Origin: Candidatus Eiseniibacteriota bacterium
Lineage (GTDB): Bacteria; Eisenbacteria; RBG-16-71-46; CAVPCR01
Assembly: GCA_963823555.1 (NCBI GenBank)
Contig: CAWGMA010000004.1
Span: 608,001-672,000 of the forward strand
Direction: 5' to 3'
DNA: 64,000 bases
In this document: positions 1 through 64,000 of the stretch, piece by piece
How the letters are laid out: every line of letters begins with the position of its first letter
Numbering within the stretch: the stretch's first letter is position 1
Translations under genes and position numbers: made by a program
Notes under the pieces: model-generated
Told to the model about the DNA's origin: nothing
Seen by the model: only the letters and a program-made list of their open reading frames with translations
Databases searched by the model: none

Positions 1-62
1 CCCCGGCGCCGCGTATCGACGCCGCTCGCGAGCCGGCATGAGATCTGCAAGCTGCATGTCCC

Positions 63-548
63 ATGCGCCTCCGTCTTCTCCCCCTTACCCTCGCCCTGGG
101 TCTGGTTCTCGTCGCCTGCAGCGACTCCGGGGACCCGACCGCGCCCTTCGCGCCGCCTGACACGCCGCCAGCGGTCAACCCGGCGGTCGCCGAGTTCGTG
201 ACGCTCGTGAACGCGCACCGCACGGCGCTCGGCCTCGCCCTGCTCGAGTGGGATGCCGAGGTCGCCGGCGTCGCCCAGGCGCACAGCGAGGACATGGTTG
301 CCCGCGGGTTCTTCAGCCACGTGAACCCCGACGGCGACTCCCCGTTCGATCGCCTGCGTGCCGCCGGCATCGCCTATGCGGCGGCGGGGGAGAACATCGC
401 CTACGGCTACCCGACGCCGGCGACCGTGCTCGAGGCCTGGCTCGGGAGCGACGGGCACCGGGCCAACATCGAGAACGCGAACTACACGCACCACGGTGTC
501 GGTCTCGCGGGGACGCACTGGACGCACGTGTTCGTGCGGAAACCGTAG
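63..548 (+). CDS. CAP/SCP (YkwD-like) domain lipoprotein
   Basis: Lipobox LVAC after a hydrophobic N-terminus; CAP motifs AQAHSEDM, FFSH, GENIAYG, WLGSDGHRANI. Confidence 0.9.
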   Translation: MRLRLLPLTLALGLVLVACSDSGDPTAPFAPPDTPPAVNPAVAEFVTLVNAHRTALGLALLEWDAEVAGVAQAHSEDMVARGFFSHVNPDGDSPFDRLRAAGIAYAAAGENIAYGYPTPATVLEAWLGSDGHRANIENANYTHHGVGLAGTHWTHVFVRKP

Positions 549-593
549 GTTTCGTCATCAGCGGGAGGCCGTTTCCAGCATCTTGACCGCCCC

Positions 594-623
594 TTGACGC
601 GGCAGAACCCGTTGCCGTACCAT
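594..623 (+). promoter_or_regulatory. Putative sigma70 promoter
   Basis: TTGACG (594-599), 18-bp spacer, TACCAT (618-623), upstream of the 680-3960 gene cluster. Confidence 0.4.
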
Positions 624-679
624 CATTTTGTGCCCTTCATGTGTATCGCAATGTGCAGTCGACGGGGGTAAATGACCCA

Positions 680-919
680 ATGAAGTCTCTAGCACGCCAT
701 CGTGCGGTGCTGTTAGCTGTTCCGGTCCTGGTACTGCTCGTCGCGCGGAACGCGTACGCGTACATCGACCCCAACACGGGCAGCATGCTGCTACAGATCA
801 TCATCGGTTCGGTGCTGGGCGCTGCGGCCGCTATCGGGGTGTTCAGAGCCCAGGCTGCCCGCTTCTTCAGGCGGCTCTTCGGGTTGGAAAAGAACAACAA
901 CAGCACCGATGAAAGCTGA
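680..919 (+). CDS. Small membrane protein with YIDPxTG motif
   Basis: Signal-like N-terminus ending AYA, then YIDPNTGS, a hydrophobic helix and a basic tail; overlaps the start of the next gene. Confidence 0.75.
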   Translation: MKSLARHRAVLLAVPVLVLLVARNAYAYIDPNTGSMLLQIIIGSVLGAAAAIGVFRAQAARFFRRLFGLEKNNNSTDES

Positions 920-2285
920 TGAGAAGAACGCGGGGTCGTTTCGCGATCCCAGCGGATTTCTCTTCACGCGCGACGGGGTCCTCCATCGCCAGGTCAATCA
1001 CAGGTATGCGCAGGAATATGACCGCCTGATGTCGGGCGGTCTCTATGCCGCTCTTGTCAGCGACAAGCTTCTCGTCGAGCATGAGGAGGCGGATCCCGGG
1101 TTCGCCCAGTCCGCCGAGGCCTACAAGATCATCCGTCCCGAGCGCATCGGGTTCATCTCGTATCCCTACGAGTGGTGCTTCAGCCAGCTCAAGGACGCCG
1201 CGCTCCTGACGCTTCGTATCCAGCGTCTGGCCCTCGAGCACGGGATGAGCCTCAAGGACGCGAGCGCCTACAACATCCAGTTCGCAGCCGGGCGGCCCAT
1301 CCTCATCGACACTCTCTCCTTCGAGACCTACGAGGAGGGGGCGCCCTGGGTGGCCTACCGCCAGTTCTGCCAGCATTTCCTGGCCCCGCTGGCGCTCACG
1401 AGCTTGACCGATGTCCGCCTGGGCCAGCTCATGCGCATCTACATCGATGGCATCAGCATGGATCTCGCCTCGGCGCTCTTGCCCATGCGCACGCGGTGGC
1501 GCGCCGGCCTCATGATGCACATCCATCTGCATGCGCGCAGTCAAGCTCGACACGCCGGCGACACGGCCGGTGTCAAGGGCCGCCGCCTGAGCCGCATGGC
1601 CCTGACCGGACTCCTGAATAGCCTCGAATCGACCGTCCGGAAGCTCGACTGGAAGCCCGTGGGTACCGAGTGGGGGGATTACTACTCCGCCACGAACTAC
1701 ACCGACGAAGCGCTCGAGCACAAGAAGGAGCTGGTGCGGTCGTTCATCGGCGAGGCTCGACCCGGCACGGTGTGGGACCTGGGGGCCAACCTGGGCCTCT
1801 TCAGCCGGCTCGCATCCGAGCAAGGCATCCCGACCGTGGCCTTCGACATCGATCCGGCCGCGGTCGAGAAGAGCTACCGCCGGGTGGTCGCCGATCGGGA
1901 GACCCACCTCCTGCCTCTCGTCCAGGATCTCACCAACCCGAGCGCCGGCATCGGCTGGGCCGGGGACGAGCGCGTCTCCCTGACCGCCCGCGGCCCGGCC
2001 GATCTCGTGATGGGCCTGGCCCTGATCCATCACCTGGCGATCTCCAACAATGTCCCCCTCGACATGGTGGCCGAGTACATGGCCCGGCTCGGGCGGAAGC
2101 TCGTGATCGAGTTCGTGCCCAAGGAGGACTCACAGGTGCGCCGGTTGCTGGCCACCCGCGAGGACGTGTTCCCGAATTACTCGCAAGCGGGGTTCGAGGA
2201 GGCCTTTGCCCGGTGGTGGACCCTCGATCGCAAGGAAGCGATTCCGCTCACCGAGCGCACCCTCTACCTGATGACGCGCAAGTAG
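909..2285 (+). CDS. NoeA-like protein: N-terminal kinase-like domain plus class I SAM methyltransferase
   Basis: SFRDPSG start; LKDASAYNIQF...ILIDTLSF (kinase-like catalytic loop); VWDLGANLG, FDID and LALIHHL (SAM-binding fold). Confidence 0.85.
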   Translation: MKADEKNAGSFRDPSGFLFTRDGVLHRQVNHRYAQEYDRLMSGGLYAALVSDKLLVEHEEADPGFAQSAEAYKIIRPERIGFISYPYEWCFSQLKDAALLTLRIQRLALEHGMSLKDASAYNIQFAAGRPILIDTLSFETYEEGAPWVAYRQFCQHFLAPLALTSLTDVRLGQLMRIYIDGISMDLASALLPMRTRWRAGLMMHIHLHARSQARHAGDTAGVKGRRLSRMALTGLLNSLESTVRKLDWKPVGTEWGDYYSATNYTDEALEHKKELVRSFIGEARPGTVWDLGANLGLFSRLASEQGIPTVAFDIDPAAVEKSYRRVVADRETHLLPLVQDLTNPSAGIGWAGDERVSLTARGPADLVMGLALIHHLAISNNVPLDMVAEYMARLGRKLVIEFVPKEDSQVRRLLATREDVFPNYSQAGFEEAFARWWTLDRKEAIPLTERTLYLMTRK

Positions 2286-2328
2286 CCGTGCCCCTGGAAT
2301 TGGCTCCGACTCCTTGAGGGGGACCCGC

Positions 2329-3960
2329 ATGGCATCCGAGTCGCGTTCGCGCCGCCGGAGCTGGGTGATCCACCCGCTCTCGTTCGCCCTGTTCCCCGTG
2401 CTCTCGCTCTACTCGAGCAACATCCACGAGACCCCGGCGGATCAGGTCGTCTTGCCGCTGGTGGTCGCGGCCGGGGTCACGCTCCTCGTCCAGGTCGCGG
2501 CCCGGCTTCTCCGAGGGAACAGCGACCGCACGGGGATCGTGCTCTCGGCCGCAGTCCTCATCTTCCTTCTCTACGGGCACATGCTACGTGTGGTCGAGGC
2601 CGTGCGACTTCCGGGGCCCGCGGTCGCGCTGGCGGTCACGACGACCTTGTTCTTCGTGGCGGTGGTGTGGCTGACGGCTCGTACCAGGAGAGACCTCGGC
2701 GCCGTGACCAAGCTCCTGAACGTGCTGAGCTTGAGTCTCCTGGTGGTGGCCCTGGTCCCGATCCTGCTCCATGCCGTGCAGACGATCGGCAAGCGCGACT
2801 ACTCGCGCTTGCCGGATCTCGATCCCGGGGTCCCCCTCGCGTCGATCGGGGCCGGGCCCAATCCGCCGGACGTCTACTATCTCGTCTTCGATCGCTTCGG
2901 GAGCGAGGGGAGCATCAAGGAGTTCTGCGGGCTCGATACGGCGCCCTTCTTCGCGGCGCTCCGCGAGCGCGGGTTCCATGTCATCGAGCATGCCCGCCCC
3001 AACTACCCGAAGACCTCCCACTCGTTGGCATCATCCATGAACATGGAGTACCTGACCTTCCTCGAAGAGGCCGGCATCACGCCGGCCACCGATTACGGCC
3101 CGCTCCACCAGATGATGCGGGGCGATTATCGCGTGGCGCGCTTCCTGCGCGGGCAGGGCTACCATTACTACCACGTCGGCTCGTGGTACTCGCCGACGGC
3201 GGGCAATCGATACGCCGAGAAGAACTTCCGCTTTCAGAAGCTCTCCGAGTTCGCCTCCATCCTCTACGAGAGCACGGTTCTGTACTCGCTCGTCGACCTC
3301 GTCACCCGCGTCGACGACCGCATGACGCAGTACCAGAGCATCGGCTATGTGTTCGAGCACCTCGCCGCCATGCCGGCGGAGCGCGGTCCCCGGTTCGTCT
3401 TCGCCCATGTCCTCCTGCCCCACACGCCCTACGTGATCGATGCCGACGGGTCCTTCCTGCCGCGCGCGGTCCGGGACGAGCGGTCCGACGAGGCCAACTA
3501 TGCGAACCAGGTCCGCTTCGCCAGCTCGGCCATTCTCGATCTGGTGGACACGCTCATCCGGGAGTCGGCGACGCCGCCGATCATCATCCTGCAGGCGGAC
3601 GAGGGGCCACACCCCATCCGCTACGTCGAGACCGAGGCGGGGAAACACGTCGAGCACCCGTTTTCCTGGCGCAACATCACCGATGCCGAGGTGAGGATCA
3701 AGTTCGGGATCCTCGGTGCGATCCACCTGCCGGGCGCCGATACCGGTGCCGACCTGCCCCCGGACCGGACCTCGGTCAACACCTTCCGGATCGTCTTCAA
3801 CCACGTCTTCGGAACTCGCTTTCCGATCCTGCCCGATGCCTGCTACACGCCGCTCGATTCCCGCCATCTCTACGAGTTCATCGACGTCACCGCGCGGACG
3901 GTGATGGACGGGCCCGGGATGGCGGGCGCACCCGACGCGACGGCGGCCGCCGCCGAGTGA
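2329..3960 (+). CDS. Membrane-anchored sulfatase-like / LtaS-EptA-OpgB-type alkaline phosphatase superfamily protein
   Basis: About five N-terminal TM helices, then [15 protein letters not shown] (Thr nucleophile position), [15 protein letters not shown]. Confidence 0.8.
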
Positions 3961-3966
3961 TCGGCG

Positions 3967-5328
3967 TCACGACCCGAGCGCTTCGCCCCGGGTGCGAATG
4001 ACCTCCTGGTAGAAGCGTGCGCTCGACTTGGGCGTGCGCTCGAGCGTCGTGAAATCGACGTGCACGATGCCGAAGCGCTTGGTCGTGCCGGCGGCCCACT
4101 CGACAGTTGTCGAGGAGCGACCACGCGAAGTAGCCGCGGAGATCGACGCCCTGGCCGATCGCGGCCCGAGCGGCCGCGAGGTGCTCGCGCAGGTAGGCGA
4201 CGCGAAGCGGATCGTCGATGCGGGCCCTGGCCGTCGGGCGGATCGGGAAAGGCGGCGCCGTTCTCGGTGATGTAGAGCGGGACCGCCCCGTAGCGCTCCC
4301 TGATCCAGAGGAGGACCCCGGTGAGGGCTTCGGGCCAGACCTCCCAGCCCATCTCGGTGTAGAGGCTCCCGGGCTGGCGTACCTGGCGGGCGCGGACCGG
4401 GAGCGCCATCTCATCGTGCGCCGTGACCCCGCGCGTGTAGTAGTTGACACCCAGGAAGTCGATGGGCTCCCGGATCAGCGCGAAGTCCTCCGCGGCGAAG
4501 CGCGGCCACGCCTCAGCCGAAGATCTCCGCCATCTCCTCGGGATAGGATCCGAGGAAGACCGGATCGAGATACTGCCGGTTCATGTAGGCATCGGCGCGC
4601 CGGGTGGCGGCGAGATCGGCCGGCGAGTCGCTGGCTGGAACCTTGGGCTCGAGGTTGACGACGAGCCCGATCTCGCCGTGCGCCTCGGCGCGAAACGCCT
4701 GGACCGCAGCGCCGTGGGCCCGCAGGACGTTGTGGGTTGCGATCGGAGCTTCGCCGAGACTCTTGTGTCCGGGAGCGTGGACGCCGTGGACGTACCCGGC
4801 ATCGACGACGACCCAGGGCTCGTTGATCGTGGCCCACAGCTTCACGCGGTCGCCGAGGCGTCTGGACCACAGCCCGCGCGTAGTCGGCGAACCAGGAGGC
4901 GATATCCCGGTGGAGCCAGCCGCCAGCGTCGTCGAGCGCGGCCGGCAGGTCCCAGTGGTAGAGGGTGGCGCAGGGGCTGGATGCCGCTCTCGAGCAGCAG
5001 ATCGACGAGCCGCGAATAGAAGTCGAGACCCGCCGGGTTCGCCGGCCCGCGCCCGGTCGGGCAGGATGCGGCTCCAGGCCAGGCTGAAGCGATAGGTCTC
5101 GAGGCCGAGGTCGCGCATGAGGGCGACATCCTCGCGATAGCGGCGGTAGTGATCGCACGCGACGTCGCCGGTCTCGCCCCCGGCCATGCGCCCCGGCGTG
5201 TGCGCGAAGCGGTGCCAGATGCTCGGGCCGGCGCCGTCGGCGAGCGGCGAGCCCTCGATCTGGTAGGCGGAGGTCGCCGCGCCCCAGAGGAATCCCCGGG
5301 GAAAGCGCGTGGTGGGGGATGCGATCAT
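3967..5328 (-). CDS. GH1 beta-glucosidase (several frameshifts in this assembly)
   Basis: [34 protein letters not shown] (acid/base), YITENG (nucleophile), [10 protein letters not shown], spread over several frames. Confidence 0.92.
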
Positions 5329-8300
5329 CGCGCCGCACTCGCCTTCGCGCCGAGGGTGAGCTCGACGCGATGCACGCCGCCGTCACGAGCCAGCGGGATC
5401 CGTGCCGTGCCGTCCGTGATCGGCACCGCCGCGCCGTCAGAAGTCGCGGCGACGAGATCCGTGCCCTCGGCGCGCGGGATTCTGCGCCGTGATCTCGTAG
5501 TGGGTGTCCTCCTCCGGCAAGCGGTAGTGGATCGTGAAGCGATCCCAGCTGGCAGGAACGCGTGGTGAGAGGACGAGCGTGCGGCCTCCTTCGATGCGGA
5601 AACCGAGGAGCGATTCGAGCGCGACGCGGATCATCCAGCCGGCGGACCCGGTGTACCAGGTCCAGCCCCCGCGCCCCGATGTGCGGCGGCGCGCCGTAGA
5701 TGTCGGCGGCGATGACGTAGGGCTCGATCTGGTAGGTCGCGACGCGCTCCTGGCGTGCCTGGTGGATCGGGTTCAGGAGATCGAGGAGCTGGGCTGCGCG
5801 CTCGTTGCGGCCGAGCTCGGCCAGGGCGCGCACCACCCAGAGCGCCGCGTGCGTGTACTGGCCGCCGTTCTCGCGCACTCCCGGCACGTATCCCTTGATG
5901 TAGCCTGGATCGTGCGGGTCGTCGGCGAAGGGCGGCGTGAGGAGCCGGACGAGCTCGTCGCGCTCCGAGATCAGGTGTTGCTCCACCGCGTCCATTGCCT
6001 GCGCCGCGCGCTCCGGGGGCGCCGCCCCGGAGATCACCGCCCAGGCCTGCGCCAGGGCATCGATCCGGCATTCGTCGCTCTCGTGCGAGCCGAGCGGTGT
6101 CCCGTCGTCGTAGTAGCCGCGACGGTACCACTCGCCGTCCCAGCCCAGTCGTTGAGGGCAAGGACCAGCTCGTCGCGGTAGGCGCGGTAGCGGCGGGCAC
6201 GCTCCTCGTCGCCACGTTCGGCGCAGATGGGAATGAAGTCACCGAGGAGAGCGACCTGGAAGAAGCCGAGCCACACGCTCTCTCCCCTCCCCTCGCGGCC
6301 CACGCGGTTCATGCCGTCGTTCCAGTCGCCGGTGCCGAACAGCGGCAGCCCGTGAGCGCCGCGGGTGAGGCCGCGGTCGAGAGCGCGGCAGCAGTGCTTG
6401 TAGAGGTCGGCCGATTCGCCGGCCGGCGTCGGCACCAGGAAGGCCTCGTCCTCGCCGGGAGCGAGCTCGCGCGCGGTGAGGAAGCGCACGTTCTCGTCGA
6501 GGATCGCCGCGTCGCCCGTCGTGGCGACGTAGTACGCGGTCAGGTAGGGCAGCCAGAGCAGATCGTCCGAGAACCGCGTGCGGATGCCCTTCGACAGCGG
6601 CGGATGCCACCAGTGGAGGACATCCCCGTCGGCGAACTGGTGAGCGGCGTGGAGGAGGATCTGGGCACGCGTGAGCGCCGGGAAGAAGGGGATGAGGGCT
6701 GCTGCGTCCTGCAGCTGATCGCGAAAGCCGAAGGCACCTCCCGACTGATAGAGCGCCGAGCGGCCCCAGAGCCGGCAGCTCAGGGTCTGGTAGGGGAGCC
6801 AGCCGTTCACCATGAGATCGAGCGCGGGAGATGGTGTGGTGACCTGGATCGCGCCGAGGCGGCGTTTCCAGAAGCTCCTGACCGTGGCGAGCGCCGCGAG
6901 GGCGGCGTCAGGACCGGAGTAGCGCGCAACGAGCGCACGCGCACCGTCCGGACTCGGTGCCTCGCCGCAGAGGAAGCTCAGCGTGATCTCGGTGCCCGGC
7001 GGCAGCTCGAGCGTGACCTGCTCGGCGAAGCAAGGATCCAGGCCAGCGCCGGTGTGCCCGTCGAGCGGCGCCGGAGCGCGGAGCGCAGCTGGACTGGACA
7101 GATGACCGTGGCGCCCGAGGAAGGACACGCGATCGCCGCTGAACCAATGCGCCGACGCGGCCGGGGCCGCCACCGCAGCAAATGCCACGCCATCGCCGAA
7201 TTCCGCGGCGAGCGGATTGGTGGCGAGGAGAACCGGAGGCTTGGCGTCGGCGGTCACCGTGATGAAGCGGCCCGTCTCTTCCGGCGTCGTGCCGAGGACG
7301 AGCCGGTAGTAGGCGAAGAGAGAGAGCGATCTGAGCTCGTCGCTCATGTTCCGGAGCCGGAGCATGGTGATCTTCACCGGGTCGGCGAGCGGCACGAACT
7401 GGGTCGCCTCCTGTTGGAGCCCGGCAGCGAGGAGCCTGCACGTCGAGTAGCCGAAGCCGTGCCGCATCTCGTAGGGGGTGACCTGTCCGCTGGCTGCTCC
7501 ATGGGGCGAAGGTCCGGGGAGAGGCGACCAGAACTCGCCCGTCGCCTCGTCGCGCACGTAGAAGGCCTCCTCGTGCGGGTCGAGCAGCGGGTCGTTGCAC
7601 CACGGGGTGAGGCGGTGCTCGCGGCTGTTCCGGCTCCATGTGGTTCCGGCCCCGGTCTCGCTCGCGAGGAAGCCGAAGCTGTCGTTGGCGATGACGTTGA
7701 TCCAGGGCCGCGGTGGAAGCTGGAGGCGATCGCGATCGGGAGTGAGTCGGATCACGTACTCCGTGCCGTCGGCGTTGAAACCGCCATGGTCGTTCTCGAA
7801 GCGGAGCGATTCCGCGGGATCCGGGGCATCGCCGGGTGGAGCAGGCGTGTTGGAGACCGGGCCCGCTCCGGCGCGCGGGGGCTCCATGGCGGCGGACTCG
7901 GGGTGCGGGGCACCGGCCCCGGTATTCCGTTCCAGCGGTGGACCGAGATCCGGGAAGGCGCGGCGCAACACGAGTCGCGCCGCGGCCGCGATGAGGTCGA
8001 GCTCCGGGGGAGTCAGATCGGTCACGCGCAGCACATGGAGGCGATCGTCTGATGGTTTGGACCGGGGAATCGGCGGCGAATCGGGGCCGGTGAGAATCAC
8101 GAGATCGATCTCGAGACCCAGGGCGCGCCAGTAGCCGCGGGCAGCCAGCACGGCGGGGAGAAGCGCCATGCCGTCCGCTTCCTCCGCATGAAGGAGAGCG
8201 ATCGTGCCCGCGATCGGGAGACCGTGATGGGCCAGCGTCGAGAGGTCACCCCGCGCCCTGGCCTGGACCGCCGGATCCGCTCGCAGGCCAGGGTGCCCGT

Positions 8301-9254
8301 AGAGCATGGCTCCGGCCAGGGCCTGCAGGTAGCTCGCCTCGACCTCTGTGATGCCGAATCGGCTCTGCAGGTCGCGCTCGTGCCCCTCGGCGTCGACGAA
8401 TGCAGCATCGACGTCCGCGGCACGCAGATAGCGGTGGCCGAGGGCCAGCGTTGCCGTGCGTCCGCTCCCGGTGCCGAGCAGAAAGGTCAACTGGGTGCGC
8501 GCTCCGGGACGGAGATCGACCGTGGTGCGCAGGCTCACGATCGGATCGATCACGTCACCGGTGCTCCCAGCGAGCGGAGCGCGCGATCTCATGGCAGCCG
8601 GGGATTCCAGGCTCGACCCGCGACCGATGAAGCGCGAGCGGTCGGTCTCGAACTCCACGTGGCCGCTGCCGGCGAGGGCATGGATCAGCCACGGATGGCG
8701 TTCTCCAGCGGCCCGCGCCCGGCGCTGGACGAGCACGGCCTGCGCCTCGGGCACGAATTCGGTCTGCAGGAAGAGCTTCGAGAACGCCGGATGCGCCCTG
8801 TAGGCGGCGGCCGCATGGAGCACCACCTCGGCGAAGGATGTGATCTCGATCCGGCGCGGCCGACCCGAACGGTTGTGGAGGGTCAAGCGGCGGAGCTCGA
8901 TGGTGGATTGGGGGGGACGCCGATCTCGAGGCCGATCTCCATCCCGTGGTCGCGGCGTGCGATCTCGAATCGGCCGGGCCTGCGCCGGGCTTCGTAGTGG
9001 GTCACCGCTCCCGGTACCGGCATTCGCCCCACGGACCAGAACGCTCCCGAGTCCCGATCGCGCAGATAGATGAAGAAACCATCGCCATCCGCCGTACGGT
9101 CCCCGCGCCAGTGGGTGAGGGCGTTTGGACCCGCCGCCGAGAAGCCGGTTCCCGCGTCCGTGATGAGCACGCGATAGCTTCCGTCGCCATTGGCCAGCAC
9201 ATGGGCCGGCGGCGTCGAGGCGTCCGCTGAATGGTGGGGAGAGCTCATGGGCAT
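5325..9254 (-). CDS. GH94 glycoside phosphorylase resembling the C-terminal phosphorylase region of cyclic beta-1,2-glucan synthase (frameshifted)
   Basis: Two GH94 N-terminal supersandwich-like regions (HPAFSKLF; PWINVIAN...NSREHRLTPW), YQSGGAFGFRDQLQD, GDWNDG, ENGGQYTHAA; ATGA overlap with the GH1 gene. Confidence 0.9.
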
Positions 9255-9367
9255 TCCTGGTCTTTCCTCCGCGCGCCGCCGCAGTCTGCGCCAAGAGGGA
9301 GTGGCGTTCAACCGCGGCCCGAGCGGACGCCGCCACCGGTGGCCCCGGGCCGATTCGCCCTCCTCCC

Positions 9368-9403
9368 TTGACAAGGCGGCGGATCCATGTAATCCTTTAC
9401 ATG
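9368..9403 (+). promoter_or_regulatory. TTGACA -35 box followed by a LacI-type operator palindrome
   Basis: TTGACA at 9368-9373; perfect inverted repeat CATGTAA-TCCT-TTACATG at 9386-9403 in the divergent intergenic region. Confidence 0.75.
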
Positions 9404-9454
9404 TCCAAGGAAACTTCCGTCTCCTAACCCGCCCCGGCGCCAGGGGTTGGTCAT

Positions 9455-10621
9455 TTGGCCAACATACACGATGTAGCCAGGGAGGCTGGCGTCTCGATCG
9501 CCACCGTCTCGCGCGCACTCAACGGAAGTCCGCTTGTCAGCAGGGAGACTTCCCGCCGCGTGCGCGACGCAGCCCTGCGCCTCGATTACTGGCCCAACCT
9601 CGCTGCTCGCAGCCTCCGCCAGAGCCGCACTCATGTCCTCGGGGTTCTGCTCCCCGACCTCTACGGTGACTTCTTCTCCGAGGTCATTCGCGGCATCGAC
9701 GACCAGGCTCGCCTGGACCGATTTCAGGTCCTGATCTCGAGCTCGCACGCCGAAAGCCAGGCCATCGACGCCGCGGCCCGGTCGCTGCGCGGGCGGGTCG
9801 ACGGGTTGATCGTGATGGCCCCGAGCGGAGAATCGACTCATACTCTCGATCGCATCGCGCACAAGGTGCCAGTCGTTCTCCTCAATGCCTCTTGTCCCGC
9901 CGGCAACTGCAGCGTGGTCTCGATCGCCAACTACCAGGGGGCGCAGGCCGCCGTCGGTCATCTGCTCGAGCTCGGGCACCGGGTCGTGGCCATGATCAAG
10001 GGGCCGCCCCGGAACGCGGACGCCGAGGAGCGGCTACGGGGCTTCCGGCAGGCGCTCGCGGGCTGCGGAATCCAGCCGTTGCCGGCGCTCGAATTCGCCG
10101 GGGACTTCACCGAGTATTCGGGCTATCGCGCTGCAGAGCCGATTCTTGCGGCCAGGCCCAGACCCACGGCGGTGTTTGCCGCCAATGACTACATGGCCAT
10201 CGGGTTCTTGAGCGCCCTTGGCGGGCGGGGCATCCGCGTGCCAGAGGACATGGCCCTGGTCGGGTTCGATGACATCGCCATGGCGCAGTACATCAGTCCG
10301 GCGCTGACGACCGTACACATCGATGCGCACGAACTGGGAGCGCGGGCGGTTCGACTCCTGATCTCGTCCGTGGGGTCGGATCTGGGCAACCTGCGCCGGA
10401 ACGAGGTGCTGCCGGCAACGCTCGTGGTACGGCAGTCTTCGGGGAGTCGCCGCAATGCTTCGACCATCGGCCCCGATGCCCGCGCAAGCGCCATGCAGAC
10501 AGGAGAGTCCACGTCGACCGCCGCCTTGACGCTCGATCCGGAGACGATGCCGGAACAGAGCGCCGGGCGCGCTTCAAACCAGCGTCCCAGCGCGGCTGGG
10601 CGCAGGAGGCCACCATCATGA
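9455..10621 (+). CDS. LacI-family transcriptional regulator
   Basis: IHDVAREAGVSIATVSRALN HTH, PNLAARSL hinge, AVFAANDYMAIG, VGFDD, PALTTV; TTG start. Confidence 0.96.
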   Translation: MANIHDVAREAGVSIATVSRALNGSPLVSRETSRRVRDAALRLDYWPNLAARSLRQSRTHVLGVLLPDLYGDFFSEVIRGIDDQARLDRFQVLISSSHAESQAIDAAARSLRGRVDGLIVMAPSGESTHTLDRIAHKVPVVLLNASCPAGNCSVVSIANYQGAQAAVGHLLELGHRVVAMIKGPPRNADAEERLRGFRQALAGCGIQPLPALEFAGDFTEYSGYRAAEPILAARPRPTAVFAANDYMAIGFLSALGGRGIRVPEDMALVGFDDIAMAQYISPALTTVHIDAHELGARAVRLLISSVGSDLGNLRRNEVLPATLVVRQSSGSRRNASTIGPDARASAMQTGESTSTAALTLDPETMPEQSAGRASNQRPSAAGRRRPPS

Positions 10622-12505
10622 AGGCGGGAGCGATACTCATCGGCATCACAGGGACGATGCTCGTCTTCGCGGCAAGCGCTTTCGCGCAGGCCGACCGCGA
10701 GGATGTCATGTGGGCCCGTGTGGCGCCTTCCATCACACTCGACGGCTTCTTGAACGAGCCGGCATGGGCTCAGGCCGAGTCCGTGGTCATCCGCTTCGGC
10801 GTCGATAACGGCGTCCCCGGCAGCGGCTGGAAATACGAGGGCGGCAACATCCCGAACGATCCCACGCTGGCCACGCTCAAGCTCTTGACCGTCGCCGACT
10901 CGCTCTACCTGGGCGCCGTGGTGCGCGATGCCTCGATCGGCGGATCCAGGGACTTCAACCGTTTCGACGGCTTCCTGATGGCGCTCAAGGACCACCTGGC
11001 CCCGGATTCCCCCAAGCCGCCGGCCGAGTACTTCTATGCCTGGTGGTATGCCGAGGGCACCGATCCGCAGCCGGCGGGTCAGTCGCCGGCCTTCATCGGC
11101 CGCTGGGCCGAATGGCCGCCGGGGACCCCGCGCACGCCCGAGCAGATCGCAGAACTGGAACGCCGTGACCCGGGTGCGCGGGCTCTCGAATTCCGATGCG
11201 GTCCGGGACACGAGCTACACGGTCGAGATGAAGTTCGACTTGTCGTCCATGGGTTACGACGTGACGCGGCCCGCCGGAGACATCATCGAGTGGAACATCT
11301 CGATCTATGACTGTGACTGGTTCTGGCCGATCAATGCCCAGACCTTCGCGTCGAACCGCGTCTGGTGGCAGTCACCATGGGGCAACACGGGCTGGTACAA
11401 CGAGGTCCGGGTCTACTCGCGGCCGGATGTCACGGTGAGCTCGGGGCCGGTGCCGGAGATCGGGCCGGAGCTCGTGCTCGAGGAGGTTGCCGGCACCGTG
11501 CCCACGATCGACGGCTCTCTGACCGAGCCGATCTGGAACGACCCGGATGTCTACAGCTTCCGTATCAAGTGGGGCGATGACGCCCTCAGACAGACCTATC
11601 CGGCTGTCGGACCCTATCGCTCCGGGCAGTTCCAGCCGGAGGTGAACGGCGGGCAGGCGTTCATCGCCGATCCGGGGGATGCCACGGTCAAGGTCTTCTT
11701 CCAGAACGACACCATGTACTTCGGCTTCGATGTCAACGACCGTGTGGTCCAGTACCATCCGCTCATCGACCGCTGGGATGGATTCATCGTCACCTTGAAC
11801 GAACGGTTCACGCGCGGGCCCGACCAGAATCTCCTCGGTCAGCGCCTCTCGTTCCAGGTGGGAGAGACCGGGGACGCGATCGCGCAGGACTACCTCGGAA
11901 CCCTGGTCGCGGCGGGCAGGGCGGCGGTGGCGATCGACCTCAAGCCAGGGACCACCGTCGACACGCTGGGGACGACACCGGATGTCGGATACTGGGCCGA
12001 GATGTCCGTCGATCTGACCGCCTTGAGCTACCCCGCCGGGCTCTATGACGCCACCGCCTGGCTGGGAGTCAACCTGCTCGACGGCGACTCCTTCATTCCG
12101 ATCACCGACAGCTACGGCACGCGCACCTGGTGGTTCCGCGAGTACGAAGGCCAGTGCTGTCCGGTTTGGGTGTTCCTGAATCCGATCATCACGGGTGTGG
12201 ACGATCCGGGAGCCTCGCCACCGGCGGAGACCATGCTCGTCCGGAGCTACCCCAACCCATCACCCGATCTCAGGATCGAGTACAACCTGGCTCGCGAGAG
12301 TCAGGTGACGCTCGAGGTCTTCGATGTCCAGGGCCGGCTGGTCGAGCGCCGGGAGCTCGGGCGGCAGGCGCCGGGGCGCGGGGAGACGACCTTCAACGGA
12401 TCCGGAAAGACGAGCGGGCTCTACCTCTATCGCCTCCTGGTCCGCGATGCGGACACGGGAGGGCTCACGAGCACGCTCCACGGGAGAATGGTGGTTCTCA
12501 ACTAG
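10618..12505 (+). CDS. Secreted protein with two CBM9/DOMON-like modules and a T9SS/FlgD-like C-terminal domain (one frameshift near 11150)
   Basis: Signal peptide ASAFA; repeated P-x-(I/L)DG-x-L-x-EP-x-W motif; C-terminal YPNP...VFDVQGRLV...SGLYLYRL; joins ORFs 10618-11310 and 11036-12505. Confidence 0.72.
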
Positions 12506-12526
12506 GCGCTGGGAGGACGGCTCGGC

Positions 12527-12572
12527 GAGCCGGGTCGGATCGGGGCCGGGGGGCCCGGGTCCGGTCCGGCTC
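12527..12572 (+). other. Intergenic RNA hairpin (21-bp stem, 4-nt loop)
   Basis: GAGCCGGGTCGGATCGGGGCC-GGGG-GGCCCGGGTCCGGTCCGGCTC; 20 of 21 positions pair, including 3 G-U; no U-tract. Confidence 0.7.
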
Positions 12573-12620
12573 GTTGGGGCCGGGGAGGATGGATCCGTGG
12601 TGCATGCCAACCACCGGCGG

Positions 12621-15278
12621 ATGCGATGGCTGCGTGCCCTTCTCGCTCGAGGGGGTCCGATCGCGGCGCTGCTGGCTCTCGTCACGGCCCCGCTCCTCGC
12701 GGGCACGACCGGGAAGCTCACCGGCCGCGTCTATGACCAAGAGGACCGGCCCATCATCTCGGCCGGCGTGGCCATCGTCGGCACCACCATGGGTGCCCTC
12801 ACCAACAACGATGGCGTCTTCAACGTGATCAACATCGCGCCCGGCACCTATGAGGTCAAGGTCAGCGGCATCAACTACGAGGGGGTGCTCGAGAGCATCG
12901 TCTATCAGAACATCATCATCTCCGCGGACAACTCGACCCGCCTCGATGTCGAGCTTGCCGGGACCGCGATCCCGGTCGAGGAGATCATCGTCGAGGCCAA
13001 GGAGCTGCCGATCGACATCGACGTCACCGACAGCCGCGCGACGCTCCGCAGCGAGCAGATCGAGGCGCTGCCGGTGCAGGAGCTCGAGGACGTGGTGAAC
13101 CTGCAAGCCGGGGTCGTGGACGGGCACTTCCGCGGCGGCCGCATCGGCGAGGTGCAGTACCAGGTGGATGGAGTCAGCGTCAACAACCCCTATGACAACC
13201 GGTCGACGCTGCGGATCGATCGCTCTCTATTGCAGGAAGTGCAGGTCATCAGCGGCACGTTCGACGCCGAGTACGGCCAGGCGATGAGCGGGGTCGTCAA
13301 TGCGGTCTTGAAGGACGGAACGACGGACTGGCGCTGGAACACCGAGGTCTTCGGCGGCGGATACCTCTTCGACGAGGAGGGCCGGCTCACCACCATGCAT
13401 GCCGATGCCAACACGGTGAACCTGCAGGGTTCGGTGAGCGGACCGATCCCACTGCCGAAGACCGTGTTCCTGCTCAATCTCCGGCGCTATTCTTTCGACG
13501 ACTATGTCTACGGCGTGAGACTCTTCCGTCCGACCGACAAGAATGATCTCGAGAACAAGATCTTCTATCCCACCGGCGACCTCGAGGAGGTGCCGCTCCA
13601 GTACTCGCGCGAGTTCTCCGGGCTCGGCAAGATATCGACCACGTTCCGCGACAACATGAAGCTGAGCTACCAGGCCATCTTCAACGATATCGACGGCCGG
13701 CGCGACAACTACGCCTACGTGCTGAACCCGGACGGCCTCACCGAACAGCATACCTTCTCCATCACCCATGGGTTCGACTGGCGGCGCACGCTCGGCGTGG
13801 CCTCGGCGGTCGATGTCAGCCTGCGACAGAACTACTTCAAGTACACGGATCGGGCCTACGAGGACGTCTACGATCCGCGCTATGACGCGGCCGGCCCTCC
13901 GGTGAGCGAGGACATCTTCTTCGACGCCATCGTCCAGGGGGTCGATTCCAACCGCTTCCTGCAGCGGACGAACACCTGGCTCGCCAAGGGCAACTACGCG
14001 AGCCAGGTGCATCCCGAGCACCTGATCAAGCTGGGGGGGGAGCTGCAGATGCCGCGCATCTCCTTCGGCACCGACGGCTACCTGACCTACACCCTGGTGA
14101 ATGGCGAGTACACGCTCGTCCGCCACATCGACGAGCCGCCCGACTATCCCGGAATCAACGAGTACCGCCCCGTGATCGCCTCGGGCTTCCTCCAGGACCA
14201 GATCGAATGGCCCGATCTCACCTTGCGTGCGGGCCTGCGTCTCGATGTCTTCGATGCCCGGACCTACGTGCCGGGAGATCTCGCCAATCCCGCCAACGCC
14301 ATCCAGGGCGCGCCCGCGCCGCCGCCCGTGCCGACCACGACCAAGACCTCGGCCGCCCCGCGGCTCGGGGTGGCCTATCCGATCCACGAGCGCGCCGCCG
14401 TGCATTTCTCCTACGGGCACTTCTACCAGTACCCGCCACTGAGCGACATCTTCAACAATGCCGACTACTCGGTGCTCCGGAGCCTGCAGGCCGGAGGCAT
14501 CGACTATGGAACCCTGGGCAATCCGGATATCAGGCCGGAGAAGACGGTCCAGTACGAGATCGGTTACAAGCAGGCGGTCACCGACGACTTCGGCGTCGAC
14601 ATCACCACCTTCTACAAGGACATCCGCGACCTGCTCGGAGTCGAGTTCGTGACCACCTACAACAACGCCGAGTACGCTCGGCTCACGAACATCGATTTCG
14701 GCAGCGTGGTGGGTATCACGGTCGCCCTCGACCACCGGCGGCTCGGACCCGTCCGCATGACCTTCGATTACACGTGGCAGCAGGCGACCGGGAACTCGAG
14801 CGATCCCCGGGAGACTTCGACCCGGGCCGAGGCGGGGGAGGATCCGCGGCCGCGGCTCGTGCCCTTCAACTGGGATCAGCGACACACCCTCAACCTGACG
14901 GGTTGGTGGGGGAGGCCGCGTGATTACGCGGTGAGCGGAGTGCTCCGCATCGGGAGCGGCCAGCCGTACACGCCGGTCATCGAGAGCGGGTTTGGCGGCG
15001 GGCTCGAGACCAACTCCGGGCGCAAGCCCGCCGGCGTGGTCGTCGACCTGCGCGGGGAGAAGTACCTGCCGGGGGTCATGTCCAACTTCAGTCTCTTCGG
15101 TCGCGTCTTCAACCTGTTCGACACGCGGTACTTCAACGGCGACGTCTTCAGCTCGACCGGGAGCCCTTACTACTCACGGTTCCCGGAGGCGGACCAGAAC
15201 ACCCTCTTCAACCCGACGCGGTACTACGAGCCGCGCCGGATCGAGTTCGGCATTCGCCTCGGATCGGAGGGGATGTAG
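12621..15278 (+). CDS. TonB-dependent receptor with N-terminal carboxypeptidase-regulatory-like domain
   Basis: AGTTGKLTGRV after the signal peptide; plug HFRGGR..EVQYQVDG, ISGTFDAEYGQAMSGVVN; barrel PRLGVAYPI, PEKTVQYEIG, NLFD, PRRIEFG. Confidence 0.93.
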   Translation: MRWLRALLARGGPIAALLALVTAPLLAGTTGKLTGRVYDQEDRPIISAGVAIVGTTMGALTNNDGVFNVINIAPGTYEVKVSGINYEGVLESIVYQNIIISADNSTRLDVELAGTAIPVEEIIVEAKELPIDIDVTDSRATLRSEQIEALPVQELEDVVNLQAGVVDGHFRGGRIGEVQYQVDGVSVNNPYDNRSTLRIDRSLLQEVQVISGTFDAEYGQAMSGVVNAVLKDGTTDWRWNTEVFGGGYLFDEEGRLTTMHADANTVNLQGSVSGPIPLPKTVFLLNLRRYSFDDYVYGVRLFRPTDKNDLENKIFYPTGDLEEVPLQYSREFSGLGKISTTFRDNMKLSYQAIFNDIDGRRDNYAYVLNPDGLTEQHTFSITHGFDWRRTLGVASAVDVSLRQNYFKYTDRAYEDVYDPRYDAAGPPVSEDIFFDAIVQGVDSNRFLQRTNTWLAKGNYASQVHPEHLIKLGGELQMPRISFGTDGYLTYTLVNGEYTLVRHIDEPPDYPGINEYRPVIASGFLQDQIEWPDLTLRAGLRLDVFDARTYVPGDLANPANAIQGAPAPPPVPTTTKTSAAPRLGVAYPIHERAAVHFSYGHFYQYPPLSDIFNNADYSVLRSLQAGGIDYGTLGNPDIRPEKTVQYEIGYKQAVTDDFGVDITTFYKDIRDLLGVEFVTTYNNAEYARLTNIDFGSVVGITVALDHRRLGPVRMTFDYTWQQATGNSSDPRETSTRAEAGEDPRPRLVPFNWDQRHTLNLTGWWGRPRDYAVSGVLRIGSGQPYTPVIESGFGGGLETNSGRKPAGVVVDLRGEKYLPGVMSNFSLFGRVFNLFDTRYFNGDVFSSTGSPYYSRFPEADQNTLFNPTRYYEPRRIEFGIRLGSEGM

Positions 15279-15280
15279 TG

Positions 15281-18200
15281 ATGAACGTGGCGCAGCGTCC
15301 TGGCGATCGGGGAGACAGGCGATCCGGCGCGCGAGGGAAGGGGTGGTTCGGGATCTTGGCCGCCGCCGCCGGTGCCGTGCTCCTCGCCTATGGAGCCGCC
15401 GGGGATATTCCAACGCCGGTGCCACCGGATCAGCGGGGGCGCAGCGATGCCGAGCGCTCTGGCTTCCACGATGCCAACAACCTGCGCACCGTGTTCTGGA
15501 ACTACGGCATGGTGGGCGATTACCCGGCAGATCCAGGCAATGTCGATCTCTCGCGTCTTCCACTCGGTCGAGGTGCCCAAGGGTAGCGGCATGAACTACT
15601 CGGACGGCATCACGCCGTTCGTGCTCGCGAAGATCATGCAGCGCAACGGCATCGAGTCCTACATCATGGAGACCGGATTCCGGGAGCGGCAGGCGGAGAG
15701 CCCCTTTCCGCCGCTCCGCGTGATGCGCTTCGAGCCGCGCCCGGGATACTTCGAGCCCGATCCGGGCCTCAACCCCGGTCGCTCGCCGGCGCTCTCCAAC
15801 GATCCGCGCACCTGGCCCGACCGCTGGCCGGATCGTCTCGATGACCCTGATGATCCGGGCTGGGCCGGGAGCTGGAACGGCTACTTCGGCAAGAACGTCG
15901 TCGCCGATCAGGAGTCCTACACGGTCATGGACGACGATTTCTACGACGCGTGGGACTTCTGGCCGGACAACCGGGACTCGACCCGCCACGGGCTCGGTCT
16001 CCGGATCGAGGTCCGTGGCTTCCAGTGGGCGAACCCCCAGGCGCGCAACGTCATCTTCTGGCACTACGACATCACCAACGAGGGCACAACCGACTACAAC
16101 GACAACATCATCTTCGGGCTCTACATGGACTCGGGCGTCGGTGGATCGGCGCTGTCCTGCGACAACATCTTCGAATCGGACGACGACAACGCCTTCTTCG
16201 ATCGCAGCTTCAACGAGCAGATCCTGAACCTGGTCTACACCTGGGACAAGTTCGGCCATGGACGCGATCTCTCGGGGCCCTGCGGGCGCACCGGCTACCT
16301 CGGCTACGCCTACCTGGAGACGCCCGGCAATCCGCTCGACGGCATCGACAACGACGAGGACGGGATCACCGACGAGAGGCGCGACGCCGGCCCCGGCCAG
16401 CGCCTGGCGAGCCCGGGCGAGATCGAGGCCTACGTCGCCGCCAACTACAACCAGGCGCGCTTCGAGGTGGCCTACGGGCCGCTCGCCGATCGGCCCGCCT
16501 ATCGCTCCGGCGTGTGGTGGACCGGCGACGAGGACATGGACTGGACCCCCGAGCTGCACGACGTCGGCGCCGACGGGCTGGCGGAGACCGGGGACACCGG
16601 CGAGGGGGACGGCATGCCGACCGCCGGGGAGCCCAACTTCGACCGCACCGACCTGAACGAGTCGGATCAGATCGGCCTCACCGGCTTCAAGCATGAATCG
16701 CATCCGCGCCGGCCAGGGCAATCCCAATCCCGAGGTCGACAACATTCTCTTCTACACCGACCAGAACAACTGGCCCCAGCGGCTCTACGAGAAGTTCACG
16801 AGCCCCGACTCGGCCGCGCGCTTCGATCCCGCCCTCGCCGCGAACTACAACATCGGGTTCCTGTTCGCCTCGGGGCCGTTCACGCTTGCAGGCGGGGAAG
16901 ACCGAGCGCTTCAGCCTGGCCCTGGCCTACGGCGCCGATCTCACCGAGCTCCGGCGCACGGTGCGAGACCGTGCAGCAGATCTACAACGCCAACTACCGC
17001 TTCGCCGTGCCGCCGCAGCTCCCGACCGCGTCCGCCGAGGCCGGCGACGGCTAGGTGCGCCTGTCCTGGGACGATGTGGCCGAGCGCGGCGCCGATCCGG
17101 TGACCGGCGAGTACGACTTCGAGGGCTATCGCATCTATCGCTCGACCGATCCCGAGTTCCGCGATCCGCAGGTGATCACGACCGGCACCGGCTCGGGGCC
17201 GCTCGGCAACGGTCGGCCCGATCGCCCAGTTCGATCTCGTCGACGGCAAGAGCGGGTTCTCGGATCAGACCGTCGAGGGGGTCGCCTACTATCTCGGCGA
17301 CGAGACCGGGATCACCCACACCTGGACCGACACCACGGTCACCAACGGCCAGCTCTACTACTACGCGGTCTCCGCCTACGACTTCGGATCGGAGCTCGAG
17401 CGCTTCGACTTCTACCCGTCGGAGAACGCGATCACGCGTCTCGCGCACGCCGCGCGGCGGGCTCGTCCTGCCGCGGAACGTGGTCGAGGTGCGGCCCGAT
17501 CCGCGGGTCCTGGGATTCGTCCCGGCCGATGCCGATACCGCAGCGCATGTGGCCGGCCGCGGCCGGGGCCAGGTCGGCGATCGAGGTCGTGAACTCGGGG
17601 CTCGTCCCCGACGGTCACCTCTTCGCAGCTCACCTTCGCGACGCCCGCGCCCGACAGCATCCGTGCGACGAGCTATGCGCTTCGCGACTCGACAGCCGGG
17701 GAGACCGCTCTTCACAGAGCGGACGCGATCTCGAGGGCGCAGGGTATCGGGGCCGGTCGGCTCGGGGCTCCTGCCCATCATCGAGCACGCAGAGCACGGT
17801 CCTGGTCGATTCGGCCGCGAACCGGGTTCAGCGGCGGGCAGCCCGACCAACGCCGAGATGCGCATCTTCTACCAGAACGTGCTCTCCGATCAATCGGCGG
17901 CGGCTCGGCTTCCCCGAGACATCACCGTATCGAGTTCCACGACGCGGTGGTGGACACGTCGACTCGCCATCTTCCCGCTCCCCGCCGACGCCGGCCAAGT
18001 TCAAGGTCTTCGCCGCACGGCGGACGGCGGTGATCGCCAGCTCGACTTCCGTTTCCGCGACCGCGACGGCGACGGGACCGCTGAGCCGTGCCGACGAGTT
18101 GATCGACGTCGTGACCTATCTGCCGGGCGATCCGGGCGCCGCAGATCACCTGGCGCGCCGAGCTCGACACCACCGGCACCGGCGGGCGAGGTCCTCACGC

Positions 18201-18636
18201 CGCCGGCCGAGGGCGATGTGTTCGAGATGCAGCTCGACCTGGCCCTACGGCGCGCGAGGACGTGCTCCTGTTCACCACCAGCGGCGAGCGCGTCGATCCG
18301 GATCGGGCGCGGAGCCGAGTTCGCCACGGAGCCCTACGTGGTCCCCAATCCGTACGTGGGCTCCGCGAGCTTCGAGCCGGAGCGCTTCGCCGTCTCGGGG
18401 CGCGGCGAGCGGCGGATCGAGTTCCGGGGCCTGCCGGCGCGGTGCGACGATCCGCATCTACACCGTGCGCGGCGAGCTGGTGCAGACCCTTCGGCACGAC
18501 GGTTCGAACGACGGCTTCGTGGCCTGGGATCTGCGCACCAAGGACAACCTGGACGTGGCGCCCGGACTCTACATCTTCCACGTCGACGGCGGCGACGCTC
18601 GGCACCTACATCGGCAAGTTCGCGATCATCAAGTGA
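15281..18636 (+). CDS. Large (~1100 aa) secreted protein of unknown function with Asp-rich motifs, an FN3-like segment and a T9SS-like C-terminal domain (many frameshifts, one in-frame TAG)
   Basis: HDANNLRTVFWNYG; DGIDNDEDGITDE; AGDG*VRLSWD...FEGYRIYRS...YYYAVSAYD; C-terminal YVVPNPY...IRIYTVRGELV...WDL...APGLYIFHV...GKFAIIK. Confidence 0.75.
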
Positions 18637-18653
18637 GCGTGGGAGGTGGCGCG

Positions 18654-19692
18654 ATGAAACGAGCTCTTCTGACAGCGGCAGCTGTGAGCTGGCGATCCTG
18701 CTGCGTGCTGGCGGCCGCCCCGGCCGGCGCCCAGACCAAGACGGGAACCACGCTCGGCCAGTTCCTGGGCATCGAGCCCAGCGCGCGCACGCGCGGCCAT
18801 GGGCAACGCCGGCGGTGGCGCTCGACGATGGGATCGAGTCCGTCTACTACAACCCGGCGGCTCTCGGCAGCCTGACCGACTGGGCCTTCGCAGTTCACCC
18901 ACAGCGCCTGGTTCGCCGATATCAACTACGACTACGTCGCCGGATCGCTGCCCTGTCGCGGCTGGGGCACCCTGTTCGCGCAGCGTGACCGCGCTCAACT
19001 CGGGCGAGATCGACGTGCGCACGGTGGCGCAGCCGCTCGGCACCGGCGAGCGCTACACCGTCTCCGAACGTCGCGCTCGGACTCGGTTATGGCCGCCAGA
19101 TCACCGACCGCTTCACCGCGGGCGGTCAGATCAACTACATCAACGAGACGATCTGGCACAGCTCGGCGGACATGTTCACCTTCAACCTCGGTACGGTCTA
19201 CACGCTGGCCCGGTCGCGGTGTCCGGATCGGAGCCAGCATGTCGAACATCGGCACCAGCGCGCGCTACGACGGCCGGGACCTCGCCATCCAGTACGACAA
19301 CGACGCCGGATCGTCTACGGCGACAACAGCGCGCTTCCCGGCCGAGCAGTTCACCGACGAGTTTCCCGGTGCCGATTCTCTTCCGGGTCGGTGTGAGCCT
19401 ACCCGCACCGGGTCAACGAGCGAGAACGAGGTCATGTTCCTGGCCGATGCGCTCCATCCCAACGACAACACCGAGAGCATGAGCCTGGGTGGGAGTGGAC
19501 CTGGCGCCAGACGCCTGGCCTTCCGGGCCGGATACCAGAATCTGTTCCAGGAGGATTCGGAGATCGGGCTGACCCTCGGCGCCGGCGTGCACGGCGGCGT
19601 CGGCGATAACCGCTTTCAGTTCGACTATGCCTGGGCCGACTCACGAGACGACTGGAAGAGACGCATCGGGTGACTTTCGGTATCAATTCTAG
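18654..19692 (+). CDS. PorV/PorQ-like (UPF0164) outer-membrane beta-barrel (frameshifted)
   Basis: KTGTTLGQFLGIEPSAR...MGNA...SVYYNPAAL; DALHPNDNTE; FRAGY; FDYAW; C-terminal HRVTFGIN. Confidence 0.8.
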
Positions 19693-19721
19693 GTGTCGGG
19701 GCCTGTCGCAGCCTGAGGGGA

Positions 19722-21369
19722 ATGATGAGAAGTACACCAGCGAACAGGACGGCGTCAGGCGGGACGGCCCCTGCGGGGAGGATGGCGTGGTGGGGATCGC
19801 CGCGGCCCTGCTCGCTGGCCACCTCCAGCGCCGTGGTTGCCGAGGGGATCACGCGAGGACGCTGCTCGACACCCTCCAGCACACCGCATTCGACTTCTTC
19901 TGGAACGAGGCCAACCCGGCGAACGGCCTCATCAAGGACCGGAGCACCTCCTGGTCGCCGTGCCAGCATCGCCTCGGTCGGATTCGGTCTCTCCGCCATC
20001 TGCATCGGGATCGATCACGGCTGGGTGACGCGGGAGGACGGGCGGGACCGGGTCCTGACCACGCTCGAGACCCTCTGGAACGGCCCGCAGGGGAGCGGAG
20101 CCACCGGGTTCATCGGCTACAAGGGTCTCTACTACCACTTCCTGGACATGAACATCGGCGACCCGGACCTGGGACTGCGAGCTCTCGACCATCGACACCG
20201 CGCTCCTGTTCGCCGGGATCCTCGATGCCAAGCAGTACTTCTCGAGCCGGATCCGCTCGACGTACAGGTGCGCGCGCTCGCCGATTCGATCTACTACCGT
20301 GCCGACTGGGAGTTCATGCGCAATGGCGGCCCGGCGATCCGCATGGGCTGGAAGCCCGGAACCGGATTCTCCGGATTCGGCAACTGGATCGGCTACAACG
20401 AGGCGATGATCCTCTACATCCTCGCCCTCGGATCGCCCACGTTCCCCGGTGCCGGCGACCACCTGGAACACCTGGACCAGCGGCTACAACTGGTCGACGC
20501 AGTACGGACAGACTACGTGATCTTCCCGCCGCTCTTCGGTCACCAGTACTCGCACTGCTGGATCGACTTCCGGAACATCCAGGACGCCTACATGCGCGGG
20601 CCGGGGCATCACTTACTTCGAGAACTCGCGGCGGGCGACCCTGGCCGCAGCAGGCCTACTGCATCGCCAATCCGTTCGGCTGGACCGGCTACGGCGCGAA
20701 CGTCTGGGGGATCACCGCCTCGCGACGGCCCGCGCGGCTACCCGGCTCGCGGCGCGCCGCCGCCGCAGAACGACGACGGCACGATCACCCCGACGGCGGC
20801 CGGCGGGCTCATCGCCCTTCGCGCCGGAGATCGTGATCCCGACCCTGCAGCACTTCTACGACACCTACCGGCCGCAGCTCTGGTCGACCTACGGGTTCAA
20901 GGATGCGTTCAATCTGACCCAGGTGTACTGGTGGGCACCGACTACATCGGGATCGACGAGGGCCCCATCATCGTCATGATCGAGAACTACCGGACCGGGT
21001 CCGTGTGGAACCGCTTCATGGCAGAACCCAGACGTGCAGCGTGGGCTCGAGCTGGCCGGGTTCACTGCGGTCGCCGGCATCGAGGACCCGAGCCCCGTGC
21101 CGCCCGTGACGCTCGCCCTCGAGCAGAACAGCCCGAACCCGTTCGGAGGTATGACGACCATCCCCTACACCCTGGCCGCTCCGGGCCGCGTATCCCTTGT
21201 TCTCTACGATGTGCAGGGCCGGCCGGTGCGCACCCTGGTCGAGGGCGTGCAGCCGGCCGGGAGCCATGAGGTTCACCTGGGCGCCGACGGGCTTCCCAAT
21301 GGCGTCTACTACTACCGGCTGGAAGCGAACGGTTTTGAATCGGGAAGGAGGTGCGTGGTTATCAGGTAG
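19722..21369 (+). CDS. GH144 endo-beta-1,2-glucanase-like protein with T9SS/FlgD-like C-terminal domain (frameshifted)
   Basis: SIASVGFGL, GLYYHFLDM, ELSTIDTALL, GYNEAMILYILALGSPT, PLFGHQYSHCWIDFR, YFENSRRAT, DDGTITPTA, GIDEGPIIVMIENYR; tail QNSPNPF...GVYYYRL. Confidence 0.88.
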
Positions 21370-21441
21370 GTTCACACAACTTGCTCGAGCAGCTCTTTCC
21401 TGAGTTATCTCGCACGCAGGCCGCAAAGGAGGATAGCAGCA

Positions 21442-22236
21442 ATGAACACGCGTTACTGGATGGTGGTCCTGGCCTTGGTGGCATCGGTTGCGATCGTGGC
21501 CGAGGCCTCGGCTACGCCGCCGATCAACAGCGCGGTGATCCGGGAGCGGATCTTCAACGATTGTCCGAGCTCGATACTCACCACCGTCAACAACTACCCG
21601 ACGTCGATCGTGATCGACGACGCCAATCTGGGCTGTGCCGCTGGCTTCGCCAACCTGCACAACTGGCGGTTCTCGACGGATGGCATCGATCCGGCCGTCT
21701 TCAACAATGTCGACGCATTCGAGTTCGGGGCCGACCTCGAGCTGACCGGCACCGGAAAGGGCGAATCCGGTATCCAGATCGCCCCCTGGTGGTCGCAGGA
21801 TGTGGACGGGCGGCTGAATATCAAGACCGAGGAGCTCGCGGGTGAGATCGCCTGCTTCGGCGGCCGCCTGCCGTTCTACTCGTTCACGGCGGCCCACGGC
21901 ATCACCTATACCAAGGGCACGGTGATCCACCTCGAGATGAAGTACCTGCCCAACGACCTCACCATGGCCAATCCGGGCACCATCGAGTACACGGTGGGGT
22001 ACGGCGGCATGACCTACTCGAGCGGGGTCCTGCCCTTCGATGAGGGCAACCCGGCTGAGCCCTACGGGACCTGGGGGATCCTGGACGATGCGCGCGTCGG
22101 CGCCCATGTCCAGCCCTTCATGACCCCGAACGAGCAGACCAACCTCCGCGCGGAGTGGTCCAACATCTTCTTCCGCGATCTGGCGGTTCCGGTCGAGCCC
22201 GCGACCTGGGGCGGCATCAAGTCCATCTATCGCTAA
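21442..22236 (+). CDS. Secreted protein of unknown function ending in PVEPATWGGIKSIYR
   Basis: AAGGAGG RBS, signal peptide AEASA, intact 264 aa ORF rich in predicted beta strands. Confidence 0.85.
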   Translation: MNTRYWMVVLALVASVAIVAEASATPPINSAVIRERIFNDCPSSILTTVNNYPTSIVIDDANLGCAAGFANLHNWRFSTDGIDPAVFNNVDAFEFGADLELTGTGKGESGIQIAPWWSQDVDGRLNIKTEELAGEIACFGGRLPFYSFTAAHGITYTKGTVIHLEMKYLPNDLTMANPGTIEYTVGYGGMTYSSGVLPFDEGNPAEPYGTWGILDDARVGAHVQPFMTPNEQTNLRAEWSNIFFRDLAVPVEPATWGGIKSIYR

Positions 22237-22281
22237 CGAACAGCAGGCCGGCGGAGCCGGCCGGGGCCATGAGAAGCGAGT

Positions 22282-22313
22282 GAGCGGCAGCCTCGCCGGC
22301 GGGGCTGCCGCTC
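22282..22313. terminator. Hairpin between convergent genes, probable terminator
   Basis: Perfect 11-bp stem GAGCGGCAGCC...GGCTGCCGCTC; no clear U-tract. Confidence 0.6.
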
Positions 22314-22343
22314 CTGATTGAGCTGGGCAAGCGGGATCGCGCG

Positions 22344-22751
22344 CTATGCGTGACGCGAGCGGTGCGCGGACGGTGATCGACGGGGCCGGATCCCGCAATT
22401 CTGGTAGTAGAACTTGACCGGCGGGTAGCGGAGGAGCTCCCCGAGCGGCGGCTCCTGGGCCATGGCGGCGCCGAGCAGGCGCAGCCAGAAATCGACCCCG
22501 CGAGCCGGTGAGTCGGCGTCCCTGGCGATCAGGATGCTCTCTACCCCGGTGAGATCGCAGTCGATATCAGGCGATGCGGTACCGTCCGCGATCCTCTCCT
22601 CTGCTTCCCTCAGCATCTGTGCAGCGGTCGTGACATCCACGTTCCGCTTGTTCAGTTCCTCCTGCCAGGCGGCCAGGATGGCCCAGCGGAGACTTGCCTT
22701 TTCGACCCCGGTGATCTCCACGCGAGTGGCGTGGTCTCCCAGTGTGGTCAT
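22344..22751 (-). CDS. Hypothetical protein (135 aa)
   Basis: ATG preceded by AGGGGGG RBS; globular-looking sequence MTTLGDHATRVEITG... Confidence 0.6.
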   Translation of the reverse strand: MTTLGDHATRVEITGVEKASLRWAILAAWQEELNKRNVDVTTAAQMLREAEERIADGTASPDIDCDLTGVESILIARDADSPARGVDFWLRLLGAAMAQEPPLGELLRYPPVKFYYQNCGIRPRRSPSAHRSRHA

Positions 22752-22895
22752 GGCTATCACCCCCCTGATGAAGTCTACCAGCTCCGATGTCGATTGCCAG
22801 CAGCGGACCCGCAATGCGCAGGGCCCGCGCTTGACGTCCGCGGCCAAAGGGAGGATCGTTATGGGACCGATCCCCCTTCCGGCGAAGGAGTTGCC

Positions 22896-24686
22896 ATGCC
22901 CACCTCTGTCCTTCGCGTCGTCTTGCTGGGTTCCGTTCTGCTCTCGACCGCCACCGTGGCTCTGGCCCTCGATCCGTCTCCCGGGGCCAGGAGCACGCGG
23001 TGGCTCGATGCGCCCGATTCCGGAGACATCGTTTCGCCCGCGGACGCGCCGGCGGCGGCGGGCCCGAGCGATCCCCATCCCTGCGTCGGCTGGCCGGTCA
23101 ATCTCCACTCTCCCGGGGCCGGTTTTCCTTACACGCCAACCCTCTACGATGCGGACGGCGACGGCGCCCAGGAGATCTTCCTCACCGGTGGTCACACCTT
23201 CGGGCTCCGTGGCGACGGCACCTTCCTTCCCGGCTGGCCCACGACCGAGCAGCTCTACATGGGCTACGGCACCAACGACCAGAAGCCCGGCCCCTCGGTC
23301 GCCGACCTCGAGAATGACGGCGACACCGAGATCCTGTGGTCGGAGCGCGACTGGTATGCGGGGAGCGCGCGCATGTGGAGCTTCAACGGCAAGGAGTTCG
23401 ACGCCACGAACCTGCCGGGCTTCCCGCAGGAGGCGATCGGCGGGTCATCCAACGCGCTCGATGTGCCCTTCGTTCTCGGCGACACCGACGGCGACGGGTT
23501 GCTCGAGGCCTGGGGGCCCCACACGCTCGGTAACAACTTCGTTCACTACCGGATCTCCGCCTTCGATCATCTCGGGACTCGGCTCTTCACCACCGATCTC
23601 AATCCGGCGGAGAACATCCTCTCCCTCTACTTCGGTGACCTCGATGGGAACGGCGCCGAGGAGATGTTCGCGATCTCGTTCCTGAGCCCATCGCTCTTCC
23701 TGCACGCCTTCACCGCGACCGGGACCGAGCTCCCTGGGTATCCCATCACCTTGCACACCTTTGCCGGCGGCAATCTGCCGTTCGGGCCGCCGGTGCCGGC
23801 GGATCTCGACGGGGACGGGGATCTCGAGATCCTCATCGGGCACTGGGACGGCGCCGGCTCGCGAGTCCATGCCCATCATCACGATGGCGCTCCGGTCGCC
23901 GGGTTCCCCCTCGCGATCGCGACCTCGAGCCAGCTCTTCTACTTCTGTCTGGGCGATCTCACCGGCGACCGCCGGCCCGAGCTCATCGCCTTCGACAATC
24001 ACCTGGGAGGGGCCTACCGCGTCCACGCGATCAACCTGACCACGGGGCTTCCCCTTGCCGGCTGGCCCTACCCCGTGTCCGGCTGGCCCGAGGGTTTCCC
24101 GACCGTCGTCGATGTCGACAATGACGGATTCCAGGATGTCTGTCTGGCCACCGGTGCTGGCGACCTGCGGGCGATCGATCGCACGGGGCAGCTCATTGCC
24201 GGCTATCCGCAGATGATGATCTCGCCTTCGATCTCCGGCGTGGCGGCGGGCGACATCGACGGCGACGGCCTCTTCGAACTGGTCGCCGCGACCTGGGACG
24301 GCTGGGTCTATGCGTGGGACACGACCGGTGAAGCGCGCCCGGAGCGGGCCGACTGGCCGCTTCGCAACGTGAACGCGCGCAACACGGGCATCTATGGCGA
24401 CAGCGGAAGCACGGCCGGAGTCGCCACCACGCCGCCGGAAACCGATGGGCGGCTCTCGGTGGCGCCCAATCCCATCGTTGGTCGAGCCGAGTTCCGGATC
24501 ACCGGCACGCGCAGCCCGGCGGTGCTCGAGATCTTCGACTCGACGGGGCGGATCGTCGATCGGCTCGGCCCGATCGCCGGGCCGTCCGCGGTGTGGCAGC
24601 CGCCGCCATCGGCGGCCGCCGGGGTCTACTTCGCGCGCCTCGGCTCCGGATCCGCCCCGGGGATCAAGCTGCTCGTGCTCAGATAG
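22896..24686 (+). CDS. FG-GAP/VCBS repeat beta-propeller protein with T9SS-like C-terminal domain
   Basis: AAGGAG RBS, signal peptide, repeated DxDxDGxxE and G(W/F/Y)P motifs; tail APNP...IFDSTGRIV...AGVYFARL. Confidence 0.88.
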   Translation: MPTSVLRVVLLGSVLLSTATVALALDPSPGARSTRWLDAPDSGDIVSPADAPAAAGPSDPHPCVGWPVNLHSPGAGFPYTPTLYDADGDGAQEIFLTGGHTFGLRGDGTFLPGWPTTEQLYMGYGTNDQKPGPSVADLENDGDTEILWSERDWYAGSARMWSFNGKEFDATNLPGFPQEAIGGSSNALDVPFVLGDTDGDGLLEAWGPHTLGNNFVHYRISAFDHLGTRLFTTDLNPAENILSLYFGDLDGNGAEEMFAISFLSPSLFLHAFTATGTELPGYPITLHTFAGGNLPFGPPVPADLDGDGDLEILIGHWDGAGSRVHAHHHDGAPVAGFPLAIATSSQLFYFCLGDLTGDRRPELIAFDNHLGGAYRVHAINLTTGLPLAGWPYPVSGWPEGFPTVVDVDNDGFQDVCLATGAGDLRAIDRTGQLIAGYPQMMISPSISGVAAGDIDGDGLFELVAATWDGWVYAWDTTGEARPERADWPLRNVNARNTGIYGDSGSTAGVATTPPETDGRLSVAPNPIVGRAEFRITGTRSPAVLEIFDSTGRIVDRLGPIAGPSAVWQPPPSAAAGVYFARLGSGSAPGIKLLVLR

Positions 24687-24695
24687 GGTCTGGGC

Positions 24696-25169
24696 CTAGG
24701 CGCCCGACTTGCGGCCCCGGCCGAGCAACTGGCCCAAGGAGATGCGGCCGGCGCCGAGGAGCAGGATCGCCACCAGCGGGATGAGGTAGAGAAGCGCCAT
24801 TTCGGGGTTGCCCCAGGACTCGACGGTGGCGGCCGGGACATCCTTGAGTCCCAGGGCGACGAGCCAGTGATCGAGCGCGTGATGGCGCTTGAAGGCGGCG
24901 ACCGCCATCGTGAAGGCGGCGAATGCGGCCCACGGACGCACCCAGATGCCGAGGGCGAGTGCGAGTCCACCGGCAAACTCCGCCAGGGCGGCGGCCCAGG
25001 CGAAGAGGAGCGGAGCGGGGAAGCCGAGGGCTTCCACGCCGGCCAGGAAGCGACCCCCCTCGCCCGAGGCCAGGGCCAGCACCTTGCCCCAACCGTGACT
25101 CAGGGCGAGCGGTAGTCCCACCAGACGGAGGATGAACAGCGCCCAGTCCTCGCGCGAGATCCGACTCAT
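24696..25169 (-). CDS. DoxX family membrane protein
   Basis: LR...HGWGK, AEFAGGLALALG, E-x-ALLY, GAGRISL. Confidence 0.9.
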   Translation of the reverse strand: MSRISREDWALFILRLVGLPLALSHGWGKVLALASGEGGRFLAGVEALGFPAPLLFAWAAALAEFAGGLALALGIWVRPWAAFAAFTMAVAAFKRHHALDHWLVALGLKDVPAATVESWGNPEMALLYLIPLVAILLLGAGRISLGQLLGRGRKSGA

Positions 25170-25367
25170 GCGGTTTTCCTTCCTGGGGAGCGAGGTCCCT
25201 GGGCCCGGTGAGGTCCGGGCCGGGATCGAGCGCGCGAGTCTACGCCATCGCCGGCCCTCCGGGAATGTCGACCTGCGCCCGGTACACGAGACGCCCCCCG
25301 GTGCGATCGAGCACCAGGGGGCGAGCCTTCGGCGACGCAGGCGCTTTCCCCTTCGGGGGCGCCCTTC

Positions 25368-26327
25368 CTATGGATGCACTTCCCTGCGGGCCTGAATCTC
25401 GATCCGGCCGTTCTCGACGCTGACCTCGGCCTCGATCCCGCGCTCGCGCAGCCGGTCCTCGACCGCAGCCTTGATCTCCGCATCCGGGAGCCCGGCGAGA
25501 TCGGAGCAGTCGAGGAGGGGCACATCGACCGCCGGCTCGTCGCCTCCGCCCTCGATCCGGCGCTCGATGCGCGCTTCGATCCGGCCGTCTTGACCGCCAG
25601 CGCGGATTCCGAGCTGGCTGCCTTCCCCCGTGCGATCGAACGTCACCTCGGGATTCGAGAAGCCCATCTGCTCGAGCTGAGCGGTGACATCGCGTTCGAT
25701 CTCGTCTTCGCTGCGCCCCTGGGTCTCCACGCGGATCTCGCGCCAGTGGTTGGCGACCTGGGCGTAGACGTTGCTCGTCACCTCTTCCACCCACGGCTCG
25801 ACGGTGAAGCTGGCCTGGATCCCCTTCTGCCCGAGCTCCTTCACCAGGGCGCGGCCCATGACGGTGGCCTCGGCGTGCGAGCAGCCCGGCACGCGAGCCG
25901 TGACCGCCGTCGTGGACCCGATCTCGAGACGGATCTGGGGGGATCCGGTCGCCGCGCGGACCGCATCCGCCACCGAGCGCGCTCTGGCGGGCCCGTCCCC
26001 GGATCCGGCGAGCGTGATCGACACTTCCTGGCCGACCGTGCGCTCGTAGGAGACCGGGATGAAGAGGAGTGCGATGGCGATCGCAACCGCCACCGCGGCG
26101 GTCGCCCACAGCGGCCGATGCGTGAACTTCTCGAGTGTGCTCATGACGAAACCCTCCCGGGAATGGGCACGGGCGCGAGCGCGCCGCACCGTGGTCTGGA
26201 TGTCCTCTAGGTCTCGAGCGGTGACGCAGCGCAGGGCATCGAGATCGCCCGCGAGCCGTTGCTCTTCGCGCGGGATGTCGTGCTGTTCCGAGCGCATCCG
26301 GTCCATGCGATCGTGAACCCGGTTCAT
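25368..26327 (-). CDS. Putative membrane-anchored anti-sigma factor
   Basis: Overlaps the ECF stop codon (ATGA); short N-terminal cytoplasmic part, one TM helix, larger C-terminal domain. Confidence 0.6.
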   Translation of the reverse strand: MNRVHDRMDRMRSEQHDIPREEQRLAGDLDALRCVTARDLEDIQTTVRRARARAHSREGFVMSTLEKFTHRPLWATAAVAVAIAIALLFIPVSYERTVGQEVSITLAGSGDGPARARSVADAVRAATGSPQIRLEIGSTTAVTARVPGCSHAEATVMGRALVKELGQKGIQASFTVEPWVEEVTSNVYAQVANHWREIRVETQGRSEDEIERDVTAQLEQMGFSNPEVTFDRTGEGSQLGIRAGGQDGRIEARIERRIEGGGDEPAVDVPLLDCSDLAGLPDAEIKAAVEDRLRERGIEAEVSVENGRIEIQARREVHP

Positions 26328-26941
26328 GATGACTCCCTCCGCACCGTCGATGGGCTCGTCTCCCAGGACGGCTGAGCGGCGACCATGGCCGCCCTGCCGC
26401 TCCGCGTGTCGACTCCCAGCCGGCGGTAGTGCGCGCGGAGACGGGCGTGACCGCGCGCGACTCGCGACTTCACCGCGGATACCGTGACCTTCTGCATGGC
26501 CGCGATCTCCGACATCGAGAAGCCCTCGATGTCATGGAGGACGACCGCCTCGCGTTGCACGGCGGGCAGGGTGGCGAGCGCCCGGGACGCTCGCTCCGCC
26601 CGCTCTCGCTCCTCTTCGCCGTGACGGCCATCCGCGCCCCGTGGATCGACTCCGGAGGCGAGGAGGGCGGTGAGGGAGAGGAATCGCCGCCAGAACGGGC
26701 GGCGGCTTCTCCCCCGGTGCACGGAGATGAGGACGGCATAGAACCAGGATCGGAAGCTCGTCTCGTCGCGAAGCAGGGGAAGCTTGGCGTGGGCGCGCAG
26801 CACGGCTTCCTGAAACAGGTCGTCCCCATCCGCCGGCGAGCGGCAGAACCGCCGCGCCGTGGCCCGAGCCTGGTCGTGGAAGGGCGTGAGAAGTCGGATC
26901 AGGGCTTCCCAGCGCTCGCTGTCGGTCGCGCCTTGCATCAC
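26324..26941 (-). CDS. ECF RNA polymerase sigma factor
   Basis: DDLFQEA, FRSWFY (region 2); LPAVQREAVVLHDIEGFSMSEIA...VKSRVARG (region 4). Confidence 0.93.
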   Translation of the reverse strand: MMQGATDSERWEALIRLLTPFHDQARATARRFCRSPADGDDLFQEAVLRAHAKLPLLRDETSFRSWFYAVLISVHRGRSRRPFWRRFLSLTALLASGVDPRGADGRHGEEERERAERASRALATLPAVQREAVVLHDIEGFSMSEIAAMQKVTVSAVKSRVARGHARLRAHYRRLGVDTRSGRAAMVAAQPSWETSPSTVRRESS

Positions 26942-27065
26942 CTCTGCTCGTTGCGATGCGGAGCTCTCCGGTCTTGGCGTTCACTCAAGGAGACGCCTGG
27001 AGAGGGCTCCATGGTCGCAGAAAAGAACGCCTCCCGGGGAGAGAGGGGCCAGGAAGGGGTGGCGG

Positions 27066-28431
27066 CTAGCGGCTGCGGCGGGTGGGGGCGGACTTGCGCG
27101 CGCTGCGCCCGAAGGTCGGCTGCTCGGGGGCCTTCTTCTCGGGGCGCTCGGCGGGGGCGGCATCCGGGCGCGAAGCGGCTGGGCGGACCCGCCCCCGGCC
27201 GGTGGCGGCCGCCCGGCGGCGGTCGCTGCCTCGCCCGCGCTCCGACCGGTCCCCGGTCTCACGCTTGCCGCCCCCCCGGGCCGAGGACGGCCTGAGGTAG
27301 TCGAAGTTGGGAAGGATCACGCGGGGGATCGCCTTCCCGGTGAACCGCTCGATGGCCTCGACGTAGGGCTCCTCCTCCCGGCTCATGAAGGTGAAGGCAT
27401 CCCCCAGGGCGGCGGCGCGAGCCGTGCGTCCGGCGCGGTGCACGTAGTCCTCGGCGTGGGTCGGGACGTCATAGTTGATGACGTGCGAGATGCCCTCGAC
27501 GTCGAGTCCGCGGGAGGCGATGTCCGTGGCCACCATCACCTGGTAGAAGCCGGAGCGGAAGCCGGCCAGCGCTCTCTCGCGCTGCCCCTGGGTGCGATTG
27601 GAATGCAAGGTCGCCACTGGATGACCGCGCCGCTCCAGATCGCGGGCGAGGCGATCGGCACGTCCCTTGGTGCGGGTGAAGACGAGCACCGAGTCCATCT
27701 CCTCGCCTTCGAGGAGCTCGATCAAGATATCGGTCTTCAGATGCTGCGGGATCGGGTAGACCGCCTCGCGGATGCCGACCGCCGTCTTCACTCTCGCGGC
27801 AATATCGATGCGCACCGGTTCGGTGAGCGCCTTCTTGGCGATCGCGTTCAGTTCGGGAGGCATGGTCGCCGAGAACATCAGGGTCTGACGGCCCGCGGGC
27901 AGCTTGCGCAGGATGCGGTTGAGATCGGGAGCGAAGCCCATGTCCACCATGCGATCCGCCTCGTCGAGGACGAGGACATCGAGCTTGGTGAAGAAGACGT
28001 TACCGCGCTCCATGTGGTCGAGGAGGCGCCCCGGAGTGGCCACGAGAATATCGATTCCCGCGCGCAGCTGTCGCTCCTGGGGGCCGATCGCCACGCCGCC
28101 GTAGACGACGGCGCAGGCGAGATCGGTGAACCGCGCGTAGTCGCGCACCGCGGTTTCGACCTGGGCTGCCAGCTCGCGCGTGGGTGTCAGGATCAGCGTG
28201 CGCACCGGGCGCTGCGGGCCGGGCGGGGGGGGGGGCGGCGAGGAGGCGATGGAGAATGGGGAGGACAAAGGCGGCGGTCTTCCCGGTTCCGGTCTGGGCG
28301 CAACCGATCAGGTCCCTTCCTTCCAGAACCGGTGGGATCGCCTTGAGCTGGATGGGGGTGGGATCGGTGTAACCCGCGGCGCGTACGCCGCGCACGATTT
28401 TCGGCGCCAGGCCGAGTCGACTGAAAGGCAA
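27066..28431 (-). CDS. rhlE: DEAD-box RNA helicase, RhlE-like (frameshift at a C11 run)
   Basis: Q motif [44 protein letters not shown]. Confidence 0.92.
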
Positions 28432-28440
28432 CTTTTCTTC

Positions 28441-29469
28441 CTAGCTGTCCCCGGCCAGCGCGGCGCGCCAGCTGGGCGGCATGTTCTTCGCGATCTCGAT
28501 CCCCTGGAAAGGCTTGCTGCGCCGTGGCCCCGCCTCGCGGGCCCAGGCGGCCATGCGTGCGATCCCCTCCTCGAGCGAGGTGTGGGGACCGTCCCCGAAG
28601 GCCTGACGCAGCTTATCGTGGTTCGAGAAGGCGTGCTTGACTTCGTTTCGAGCCGGGAGGTAGTTCATCTCCGGCGCCTGCCCCATGGCCCCACCCACGA
28701 TCTCGGCCAGCCGGTTCACGGTGTAGGGATCGTCCGCCCCGACGTTGAAGACCTGGTTCAACGCGTCGGGAGTGAAGGGCGAGTCGGCCATCGCCGGGAT
28801 GATATCACCGATGTAGCTGAACGCGCGCGTCTGTTCCCCGTCGCCGAACACGGTGAGCGGTTGTCCTTGCATGATCTGATTCATGAAGATCCCGACGACA
28901 TTGCGATAGCGGTCGCCGATGTTCTGGCGCTCGCCGTAGACATTGTGCGGCCGGAAGATCACGTAGTCGAGTCCGAACATCTCGTGGCTGACCTTCAGCT
29001 CCTGCTCGACCGCGTACTTGGCGATGCCGTAGGGATCCTCGGGCATCGGCGTCATGTTCTCGGTCATCGGCACCTGATTGGCGCCGTAGACCGCGATCGA
29101 AGAAGTGAAGACGAAACAGCGCACCTCGTGATTCACGGAGGCATTGATCAGGTTGACGCTGCCGATGAGGTTGTTCTCGTAGTTGAATTTCTTGATGAAA
29201 TGGCTGAGCCCTTCGGCCGCATAGGCGGCGAGATGATAGACGAAATCGAAACGCTCGGCGGCGAAGATCCTCTTCACCAGATCCGCATCAGTGACGCTCC
29301 CCTGGATGAAGCGGACATCGGGGTTCACGTTCTCGATGAAGCCTCCGCTCAGGTCATCGAGGCCGGTCACCGTGTGGCCGCGCTCGAGAAGATAGTCGGC
29401 GAGGTGGGACCCCATGAATCCGGCGGCTCCGGTGACGAGCACGCGAGAGGGTCGGATTGATCGCTCCAT
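28441..29469 (-). CDS. NAD-dependent nucleotide-sugar epimerase/dehydratase
   Basis: GAAGFMG, FTSS, YGIAK, NVYG, GDGEQTR. Confidence 0.93.
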   Translation of the reverse strand: MERSIRPSRVLVTGAAGFMGSHLADYLLERGHTVTGLDDLSGGFIENVNPDVRFIQGSVTDADLVKRIFAAERFDFVYHLAAYAAEGLSHFIKKFNYENNLIGSVNLINASVNHEVRCFVFTSSIAVYGANQVPMTENMTPMPEDPYGIAKYAVEQELKVSHEMFGLDYVIFRPHNVYGERQNIGDRYRNVVGIFMNQIMQGQPLTVFGDGEQTRAFSYIGDIIPAMADSPFTPDALNQVFNVGADDPYTVNRLAEIVGGAMGQAPEMNYLPARNEVKHAFSNHDKLRQAFGDGPHTSLEEGIARMAAWAREAGPRRSKPFQGIEIAKNMPPSWRAALAGDS

Positions 29470-29502
29470 GCTGGTGCGCTCCACTTGACTGGACCGGTCC
29501 TG

Positions 29503-30750
29503 TCAGCCGCTGGTCGCGGCCGAGCGAGATGAGGGTGTGCCGTGGGGCCGCCCGCCGCTGTTGTCAATGGTCCGGGTGTAGATCGACTCGAGCTGCCGGC
29601 CCACGTTGAGCCAGGAGTACTCCTCGACCGCCTTCTGGCGCGAGCGTTGGCCCAGCTCGGCCGTGGTCGCCGGATCGGCGAGGGCGCGGATGAGTGCCGC
29701 GGAGTATGCCCCGGCATCGCCTGATGGTGAAGCATAGATTCCAAGCTCGCCGAGGATTTCGCGATTCACTTCATTGTCGAAGACCACGGAAGGCAGCCCC
29801 ATGGCCATGTAGGTGAATAACTTGAGGTTGGCTTCAGTGGTCGAGACCTTGGGCGATACCGCGAGATCGGCCAGGGAGAGGTACTCCGGCGCTTCGGCGT
29901 AGGGAATCCGCCCCGTGAAGCAGGTCGCGGCATCGACCCCCAGGGCCCTTGCCTTCTCGCGGTAACCCTCCTCCGGATAACCCATGATCAGGAACCGGAC
30001 ACGCGGGAATCGAGCCACCACGGCGGGGATGGCCTCGAGCAGGAGGTCGATGCCCTGGTATTCGGTGAGGACGCCGATGAAGGTGATGACCTGGTCGTCG
30101 GGCCGGATCCCGAGGCGGTCGCGCAACGCAGGGTCGCGCGGGCGCGGTGAGAAAACCTCCAGGTCGACGCCGTCGATGATGGTCGAGATCCGGTCCGCGG
30201 AGACGGCGAAGGTCTGCTCGGTGCTCCTGGCGGTGCGCGTCGAGCTCACGATCAGGTGTCTCGGCATGGCGTTGATCGATCCCTCGATGCGCTGCACCCC
30301 GCGAACGAACCATCCGCTCTGGGGGATGAATCGGTGGTCCAGGAGCTCGGCGGTCAGGCTCCCTTGGAGATCGGCCACCAGCGGGATGCGGAGGAGCATG
30401 CTCGCGATCTTTCCCAGCACGATGCCCTCGTGCAGATGGGCATGGATGATATCGGGCCGGAACCGGCGAGCAACAGCCAGGACCCTCTCGAGGAGCAGGA
30501 GATCGATGTAGAACTTGTGCACCGAGGGTCCTGCCGAGAGCTTCTTGTACCAGGGGATGGGAACCGTGCGCTCGGTGGGGATGCCCGGGATGTCGCGCCC
30601 AAGCGGATAGGTGCAGACCTTGATTTCGTGGCCAAGATCGATCAGCGCCTGTGCTTCGCCGAGAATCCGCACATGACAGCCGCGGTCGGCAAAGAACGGC
30701 GTGGGTGCAACCATGAGGATGCGCCGGCGCACGCCGACGTCATGCATCAT
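29503..30750 (-). CDS. GT4 glycosyltransferase
   Basis: PDIIHAH, GVDLEVF, QGIDLLLEA, KLFTYMAMGLP, YSW. Confidence 0.9.
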   Translation of the reverse strand: MMHDVGVRRRILMVAPTPFFADRGCHVRILGEAQALIDLGHEIKVCTYPLGRDIPGIPTERTVPIPWYKKLSAGPSVHKFYIDLLLLERVLAVARRFRPDIIHAHLHEGIVLGKIASMLLRIPLVADLQGSLTAELLDHRFIPQSGWFVRGVQRIEGSINAMPRHLIVSSTRTARSTEQTFAVSADRISTIIDGVDLEVFSPRPRDPALRDRLGIRPDDQVITFIGVLTEYQGIDLLLEAIPAVVARFPRVRFLIMGYPEEGYREKARALGVDAATCFTGRIPYAEAPEYLSLADLAVSPKVSTTEANLKLFTYMAMGLPSVVFDNEVNREILGELGIYASPSGDAGAYSAALIRALADPATTAELGQRSRQKAVEEYSWLNVGRQLESIYTRTIDNSGGRPHGTPSSRSAATSG

Positions 30751-31043
30751 TGAAACTCCGGATCTCGAGGTGACCACCGCCGGTCCCGAGGGGCCGGCGC
30801 GGGGGAGCGACCGCCGGTTCTGGCGGCCGGTCCGTTCCGCTGGGAGTATCGGCAGCCTCCCGGCGGCAGGTCAATCGGCCAGATCTGGAGGAGCCGGCTT
30901 CAGGGGCCCGGGTCGGTAGCCTATCTCTCAACGAGACAGGCAGTTGAGCGGAAGTTGCCGGAGGTGCCGGGATAGGTCTCCGGAGTCCCTGTGGTACCAT
31001 GGTGACGTCCCGTCCGCACCCCCCGGTATGCAAGGAGGCTAGC

Positions 31044-32564
31044 GTGCATCGGTCCCGGTTCCTCCCGCTGGTCACGGCCGCATGGTTCGCCCTCGGGATG
31101 GGGGCTTTCACCCCCGCCGCCAGCGCCCTCGATTGTACGGACTTTCCCGCCGGTGGCGTGCAGGTGAACTCCGTGGGGGATGGGGGCCAGACCGACCTGG
31201 CCCTGGTCCACGGTCCTGGCGACATCCTGCACGCGGCATGGGCCGATGCCCGGAGCGGACCGGCGGAGGTCTATTACGCCCAGTCCACCGATGGTGGTCT
31301 CACGTTCGGCGCCGGTCGCCGCGTCTCCCAGGCAACCCTGCCGATCACCGGTACGCCGGTGATCGATGTCGATGCCATGGGCACCATCGCCATCGGCTGG
31401 GCGGGCGAGGAGGCGGGGGACGTCGATGTCTATGTCGTGCGCTCGATCGATGGTGGGGCCACGTTCGCTCCCGAGGTGCGTGCGAACGACTGGGACCGGG
31501 GTGACGAGTCCTTCCCGGCGCTGCGCTTGACGCCGGGCGGCATCGCCTATGTCGGATGGATCGAACATCTGATCGAGGGTAGTCCGAGCGTGCGGCTGGC
31601 GCGGGCGCTGCCGGGACAGCCCTTCGAGGCCAGCACGCGCGTGAACACCGGCCCCGTCTACAGCTCCTGCGAGTGCTGCATCATCGACCTGGCGATCATC
31701 GGGGAGGAAGAGGTCTACGTCGCGTTCATGGCCAATCTCGACTATGTGCGCGACCTCTACGTCAGCCGGTCCAGCGACGGCGGGCAGACCTTCGCCGATC
31801 CGGTTCAGGTGAACGAGGGTCACTGGTTCGAGCCGGGATGCCCGACTTCCGGTCCCCGGCTCGACATCGGCCCGGCGGGAGATCTCCACATTGTATGGGT
31901 GGATCGCCACGACAATGCGCCGTTGCCCAGCGTCTACCACGCGCGCTCGACGGATGGCGGGCAGACATTCCTGCATCGCACCGCCCTGAACCAGCCCGGG
32001 GATTACCTCCAAGGCCACCCGGACTTCGCGGTCACACCGGACGGCGTCGTGCATGCGGTGTGGGAGGCGATCAACGACGCGACGTTCCTCTCCAACCTGG
32101 AATATGCCTACTCCACCGATGGCGGAACCACCTTCTCCACGCCCTGCGCCCTGAGTGGCGGGGCCGTCCACACGGAGTCGCTTCCCGTCGTGGCCCGGAC
32201 CCCGGGGGGTGGACTCGCCATCGGCTGGCACGACGATCGTGCCGGCGATACGGACTGTTACGTGACGACCGCGCAGGCCGTGGCTGGCGCCGCTAGTGCC
32301 GGTGCTCCGCCCACCCGCGCCTGGCCCACGGCGGCTCCGAATCCATTCACGAGCTCGCTCCGTATCGATCTACCCGCAGCCGACGTTCCATCCGCGCTTG
32401 CGATCTACGATGCCCAGGGCCGGTTGGTTCGCGATCTCCTCCCCGACGGGGCGCGCGTGGAATGGAACGGACGCGATTCCAGAGGCGCGGCCGTGCCGGC
32501 CGGCGTCTACTTCCTCAAGCACTCCGCTTCGGGGGGCACGTTGCGGGTGACCCGCCTCAATTAG
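31044..32564 (+). CDS. Asp-box (BNR) beta-propeller protein with FlgD/T9SS-like C-terminal domain
   Basis: AAGGAGG RBS and GTG start; five SxDGGxTF boxes; tail APNPF...WNGRD...AGVYF. Confidence 0.85.
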   Translation: MHRSRFLPLVTAAWFALGMGAFTPAASALDCTDFPAGGVQVNSVGDGGQTDLALVHGPGDILHAAWADARSGPAEVYYAQSTDGGLTFGAGRRVSQATLPITGTPVIDVDAMGTIAIGWAGEEAGDVDVYVVRSIDGGATFAPEVRANDWDRGDESFPALRLTPGGIAYVGWIEHLIEGSPSVRLARALPGQPFEASTRVNTGPVYSSCECCIIDLAIIGEEEVYVAFMANLDYVRDLYVSRSSDGGQTFADPVQVNEGHWFEPGCPTSGPRLDIGPAGDLHIVWVDRHDNAPLPSVYHARSTDGGQTFLHRTALNQPGDYLQGHPDFAVTPDGVVHAVWEAINDATFLSNLEYAYSTDGGTTFSTPCALSGGAVHTESLPVVARTPGGGLAIGWHDDRAGDTDCYVTTAQAVAGAASAGAPPTRAWPTAAPNPFTSSLRIDLPAADVPSALAIYDAQGRLVRDLLPDGARVEWNGRDSRGAAVPAGVYFLKHSASGGTLRVTRLN

Positions 32565-32569
32565 GCAAA

Positions 32570-32881
32570 CTAGATCTCGTTCACCGGCCGCCGGCGCCTG
32601 CTCACCCGCTTCTCCTTCTTCCGCCGGCGCTGTGTCTCGAGCTTGTGCAGGACCTGCTGGATCGCTTCCTGCATGTTGAAGCCACGAGCCTCCCCGCGGT
32701 AGTACCCGCTCCGCGAGTGAATCCGGCCGCGAGCCCGGATCTCGGCGCCTTCCGGCTCCAGGATCCACTCGACGGCGACGATGCTCTGGAAATAGCGGTC
32801 CAGTTCCTCCGCGGCGGCGCGAGCCAGTCGATTGGCCAGAGCCTTGTCGCCGGGAATCCGGCAGGTGACGATGATGACCAT
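32570..32881 (-). CDS. HPF/RaiA-like ribosome-associated protein
   Basis: ~103 aa; LDRYF, then NMQEAIQQVLHKLETQRRRKKEK resembling the HPF C-terminal helix. Confidence 0.6.
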   Translation of the reverse strand: MVIIVTCRIPGDKALANRLARAAAEELDRYFQSIVAVEWILEPEGAEIRARGRIHSRSGYYRGEARGFNMQEAIQQVLHKLETQRRRKKEKRVSRRRRPVNEI

Positions 32882-32894
32882 CGGAGATTCTCCC

Positions 32895-35804
32895 TTATCG
32901 CCTAGAGGCATGGACGGCCCGGCTCGATGAGCGAGTCGAGCCGCGGCCGGTGAGGAGAGCTACAGGAAGATCGGTGAGAATCTGCGCCACCTTGAGGCGG
33001 CGCGTTCCGCCCGGCGCGCGTTCGGTAGCGAGTTCATGGCCGGTGAGCGCGTCGATCCAGTGGAATGGAGCTCCTCCCGGGAGCGCGACCGCGGTCGCGC
33101 CCCAGGTCCGCGGGCCGAGCGGCATGCGGCGTCCGGCGCCGAGTGCCACGGGCAGCCGGGGCACGATGGCCAGGGCCCACTTCTTCCCGCGCACGCGCGC
33201 GAAGGCACAGATGTGGTCACGCTGTTTCCCGGTGGTACGCAGGGGAAGGTAGCGGCCCGACAGGAACAGCGCGGGTTCATCCCGCCGCAAGGACAGCGCC
33301 TTCCACAAGACGTGGAGCTTGATGGCGCCATCCTTCCACCGGGCGCGCATCTCGGTGAATCGGCGCGCGCCAAAGCCGCGGCCGAGGCCGGCCAGAAGCC
33401 GGGCGTTCAGAGCGAAATCGACCGGACCCCGGTTGTCGGGGTCCACGAGCCGCAGATCCCAGCGCTCGGCGCCCTGGTAGAGATCGGAAACGCCGGGAGC
33501 GGCGATGCGCAGGATGACCTGGGCCAGCCCGTTGACGGCGCCGGCCCGCGCCACCGGTTCCAGAAAGCGCTTGAAGTCGGCTAGGAATCGGTTGCCGGTG
33601 CCCGGCGCCAGGATGCGATCGGTGAAGGCGAGGAGGGCCGCTTCGTATTCGGCATCCGGCGCCACCCAGCTCGAGTTCACCTTGGCCTCGCGCGCTGCCT
33701 TGACGAGATACTCCTTCACGCGGCGGCGAAAGGCCGGTACGTCGCGCGGGGCGAGCGGCCAGGCGCCAAGGAGCGTCTGGTAGATGTGTGCCTCCACGTT
33801 GCGGTCGGGAACCAGCCGGCCGCGAACCGCCGGCCGCTTCCGAGCGTTCTGGCGATGCCACCGTTTGAGCCGGCGCTCCCAGATCTGCGGCATCTCGCTC
33901 AAGACCTGCAGGCGCGCGCGCACATCCTCCCCGCGTTTCGTGTCGTGGGTGGTCGTCGTGTTCATCGTGAGCGGTAGCCGGCGCGCACGTCGCGCCATCC
34001 GCTGGTGGAACTCCTGCGTGCCCAGCCCATCGCTTCCCGGCTCACCGCCCACATCGTTCAGCGCCAGGAGGCGGTTGTAGGTGTAGAAGGCCGTGTCCTC
34101 GACCCCCTTCGCCATGATCGGCCCGGTGAACTGCTGCCAGCGCATGACGAATGCGAGCCGGTCCGCCTGATCGGTTGCCGGGAGCTCGGCGGCCCCGGAG
34201 AGCAAGAGCACCCGGCGTACGAAATCGAAGGCGACATCGTTGATGCCGGGATTGAGGCGCCGGGCCAGGGCGATGGCGCGCTCGATCTCCCGCCGCTCGC
34301 GGGCCGGCGCCATGAGGTCGCGAACATACGTGCGATAGACGGAGAAGCAGATCATCACGGCGGACAAGGCCTGTTCGAGCTCGTCCGCCGGCAGGAGGCG
34401 GGCACGGGCATCCCGGGTGGCGAGTCGCATCAGAGCGAGGATCAGCGCCGAAAGCTCCGCTCCGAAGTGCATCGCCACGACGTGTCGCTTGCTCTCGAGA
34501 ATGTGCTCGGCGAACGGGCGCTCGTCTCCGGTGAAGCGAGCGTAGACCCCGGTGAGAGCGCCGCAGCCGGCGCCGTCCACCAGGAGCTCATTCACGAGAT
34601 TGAGGAAATCGTACCCGGTGGTCCCCTGAACCGGCCACTCCGGAGGCAGGTCCTCATCCGCCCCGAGGATCTTCTCGACGATGACATAGGCGTGCGGCCC
34701 GATCTCCGCGCGTATCCGCTCGAGGTAATCGAAGGGGTCAGCCAGCCCGTCGATGTGATCCACGCGTAAGCCGGCGATGAACCCGGAGCGCATGAGTTTG
34801 AGTAGAAAGCCATGACGAAGCGCGAAGACTTGCGGATCCTCGATACGTAGGCTTACGAGGTCGGTGATGTTGAAGAAGCGGCGATAGTTGCCGTCGTCGA
34901 CGCCCAGCCGCCAGTAGGCGAGGCGATAGTGCTGGATCCCGAGCAAACGGTCCAGGGCTTCGAAGCTCTGCGGGTCGCCGCGCCGGCCGTTCATCGCCCG
35001 CACGCGAGCGGCGAGAAACCGCTGGACGCGGGGCACGCTCGCGGCGAGCGCGTGAAGCTCGGCCTTGATCGCCAGGCGCCGGCGGTGATGGCTGGCGGCC
35101 GTGAGCCGCGGTGCGGAGTCGGCGAATCGGACCACCCGCTCGAGGTGCCGGTACCAGGCCCCGGCCACCTGCCGGTCGAGCTCACGCCCGAGCCCGGCGG
35201 CGTCGGGGCCGAGGATGAGCGGATAGGTCTCCACCCCCACCGGCAGTCGATGCTCGTAGTAGCGAATGCAGAAGCCCGCTGCGTCGAGCTCCAGCCGCAG
35301 CTGCCCGTCATAGAGAACCTGGCCGTAACGCGAGCCGAGAATGGGGACCAGCACCCGGCCCTTGAGATCGGGACGCGGCGGATTCCAGTTGATGTCGAAG
35401 GTGGCGGCGTGCGGCGAGAACATCCCCGCCTCGAGCACATCGGACCACCATGGGTTCTCCGTGCTCGCCGCCATGTGGTTGGGCACGACATCGAGCAGAA
35501 TCCCCATCCCGTACCGGCGGAGACGGTCGACCAGAGAGGTGAAGCCGGCCGCGCCTCCGATCTCCGGGTTGATCTGGTTCGGATCGACCACGTCATAGCC
35601 ATGGCTGCTGCCGCGACGGGCCTTGAAGATGGGCGAGGCATAGATGTGGGTGATGCCCAGGGCATGCAGATAGGGCACCAGGGCTTCGGCCTCGGCGAAG
35701 CCGAATGCGGCGTTGAGCTGTAACCGATAGGTGGCGATCGGAGCCGCGATTCCCGGGCGGCGCGTGGCGAGCGCTCGGCGGCGGTCGGTGCTCGTCATGC
35801 TCAC
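32895..35804 (-). CDS. treY: Malto-oligosyltrehalose synthase
   Basis: ATYRLQ, SSHGYDV, DVVPNHM, NYRRFF, GLRVDHIDGL, AKGVEDT, THDTKRGED, LVDPDNR. Confidence 0.97.
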   Translation of the reverse strand: MSMTSTDRRRALATRRPGIAAPIATYRLQLNAAFGFAEAEALVPYLHALGITHIYASPIFKARRGSSHGYDVVDPNQINPEIGGAAGFTSLVDRLRRYGMGILLDVVPNHMAASTENPWWSDVLEAGMFSPHAATFDINWNPPRPDLKGRVLVPILGSRYGQVLYDGQLRLELDAAGFCIRYYEHRLPVGVETYPLILGPDAAGLGRELDRQVAGAWYRHLERVVRFADSAPRLTAASHHRRRLAIKAELHALAASVPRVQRFLAARVRAMNGRRGDPQSFEALDRLLGIQHYRLAYWRLGVDDGNYRRFFNITDLVSLRIEDPQVFALRHGFLLKLMRSGFIAGLRVDHIDGLADPFDYLERIRAEIGPHAYVIVEKILGADEDLPPEWPVQGTTGYDFLNLVNELLVDGAGCGALTGVYARFTGDERPFAEHILESKRHVVAMHFGAELSALILALMRLATRDARARLLPADELEQALSAVMICFSVYRTYVRDLMAPARERREIERAIALARRLNPGINDVAFDFVRRVLLLSGAAELPATDQADRLAFVMRWQQFTGPIMAKGVEDTAFYTYNRLLALNDVGGEPGSDGLGTQEFHQRMARRARRLPLTMNTTTTHDTKRGEDVRARLQVLSEMPQIWERRLKRWHRQNARKRPAVRGRLVPDRNVEAHIYQTLLGAWPLAPRDVPAFRRRVKEYLVKAAREAKVNSSWVAPDAEYEAALLAFTDRILAPGTGNRFLADFKRFLEPVARAGAVNGLAQVILRIAAPGVSDLYQGAERWDLRLVDPDNRGPVDFALNARLLAGLGRGFGARRFTEMRARWKDGAIKLHVLWKALSLRRDEPALFLSGRYLPLRTTGKQRDHICAFARVRGKKWALAIVPRLPVALGAGRRMPLGPRTWGATAVALPGGAPFHWIDALTGHELATERAPGGTRRLKVAQILTDLPVALLTGRGSTRSSSRAVHASRR

Positions 35805-38221
35805 TCCCCGACGTGGATACCGAGTAGCTCGCCGAGCGAGGTGAAGTAGCGCATCCAGGTCGTCGCCCCTGGCGTCTGACGGTCCCGCATCCGGGGATCG
35901 ATCTCACGCATCAGTTCATGGAACTGGTTCTGGACCCGCCACAGGTTGGAGTCGAGGTTGGTGCTCACCGCGATGCGGACCAGGCCCTGGATCCGCTGCA
36001 AGAGGGCGAGCTTCTCAGGAGTCCTGGCAAAGGACTCCATCAGGCGCTCCAGGGTACGGGTCATGGCATAGCCGAGTCCCGCGGTATCGAGGGCGACTCG
36101 CTCGAGCTCGGCCGCGCTCAGGAGCGAGCGAATGTGATCGAGGTCGGGCTCTTCCTCGGCCAGGGCGCGGCCGATCGAGCTGTTGAGCGCGAACTCGGCC
36201 GCATTGTGCAGTGCTCTGGGAGCCGGGGTTCCGAGCTCGGCCAGGAAGCGGAGGATCGGGGCATGGTGCTCGTAGATTTGGCGCATCGTGCTCTCCGCGT
36301 CGGCGAGCGTTGTCTCCAGGATGAGCCCGATCACCTTGCGCTGCTCATCGCGGAAGAGCGAACGCAGGGAGGAGGTGACACCCGCGAAGTGGTGGTCGAG
36401 CACGCGCACCGTGGCCGGCAGGTCACCGGTCACGAACGCCTCGCTGGCTTCCTGCACCAGCGAGTCATAGGCCTCGGTCCCGCGGTACTCGCGCACGCCG
36501 GCCTGGATGTTGTGATCGCCGAAGTGCAGGACACCGTAGCTCAGGTTGGCCGTCTCTCCGGTGATCTCGGAGGTGATGCGCGCCCGGCCGACCAGGAGCC
36601 GGCGCCGCCCGGCATGGGCGCGCATGGCGTCCTCGCGATCCACGGCATAGCAGTAGATCCGGTCCTTGTCGGCATAGCTCTCGAAGAGCGAGCTGATGGC
36701 ATAGTGGGCAGCCACGCTCTTCAGGTCGACCATGGCGGGACGGACGAACTTCTCGTAGATGCGCTGGCCGTCTCCATGTTCGGGGAGGTTGCTCTTGGCC
36801 GCGCTCAGGCGCTCGAGGAATCCCGCCTCGAGGTCATCAGCCCCCAGCACCCGCTCGGCGAGCTGGAGGGCGCGTCCGGCGTACTGGATGACCTGCACGG
36901 TCTCGATGCCCGAGAGCTCGTCGAAGAACCAGCCGCAGCTCGTGTACATGAGCATGGCATGCCGCTGGAGCTCGAGGAGCTCGAGGGCGGCGACCCGGTC
37001 CTCCGGTGCGAGATCCTGACGGGCGTGGCGCGTGAAGAACGCCGCCTGGCTCTCGAGCGAGCGATCGAGAACAACCCGGATGTAGTCGTCCCGCGCCGCC
37101 CAGGGATCCTCGAGCAGGCGCCCTGCTTTCTCCTCGAAGCGGGGAGCCAGGGCGTCGCGCAGCCAGTCGAGCGCGTCGCGGAGCGGAGTGCGCCATTCTT
37201 GATTCCATCCGGCGTGGCCCGTGTTGCAGCTGCAGTCGCGATACCAGCGACCGACACCGTGCACGCAGCTCCAGGCCGTCGGCGTGAAGAGTTCGACTTC
37301 GTGCGTTGGGGGATGACGTTCCAGGAACTCGCCGTAGATGGTGAGCGTCACCGCGGGTGCTTCCTCGATGGTGTGAAGCGCATACGCCAGGGCCATATCC
37401 CCGTGGTGATGGTGATGTCCGTAGCTCTCGCCATCGGTGGCGATGTGTCCGAGCTGCGGCCAGTCGCGCTCGTCGGACAGCGTGTCGAGGAGTCGCTCGG
37501 CGAAGCGCCGTCCGTCGGAGAGAAGGCCCTCGAAGGCGACGCCATGGGAGACCGGGCCATCGTAGAAGAAGACGGCGATCGAGCGGCCGCTGGGCAGGTT
37601 CACGCGATAGGCCCGGCTGGGATCGATCCGGGCGCCGCTGACATCATGCCAGCCGCGGCCACCGATGCGGCGCACGCGCCGCGCCTGCCCCGGGGCGAGA
37701 ATGGTGAAGGCGATCCCTTGCTCGGCGAGCGCTTCGAGGCTCGCCTCATCGACCGCAGTCTCCGGGAGCCACATTCCCTCCGGCCGTCGGCCGAACCGGT
37801 GCTCGAAATCGGCGATCCCCCATATCACCTGGGTGTGCCGATCGCGCTCGGTGGCCAGGGGCAAGATCATGTGGTTGTAGACCTGGGCGGTGGCGCAGCC
37901 ATGTCCGGAGAATCGCCCCTGGCTCTCACGATCCGCGTCGAGGACCGCCGCATAGGTCTGTGGCGCTCTCTCCGCGAGCCAGCTCAGGAGCGTCGGCCCG
38001 AAATTGAAACTGATTCGCGAATAGTTGTTGACGATCTGCTCGATCCGTCCGCTCTCGCCCAGGATGCGTGACGCGCCGTTGGGAGTGTAGCACTCGGCGG
38101 TGATTCGCTCGTTCCAGTCGTGGTACGGGTAGGCCGAATCCTGGAGCTCGATGGCCTCCAGCCACGGGTTCTCGCGCGGCGGCTGGTAGAAGTGTCCATG
38201 CAGGCAGACGTAACGCTCCAT
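35801..38221 (-). CDS. GH57 / DUF3536 domain protein
   Basis: HGHFYQPPRENPW, GMWLPETA, ATDGESYGHH, MYTSCGWFF. Confidence 0.93.
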   Translation of the reverse strand: MERYVCLHGHFYQPPRENPWLEAIELQDSAYPYHDWNERITAECYTPNGASRILGESGRIEQIVNNYSRISFNFGPTLLSWLAERAPQTYAAVLDADRESQGRFSGHGCATAQVYNHMILPLATERDRHTQVIWGIADFEHRFGRRPEGMWLPETAVDEASLEALAEQGIAFTILAPGQARRVRRIGGRGWHDVSGARIDPSRAYRVNLPSGRSIAVFFYDGPVSHGVAFEGLLSDGRRFAERLLDTLSDERDWPQLGHIATDGESYGHHHHHGDMALAYALHTIEEAPAVTLTIYGEFLERHPPTHEVELFTPTAWSCVHGVGRWYRDCSCNTGHAGWNQEWRTPLRDALDWLRDALAPRFEEKAGRLLEDPWAARDDYIRVVLDRSLESQAAFFTRHARQDLAPEDRVAALELLELQRHAMLMYTSCGWFFDELSGIETVQVIQYAGRALQLAERVLGADDLEAGFLERLSAAKSNLPEHGDGQRIYEKFVRPAMVDLKSVAAHYAISSLFESYADKDRIYCYAVDREDAMRAHAGRRRLLVGRARITSEITGETANLSYGVLHFGDHNIQAGVREYRGTEAYDSLVQEASEAFVTGDLPATVRVLDHHFAGVTSSLRSLFRDEQRKVIGLILETTLADAESTMRQIYEHHAPILRFLAELGTPAPRALHNAAEFALNSSIGRALAEEEPDLDHIRSLLSAAELERVALDTAGLGYAMTRTLERLMESFARTPEKLALLQRIQGLVRIAVSTNLDSNLWRVQNQFHELMREIDPRMRDRQTPGATTWMRYFTSLGELLGIHVGE

Positions 38222-38236
38222 CCTTGTTTCGCTCCT

Positions 38237-40073
38237 TCAGCGCGTGAAGAGGACCACGGACTCCGGGCTCAGGTGGATCTGGGCGCTCGGTTGGACCGTT
38301 TCGGGGATCGAGCTCCCGGGGCCGGCCCAGCGCTCGGCCGCGGAGTCGAGCCGCAAGCGCCAGGGACCCGGCTCGGAGGCGACCGTGATCGGGACTGGTT
38401 GCCGGCCGAAGTTGATGAGAGTGATCGCCCGCGCCGGATGGAGCCCCCGGTCCAGACGCAGCACCCGCGTCGCTTGATCCCCGTGGACCACCATCTCTTC
38501 CTTCTTCAAGCGGGCGAGGGCCGGGATCTCCCGGCGCAGGCGCAAGCACTCGGCATGGAAGCGATACAGCGCCTGATGGCGGCCTTCATGGCGCAGCCCA
38601 TGGTCGAGGCGCGCGCTCAGGAATGTCTCCTCGGCCTGCGGATCAGGGATCTCCCCTTCCCAGGCGAAGCCGGCGAACTCCTCCTGCCTTCCGTGACGCA
38701 CCGCCGCCACCAGATCGGGATCGGAATGGCTCACGAAGTAGGGAAAGGGTGCGGTCTCCCCGTACTCCTCGCCCATGAACAGGAGCGGAATGAAGGGGGA
38801 TAGGATGACGGCACCGGCCGCGACCTTGAGCGCTTCGAAGGAGACAAGCTGGCTCCGCCGGTCGCCTTGCCGGCGATTCCCCACCTGATCATGGTTCTGC
38901 GAGAAGACGACGAAGCGATCGGCGGGAACGGCGAGCGACGAGGTGCCGTGACGGCGGCGGCGAAAGCCCGAGTACTGCCCGGAGAGGACGAACCCCTCGC
39001 GGTACGCCTTGACGAGGTCGTCGAAGTGGCTGAAGTCCGCGTAGTAGCCGTCCTTCTCTCCCGTGAGGACGCAATGGAGCGCGTGGTGGAGGTCATCGTT
39101 CCACTGGGCGTCGAAACCGAGTCCGCCGGCTTCGGTCGGACGGAGAACGCGCACATCGTTGAGGCTGCTCTCGGCGACCACCTGGACCTCGCGCTCCAGG
39201 GCCGTCGAGCTCTGCTTGACGGCGGCCACGAGCTCTCCCAGGAAGGGGGATCCCGAGAAATCGAAGATGCCGTGCACGGCATCCACGCGCAGGATGTCGA
39301 TGTGGAAGTCGACGATCCAGGACACGGCGTTCTGGATGAAGAAGTCGCCGGACCTCGTCGCTGTCCGGACCGTCGAAGTTGACGGCCATCCCCCAGGGTG
39401 TGCGGTAGCGGCCGGAGAAGTAGGGCGCGAAGTCGCCGAGGTAGTTGCCCTCGGGTCCGAGATGGTTGTAGACCACATCGAGCGCCACGGCGAGACCACG
39501 CTCGTGGCAGGCGTCGACGAAGTTCATGAGCCCGGACGGACCGCCATAGCTCGCCTGCACCGCATAGGGATAGACGCCGTCGTAGCCCCAGTTGCGCTCG
39601 CCGGGGAACTGGGCGACCGGCATGATCTCGATCGCGGTCACGCCGAGGTCGCTGAGCGCGTCGAGGTGCGCGATCGCGGCGTCGAAGGTGCCCTCGGCGG
39701 TGAACGTGCCGACGTGGAGCTCGTAGAAGACGAGCTTCTGGCGGGGGAGGCCGCGCCAGGAGCGATCGTGCCAGGCGTGAGCCGCGACGTCGACGACCGC
39801 CGAGGGGCCGTGCACGCCCCGCGGCTGGGAGCGCGAGGCGGGATCGGGTCGCTCGCGTTCCCCGTCCGAGCGGTGGAGCCGGTAGAGGTAGAGATGTCCA
39901 GGGCTGACACCATCGAGGACGCCCTCGTGATAGCCGCGCGCGGTCCTGTTGAGGGCATGAACGCGCTCGACCGGTTCGACGATGCGCACCTCGACCTGTT
40001 CGGCGGCCGGGGCCCAGACCCGGAAGCGACAGCGCCCCCCGGAGAGCGGGATGGCGCCGAGATCAGGCGTCAT
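38237..40073 (-). CDS. treZ: Malto-oligosyltrehalose trehalohydrolase (frameshift near 39350)
   Basis: [49 protein letters not shown]. Confidence 0.95.
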
Positions 40074-42033
40074 GGGTCGCGCTCTTGAAGAAGACCGCCG
40101 CCAGCGGCGGCAGCACCACGTTCACCGACCAGCGGCGACCATGCGCCGGGATCGGAGTCGCCTCGAGGCCGCCGAGGTTGCCCTGCCCGCTGCCGCCGTA
40201 GATCGACGCGTCTCCGTTCAGGATCTCGCGCCAGGCGCCGCTCCGCGGCACGCCCACGCGATAGTTGTGACGGGGAATCGGCGTCAGATTCATGGCCACG
40301 AGGATCACGTCGGCGGGGTTCCGGCCGCGGCGCAGGAACGAGAGAACGCTGTTCTCGGAGTCGTTGGCATCCACCCACTCGAACCCGGCCGGGTTCGTAT
40401 CGAACTCATGCAGGGCCGGCTCGCTCTTGTAGATGCGGTTGAGATCGGCCACCCAGCGCGCGATGCCCTGGTGTAGCGGCTCCGCCAGGAGATGCCAGTC
40501 CAGGCTCGTCTCGTGGTACCACTCGTTCCACTGGCCGAAATCCCCCCCCATGAACAGGAGCTTCTTCCCGGCTGGGCGTACATGTAGCCGAGAAGCAGGC
40601 GCAGGTTGGCGAACTTCTGCCAATGGTCCCCCGCCATGCGCTGCAGCAGCGAGCCCTTGCCGTGAACGACCTCGTCGTGGGAGAGGGGGAGCACGAAGTT
40701 CTCGTGAAAGGCATACAGCATGCGGAAGGTCAGGTCGTTGTGATGGAAGCGGCGGTGAATCGGATCCAGGGCCATGTACTTCAAGCGTGTCGTGCATCCA
40801 GCCCATGTCCCACTTGAGCCCGAATCCGAGCCCGCCGACATAGAGCGGGCGAGAGACCATCGGCCAGGAGGTCGATTCCTCGGCGATCGTCTGCACATCA
40901 GGAAAGCGGGCGTAGATCGCCTCGTTCAAGCTGCGCAGGAAGGAGATGGCCTCGAGGTTCTCCCGCCCCCCGTAACGATTCGGGATCCACTCGCCTTCGC
41001 GGCGCGAGTAGTCGAGATAGAGCATCGAGGCCACGGCATCCACGCGCAGCCCGTCGGCGTGGTACTTGTCGAGCCACAGGAAGGCGCTGCTGAGGTCAGG
41101 AAGCTCCGGACCTCGTTCCGTCCGTAGTTGAAGATGTAGCTGTTCCAGTCGGGGTGGAATCCCTGGCGCGGATCCTGGTGCTCGAAGAGGTGAGTGCCGT
41201 CGAAGTAGCAAAGGCCGTGCTCGTCGCTCGGGAAGTGCGAGGGAACCCAGTCGAGGATGACCCCGATGCCGCGCTGGTGGAGGTAGTCGATCAGGTACAT
41301 GAAGTCCTGAGGCGAGCCGTAACGACTCGTGGGCGCGAAGAAGCCGGTGACCTGGTAGCCCCATGAACCGTAGAAGGGATGCTCCATGACCGGCAGGATC
41401 TCGACGTGGGTGATAGCCCATGCGCTCGACATGATCGGCGAGAGCCGGCGCCAGCTCCCGGTAGGTGAGGGGACGGTTTCCCTCCTCCGTGACGCGGCGC
41501 CAGGATCCGAGGTGGACCTCGTAGATGGCGATCGGGCCCGCGAGCGAGTTCTTCGGCGCGCGTCCGGCCATCCACTCGGCGTCGCCCCAGGTGTAGTCCA
41601 GGTCCCAGACCACCGAGGCGGTGCGGGGTGGCACCTCGTGCTTGACAGCGAAGGGATCGGCCTTGTCCACGCGGTAGCCGTTGTGCCGTGACTGGATGTG
41701 GTACTTGTAAACGCTCCCGCGTTCCACTCCCGGGATGAACCCCTGCCAGATCCCAGATGAACTCGGCCGCAATGGATGTTGCTTCTTGCTCCAGCCGTTG
41801 AATTCCCCGCTCACGAAGACCTGCTCCGCATTGGGGGCCCACACGGCGAACTGGGTGCCGAGAACGCCGTCGAGGGAGATGACGTGCGATCCCAGTCTGT
41901 CATAGAGACCGGTGTGGGTGCCCTCGTTCATCAGATAGTGATCCTGATCGCCGATCCACTTGGGGTTGGCTTCGACCGTCTGGGCTCCGGGGGGTCTGGG
42001 CCTGGCCGAACGGATATCGCGAGACATGGTCAT
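40070..42033 (-). CDS. glgB: 1,4-alpha-glucan branching enzyme (several frameshifts)
   Basis: [55 protein letters not shown]. Confidence 0.95.
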
Positions 42034-42097
42034 CGCGGGCCTCCTTTCAATTGAAGGGAGAGAGGATAGGCGGGGCGCCGCGGCCGCGGACGGGACG

Positions 42098-45436
<3,339 letters not shown>

Positions 45437-45494
45437 AATCTCCGATTTTGAGTGCTATACCGTCCGTGGCCATTGTGCCGAGCCTGCGTTGTTG

Positions 45495-47537
45495 CTACAT
45501 ATAGTAATCGAAATCGCGTTCAGTACGCAAGCGCCTTCGCAGCTTGAAGATCTGCGCCGGCATCACATGTGGATTGATCTCCACATAGTTGCGCGGTCCA
45601 TGCCACAAGTAGCGGGCCTCGCTGAGCAGATCGTGGACCTGATAGGGGTGACGTTCCGTGATGGCGAGATCCTCGATCGGGAGCTCGAGCCAGCCGGAGT
45701 GCGTGTGATGGGGATCAAGGTTGACGACCGTGAGGATGACGCTGGATAGATCGTCGCTGCTCTTGCTGTAGGCGATCAGCTGATCATTGTCGATAGGATG
45801 GAATCGCAGATTGCGATTGCTGTGCAGGGCGACGTTCTCGCGGCGGATGTGATTGATCCGGCCGATCAAGTGCCGGAGGCTCTCGGGGTGATCGAGGTCC
45901 CAGCGGCGGATCTCGTACTTCTCCGAGTTGAGGTACTCCTCGCGCCCCGGCTCGAGCGGCGTGTTCTCGAGAAGCTCATAGGCGGGGCCATAGATGCCGT
46001 AGCTGGCACCCAGGGTGGCGGCGAGGACGACGCGAGCGAGGAAGGCGGCCTGACCCCCGGCCTGGAGGTACTCGGTCAGGATGTCGGGGGTGTTGGGCCA
46101 GAGATTCGGCCGGAAGTACTCGCTCACCTCGCTGCGCGTGAGTTCCGTCAGGTACTCGCGGATCTCCCAGGATGTGTTGCGCCAGGCGTAGTAGGTGTAG
46201 GACTGGCTGAACCCGAGCTTGGCGAGGCGATACATCACCTTGGGGCGAGTGAAAGCCTCCGAGAGAAAGATGATCTCGGGATGTCGTTCTTTCACCGTCG
46301 AGATCAGCCATTCCCAGAAGGCATAGGGCTTGGTATGCGGGTTGTCGACGCGGAACACGCGCACGCCCTGCTCGATCCAGAAGAAGACGATGCTGGCGAG
46401 CTCGACCCAGAGCTCGCGCCACCTCTCGCACTCGAAGTCGAGGGGGTAGATGTCCTCGTACTTCTTGGGAGGATTCTCCGCGTACTGGATCGAGCCATCT
46501 GGACGATGCCGGAACCACTCCGGGTGTTCCTTGACGTAGGGATGATCCGGCGAGCACTGGAGGGCGAAGTCGAGGGCGATCTCGATGCCCCGGTCGCGGG
46601 CTGCGGTCACCAGCTCGCGGAAGTTGGCCAGCGTCCCGAGCGCCGGGTGCACGGCCTTGTGTCCGCCCTCGGGACCGCCGATCGCCCAGGGACTGCCGAC
46701 ATCGTCCGGCCCTGCCACCGGGGTGTTATTGCGGCCCTTCCGCAGCGTGCGCCCGATGGGATGAATCGGTGGCAGATAGAGAATGTCGAATCCCATCTCG
46801 GCCACGAGCGGCAGCTGGGCCGTGACATCGGCGAACGTGCCATGGCGATCGATTCCGAGCGGCGTCGAGCGCGGGAACATCTCGTACCAGGCGCCCACCC
46901 GGGCCCGCTCGGGATCGACGACCACTTCGAGCACGCGCTCGTAGCTGGCGGCATGACGGCGGTCGGGAAAGGCGCTCAAGAGGTGCATGAGCTCGGGCGC
47001 GAGGGCGAGCTCGGCGCCGTCGGGCCTCTGGCTTCCGGATTTCACCCGCTCCGCCCATTCCCGAATCCGCGCCGCATCGCTGGTGCCCGCCCGAGCGCTC
47101 GCCGCGGCGATCAGCTCGGTGCCGGCCAGGAGCTCGAGCGCGACATCCTGGCCGGCTTCGTGCTTCTTCTCGAGCTGGCGCCGCCAGGTGAGGAAGGGAT
47201 CGACCCAGGCCGTGATCGTGTACTGGTAGCGACCGAGCTCCGCGACCTTGAAGCCCCCCCGCCAGCGGTCGTTGACCAGCGGCTCCATCGTCGACTCGCG
47301 CCAGTCCCTGGCTCCGGCGTGCCGATAGCGGACGATGGCACAAAGGACATCGTGACCATCGGCATGGATGTCGGCGGTGACCTCGACCTCCTCCCCGACG
47401 ACGCGTTTCACCGGGAAGCGGCCAGCGTCGATCTCGGGCTTGACGCCTTCGATGGTGATTCGCGATGGTAGCTCGCCGGGGAGCTCGGAATGGATGGCGC
47501 GAGCGAGCGCGGTTCCTGGCGACGGGTCGTGGGTCAC
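45495..47537 (-). CDS. glgE: Alpha-1,4-glucan:maltose-1-phosphate maltosyltransferase
   Basis: WYEMFPRS, LPPIHPIG, AENPPKKYEDI, FRVDNPHTKP, SEAFTRP, NTPDIL. Confidence 0.97.
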   Translation of the reverse strand: MTHDPSPGTALARAIHSELPGELPSRITIEGVKPEIDAGRFPVKRVVGEEVEVTADIHADGHDVLCAIVRYRHAGARDWRESTMEPLVNDRWRGGFKVAELGRYQYTITAWVDPFLTWRRQLEKKHEAGQDVALELLAGTELIAAASARAGTSDAARIREWAERVKSGSQRPDGAELALAPELMHLLSAFPDRRHAASYERVLEVVVDPERARVGAWYEMFPRSTPLGIDRHGTFADVTAQLPLVAEMGFDILYLPPIHPIGRTLRKGRNNTPVAGPDDVGSPWAIGGPEGGHKAVHPALGTLANFRELVTAARDRGIEIALDFALQCSPDHPYVKEHPEWFRHRPDGSIQYAENPPKKYEDIYPLDFECERWRELWVELASIVFFWIEQGVRVFRVDNPHTKPYAFWEWLISTVKERHPEIIFLSEAFTRPKVMYRLAKLGFSQSYTYYAWRNTSWEIREYLTELTRSEVSEYFRPNLWPNTPDILTEYLQAGGQAAFLARVVLAATLGASYGIYGPAYELLENTPLEPGREEYLNSEKYEIRRWDLDHPESLRHLIGRINHIRRENVALHSNRNLRFHPIDNDQLIAYSKSSDDLSSVILTVVNLDPHHTHSGWLELPIEDLAITERHPYQVHDLLSEARYLWHGPRNYVEINPHVMPAQIFKLRRRLRTERDFDYYM

Positions 47538-47669
47538 GAGAGCCTATCCTCCTTGCGGGTGCCACGAGGGGACAGGCATATCCCCCGTGGGCGCGGCGAT
47601 TCTCGCAAGCCCGGAGCTGGGGATCAAGCCGTGAAAGCACGCTCTCTCAGCGCACGGGATGCAACGCAA

Positions 47670-47698
47670 AGGGCGACCACTCGATGAGTGGTCGCCCT
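47670..47698 (-). terminator. Rho-independent terminator of the large secreted protein gene
   Basis: Perfect stem AGGGCGACCACTC-GAT-GAGTGGTCGCCCT with a short U-tract on the minus strand, 23 bp past the stop. Confidence 0.75.
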
Positions 47699-47721
47699 CT
47701 GGACCGCCTCCTTCGATCGAC

Positions 47722-50700
47722 TCAGCGCAGGAGCAGCGTGCGCTTGGTGTCGACGATGCCCGGAGCTTCGAGCCGCATGAAATAGGTCCCGGCTGCCGCC
47801 CTCCCGCCCGTTTCGCTCTGGCCGTCCCAGGCGATCTCGTAGGCGCCGATCCCCTGCTCCTCCTCGACCAATCGGCGGACCAGGCGCCCCTGGACGTCGT
47901 AGATGCGGAGCCGTACCTGGCCAGGCGTGGCGAGCTCGTAACGAACGCTTGTCGAGGCCCGGAACGGATTGGGGAACGAGCCCATGAGCTGTGTGACCTC
48001 GGGCGCGGCCAGTGGTGACTCCGCGCGCAGAAGCGCCAGCTCGCCTCCTGCCGGCGCAATCGGGGTGGCGAGCGTGATCTCGAGCGTCGGGCGGAGAGCC
48101 GAGTTCGAGTGCTCGGAGGCGTAGAACCGGCGCTCGGAATCGAGCGCCGTCTGGACCGGGCCGATCCAGAGGCCGTTGTTGTTCCAGTTGCCCGCGACCC
48201 ACTGCTGCACGGCGGTCGTGACATCCCACTCGACCCAGGCGCCGCTCGAGTGGATCGTGGTCACGGCGAGCGGGGTCGCGGTGCGGTCGAAGTTGGGATC
48301 GTTGTTCACCGCACCATCGCTGGCCGCCGAGGCTCCGGGACCGGACCAGGGCTCGCTGGAATACCGCGCGTAGTTCCAGCACGAAGCGCCGACCTCGGTA
48401 CGCGGGCCCGATTGCGTCCCCTCCGCCCAGTCCTTGACCAGGCGATAGACCGCGAAATCCATGGCCGACGAGGTGACCGTCGAGAAGTTGTAGAGCTTGA
48501 GTCGTGCCGAGACCACCGCGGTTCCCGCCGGGATGCTTGCTAGATCGAAGCGCACGAGCCCCGGCTTGGGCGGCGTCGAACCCCGCTTGCCGATCCCCAC
48601 CTCGTAGCGCCCCCCCGCGTTCGAGTTCACGTTGGATCCCTCGAGGAGGTAGTTGTCATCGGTGCCGCTGTAGCCGTCGAGCCCCTCGCGGAGCACGATG
48701 GTGCCCCCGGCCTGGATGATGGAGGCCGTGGTGGTGGCTGGCTGGGAGTTGAGACCACCGTCGTTGACGACGAGCGTGACGGTGTAGCTCCCGGCGGCGG
48801 CGTAGGCGTGCGTGGGAGTGGCCCCGGTCGCGGTCGCGCCGTCGCCGAAGGTCCAGCTGTAGGTCAACGGTTGTCCCTCGGGATCGGAAGAGCCCGAGCC
48901 GTTGAAGGCGACCGGCTGGCCGGGCGTGCCCGTGTAGGGGCCGCCGGCGTCGGCGATCGGCGGCTGGTTGCCGGCGCCGATCGAGGCCGTGGTGGTGGCT
49001 GGCTGGGAGTTGAGACCACCGTCGTTGACGACGAGCGTGACGGTGTAGCTCCCGGCGGCGGCGTAGGCGTGCGTGGGAGTGGCCCCGGTCGCGGTCGCGC
49101 CGTCGCCGAAGGTCCAGCTGTAGGTCAACGGTTGTCCCTCGGGATCGGAAGAGCCCGAGCCGTTGAAGGCGACCGGCTGACCGGGCGTGCCTGTGTAGGG
49201 GCCGCCGGCGTCGGCGATCGGCGGCAGGTTCACCGGGCCGCCGTCGCCGATCGTCACCACGAGCTCGGGGCGCAGGTCGGGATTGCTCGCCTCGGAGGAG
49301 TAGAAGCCCCGCTCGGACTGCGTGGCGAGATCGACCGGCTGGATCAGGATGCCGTTGTTGTTCCAGCTGCCGGCGACCCATTGCTGCACCGCGGAAGTCA
49401 CGTTCCACTCGTACCAGCGACTGGCGCCGGCGATCGTCGTCACCGCCTCGGGCGTGGCCTTGCGATCGAAGCTGGGATCGTTGTTGGTGGCGGCGTCGCT
49501 CGCGGCGGATGCCCCCGCCCCCGACCAGGGCAGGATGCCCAGCTGGGCGCTCGACCAGCAGACGGCTCCGTTCTCGTTCCGGGGGCCCGATTGCGTCCCC
49601 TCGTTCCAGAGCTTGACCAGGCGATAGGCGCCGAACACGGTCGTGGCGGACGTGCTGCTATTGAAGTTGTACAGGCGGAGCGTCGCGCTCTGGATCGTGC
49701 TCCCGGCGGGGATGCTCGACAGGTCGAAGCGGAACACACCCGGCTGGGCCGGAGTGTTGTTGCGCTTGCCGATCCGGACCTCGTAGCGGCCGCCGGTGTT
49801 GGCGTCGACGCGGTTGGAGCTTCCGATCATGTAGGCGTCGTCGGTCCCGGTGTAGCCATTGAGGCCGTTCTTGAGGACGATGGTCGCGCCGCCGCCCCCG
49901 GCCGGTTGCACGTCGGCCGTGGTGGTGGCCGGTGCCGAGTTCTGGGCGCCGTCGTTCACGACGAGGGAGACGGTGTAGGTGCCGGCGCTCGAGTAGGCGT
50001 GGCTGGGGGTCGCCCCGGTCGCCGTCGCCCCATCACCGAAGTTCCAGGCATAGGTGAGAGGCTGGCCCTCGGGATCGGAAGAGCCCCTGCCGTCGAAGGC
50101 GATCGGCTGGCCGGCGGTGCCGCTGTAGGGTCCGCCGGCGACGGCGATGGGCGGCGCGTTGGTGCTCGTGACGGTGGCCGTGGTGGTGGCCGGTGCCGAG
50201 TTCTGGGCGCCGTCGTTCACGACGAGGGAGACGGTGTAGGTGCCGGCGCTCGAGTAGGCGTGGCTGGGGGTCGCCCCGGTCGCCGTCGCCCCATCACCGA
50301 AGTTCCAGGCATAGGTGAGAGGCTGGCCCTCGGGATCGGAAGAGCCCCTGCCGTCGAAGGCGATCGGCTGGCCGGCGGTGCCGCTGTAGGGTCCGCCGGC
50401 GACGGCGATGGGCGGCGCGTTGGTGCTCGTGACGGTGGCCGTGGTGGTGGCCGGTGCCGAGTTCTGGGCGCCGTCGTTCACGACGAGGGAGACGGTGTAG
50501 GTGCCGGCGCTCGAGTAGGCGTGGCTGGGGGTCGCCCCGGTCGCCGTCGCCCCATCACCGAAGTTCCAGGCATAGGTGAGAGGCTGGCCCTCGGGGTCGG
50601 ACGAGGCGGTGCCGTTGAACGCGATCGCCTCGCCGACACCCGCCGCATAGGGTCCGCCGGCGACGGCGATGGGCGGCAGGTTCCCCCCACCCCCACCCGT

Positions 50701-52533
50701 CGAGTAGGTGATGACGAGGGTCGGGCGCAAGGAGGAGTTGGAGGCCTCCGTCGCGTAGAAGCCTCGCCGCGTGTTGCCGGTCTCGTACACCGTGCGCAGG
50801 AGGATCCCGTCGTTCTGCCACTGGCCGCCATGCCAGTTGGTGACAGCCCGCGTGAGATCCCAGGTGTACCAGCGATTGGCGCCGGTGAGGGTCGTCACCG
50901 CCTCGGGAGTGGCGTAGCGGTCGAAGCTGGGATCGTTGTTCTGGGCGGAGTTGCTGGCCGCATCGGCTCCCGGCGCCGACCAGTCGAGCTCGTACAGGCG
51001 CGCAGCTCGCCAGCACGAGGCTCCGACCTCCTGGGACGGGCTCGAGCGCGTCCCTTCGCCCCAGCGCTTGGTCAAGCGATAGGCGGCGACCTCGGACGGG
51101 CTCGCGGAGTCGGTCGCGTGGTTGTAGAGCTCGAGCCGGGCGTCCGTGATGTTCGCGCCCGCGGGGATGCTCGACAGGTCGAACCGGATCAAGCTACGGC
51201 ATAGATCGGTCACCAGATCGACGGTGCCGCCGTGGAGCCCGACCTCGAAGGTCCCGCTGTTGCCCTTGTTGTCCAGGTTGCGGAGGTCGATCATCGAATT
51301 GTCTTCGGCGCCCGAGTAGCCGTTCACACCCTGGCGAAGTGTGACGGTGACCGTGGGCGAGCCGTCGGTCGTGGCGCTCGCGACATTCGAGATCGCCGCG
51401 CGATTGCCGCCGTCATCGACGACCTTGACCGCGAAGTAGTACGTGGTGCCGGGGAGGAGTCCGGCCACCTGCATGGTCTCGCCCGCGCCGAAGGGGGCCG
51501 GCGCCGGCTCGTTCTCGACCTGCATCGCGAGGCCGAAGTTCGCGGCGTTGATTGGTTGCTGCGACATGCGGAGGTCGTAGCGCGCCGCGCGGCCGGTGAT
51601 GCCGTCATCCCCGCTGGCGGTGAAGGTGAGGGTGATGGTCGTCTGGCCGGCGCTGGCGATCGACAGGTCGTCGACGTAGAGCGGGGGCGAGGTGTCTCCG
51701 GCGGCCTGGCTGATGGCCGTTCCGTAGACCTGCGCCATCTCGGCATAGCCGGTCGAGTTGGGGTGCAGCGAGTCCGACATCCAGTCGCCGGGCCCGAACG
51801 TGAACAGAGCGGGGTTGGCGATGAAACGCGAATAGTGGTCGGCGAGCGCAACGCGGACGGGCGTGCCGGTCACCGTGCCCTCGGCGAAATCCTCGGACAT
51901 GGCGATGAGGGCGCTGTTGAAGGCCTCGACGTCCGCGGTCCGGTTCCGCATGGGAATGACGAGCGAGAGGACGAAGTGATGGAGCTGGTTGCTCTGCGTA
52001 CCGTCCTGCCAACGCAGGAGATAGCGCAGGAACTCGGCGATCTCCGCCGATTGCGTGTTGTTGAGGGTGACGCCGTGATTGTCGGAATACTGCCCGTAGG
52101 GTCCGCTCTGGCTGTTGAGATCGTTGGTGCCGAGGTGGACCGCGACCAGGTTCGGCGTCGCGGGAGGGCCGAGATCGGGTGTCGTGTCGAAGGTGCCGGT
52201 GCCGCCGAAGGCGGGCGGATAGAACTCGTCGATCCTCCGGCCACCCTGGAAGTGCCCCTGCAAGGGAGCCGATCCCGAGGAGCCGACGAAGTTGAACGTG
52301 TTCTGCGGGTCCCCGGCGAGAATCGCCCGGAGATCGTCGCGGAAGCCGGGCGGGGCCGGATAGCCTTCCGTGATCGAGTCGCCGCAGAGCAGCATGTTCA
52401 CGGTCGTCACCGCCGCTTGCGGAAAGGCGGTGCCGTCGTCGATCACGACCTCCTCGGGTGGCTTGGCGAGAGCGAGCGAGGGGATGGCGAAGGCCAGAAC
52501 CGTGAGCAGGAGAGCAGCCTGGTGCTTGTTCAT
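47722..52533 (-). CDS. Large secreted modular protein: SGNH hydrolase, FN3, 3x DNRLRE-like, 5x PKD, FlgD/T9SS-like C-terminal domain
   Basis: GDSIT, GTND, DSLHP (SGNH); PGTTYYFAVK (FN3); three D...RFDLxSIP...ARL.LY...RPxL modules; five W(N/T)FGDG PKD units; FPNPF...WDG tail. Confidence 0.9.
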   Translation of the reverse strand: MNKHQAALLLTVLAFAIPSLALAKPPEEVVIDDGTAFPQAAVTTVNMLLCGDSITEGYPAPPGFRDDLRAILAGDPQNTFNFVGSSGSAPLQGHFQGGRRIDEFYPPAFGGTGTFDTTPDLGPPATPNLVAVHLGTNDLNSQSGPYGQYSDNHGVTLNNTQSAEIAEFLRYLLRWQDGTQSNQLHHFVLSLVIPMRNRTADVEAFNSALIAMSEDFAEGTVTGTPVRVALADHYSRFIANPALFTFGPGDWMSDSLHPNSTGYAEMAQVYGTAISQAAGDTSPPLYVDDLSIASAGQTTITLTFTASGDDGITGRAARYDLRMSQQPINAANFGLAMQVENEPAPAPFGAGETMQVAGLLPGTTYYFAVKVVDDGGNRAAISNVASATTDGSPTVTVTLRQGVNGYSGAEDNSMIDLRNLDNKGNSGTFEVGLHGGTVDLVTDLCRSLIRFDLSSIPAGANITDARLELYNHATDSASPSEVAAYRLTKRWGEGTRSSPSQEVGASCWRAARLYELDWSAPGADAASNSAQNNDPSFDRYATPEAVTTLTGANRWYTWDLTRAVTNWHGGQWQNDGILLRTVYETGNTRRGFYATEASNSSLRPTLVITYSTGGGGGNLPPIAVAGGPYAAGVGEAIAFNGTASSDPEGQPLTYAWNFGDGATATGATPSHAYSSAGTYTVSLVVNDGAQNSAPATTTATVTSTNAPPIAVAGGPYSGTAGQPIAFDGRGSSDPEGQPLTYAWNFGDGATATGATPSHAYSSAGTYTVSLVVNDGAQNSAPATTTATVTSTNAPPIAVAGGPYSGTAGQPIAFDGRGSSDPEGQPLTYAWNFGDGATATGATPSHAYSSAGTYTVSLVVNDGAQNSAPATTTADVQPAGGGGATIVLKNGLNGYTGTDDAYMIGSSNRVDANTGGRYEVRIGKRNNTPAQPGVFRFDLSSIPAGSTIQSATLRLYNFNSSTSATTVFGAYRLVKLWNEGTQSGPRNENGAVCWSSAQLGILPWSGAGASAASDAATNNDPSFDRKATPEAVTTIAGASRWYEWNVTSAVQQWVAGSWNNNGILIQPVDLATQSERGFYSSEASNPDLRPELVVTIGDGGPVNLPPIADAGGPYTGTPGQPVAFNGSGSSDPEGQPLTYSWTFGDGATATGATPTHAYAAAGSYTVTLVVNDGGLNSQPATTTASIGAGNQPPIADAGGPYTGTPGQPVAFNGSGSSDPEGQPLTYSWTFGDGATATGATPTHAYAAAGSYTVTLVVNDGGLNSQPATTTASIIQAGGTIVLREGLDGYSGTDDNYLLEGSNVNSNAGGRYEVGIGKRGSTPPKPGLVRFDLASIPAGTAVVSARLKLYNFSTVTSSAMDFAVYRLVKDWAEGTQSGPRTEVGASCWNYARYSSEPWSGPGASAASDGAVNNDPNFDRTATPLAVTTIHSSGAWVEWDVTTAVQQWVAGNWNNNGLWIGPVQTALDSERRFYASEHSNSALRPTLEITLATPIAPAGGELALLRAESPLAAPEVTQLMGSFPNPFRASTSVRYELATPGQVRLRIYDVQGRLVRRLVEEEQGIGAYEIAWDGQSETGGRAAAGTYFMRLEAPGIVDTKRTLLLR
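48722..49225. repeat. Two-copy intragenic direct repeat, 261-bp period (PKD)
   Basis: 48722-48964 vs 48983-49225 are near-identical, with two synonymous differences seen. Confidence 0.9.
49915..50595. repeat. Intragenic tandem repeat, 261-bp period, ~2.6 apparently identical copies (PKD)
   Basis: Unit starts at 49915, 50176 and 50437; the third copy diverges after 50595. Confidence 0.92.
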
Positions 52534-52923
52534 CGCTGTCTTTTCTTGGCGCTCGGATCGAGGAGCAAGTGGGAAAGGGGCGAGCTCGAGCGTTGGCGTC
52601 GAGCGGAGACCTCGGGCGGACGGCACCCGATTTCAGTCATTGATGATAGCATGGCCGTGAACCGGAGGGATAGTCGACAAGCGCAGCCGGGATCGGAGCT
52701 TGGACCTCCAGAGCGCCCGCCCCCGGTCCGCGAGCATTGACAAGTGAGGTGCCGCACGTCGGGGTTGCACCAATCATCATTCCATTGTGTGAATCGAGAT
52801 GTCGTTGACGCAACCCAAGGTACGAGTGGGGCGTAGACTCCTTCTGTATACCGGGCGCGGAGTCTCCTTCGCGCCGGGGACGGACCCTTCCACCACCCAG
52901 CGGCCGCGGCCGGGGAGACGTTC

Positions 52924-53676
<753 letters not shown>

Positions 53677-53680
53677 CCCC

Positions 53681-54937
53681 ATGAGCCTGTTCAGCCGGGC
53701 GGACCCGCTCGACCTCGATACCTGGCAGGAGATCCTCGACACGGTCCGCAAGAACAAGCTCAGGACCTTCCTCACGGCCTTCAGCGTGGCCTGGGGCATC
53801 TTGATGCTCGTCGTGCTCCTGGGCTCCGGCCAGGGGCTCTCGCACGGCGTCGAGTACGGATTCCGCGATGACGCCACCAACTCGATCTGGATGCGCAGCG
53901 GTCAGACGAGCATGCCCTTCCGCGGACTCCGGCCGGGGCGCATGGTGCAGTTCACCAACCTGGACCATGAGACCATCAAGGAGCAGGTGCGGGGCGTGGA
54001 GCACATCACGTCCCGGTTCTTCATCCGTGGCAACCTGACCGTGGCCTACCGCAACGAGACCTCGAGCTTCAATGTGCGCTGCGTTCATCCCGATCACCAG
54101 TATCTCGAGAAGACCATCATCACCGAGGGCCGCTTCCTCAATCCGCTCGACCTGAAGGAATTCCGCAAGGTGGCGGTCATCGGTGATCGGGTCAAGACCC
54201 AGCTGTTCAAGGGCCGGCCAGCGCTCGGTGAGTACATCAAGGTCAACAGCATTCCGTTCCGCGTCGTGGGCGTGTTCGTGGACGAGGGGAGCGAGGGCGA
54301 GATGGAGACGATCTATCTTCCCATCACCACGGCCCAGCGCGCCTTCAACGGGGCCAATCGCGTGGCCATGATCATGATGACGGTGGGGGAGGCGACGCTC
54401 CCGGAGAGCCAGGCGATCGCCACCGAGCTCCGCAATCGCATCGCCGAGCGCCACGACTTCGACCCCGATGATCAGCGCGCCATCTTCATCGTCAATGCGG
54501 TCGAGGCCTTCCAGCGCTTCGTCAACCTGATGGGTGGGATCCGCATGTTCATCTGGGTGATCGGCGTGGGCACGCTGCTGGCCGGGGTGGTCGGCATCTC
54601 GAACATCATGATGATCGCGGTCAAGGAGCGCACCAAGGAGATCGGGATCCGCAAGGCGCTGGGAGCGACGCCGTGGTCTGTGATGAGTCTCGTGCTCAAG
54701 GAAGCGGTGCTGGTGACGGCGGTGGCCGGATACCTCGGCCTGGTGGCCGGGGTCCTCGTGCTCGAGCTCATGGCCCGCCAGATCACCGGGTCGGACTTCT
54801 TCCGCAATCCCGAGGTCGATCTCGGCATCGCTCTCTCGGCGACGGTGCTGCTGGTCGCGGCCGGGGCGATCGCCGGCTTCTTCCCGGCGCGGCGGGCGGC
54901 GGCGGTGCGCCCGGTCGAAGCGTTGCGTGACGAGTAG
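53681..54937 (+). CDS. MacB/FtsX-type ABC permease
   Basis: NKLRTFLT, GRFLN, ISNIM, ERTKEIGIRKALGA, PVEALRDE. Confidence 0.95.
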   Translation: MSLFSRADPLDLDTWQEILDTVRKNKLRTFLTAFSVAWGILMLVVLLGSGQGLSHGVEYGFRDDATNSIWMRSGQTSMPFRGLRPGRMVQFTNLDHETIKEQVRGVEHITSRFFIRGNLTVAYRNETSSFNVRCVHPDHQYLEKTIITEGRFLNPLDLKEFRKVAVIGDRVKTQLFKGRPALGEYIKVNSIPFRVVGVFVDEGSEGEMETIYLPITTAQRAFNGANRVAMIMMTVGEATLPESQAIATELRNRIAERHDFDPDDQRAIFIVNAVEAFQRFVNLMGGIRMFIWVIGVGTLLAGVVGISNIMMIAVKERTKEIGIRKALGATPWSVMSLVLKEAVLVTAVAGYLGLVAGVLVLELMARQITGSDFFRNPEVDLGIALSATVLLVAAGAIAGFFPARRAAAVRPVEALRDE

Positions 54938-54949
54938 GAAGGGCGAGAG

Positions 54950-56218
54950 ATGCGCTTTCTGTTCGACCTCGATCACTGGCAGGAGATCAAGGTGGTGTTG
55001 TTGCGGAACCGCTTGCGCACCGGGCTCACCGCCTTCGGGGTCTTCTGGGGCATCTTCCTCCTCATGGTGATGCTGGGGACGGGAGCGGGGTTGAAGAACG
55101 GCGTCATGCGTGGCTTCGAGGGTGTGGCGACCAACAGCCTCTTCGTCTGGACCCAGCGCACCCAGAAGCCGTGGGCCGGCATGCCCGCCGGACGCTCGAT
55201 CGAGCTCGCCAACGCCGATGTGCAAGCGATTCGGGACAGGGTGCCCGAGGTGGCCGTGGTGGCGCCGCGCAACCAGCTGGGCGGCTACATGGGGGGAAAC
55301 AACGTCACCCGTAGGCAGAAGGCGGGGGCCTTCAGCGTCATGGGCGACTATCCCGAGATCCGCCAGGTCCAGTCGTTCCGGCTGGATGCCGGCCGCTTCC
55401 TCAATCCGCTCGATCTGGAGGAGCGGCGCAAGGTGGCCGTCATCGGCACGCGCGTCCGCGAGGTGCTCTTCGAGCAGGGCGAGGATCCGGTCGGGGATTC
55501 GATCGTCATCAACGGCGTCTACTTCCAGGTGGTCGGAGTGTTCCGCTCCGTGCAGTCAGGGGATGATGCCGACCGCGATGCGCAGACCATCTTCGTACCC
55601 TTCACGACCTTCCAGCGAGCATTCAACTACGGGGATCGGGTGGGCTGGCTCGCCATCATCTCGGATCCGGACGTGCCCGCATCTCGAGCCGAGGAGAAGG
55701 TGATCGCGCTTCTCAAGTCGCGCCACAAGGTGGCGCCGGACGATGTGCGGGCATTCGGCCACTTCAATCTGGAGGAGGAGTACCAGAAGATCCGGGGCCT
55801 GTTCTCCGGCATTCGCATCCTGGTGTGGATCGTCGGGATCGGCACGCTGGCCGCCGGAGCGATCGGTGTCTCGAACATCATGCTGATCATCGTCAAGGAA
55901 CGCACGAAGGAGATCGGCATCCGGCGTGCCGTGGGCGCCCGGCCGGTCGCCGTGGTCACCGAGATCGTGCTCGAGGCGGTGATCCTGACCGCGATCGCGG
56001 GCTATCTGGGGATGGTGGCCGGCATCGCCGTGATGGAGATCGTGGGTCAGCTCCTGCCTCCAGGGGACGGGACGCGGATGTTTGCCAACCCCGACGTGGG
56101 GGTGAAGGAGGCGCTGGAGGCGCTCGCGATTCTCATCGCCGCCGGGATCCTGGCCGGGCTGGTGCCGGCGCAGCGCGCCTTGCAGGTGAGCCCGATCGTC
56201 GCCCTGCGCAGCGAGTGA
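54950..56218 (+). CDS. MacB/FtsX-type ABC permease (second paralog)
   Basis: NRLRTGLT, VSNIM, ERTKEIGIRRAVGA, PIVALRSE. Confidence 0.95.
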   Translation: MRFLFDLDHWQEIKVVLLRNRLRTGLTAFGVFWGIFLLMVMLGTGAGLKNGVMRGFEGVATNSLFVWTQRTQKPWAGMPAGRSIELANADVQAIRDRVPEVAVVAPRNQLGGYMGGNNVTRRQKAGAFSVMGDYPEIRQVQSFRLDAGRFLNPLDLEERRKVAVIGTRVREVLFEQGEDPVGDSIVINGVYFQVVGVFRSVQSGDDADRDAQTIFVPFTTFQRAFNYGDRVGWLAIISDPDVPASRAEEKVIALLKSRHKVAPDDVRAFGHFNLEEEYQKIRGLFSGIRILVWIVGIGTLAAGAIGVSNIMLIIVKERTKEIGIRRAVGARPVAVVTEIVLEAVILTAIAGYLGMVAGIAVMEIVGQLLPPGDGTRMFANPDVGVKEALEALAILIAAGILAGLVPAQRALQVSPIVALRSE

Positions 56219-56256
56219 GTGATGTTGTCGCATCGAACCGAGCTTTGGGGATCCAC

Positions 56257-57357
56257 ATGAAGAAAGTGTTCTCGCTACTCCTGATCGTCTTTCTGCTCGC
56301 GCTGTTCGGCGGCACGGTCTACTTCCTGTGGGCCAAGTCCCACCGGCCGGATGTCGTCTACCAGACCGAGTCGCCGCGGATCGCGACCATCATCAAGAAG
56401 GCGGTGGCCACTGGATCGGTCGTGCCGCGGCAGGAGGTGGAGATCAAGCCGCGGGTGTCCGGCATCGTCGAGCAGATCGCCGTCGAGGAGGGACAGATCG
56501 TCAAGACGGGGGATCTCATCGCCAGGATCCGGCTGGTGCCCGACATGGTGAGCCTCAACAATGCGCGCAACCGGCTGGCCCGCGCCGAGATCACGATGGA
56601 GAGCGCGCGCAAGGACTACGAGCGCAACCAGGCGCTTCAAGCCGGGGAACTCCTCTCGCAGGCGTCCTTCCAGCAGTTCGAGCTGGCCTACGAGAGCGCG
56701 CAGGCCGAGCTCGATGCGGCCCGTGACAACCTCGACCTCATCGAGAAGGGCGTGTCGCGCGGCGGCGGCAGCACATCCAACACGCTCGTGCGCTCGACGA
56801 TCCCCGGCATGGTGCTCGAGGTGCCGGTCGAGGTCGGGCATTCGGTGATCGAGACCAACACCTTCAATGCCGGTACGACCATCGCCACGGTCGCTGACAT
56901 GGACGACATGATCTTCGAAGGGCGGGTCGATGAGTCCGAGGTCGGCAAGCTCGAGCCGGGGATGACCTTGCTCCTCACGATCGGTGCCATCGAGGATCGC
57001 CGGCTCGAGGCCACACTCGAGCACATCGCGCCCAAGGGCGTCGAGGAAGAGGGCGCCATCCAGTTCCAGATCCGCGCTGCGCTCAGGCAACAGTCGGGCG
57101 TCTTCGTGCGGGCCAATTACAGCGCCAACGCCGACATCGTGCTCGATCGCCGCGATGATGTGCTGGCGATCAACGAGAGCCTGCTCCAGTTCGAGGGAGA
57201 CAAGCCCTTCGTGGAGGTCGAGGTCGCGCCGCAGCAGTTCGAGCGCCGCGATGTCGAGGTCGGGCTTTCCGACGGCATCCAGATCGAGGTGGTCTCCGGG
57301 CTCGGGGAGAGCGACAAGATCAAGGGCCCGCCGGTGATGGCGGGTGGCGAGGGGTAA
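56257..57357 (+). CDS. MacA-like periplasmic adaptor (membrane fusion protein)
   Basis: N-terminal TM, ATGSV, VSGIVEQIAVEEGQIVKTGD, coiled-coil hairpin, VDESEVG, GLSDG. Confidence 0.93.
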   Translation: MKKVFSLLLIVFLLALFGGTVYFLWAKSHRPDVVYQTESPRIATIIKKAVATGSVVPRQEVEIKPRVSGIVEQIAVEEGQIVKTGDLIARIRLVPDMVSLNNARNRLARAEITMESARKDYERNQALQAGELLSQASFQQFELAYESAQAELDAARDNLDLIEKGVSRGGGSTSNTLVRSTIPGMVLEVPVEVGHSVIETNTFNAGTTIATVADMDDMIFEGRVDESEVGKLEPGMTLLLTIGAIEDRRLEATLEHIAPKGVEEEGAIQFQIRAALRQQSGVFVRANYSANADIVLDRRDDVLAINESLLQFEGDKPFVEVEVAPQQFERRDVEVGLSDGIQIEVVSGLGESDKIKGPPVMAGGEG

Positions 57358-57368
57358 GATAGAACTCG

Positions 57369-58568
57369 ATGAAGCCGCCGGCGATCCTCATGGGCCTCGT
57401 GATCGGGGCTGCCGTCGTCTGCTCGCATGCGGGGGGCGCCGATCCAGTCGTGCCCGGGTTCTCGGTCGAGCCCTATGCCGCGGCGGCGTGGCCCGCCTGG
57501 ATGTCCTTCGACCGGCAAGCCGGCGTGCTCTATACGGGCGTCGAGGCCGGCTCGCCGGTCAGGATCTGGCGCATCGCGGCGGGCGGCGCTCCGGTGGAGG
57601 AGTATGGCGCCGATCCCATCCTCGATCCGGACGCCGTGCTCCATGACGCCGCGGGATTCGTCGCCGATCCAGGGGCGGTCCTCGTTGGCGGGCGGAGCGG
57701 CGGGCTGCCGGAGATCTGGGCCATCCTTCCGGATCCGGCCCAGACGGTGGTGGGCGTGTTCGGACCATCGAACGAGTGGACCAACATCTCCGACATGGAG
57801 TTCGACAGCTCGGGCCGTCTCCTGTTCGGCGATGAGAACGGTACGACCGGGCGTGTGCTGGCGGCGGAGCCTGGACAGGCTCCAGCGGAGCTGTTTCCCG
57901 TCAACGGCAGGGTGGCGGCGCTCGAGGTGGATGCCGCGGACCGCATCTACACGAGCACCTTCGATGGCCGCGTGATGATCCATGCTGCTGACGGCAGCGT
58001 GGTCGCCGACCCGTTCCTCGAGGGCCTCGGTGATCGCATCCTGCCGATCGCGATCGGCAAGGGTGGCCCCTGGGGCACCGATCTCTACACCGTGAACCAG
58101 CACAGCGGGGAACTGATCCGGGCCGACATGACAGCCGACACGACGGTGGTCGGCGTCGGGTTCGACGGCTTCCTGGCCGATTTCGAGTTCGGTCCTGACG
58201 GCGCGCTCTATGTCTCGGATCTGCTCGGCACGATCTGGCGCATCGCCCCCGAGGCTTCAACCGCGATCGGGGGGCCGGATGGCGGCAGAGCCCAGCCCCG
58301 GCTCGTCATCTCGCATGCAAGCCCCGTGAGGCCGCCCACGGCCGTCACGTTCGGGCTGCCGAGAGCCGGGCGAGCGCTGCTCCGGGTCTATGACGTTCGC
58401 GGCAGGGCCGTGCGCACCCTGATCGATGGCGTGATCGGCGCCGGGGATCATGCTGCGCGCTGGGACGGGCGCGACAGCGCGGGGCATCCCGTTCCCGCCG
58501 GGATCTACTTCTATCGGCTCGAGGCCGGCTCGGAGATGCGTGCGAGTCGAGTCCTCTTGCTTCACTAG
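57369..58568 (+). CDS. Secreted beta-propeller-like protein with FlgD/T9SS-like C-terminal domain
   Basis: Signal peptide; FGPDGALYVSD blade motifs; tail VYDVRGRAV...WDGRD...AGIYFYRL. Confidence 0.8.
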   Translation: MKPPAILMGLVIGAAVVCSHAGGADPVVPGFSVEPYAAAAWPAWMSFDRQAGVLYTGVEAGSPVRIWRIAAGGAPVEEYGADPILDPDAVLHDAAGFVADPGAVLVGGRSGGLPEIWAILPDPAQTVVGVFGPSNEWTNISDMEFDSSGRLLFGDENGTTGRVLAAEPGQAPAELFPVNGRVAALEVDAADRIYTSTFDGRVMIHAADGSVVADPFLEGLGDRILPIAIGKGGPWGTDLYTVNQHSGELIRADMTADTTVVGVGFDGFLADFEFGPDGALYVSDLLGTIWRIAPEASTAIGGPDGGRAQPRLVISHASPVRPPTAVTFGLPRAGRALLRVYDVRGRAVRTLIDGVIGAGDHAARWDGRDSAGHPVPAGIYFYRLEAGSEMRASRVLLLH

Positions 58569-58598
58569 AAGCCGGTCCGCCCAGTGTGCGTGTGATGA

Positions 58599-59564
58599 TC
58601 ACCTGACCACGGGCGTGAGTCCCAGTTCCTCGAGGTACTTCTCGTCTCCAGGCTGGTTGAGTTTCCAGTACTCGAGCCGGGCTGAGCCGGTGAGCTCGCC
58701 CGTGTCCGCTCCCTCGAGCCCCGAGCGCGAGCTGCTCGGGCGGGCGGGTTGCCATGACCAGCGGATCACGCGGTGGGGATAGGCCTGCTCGATGTGGAAG
58801 CGTCCCTCGCGACCGTCGGCGGGACGGACCACATAGACATCGGTCTGGAACTCGCCCGCGGGCACGCGGACTTGTTCCGGTCGCTTGAGCCGCTCGATGG
58901 TGGCGGAGCTCCAGGCGATCTTCTGATGCGTCAGGCGGCGGTGGAAGGAACTCGCCAGGAAGGGGAACGAGCGTTTCTCACCGGCCTTCATGAAGGGGCC
59001 GCGCAGCCCGCGGAGGATGATGAAGAGATTGTCCTCGGTGACGCCGTCCCGGGGGATTTCGAGGGAAAGGGCCGAGGACTCATCCTCGAAGTAGCTGAAG
59101 AACTGCTCCGAGAGGCCCGAGTCGCGGAAGTGGAGCTCCTCGTACACCTGGCCGCACCATTCGGAGCTACTGAAGGCGATCTTGACCGGTCGAAAGTCCT
59201 GGCTCCGGGTGAAGAGAGAGATGATCGTGCGGTAGTCGTAGATTCCGGTCTGGAAGTCGCGGGCCAGGTTGAGCTTCATTGCTTCGAAGGTATCGGCGGG
59301 GTCCCTGGATGGATCATCCACCTTGACATGCTTGGCGGAGCTGAATGGTTCCGTGACGTAGATCAGCACGGCACGGCCGGGGCGGGTCTCTCCATATCGC
59401 TCGACCACCAGGCGGTAGCCGTCGAGCTCGGCCTTCCCGTCGTGCCAGTGGGCGCCAAAGTCCGGGTCGTTGTTGCCGGCCTTCGCCGCTGGCGCCATGG
59501 TCGCCGCGAGTGCGCAGGCGAGAAAGCCCCAGATCCAGCTCCGAATGATGGCCGATTCGCTCAT
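58599..59564 (-). CDS. Conserved-looking exported protein of unknown function
   Basis: GGGAGGA RBS, signal peptide, motifs WHDGKAEL, IYVTEPF, FQTGIYDY, SEWCGQVY. Confidence 0.75.
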   Translation of the reverse strand: MSESAIIRSWIWGFLACALAATMAPAAKAGNNDPDFGAHWHDGKAELDGYRLVVERYGETRPGRAVLIYVTEPFSSAKHVKVDDPSRDPADTFEAMKLNLARDFQTGIYDYRTIISLFTRSQDFRPVKIAFSSSEWCGQVYEELHFRDSGLSEQFFSYFEDESSALSLEIPRDGVTEDNLFIILRGLRGPFMKAGEKRSFPFLASSFHRRLTHQKIAWSSATIERLKRPEQVRVPAGEFQTDVYVVRPADGREGRFHIEQAYPHRVIRWSWQPARPSSSRSGLEGADTGELTGSARLEYWKLNQPGDEKYLEELGLTPVVR

Positions 59565-59799
59565 ACTGGCTGATCCTCCCTGCCGTGGCCTTACGGCGTG
59601 CATTCATCGGTGCAAGGTAATGTAGCAAATGGCTAGAGGCGACGCGAACTTCACGGTCTCCGGTGAGCGCCGCGACCCCGCGCTCGTGCGCCGCGCTGTT
59701 GCCCGCGCTTTCGCCGGCGACGAGGGAGCAGTGAGAGCGTTCGTCTCCGGTTCGTCTCCGGGCGCTCGCCGATCGTGTGACCCTTGTTCTTCCCTCCCT

Positions 59800-62175
59800 T
59801 CATGCCGCCAACTGCTTGGTAGCGAGGTGTCGGTGGGTACGACACCAGGTGTGCCAGCGGTCGATAGCGGCGCGGACTTGATGCTCCGAGGCGCGGCGGC
59901 CGTTGGTGTAGGAGACGAGGGCGTGGCCGGTGAGGGGGTGGATGCCGAGGCGGAAGGAGAGGGCCCAGGGGGCCCAGCCGCCGATCTCGATGGTGCCCTG
60001 GTGGAGGAGGGCGTGGTGGGCGCGGCAGAGGGTGACGAGGTTCCACCGGGCGTGAGGGCCGCCGCGGGAGCGGAACCAGAGGTGGTGGACCTCGAGGTGT
60101 TGCCGGGAGGTGCAGCCGGGCACGGCGCAGCGGTGGCGGTCGCGGCGGACGATGGGGTGGAGCCGGTGGTGTCGGCGCGCGGCGGGGGAGTCGTGCTCGA
60201 GGATGAAGTGGACGAGGAGGACCTCGAGGAAGGCCGAGTCGGGTGGGGAATCGGTGTGAGCGTGGGGCGCGAGGATCTGTCGGCAGCGGCGGAGGGCGCG
60301 GCGGAGGAGGGAGAGGACGTCGTGGGGAGCCCAGAAGCGGATGCGGGCGACGGGGCGGTCTGGGAGGAGGGGGAGAGCGTAGTCGAGGCCGCGGATGCGA
60401 GGCGGCTGGCGGCGGGAGAGGGGTGGCAGGGGCCAGCCGAGGGGCGGCGCGGCGGCGGTGAGCATGTCCGCCGCTGCCAACGCGTTCGTGATGGCAGGAG
60501 CGCGAGCGCGGCTGCGGCGATCTCGCGGCTCCGCTGCAAACGCGTTCGCGGCGGAGGTGTCGGCGACGCACTGGGCGTAGGTGCGCAAGATCGCGGGGTC
60601 GGCGCCGGGGAGCATGTAGAGGGCGGCGTGCTCGACGGTGCGCTCGATGTCGCGGGCGGAGAGCGCGCGGGCCCAGGCGACCCAGAGCGGCTCGGTGGAG
60701 GGGTGGACGACGCGGAGGAGGGAGCGGGTGGCGGTGTAGCCGAGGGAGCCGTCGAGATAGGCGCGGCGCAGCAGTCGGAAGCGGCGCAGGGCCCGAGAGA
60801 AGGCACTCAGGCTCTCGGCGTGGCGGCGGGTGAAGCCGAGGCGGTCCGCGCAGTACTGGTCGTAGGAGCGGGCGCCGAGGTGTTCCCAGGCGCGGGTGTG
60901 CTCGAGGCGGTCGAGGTGGCGGCCGAGCTCGAGGCGGAGCCGGCGCTTGCGGGTGATGAGCCGGGCGAGAACGGCGGCGAGCTCGAAGGGGTCGCCGGTG
61001 CTGCCGACTCGCTCCTCGGGGCCGAGAACCGGTGCGGGGGGCGCATGGGCTCCCGCGGCGGCGCGGGTGTCGGTCTCCGTGCTCTCTGACGGTGGGGACG
61101 CGCACGGCTGCGGCGCCCCGTCCCCCGGCGCGGGGAGGAAGGAGTAATCGAGACCGCTGGCGACGATGATGTCGAGGAGGCTCTGGCGGCGGGGCTTCTG
61201 GTTCATGAGCCGGCTGAGCGCAGCGACGCCCCGCTGGCGGCGGAACTCCGCTTCATGGCGCTGGGTGTCGGCGGGGTCCTCGTCGCCGACGCGGGCGAGG
61301 TAGTCGGCGGCGATCCACTCGGCGCACTGGTGGAGGGGAGCCTCGCGGCCGGCGGCCCTGCGCGCGGACTCGACGGCGACGGCCCACAGCTCGCTCGTGC
61401 GCGCGGGGACGGGCACCGACATCCAGTCGCCCTCCGCGGGAGCATCGGGGTCGAGGAGATTCAAGCCCGGGCGGAGCTGGGCCTCGAGGCTCGACGACGC
61501 CGCGACGACATGTGGCGCCGCGTCGCTCGGTGCGGTAACGGTGTTGTCGGCGGTTGCGCCGGCAGGGGCAGGGGTCGTGACCTGCGGGGCCTCCACCCGC
61601 CGCCGCTCGAGCTCGGCCCGCACCGCGGCCCCGAGCTCGGTGACCGAGCACCCGGCAGCCCGCTCGATCCACACCCGGCGCTCGGCGGGCGCGGACTCCG
61701 CACCGAGGACCCGCATGAGAGGCCCGACCTTGGAGGCGTGGAGGTGGCCCTGGGCCCATGCGCGCTCGAGCTCGGGCACCGCACCCAGGGCGCGCCCGAG
61801 CTTCAACAGCTGCCGTGCCTTGCCCTCCTTGAGACCGAGCTGATCGTAGGCGTAGTCGATGGCGCGCGCGTAGCCGAGAGGTCGAAACAGCTCCTGGTCC
61901 CAGACCCGGACCAGGCCGCGGGCGAGCTCGCGATCGAGAGCGAGGTGTGCCCCGGCGAGCGCGCGGGTGTCGCGATCGAGCTCGAAGGCGGCGCGGGTGA
62001 CGGCGGCGAGCGCGGCGGCGGTGACCGGCTGGCCGCGGGTCGTGGTGACCGGCCGGCCGCGGGCGCCGATTGACGCGCCATCGGGCGGGCGATCGAGTGC
62101 GCATGTCGCATTGCCTATCGGAGCGGTCATTGGGATCTCTCCGGCGAGTGCCATGTCCACCGCTCCTGAGATCAC
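59800..62175 (-). CDS. Large HNH endonuclease-domain protein (DUF222-like N-terminus)
   Basis: C-terminal RDRHRCAVPGC...LEVHHL...RSRGG...NLVTLCRAHH..LH; start codon uncertain. Confidence 0.85.
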   Translation of the reverse strand: MISGAVDMALAGEIPMTAPIGNATCALDRPPDGASIGARGRPVTTTRGQPVTAAALAAVTRAAFELDRDTRALAGAHLALDRELARGLVRVWDQELFRPLGYARAIDYAYDQLGLKEGKARQLLKLGRALGAVPELERAWAQGHLHASKVGPLMRVLGAESAPAERRVWIERAAGCSVTELGAAVRAELERRRVEAPQVTTPAPAGATADNTVTAPSDAAPHVVAASSSLEAQLRPGLNLLDPDAPAEGDWMSVPVPARTSELWAVAVESARRAAGREAPLHQCAEWIAADYLARVGDEDPADTQRHEAEFRRQRGVAALSRLMNQKPRRQSLLDIIVASGLDYSFLPAPGDGAPQPCASPPSESTETDTRAAAGAHAPPAPVLGPEERVGSTGDPFELAAVLARLITRKRRLRLELGRHLDRLEHTRAWEHLGARSYDQYCADRLGFTRRHAESLSAFSRALRRFRLLRRAYLDGSLGYTATRSLLRVVHPSTEPLWVAWARALSARDIERTVEHAALYMLPGADPAILRTYAQCVADTSAANAFAAEPRDRRSRARAPAITNALAAADMLTAAAPPLGWPLPPLSRRQPPRIRGLDYALPLLPDRPVARIRFWAPHDVLSLLRRALRRCRQILAPHAHTDSPPDSAFLEVLLVHFILEHDSPAARRHHRLHPIVRRDRHRCAVPGCTSRQHLEVHHLWFRSRGGPHARWNLVTLCRAHHALLHQGTIEIGGWAPWALSFRLGIHPLTGHALVSYTNGRRASEHQVRAAIDRWHTWCRTHRHLATKQLAA

Positions 62176-62325
62176 GATGCGTGCCAGTCGCAGCGCTCCC
62201 CTAACTGATGATCACTGCGTTCATCCCCCTCCTACCACCCGCCACACACCGACAACGCCGTTCACACAACCGGCAACCGCGTTGACGGTGGGTGCGATTG
62301 CGCGCTTCCCCCAGGAGCGGACGGC

Positions 62326-62461
62326 GCATTGAGAGAGCCGCATTGAGAAAGCCGCACTGAGAGAGCCGCATTGAGAAAGCCGCACTGAGAGAGCCGCATT
62401 GAGAGAGCCGCACTGAGAGAGCCGCAGCGAGAGAGCCGCAGAAAAGAAAGCCGCAGAGGCC
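62326..62461. repeat. 14-bp tandem repeat array GCAYTGAGARAGCC
   Basis: Seven conserved units at 62326-62423 plus three progressively degenerate units. Confidence 0.95.
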
Positions 62462-62535
62462 GCGAAGGTGAATGCCGAAGACGGCCAGGTGGCGTTCGCA
62501 GCAGGCTGTCGAAAAGGCAAACGACCCGCAGGCAG

Positions 62536-63264
62536 TCAGCTCTTGTTCCGAACGGTCGAGCGGCCGCCATCAACGCTCATGATCTGACCCGTGATCCAGT
62601 CGGCCTCCGGGGAGATCAGGAAGGCCGCCAACGCGGCGATATCCTGCGGCGCGCCGAGCCGCGGCAACGCGTGCAGCCCCGCGATGGCGGTGGCGATCTG
62701 CTCACTGGAGAGGATGCCCGCAGCGAGCGGAGTGCGGGTGAGGGAAGGGGCGATGGCGTTGACGCGCACCTTGGGAGCAAGCTCCGCGGCGAGTGACAGA
62801 GTCAGGCCGTTCACAGCGCCCTTTGCCATGCCCATGGTGGCGTGCATCGTGAAGCCCTGGAGTGCCGCAACGCTGGAGAGGAGCACGACGGAGGCAGTAC
62901 CATTGCAGGCCTTGAGAGCTGGCAGAGCCGCCTGGGTCGCCAGAGCTGCTCCGACCGCATTGACACGGAAGTCGTGGATGAAATCGGCTTCGGTAAGCCG
63001 CTGGAAGCTCCGCAGCGTGATCGTGCCCACGGCATACACGAGACCATGCAGCGGTCGCCCCACCTCCTCCGCCACCCGCGGGAAGAGAGCGGTATCGCAG
63101 ACATCGCCACCGGTGTACGTGGCGCCGAACTCGTCCGCAACCGCTGCCAGCTTGTCGGTGCTCCGCCCGACGAGATGGAGATCATAGCCGCGCCCGTGGA
63201 GTGCCCGTGCCGTGGCCGCCCCGATCCCGCCCGAACCGCCGTAGATGAGAACCTTGTCACCCAT
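62536..63264 (-). CDS. Short-chain dehydrogenase/reductase
   Basis: GGSGGIG, LSSVA, HATMGMAK, RVNAIAP, TGQIMSVDGG. Confidence 0.93.
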   Translation of the reverse strand: MGDKVLIYGGSGGIGAATARALHGRGYDLHLVGRSTDKLAAVADEFGATYTGGDVCDTALFPRVAEEVGRPLHGLVYAVGTITLRSFQRLTEADFIHDFRVNAVGAALATQAALPALKACNGTASVVLLSSVAALQGFTMHATMGMAKGAVNGLTLSLAAELAPKVRVNAIAPSLTRTPLAAGILSSEQIATAIAGLHALPRLGAPQDIAALAAFLISPEADWITGQIMSVDGGRSTVRNKS

Positions 63265-63297
63265 TTCTGCTCCTCCATATCGAGCCAGTCGATTTCG

Positions 63298-63999
63298 TCA
63301 GTGAACAACCCGCACCGCCACCACCACGCCCTCCCGCGCCGGTTGCAGGCGGACCACGACGTTCTGTGGTTCGTCGAGGCCCAGGAAGGCATCGGTGAAG
63401 AAGACGCCGAAGAAGTGGCCGATGGCCATGCCGGCGAGGACATCGGAGGGATAGTGCTGGTTGGCCTCGACGCGCGCCCAGGCGGTGGCGACCGAGAGCG
63501 TACCGAGCCCGATTCGCGTCGCTGCCGAGGCTGGCGCCGGCCACGCCAAGGCCTCGATGTTCTTCCTGGTCAGCGCATTGTAGTGCGTGGTCGACGCAGC
63601 ATGCGCGGAGGGAAAGCTCTCTCCGCCGCCGTTCGGGCGCGTGCGGTTGGTAGCGCGCTTGAGGCCGGCCACCGCCTCCCGTTGCAGGAAGCCGGAGGCT
63701 ATCTGGACACCGAAGCCGCGCGCCTTGTTCAGCACCCACTCGCCGGGTTCATCTCCGCTCGGGGTCGCCACGGCGGAGGCGATCCAGAGCGCCGCCGCGG
63801 CGCTCTTCAGGTGGTCGCTCATGCGGTCGGCGTTCCTCTGGGAGCCGAAGATCGGCGTGTTCTCCGCTGCCCACTCGACGACCTCCTGGTCCGCATCACC
63901 GATCTGGAAGGCGAGTGCCCCAGCGGCAGGGATCCAGGTCTCCGGCGCCAGGGCGGCGTTCTGCGCCGCGCGGCCTACGCACGCCCATCCTGGCGTCAG
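63298..63999 (-). CDS. PAP2 superfamily phosphatase (5' end lies outside the window)
   Basis: K...RTRP, FPSAH, RVEANQHYPSD; frame stays open to the window edge. Confidence 0.88.
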   Translation of the reverse strand: MTPGWACVGRAAQNAALAPETWIPAAGALAFQIGDADQEVVEWAAENTPIFGSQRNADRMSDHLKSAAAALWIASAVATPSGDEPGEWVLNKARGFGVQIASGFLQREAVAGLKRATNRTRPNGGGESFPSAHAASTTHYNALTRKNIEALAWPAPASAATRIGLGTLSVATAWARVEANQHYPSDVLAGMAIGHFFGVFFTDAFLGLDEPQNVVVRLQPAREGVVVAVRVVH

Positions 64000-64000
64000 G

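Follow-up and report, generated by a model that had tools for sequence, protein, structure and literature searches.

Analysis of a 64-kb stretch of DNA (hereafter, the window) uncovered a probable breakdown locus whose GH144, GH94 and GH1 enzymes point to beta-1,2-glucan as the likely substrate. At its core lie a TonB-dependent receptor (TBDR), a large protein of ~1,100 aa (BIG) and a PorV/PorQ-family beta-barrel, which together likely replace the textbook SusC/SusD pair. The reading that we slightly favour is that of a beta-1,2-glucan uptake locus in which the barrel would hold BIG by an uncut C-terminal domain (CTD) beside the TBDR, with BIG in a SusD-like capture role. An earlier note had described a packed, co-oriented run of seven genes, from a LacI regulator to a protein with a TWG tail; indeed, all seven were located on the forward strand with little space between them (9455-22236). 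Two divergent genes, GH94 and GH1, and a LacI-type operator, which that note had left out, also belong to the locus. Its features are as follows, with breaks counted by frameshift-aware alignment of the window genes to intact orthologs:

3976-5310, reverse strand: GH1 beta-glucosidase of the divergent catabolic arm (PF00232, E 1.8e-69; 68% identity to its ortholog; 6 frameshifts)
5285-9278, reverse strand: GH94 phosphorylase of the beta-1,2-oligoglucan type (5 breaks)
9388-9401, no strand: palindromic LacI-type operator between the two divergent arms, matching TGTAAnCGnTTACA
9455-10621, forward strand: LacI-family regulator (PF00356, PF13377)
10618-12505, forward strand: tandem CBM9/DOMON-type secreted protein with a flexible linker and an ordinary type A CTD (one frameshift, near 11155)
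12600-15278, forward strand: TBDR with an N-terminal carboxypeptidase-regulatory-like extension (PF13620, PF07715, PF00593; frame intact)
15281-18636, forward strand: BIG, Pfam-less (76% identical to intact orthologs despite 28-29 breaks in the assembly)
18654 to ~19694, forward strand: PorV/PorQ-family beta-barrel of the triad-associated group (14-15 breaks; end approximate)
~19722 to 21369, forward strand: GH144 endo-beta-1,2-glucanase homologue with an ordinary CTD (PF10091; 11 breaks; start approximate)
21442-22236, forward strand: TWG-tail protein, accessory, 264 aa, with a hydrophobic N-terminus and a short C-terminal TWG tail

The regulator and substrate-matched CAZymes by which a polysaccharide utilization locus (PUL) is recognised thus lie together here (LacI, operator, GH144, GH94, GH1 and the CBM9-fold protein). 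The GH144 ortholog matched XcSGL (8xul) with an E value of 5.5e-121 and aligned E239, F286 and Y367 (XcSGL numbering), the three clan residues named in PMC12102758, which are visible in the window ORFs too. The CBM9-like protein is likely glycan-binding, as judged from an ortholog model (pLDDT 91.9; linker 503-513 at pLDDT <50) that superposed on the Thermotoga maritima CBM9 1i82 with Z 17.2 and rmsd 2.9 over 176 aligned residues. With up to two mismatches allowed, TGTAAnCGnTTACA had its single match in the window at the operator, and the pattern was present in 16 of 18 class relatives, the two misses being short contigs without upstream DNA. It is loose in AT-rich DNA, where 19 of 57 shuffled loci and also 18 of 40 other-cargo loci matched, and is uninformative in AT-rich genomes. 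A scan for promoters and terminators returned no signal exceeding that of shuffles. The TWG-tail protein matched none of the Pfam or NCBIfam families and was found in 12 of the 80 best genome loci, drawn from several FCB-related phyla, that made up our synteny sample, mainly in Eisenbacteria and Krumholzibacteria; the same tail ends 92 ORFs of the genome. Contigs from an RNA run match 21229-22224 with 0-1 differences, which is no proof of transcription.

The TBDR scored 41.3 bits on the SusC/RagA model TIGR04056 (cut-off 368.25) and is therefore not SusC-type. The earlier note had reported no SusD-like lipoprotein, and this was borne out: SusD Pfam families had no match in the 24 ORFs scanned, and PF07980 was found in none of 41 class genomes including the source genome, with a positive Bacteroides thetaiotaomicron control. 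The gene directly downstream of the TBDR models as a beta-rich protein and not as a SusD-family helical lipoprotein, and a lipobox-like motif occurs in just 2 of 66 BIG orthologs. Of 81 genomes sampled from the phylum around genome G048, all 14 with at least six SusD matches had no BIG match, whereas 21 of the 37 BIG-positive genomes had one to five SusD matches, so that BIG and SusD are not exclusive; the contrast between BIG-bearing and SusD-rich genomes probably reflects one lineage split rather than independent events.

In 72 of the 80 sampled loci, BIG was directly preceded by a TBDR (the others being 7 contig ends and one call masked by an overlapping ORF), and in 68 it was directly followed by the barrel (the others being 10 contig ends and 2 unassigned cases), with intergenic gaps of at most 60 nt in 68/72 cases on the TBDR side and 63/69 on the barrel side. 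Similarly, among 40 regions around more distant BIG paralogues from five genomes, 30 had the direct TBDR-BIG-barrel order, one had a single ORF in between, four were rearranged with all three genes and five had neither partner. Lack of synteny elsewhere, which the earlier note had named as evidence against a functional triad, is thus not what we found: the order is kept across phyla. A 2,014-aa frame resembling a TBDR-BIG fusion (L066) scored on BIG but not on the TBDR and was rejected as an overlapping open frame. Single genomes carry up to 19 BIG genes with varied cargo alongside, and the survey of that cargo proposed in the earlier note revealed CAZymes and peptidases that differ between loci (GH16/GH3/GH5, GH13, CBM20, GH97, GH53, GH106, and peptidases M14 and M23). 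Since some triads adjoin peptidases or no recognisable CAZyme, glycan capture is not a universal role of the triad. In the source genome, three of six BIG-type CTD genes have a barrel no more than 9 kb away and four of six have a TBDR nearby (two have neither within 9 kb and one has no barrel), against 7 and 11, respectively, of 232 ordinary-CTD ORFs. A literature search of main texts, including few subscription papers, found no description of this triad.

BIG belongs to a family of 6,180 clusters at E<=0.001. Its model (pLDDT 92.9, pTM 0.86) comprises a beta-supersandwich with acidic DxDxDG inserts, an FN3 domain, further beta-rich domains and a variant CTD. Profiles and fold searches matched the orthologs to no SusD and no named enzyme family, identities that the earlier note had named as counting against its proposal. 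Foldseek with whole BIG returned low-TM FN3/Ig matches only, and the ESM Atlas unnamed clusters only; residues 695-960, barely covered by the fold search, had no usable match in the ESM Atlas. The supersandwich fold by itself does not show function, and no carbohydrate-binding site was located on BIG.

All three proteins for which T9SS-like CTDs had been claimed do carry one, but these are of two types. The CBM9-like protein exceeds the TIGR04183 cut-off and, like GH144, has the ordinary CTD, whereas the CTDs of both BIG orthologs examined matched neither TIGR04183 nor PF18962; one BIG paralogue of the source genome just exceeds the type A cut-off (23.6 vs 23). The modelled BIG CTD superposed on that of PorZ (5m11) with Z 11.9 and rmsd 2.0 over 93 aligned residues at 26% identity, and its sequence matched PorZ and PorU weakly in a PDB search (E 0.004-0.025). 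PNP, GxY and terminal basic motifs are invariant in the CTD alignment, and an ordered helix (957-966, pLDDT >90) joins the domain to the rest of the model. A cleavage-type linker precedes the CTD in 6 of 66 BIG orthologs, compared with 43 of 48 GH144 and 21 of 34 CBM9-like orthologs, as scored with a loose ad hoc pattern that 14 of 39 distant paralogues also match and with some rows mis-anchored. The BIG CTD represents a distinct PorZ/PorU-like type, mostly devoid of the usual cleavage linker.

The barrel was assigned through its orthologs, all three of which exceeded NF033709 (169-199 bits vs a cut-off of 90; the frameshifted window copy scored 34) while remaining below the equivalog models of PorV (NF033710, 47-82 vs 250) and PorQ (NF033711, 80-100 vs 220). 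Its best PDB match was PorV (6h3i_F, E 1.2e-23) and its FadL Pfam scores were under cut-off, so the family assignment argues against the FadL-like barrel that the earlier note had considered a threat to its proposal. In a quick tree whose outgroup rows are long branches, a branch with 96% SH-aLRT separated all 53 triad barrels from the porU-adjacent PorV and four other source-genome paralogues. The check for core T9SS genes that had been advised showed that SprA passes its cut-off in all 41 class genomes, and that PorU in the source genome (475 bits vs 420) is followed by a PorV-family gene; the genome thus has a canonical porU-porV pair apart from the triad barrel. GldM (TIGR03517) and GldN (TIGR03523) had no match in the source genome, which is 92.5% complete, and divergent forms are possible. 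GldM exceeded its cut-off in none of the 37 BIG-positive genomes, the same model passing in 19 of 81 other genomes as a positive control. The earlier proposal of a barrel-tethered alternative to SusC/SusD is therefore supported in part, as regards synteny, barrel family and the non-SusD nature of BIG. Its extension to GH144 and the CBM9-like protein, as further proteins tethered by that barrel, has become weaker because both have ordinary CTDs with cleavage-type linkers and the genome encodes a separate porU-porV pair.

Frameshifts in the window are very likely assembly errors, since intact orthologs exist and short-read contigs, where they cover the sites, do not have the extra bases. A contig of another sample, 99% identical over 15365-16115, aligned with one gap, and a ~94% relative aligned over 18921-19341 with eight gaps, those listed being omitted bases; this coverage is patchy and compares only part of the breaks. 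Some 55 breaks in three adjoining genes, including one in-frame stop in BIG, could also be taken as the mark of a pseudogene set decaying in the source organism. We find this extremely improbable, as single extra bases account for most of the breaks, which cluster in one 4-kb stretch (most within 16.7-21.0 kb), identity to intact orthologs holds at 65-76%, the extra bases are missing from the covering short-read contigs and most relatives have intact orthologs.

Other readings assign BIG or the barrel a different task. BIG might be anchored by the barrel and yet serve as a scaffold or assembly factor, giving stability to the transporter or a docking site to enzymes and binding proteins, so that sugar binding falls to the tandem-CBM9 protein. 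A separate CBM9-fold protein is indeed encoded alongside the triad in 58 of 80 loci, triads also occur with non-glycan cargo, the YidC periplasmic domain has the same fold as BIG (Z 12.2), and the FadL-family barrel BamG is described in the text covered of PMC12611786 as anchoring the surface protein BamH to BamA. Yet the top fold matches of BIG are domains of carbohydrate enzymes, and across phyla BIG is 50-73% identical within most beta-1,2-glucan loci versus ~24-45% for most other-cargo paralogues, as if tracking the substrate, a pattern that whole-locus transfer predicts as well; we hold the scaffold role unlikely. That the barrel has no special tie to BIG appears quite unlikely. On that view it would shuttle or anchor every CTD protein encoded in the locus (BIG, GH144 and the CBM9-like protein), or else form a FadL-type channel through which some small hydrophobic molecule passes. 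It does belong to the PorV/FadL superfamily and three CTD proteins are encoded around it, but it keeps its place next to the TBDR or BIG whereas the presence of ordinary-CTD genes varies, ordinary-CTD ORFs seldom lie near a barrel, its FadL scores are under cut-off and a canonical porU-porV pair is at hand. An enzymatic BIG, belonging to a new family and acting at the surface, for instance as a supersandwich epimerase or glycanase preparing substrate for the transporter, would accord with the fold it shares with galactose-mutarotase-like proteins (Z 13-14) and with an invariant R203 and nearly invariant E169 and D176 across diverse members. The matches to GH15/GH94/GH65-type enzymes, however, span ~210-290 residues, and the BIG model is devoid of the helical catalytic barrel that follows the supersandwich in them; no histidine is invariant in the BIG alignment, whereas mutarotases use histidines, and a single reaction would hardly suit a family found next to starch, beta-glucan and peptide cargo alike, which makes this reading very unlikely.

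We therefore return to BIG as a barrel-held capture protein. With high probability, LacI would repress both arms via the operator, GH144 would cut beta-1,2-glucan outside, oligomers would enter via the TBDR, and GH94 and GH1 would finish the degradation inside. BIG quite probably exits via SprA, is collected by its own barrel and not by the general PorV, is left uncut by PorU and remains attached; this binding is likely by analogy with PorQ, which holds PorZ, and gene order suggests that BIG would contact the TBDR. The chances that the supersandwich sits over the transporter mouth, helping to bind or funnel oligosaccharides, appear evenly poised. GH144 and the tandem-CBM9 protein would probably be exported through the general PorV/PorU route and work next to the core, the former as an enzyme and the latter as a binding protein.

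Known systems share parts of this arrangement. As in SusC/SusD PULs, in the portions covered of PMC5753385 (PULDB) and PMC13543919 (a review), a TBDR is immediately followed by a surface partner of its own, each genome has many paralogous copies, and the flanking regulator, glycosidases and binding protein vary with the substrate. Unlike there, the TBDR of the triad fails the SusC/RagA model, the barrel is a third core gene, and BIG is about twice the size of SusD, all-beta, without a lipobox in 64 of 66 orthologs and endowed with a T9SS CTD. According to the sections covered of PMC10202324 and PMC10947112, the CTDs of PorZ and PorU remain attached to PorQ and PorV; the likeness lies in a PorV/PorQ-family barrel with a protein that likely retains its type A-like CTD, and PorZ and PorU are among the few PDB matches of the BIG CTD. 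Those pairs each occur once, as housekeeping components of the secretion machinery, whereas the triad pair occurs up to 19 times per genome, is tied to a transporter and has a barrel failing both equivalog cut-offs. Type B CTD cargo (parts of PMC10202324; also PMC9143113) is likewise co-encoded with its own PorP/SprF barrel and its CTD is probably uncleaved, but the known pairs serve adhesins and not importers, and the triad barrel matches NF033709, with no PorP/SprF or TIGR04131 match reported for barrel or BIG. Finally, in the text covered of PMC12611786, the 14-stranded FadL-family barrel BamG holds the large BamH beside another barrel; there, BamH, a lipoprotein, is attached through its N-terminus, and the triad barrel scores 27-35 bits on the BamG model against a cut-off of 250.

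An orthologous locus exists in the cultured Ignavibacterium album (LacI, GH94, CBM9-like protein, TBDR, BIG, barrel, GH144 and GH35). For its cluster IALB_1177-1187, beta-1,2-glucan use and TBDR import were proposed in PMC8861115, the covered text of which discusses enzymes and transporters and mentions neither the large partner nor the barrel. With one enzyme of that locus already characterised, the triad is testable. We tentatively extend the proposal to TBDR, BIG and private PorV/PorQ barrel as a second, independently built outer-membrane capture complex of FCB-related phyla, with BIG as a T9SS-exported, barrel-tethered, substrate-specific lid, a T9SS without the GldM motor, and this complex as the main polymer uptake route in Ignavibacteria, Calditrichota, KSB1, Marinimicrobia and Eisenbacteria. 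PUL prediction relies on the susC/susD pair, as set out in parts of PMC5753385 and PMC13543919, and glycan-uptake loci of whole uncultured phyla are therefore missed; the triad, with its thousands of Pfam-less clusters and cargo that names the substrate, offers a marker for them. If the proposed mechanism is true, nutrient import would join PorZ-PorQ and type B cargo as a setting in which a cognate barrel anchors an uncut CTD.

All seven genes of the run described in the earlier note, encoding a LacI regulator, a CBM9-like protein, a TonB-dependent receptor (TBDR), a ~1,100-aa protein (BIG), a PorV-like barrel, GH144 and a TWG-tail protein, were found at the places assigned to them. TBDR, BIG and barrel make up what we call the triad:

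12600-15278, TBDR gene, uninterrupted, in a single open frame
15281-18636 (+), BIG
18654-~19694, PorV/PorQ-family barrel

Alignment to intact orthologs revealed 28-29 breaks in BIG, 14-15 in the barrel and 11 in GH144 (76%, 65% and 65-70% identity, respectively), mainly single extra bases at 16.7-21.0 kb of the window. Locus decay is a rival explanation for these breaks; since short-read contigs of other samples lack the extra bases at the sites they cover, we attribute the breaks to errors in the long-read assembly, and intact orthologs were therefore used for protein analysis. Among named homologues, the closest was from Candidatus Eisenbacteria (74%). Just past the locus, 22731-24686 (-) encodes an FG-GAP repeat protein with a C-terminus resembling the type IX secretion (T9SS) C-terminal domain (CTD), which was not observed as a constant companion of the locus; at 25371-26941, the gene for an ECF sigma factor precedes that of a membrane-anchored protein, possibly the cognate anti-sigma factor.

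Of 40 class relatives, 17 contained a match to the N-terminal half of BIG (67-82% identity), and gene order was unchanged across the 18 fetched class regions, as far as genes were listed by a simple ORF caller that missed some. Synteny of the triad, which the earlier note had wanted surveyed, extends across phyla. One eighth of a genome collection yielded 596 confirmed stretches; in the best 80 of them, BIG was preceded by the TBDR in 72 (contig end, 7; masked, 1) and followed by the barrel in 68 (contig end, 10; unassigned, 2), under titles including Eisenbacteria, Krumholzibacteriia, Ignavibacteria, Calditrichota, KSB1, Rhodothermales, Chlorobiales and Marinimicrobia. These 80 loci, with GH144 in 56, the CBM9-like gene in 58 and GH94 in 48, are the closest relatives and are therefore biased to a beta-1,2-glucan substrate. 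A broader profile, with matches merged, counted 10, 19, 13, 8 and 4 BIG-type genes in five genomes; 40 regions, holding 41 of the ~49 not previously seen, displayed the direct triad in 30, one intervening ORF in 1, a rearrangement in 4 and neither partner in 5. Triad neighbours (81 + 27 scanned) included GH16, GH3, GH5-CBM6, GH13, CBM20, GH97, GH53 and GH106, sugar ABC and sodium-solute transporters, peptidases and GWxTD proteins. BIG recruited 6,180 clusters at E<=0.001, the weaker ones partly via the CTD, and 876 at 1e-30; a profile search returned no Pfam family above cut-off. This genome (G000) has two further triads, both on contig C1: a TBDR, a 955-aa BIG paralogue and a barrel lie at 971575-977712, and a TBDR, a barrel, a small protein and a BIG paralogue at 2233187-2239813, both devoid of CAZymes.

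The model of a same-genus BIG ortholog (pLDDT 92.9, pTM 0.86) predicts a beta-supersandwich with acidic inserts at residues ~10-530, then an FN3-like domain, a further beta region and the CTD; BIG is not SusD. The supersandwich best resembled non-catalytic N-terminal domains of GH15/GH94-type enzymes (Z 20.8, rmsd 3.0, 264 aligned), with mutarotase-like proteins at Z 13-14. A new enzyme is one rival reading of BIG; the model has no catalytic barrel. Of 66 BIG orthologs, 2 have a lipobox-like motif; signal peptides were judged by eye.

The BIG CTD superimposes on PorZ (Z 11.9, rmsd 2.0) and is joined by an ordered helix in the model, whereas a disordered linker precedes that of the CBM9-like protein. 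A cleavage-type motif, scored with a loose pattern that follows the consensus of PMC11969387, precedes the CTD in 43/48 CBM9-like proteins, 21/34 GH144 and 6/66 BIG orthologs, and in 14/39 distant BIG paralogues. A BIG-CTD profile exceeded 50 bits in 6 genes of this genome, while 232 ORFs favoured the ordinary CTD profile; a barrel was nearby in 3/6 versus 7/232, and a TBDR in 4/6 versus 11/232. The three genes that have a BIG-type CTD but no barrel close by (C1:274238-275344, 1052716-1055088 and 442776-445544) adjoin putative lipoprotein genes, and one has a TBDR two genes off. The TWG tail (~15 residues; window copy, 22189-22236) ends 92 ORFs of this genome and starts with the small-residue-V-E joint seen ahead of ordinary CTDs; its motif occurs away from the C-terminus only 8 times, and no family model matched the window's TWG-tail protein.

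Barrel orthologs scored above the NF033709 cut-off and below the PorV and PorQ equivalogs, with PorV as best solved relative, which bears out the PorV-like assignment of the earlier note. Rival roles for the barrel are a general shuttle or a FadL-type channel. At least six further PorV/PorQ-family members of the genome exceed the cut-off, and one of them immediately follows porU. In a quick tree, with long outgroup branches and canonical PorV represented by one sequence, 53 of 53 triad barrels separated from the porU-adjacent PorV and four other paralogues of this genome. At C1:176529-180811 and C1:291596-300167, other large CTD proteins are each encoded immediately ahead of a PorV-family gene of their own, and a TBDR is absent; cargo-barrel pairing is therefore wider than the triad. 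At C1:1791949-1803133, a CTD protein accompanies a PorV-family barrel that is extended at its C-terminus, followed, by eye, by a putative TPR protein, ExbB, two ExbD and TonB.

As for core T9SS genes, a check also proposed earlier, SprA, PorU and PorV are present in this genome, although GldM and GldN gave no matches; type IX export may run here without the known motor. SprA passed its cut-off in 41/41 class genomes and SusD (PF07980) in 0/41; SusD occurred in 2 of 5 triad-rich genomes of other groups. In an 81-genome sample of the phylum around genome G048, BIG was present in 37, none of which passed the GldM cut-off (SusD matches: none in 16, 1-5 in 21), and absent from all 14 genomes with >=6 SusD matches and all 19 GldM-positive ones. 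Since related genomes are not independent, this contrast is probably one lineage split.

The GH144 ortholog matched XcSGL (E 5.5e-121) with three clan residues conserved; PMC12102758 describes XcSGL as a proven beta-1,2-glucanase and names these residues. GH1 comes after GH94 in the divergent arm, and a LacI-type palindrome at 9388-9401, unique in the window, is present in 16/18 class relatives. An orthologous locus lies in an I. album genome, for whose cluster PMC8861115 reports a characterised GH35 and proposes beta-1,2-glucan import via the TBDR; the available part of that paper does not discuss the other two core genes, BIG and barrel. Sixteen ORFs of ~1,060 aa (L099:14663-17875 and 15 similar), with F5/8 type C as sole annotated domain, recur in beta-1,2-glucan loci, among them those of Ignavibacteria, and are candidates for a new beta-1,2-glucan enzyme.

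According to a review (PMC10202324), PorZ retains its CTD for PorQ binding, the genes of type B cargo are clustered with those of cognate PorP/SprF barrels, and cognate barrels are suggested to shield CTDs from cleavage. BIG and its barrel fit this pattern, and the barrel would quite probably hold BIG; the anchoring logic is common to PorZ-PorQ, yet the triad barrel falls outside those equivalogs. The fixed place of both behind the transporter suggests that anchored BIG serves import. Chances are about even that BIG would act as the transporter's lid, with a scaffold role as rival. On this fit and fixed position, we lean towards BIG as a barrel-tethered capture partner of the transporter. The locus operates like a PUL, yet lies outside SusC/SusD membership, and a literature search found no description of the triad. 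New here are the beta-1,2-glucan triad in this class, the contrast between two CTDs and the tie to a cultured strain's studied cluster.
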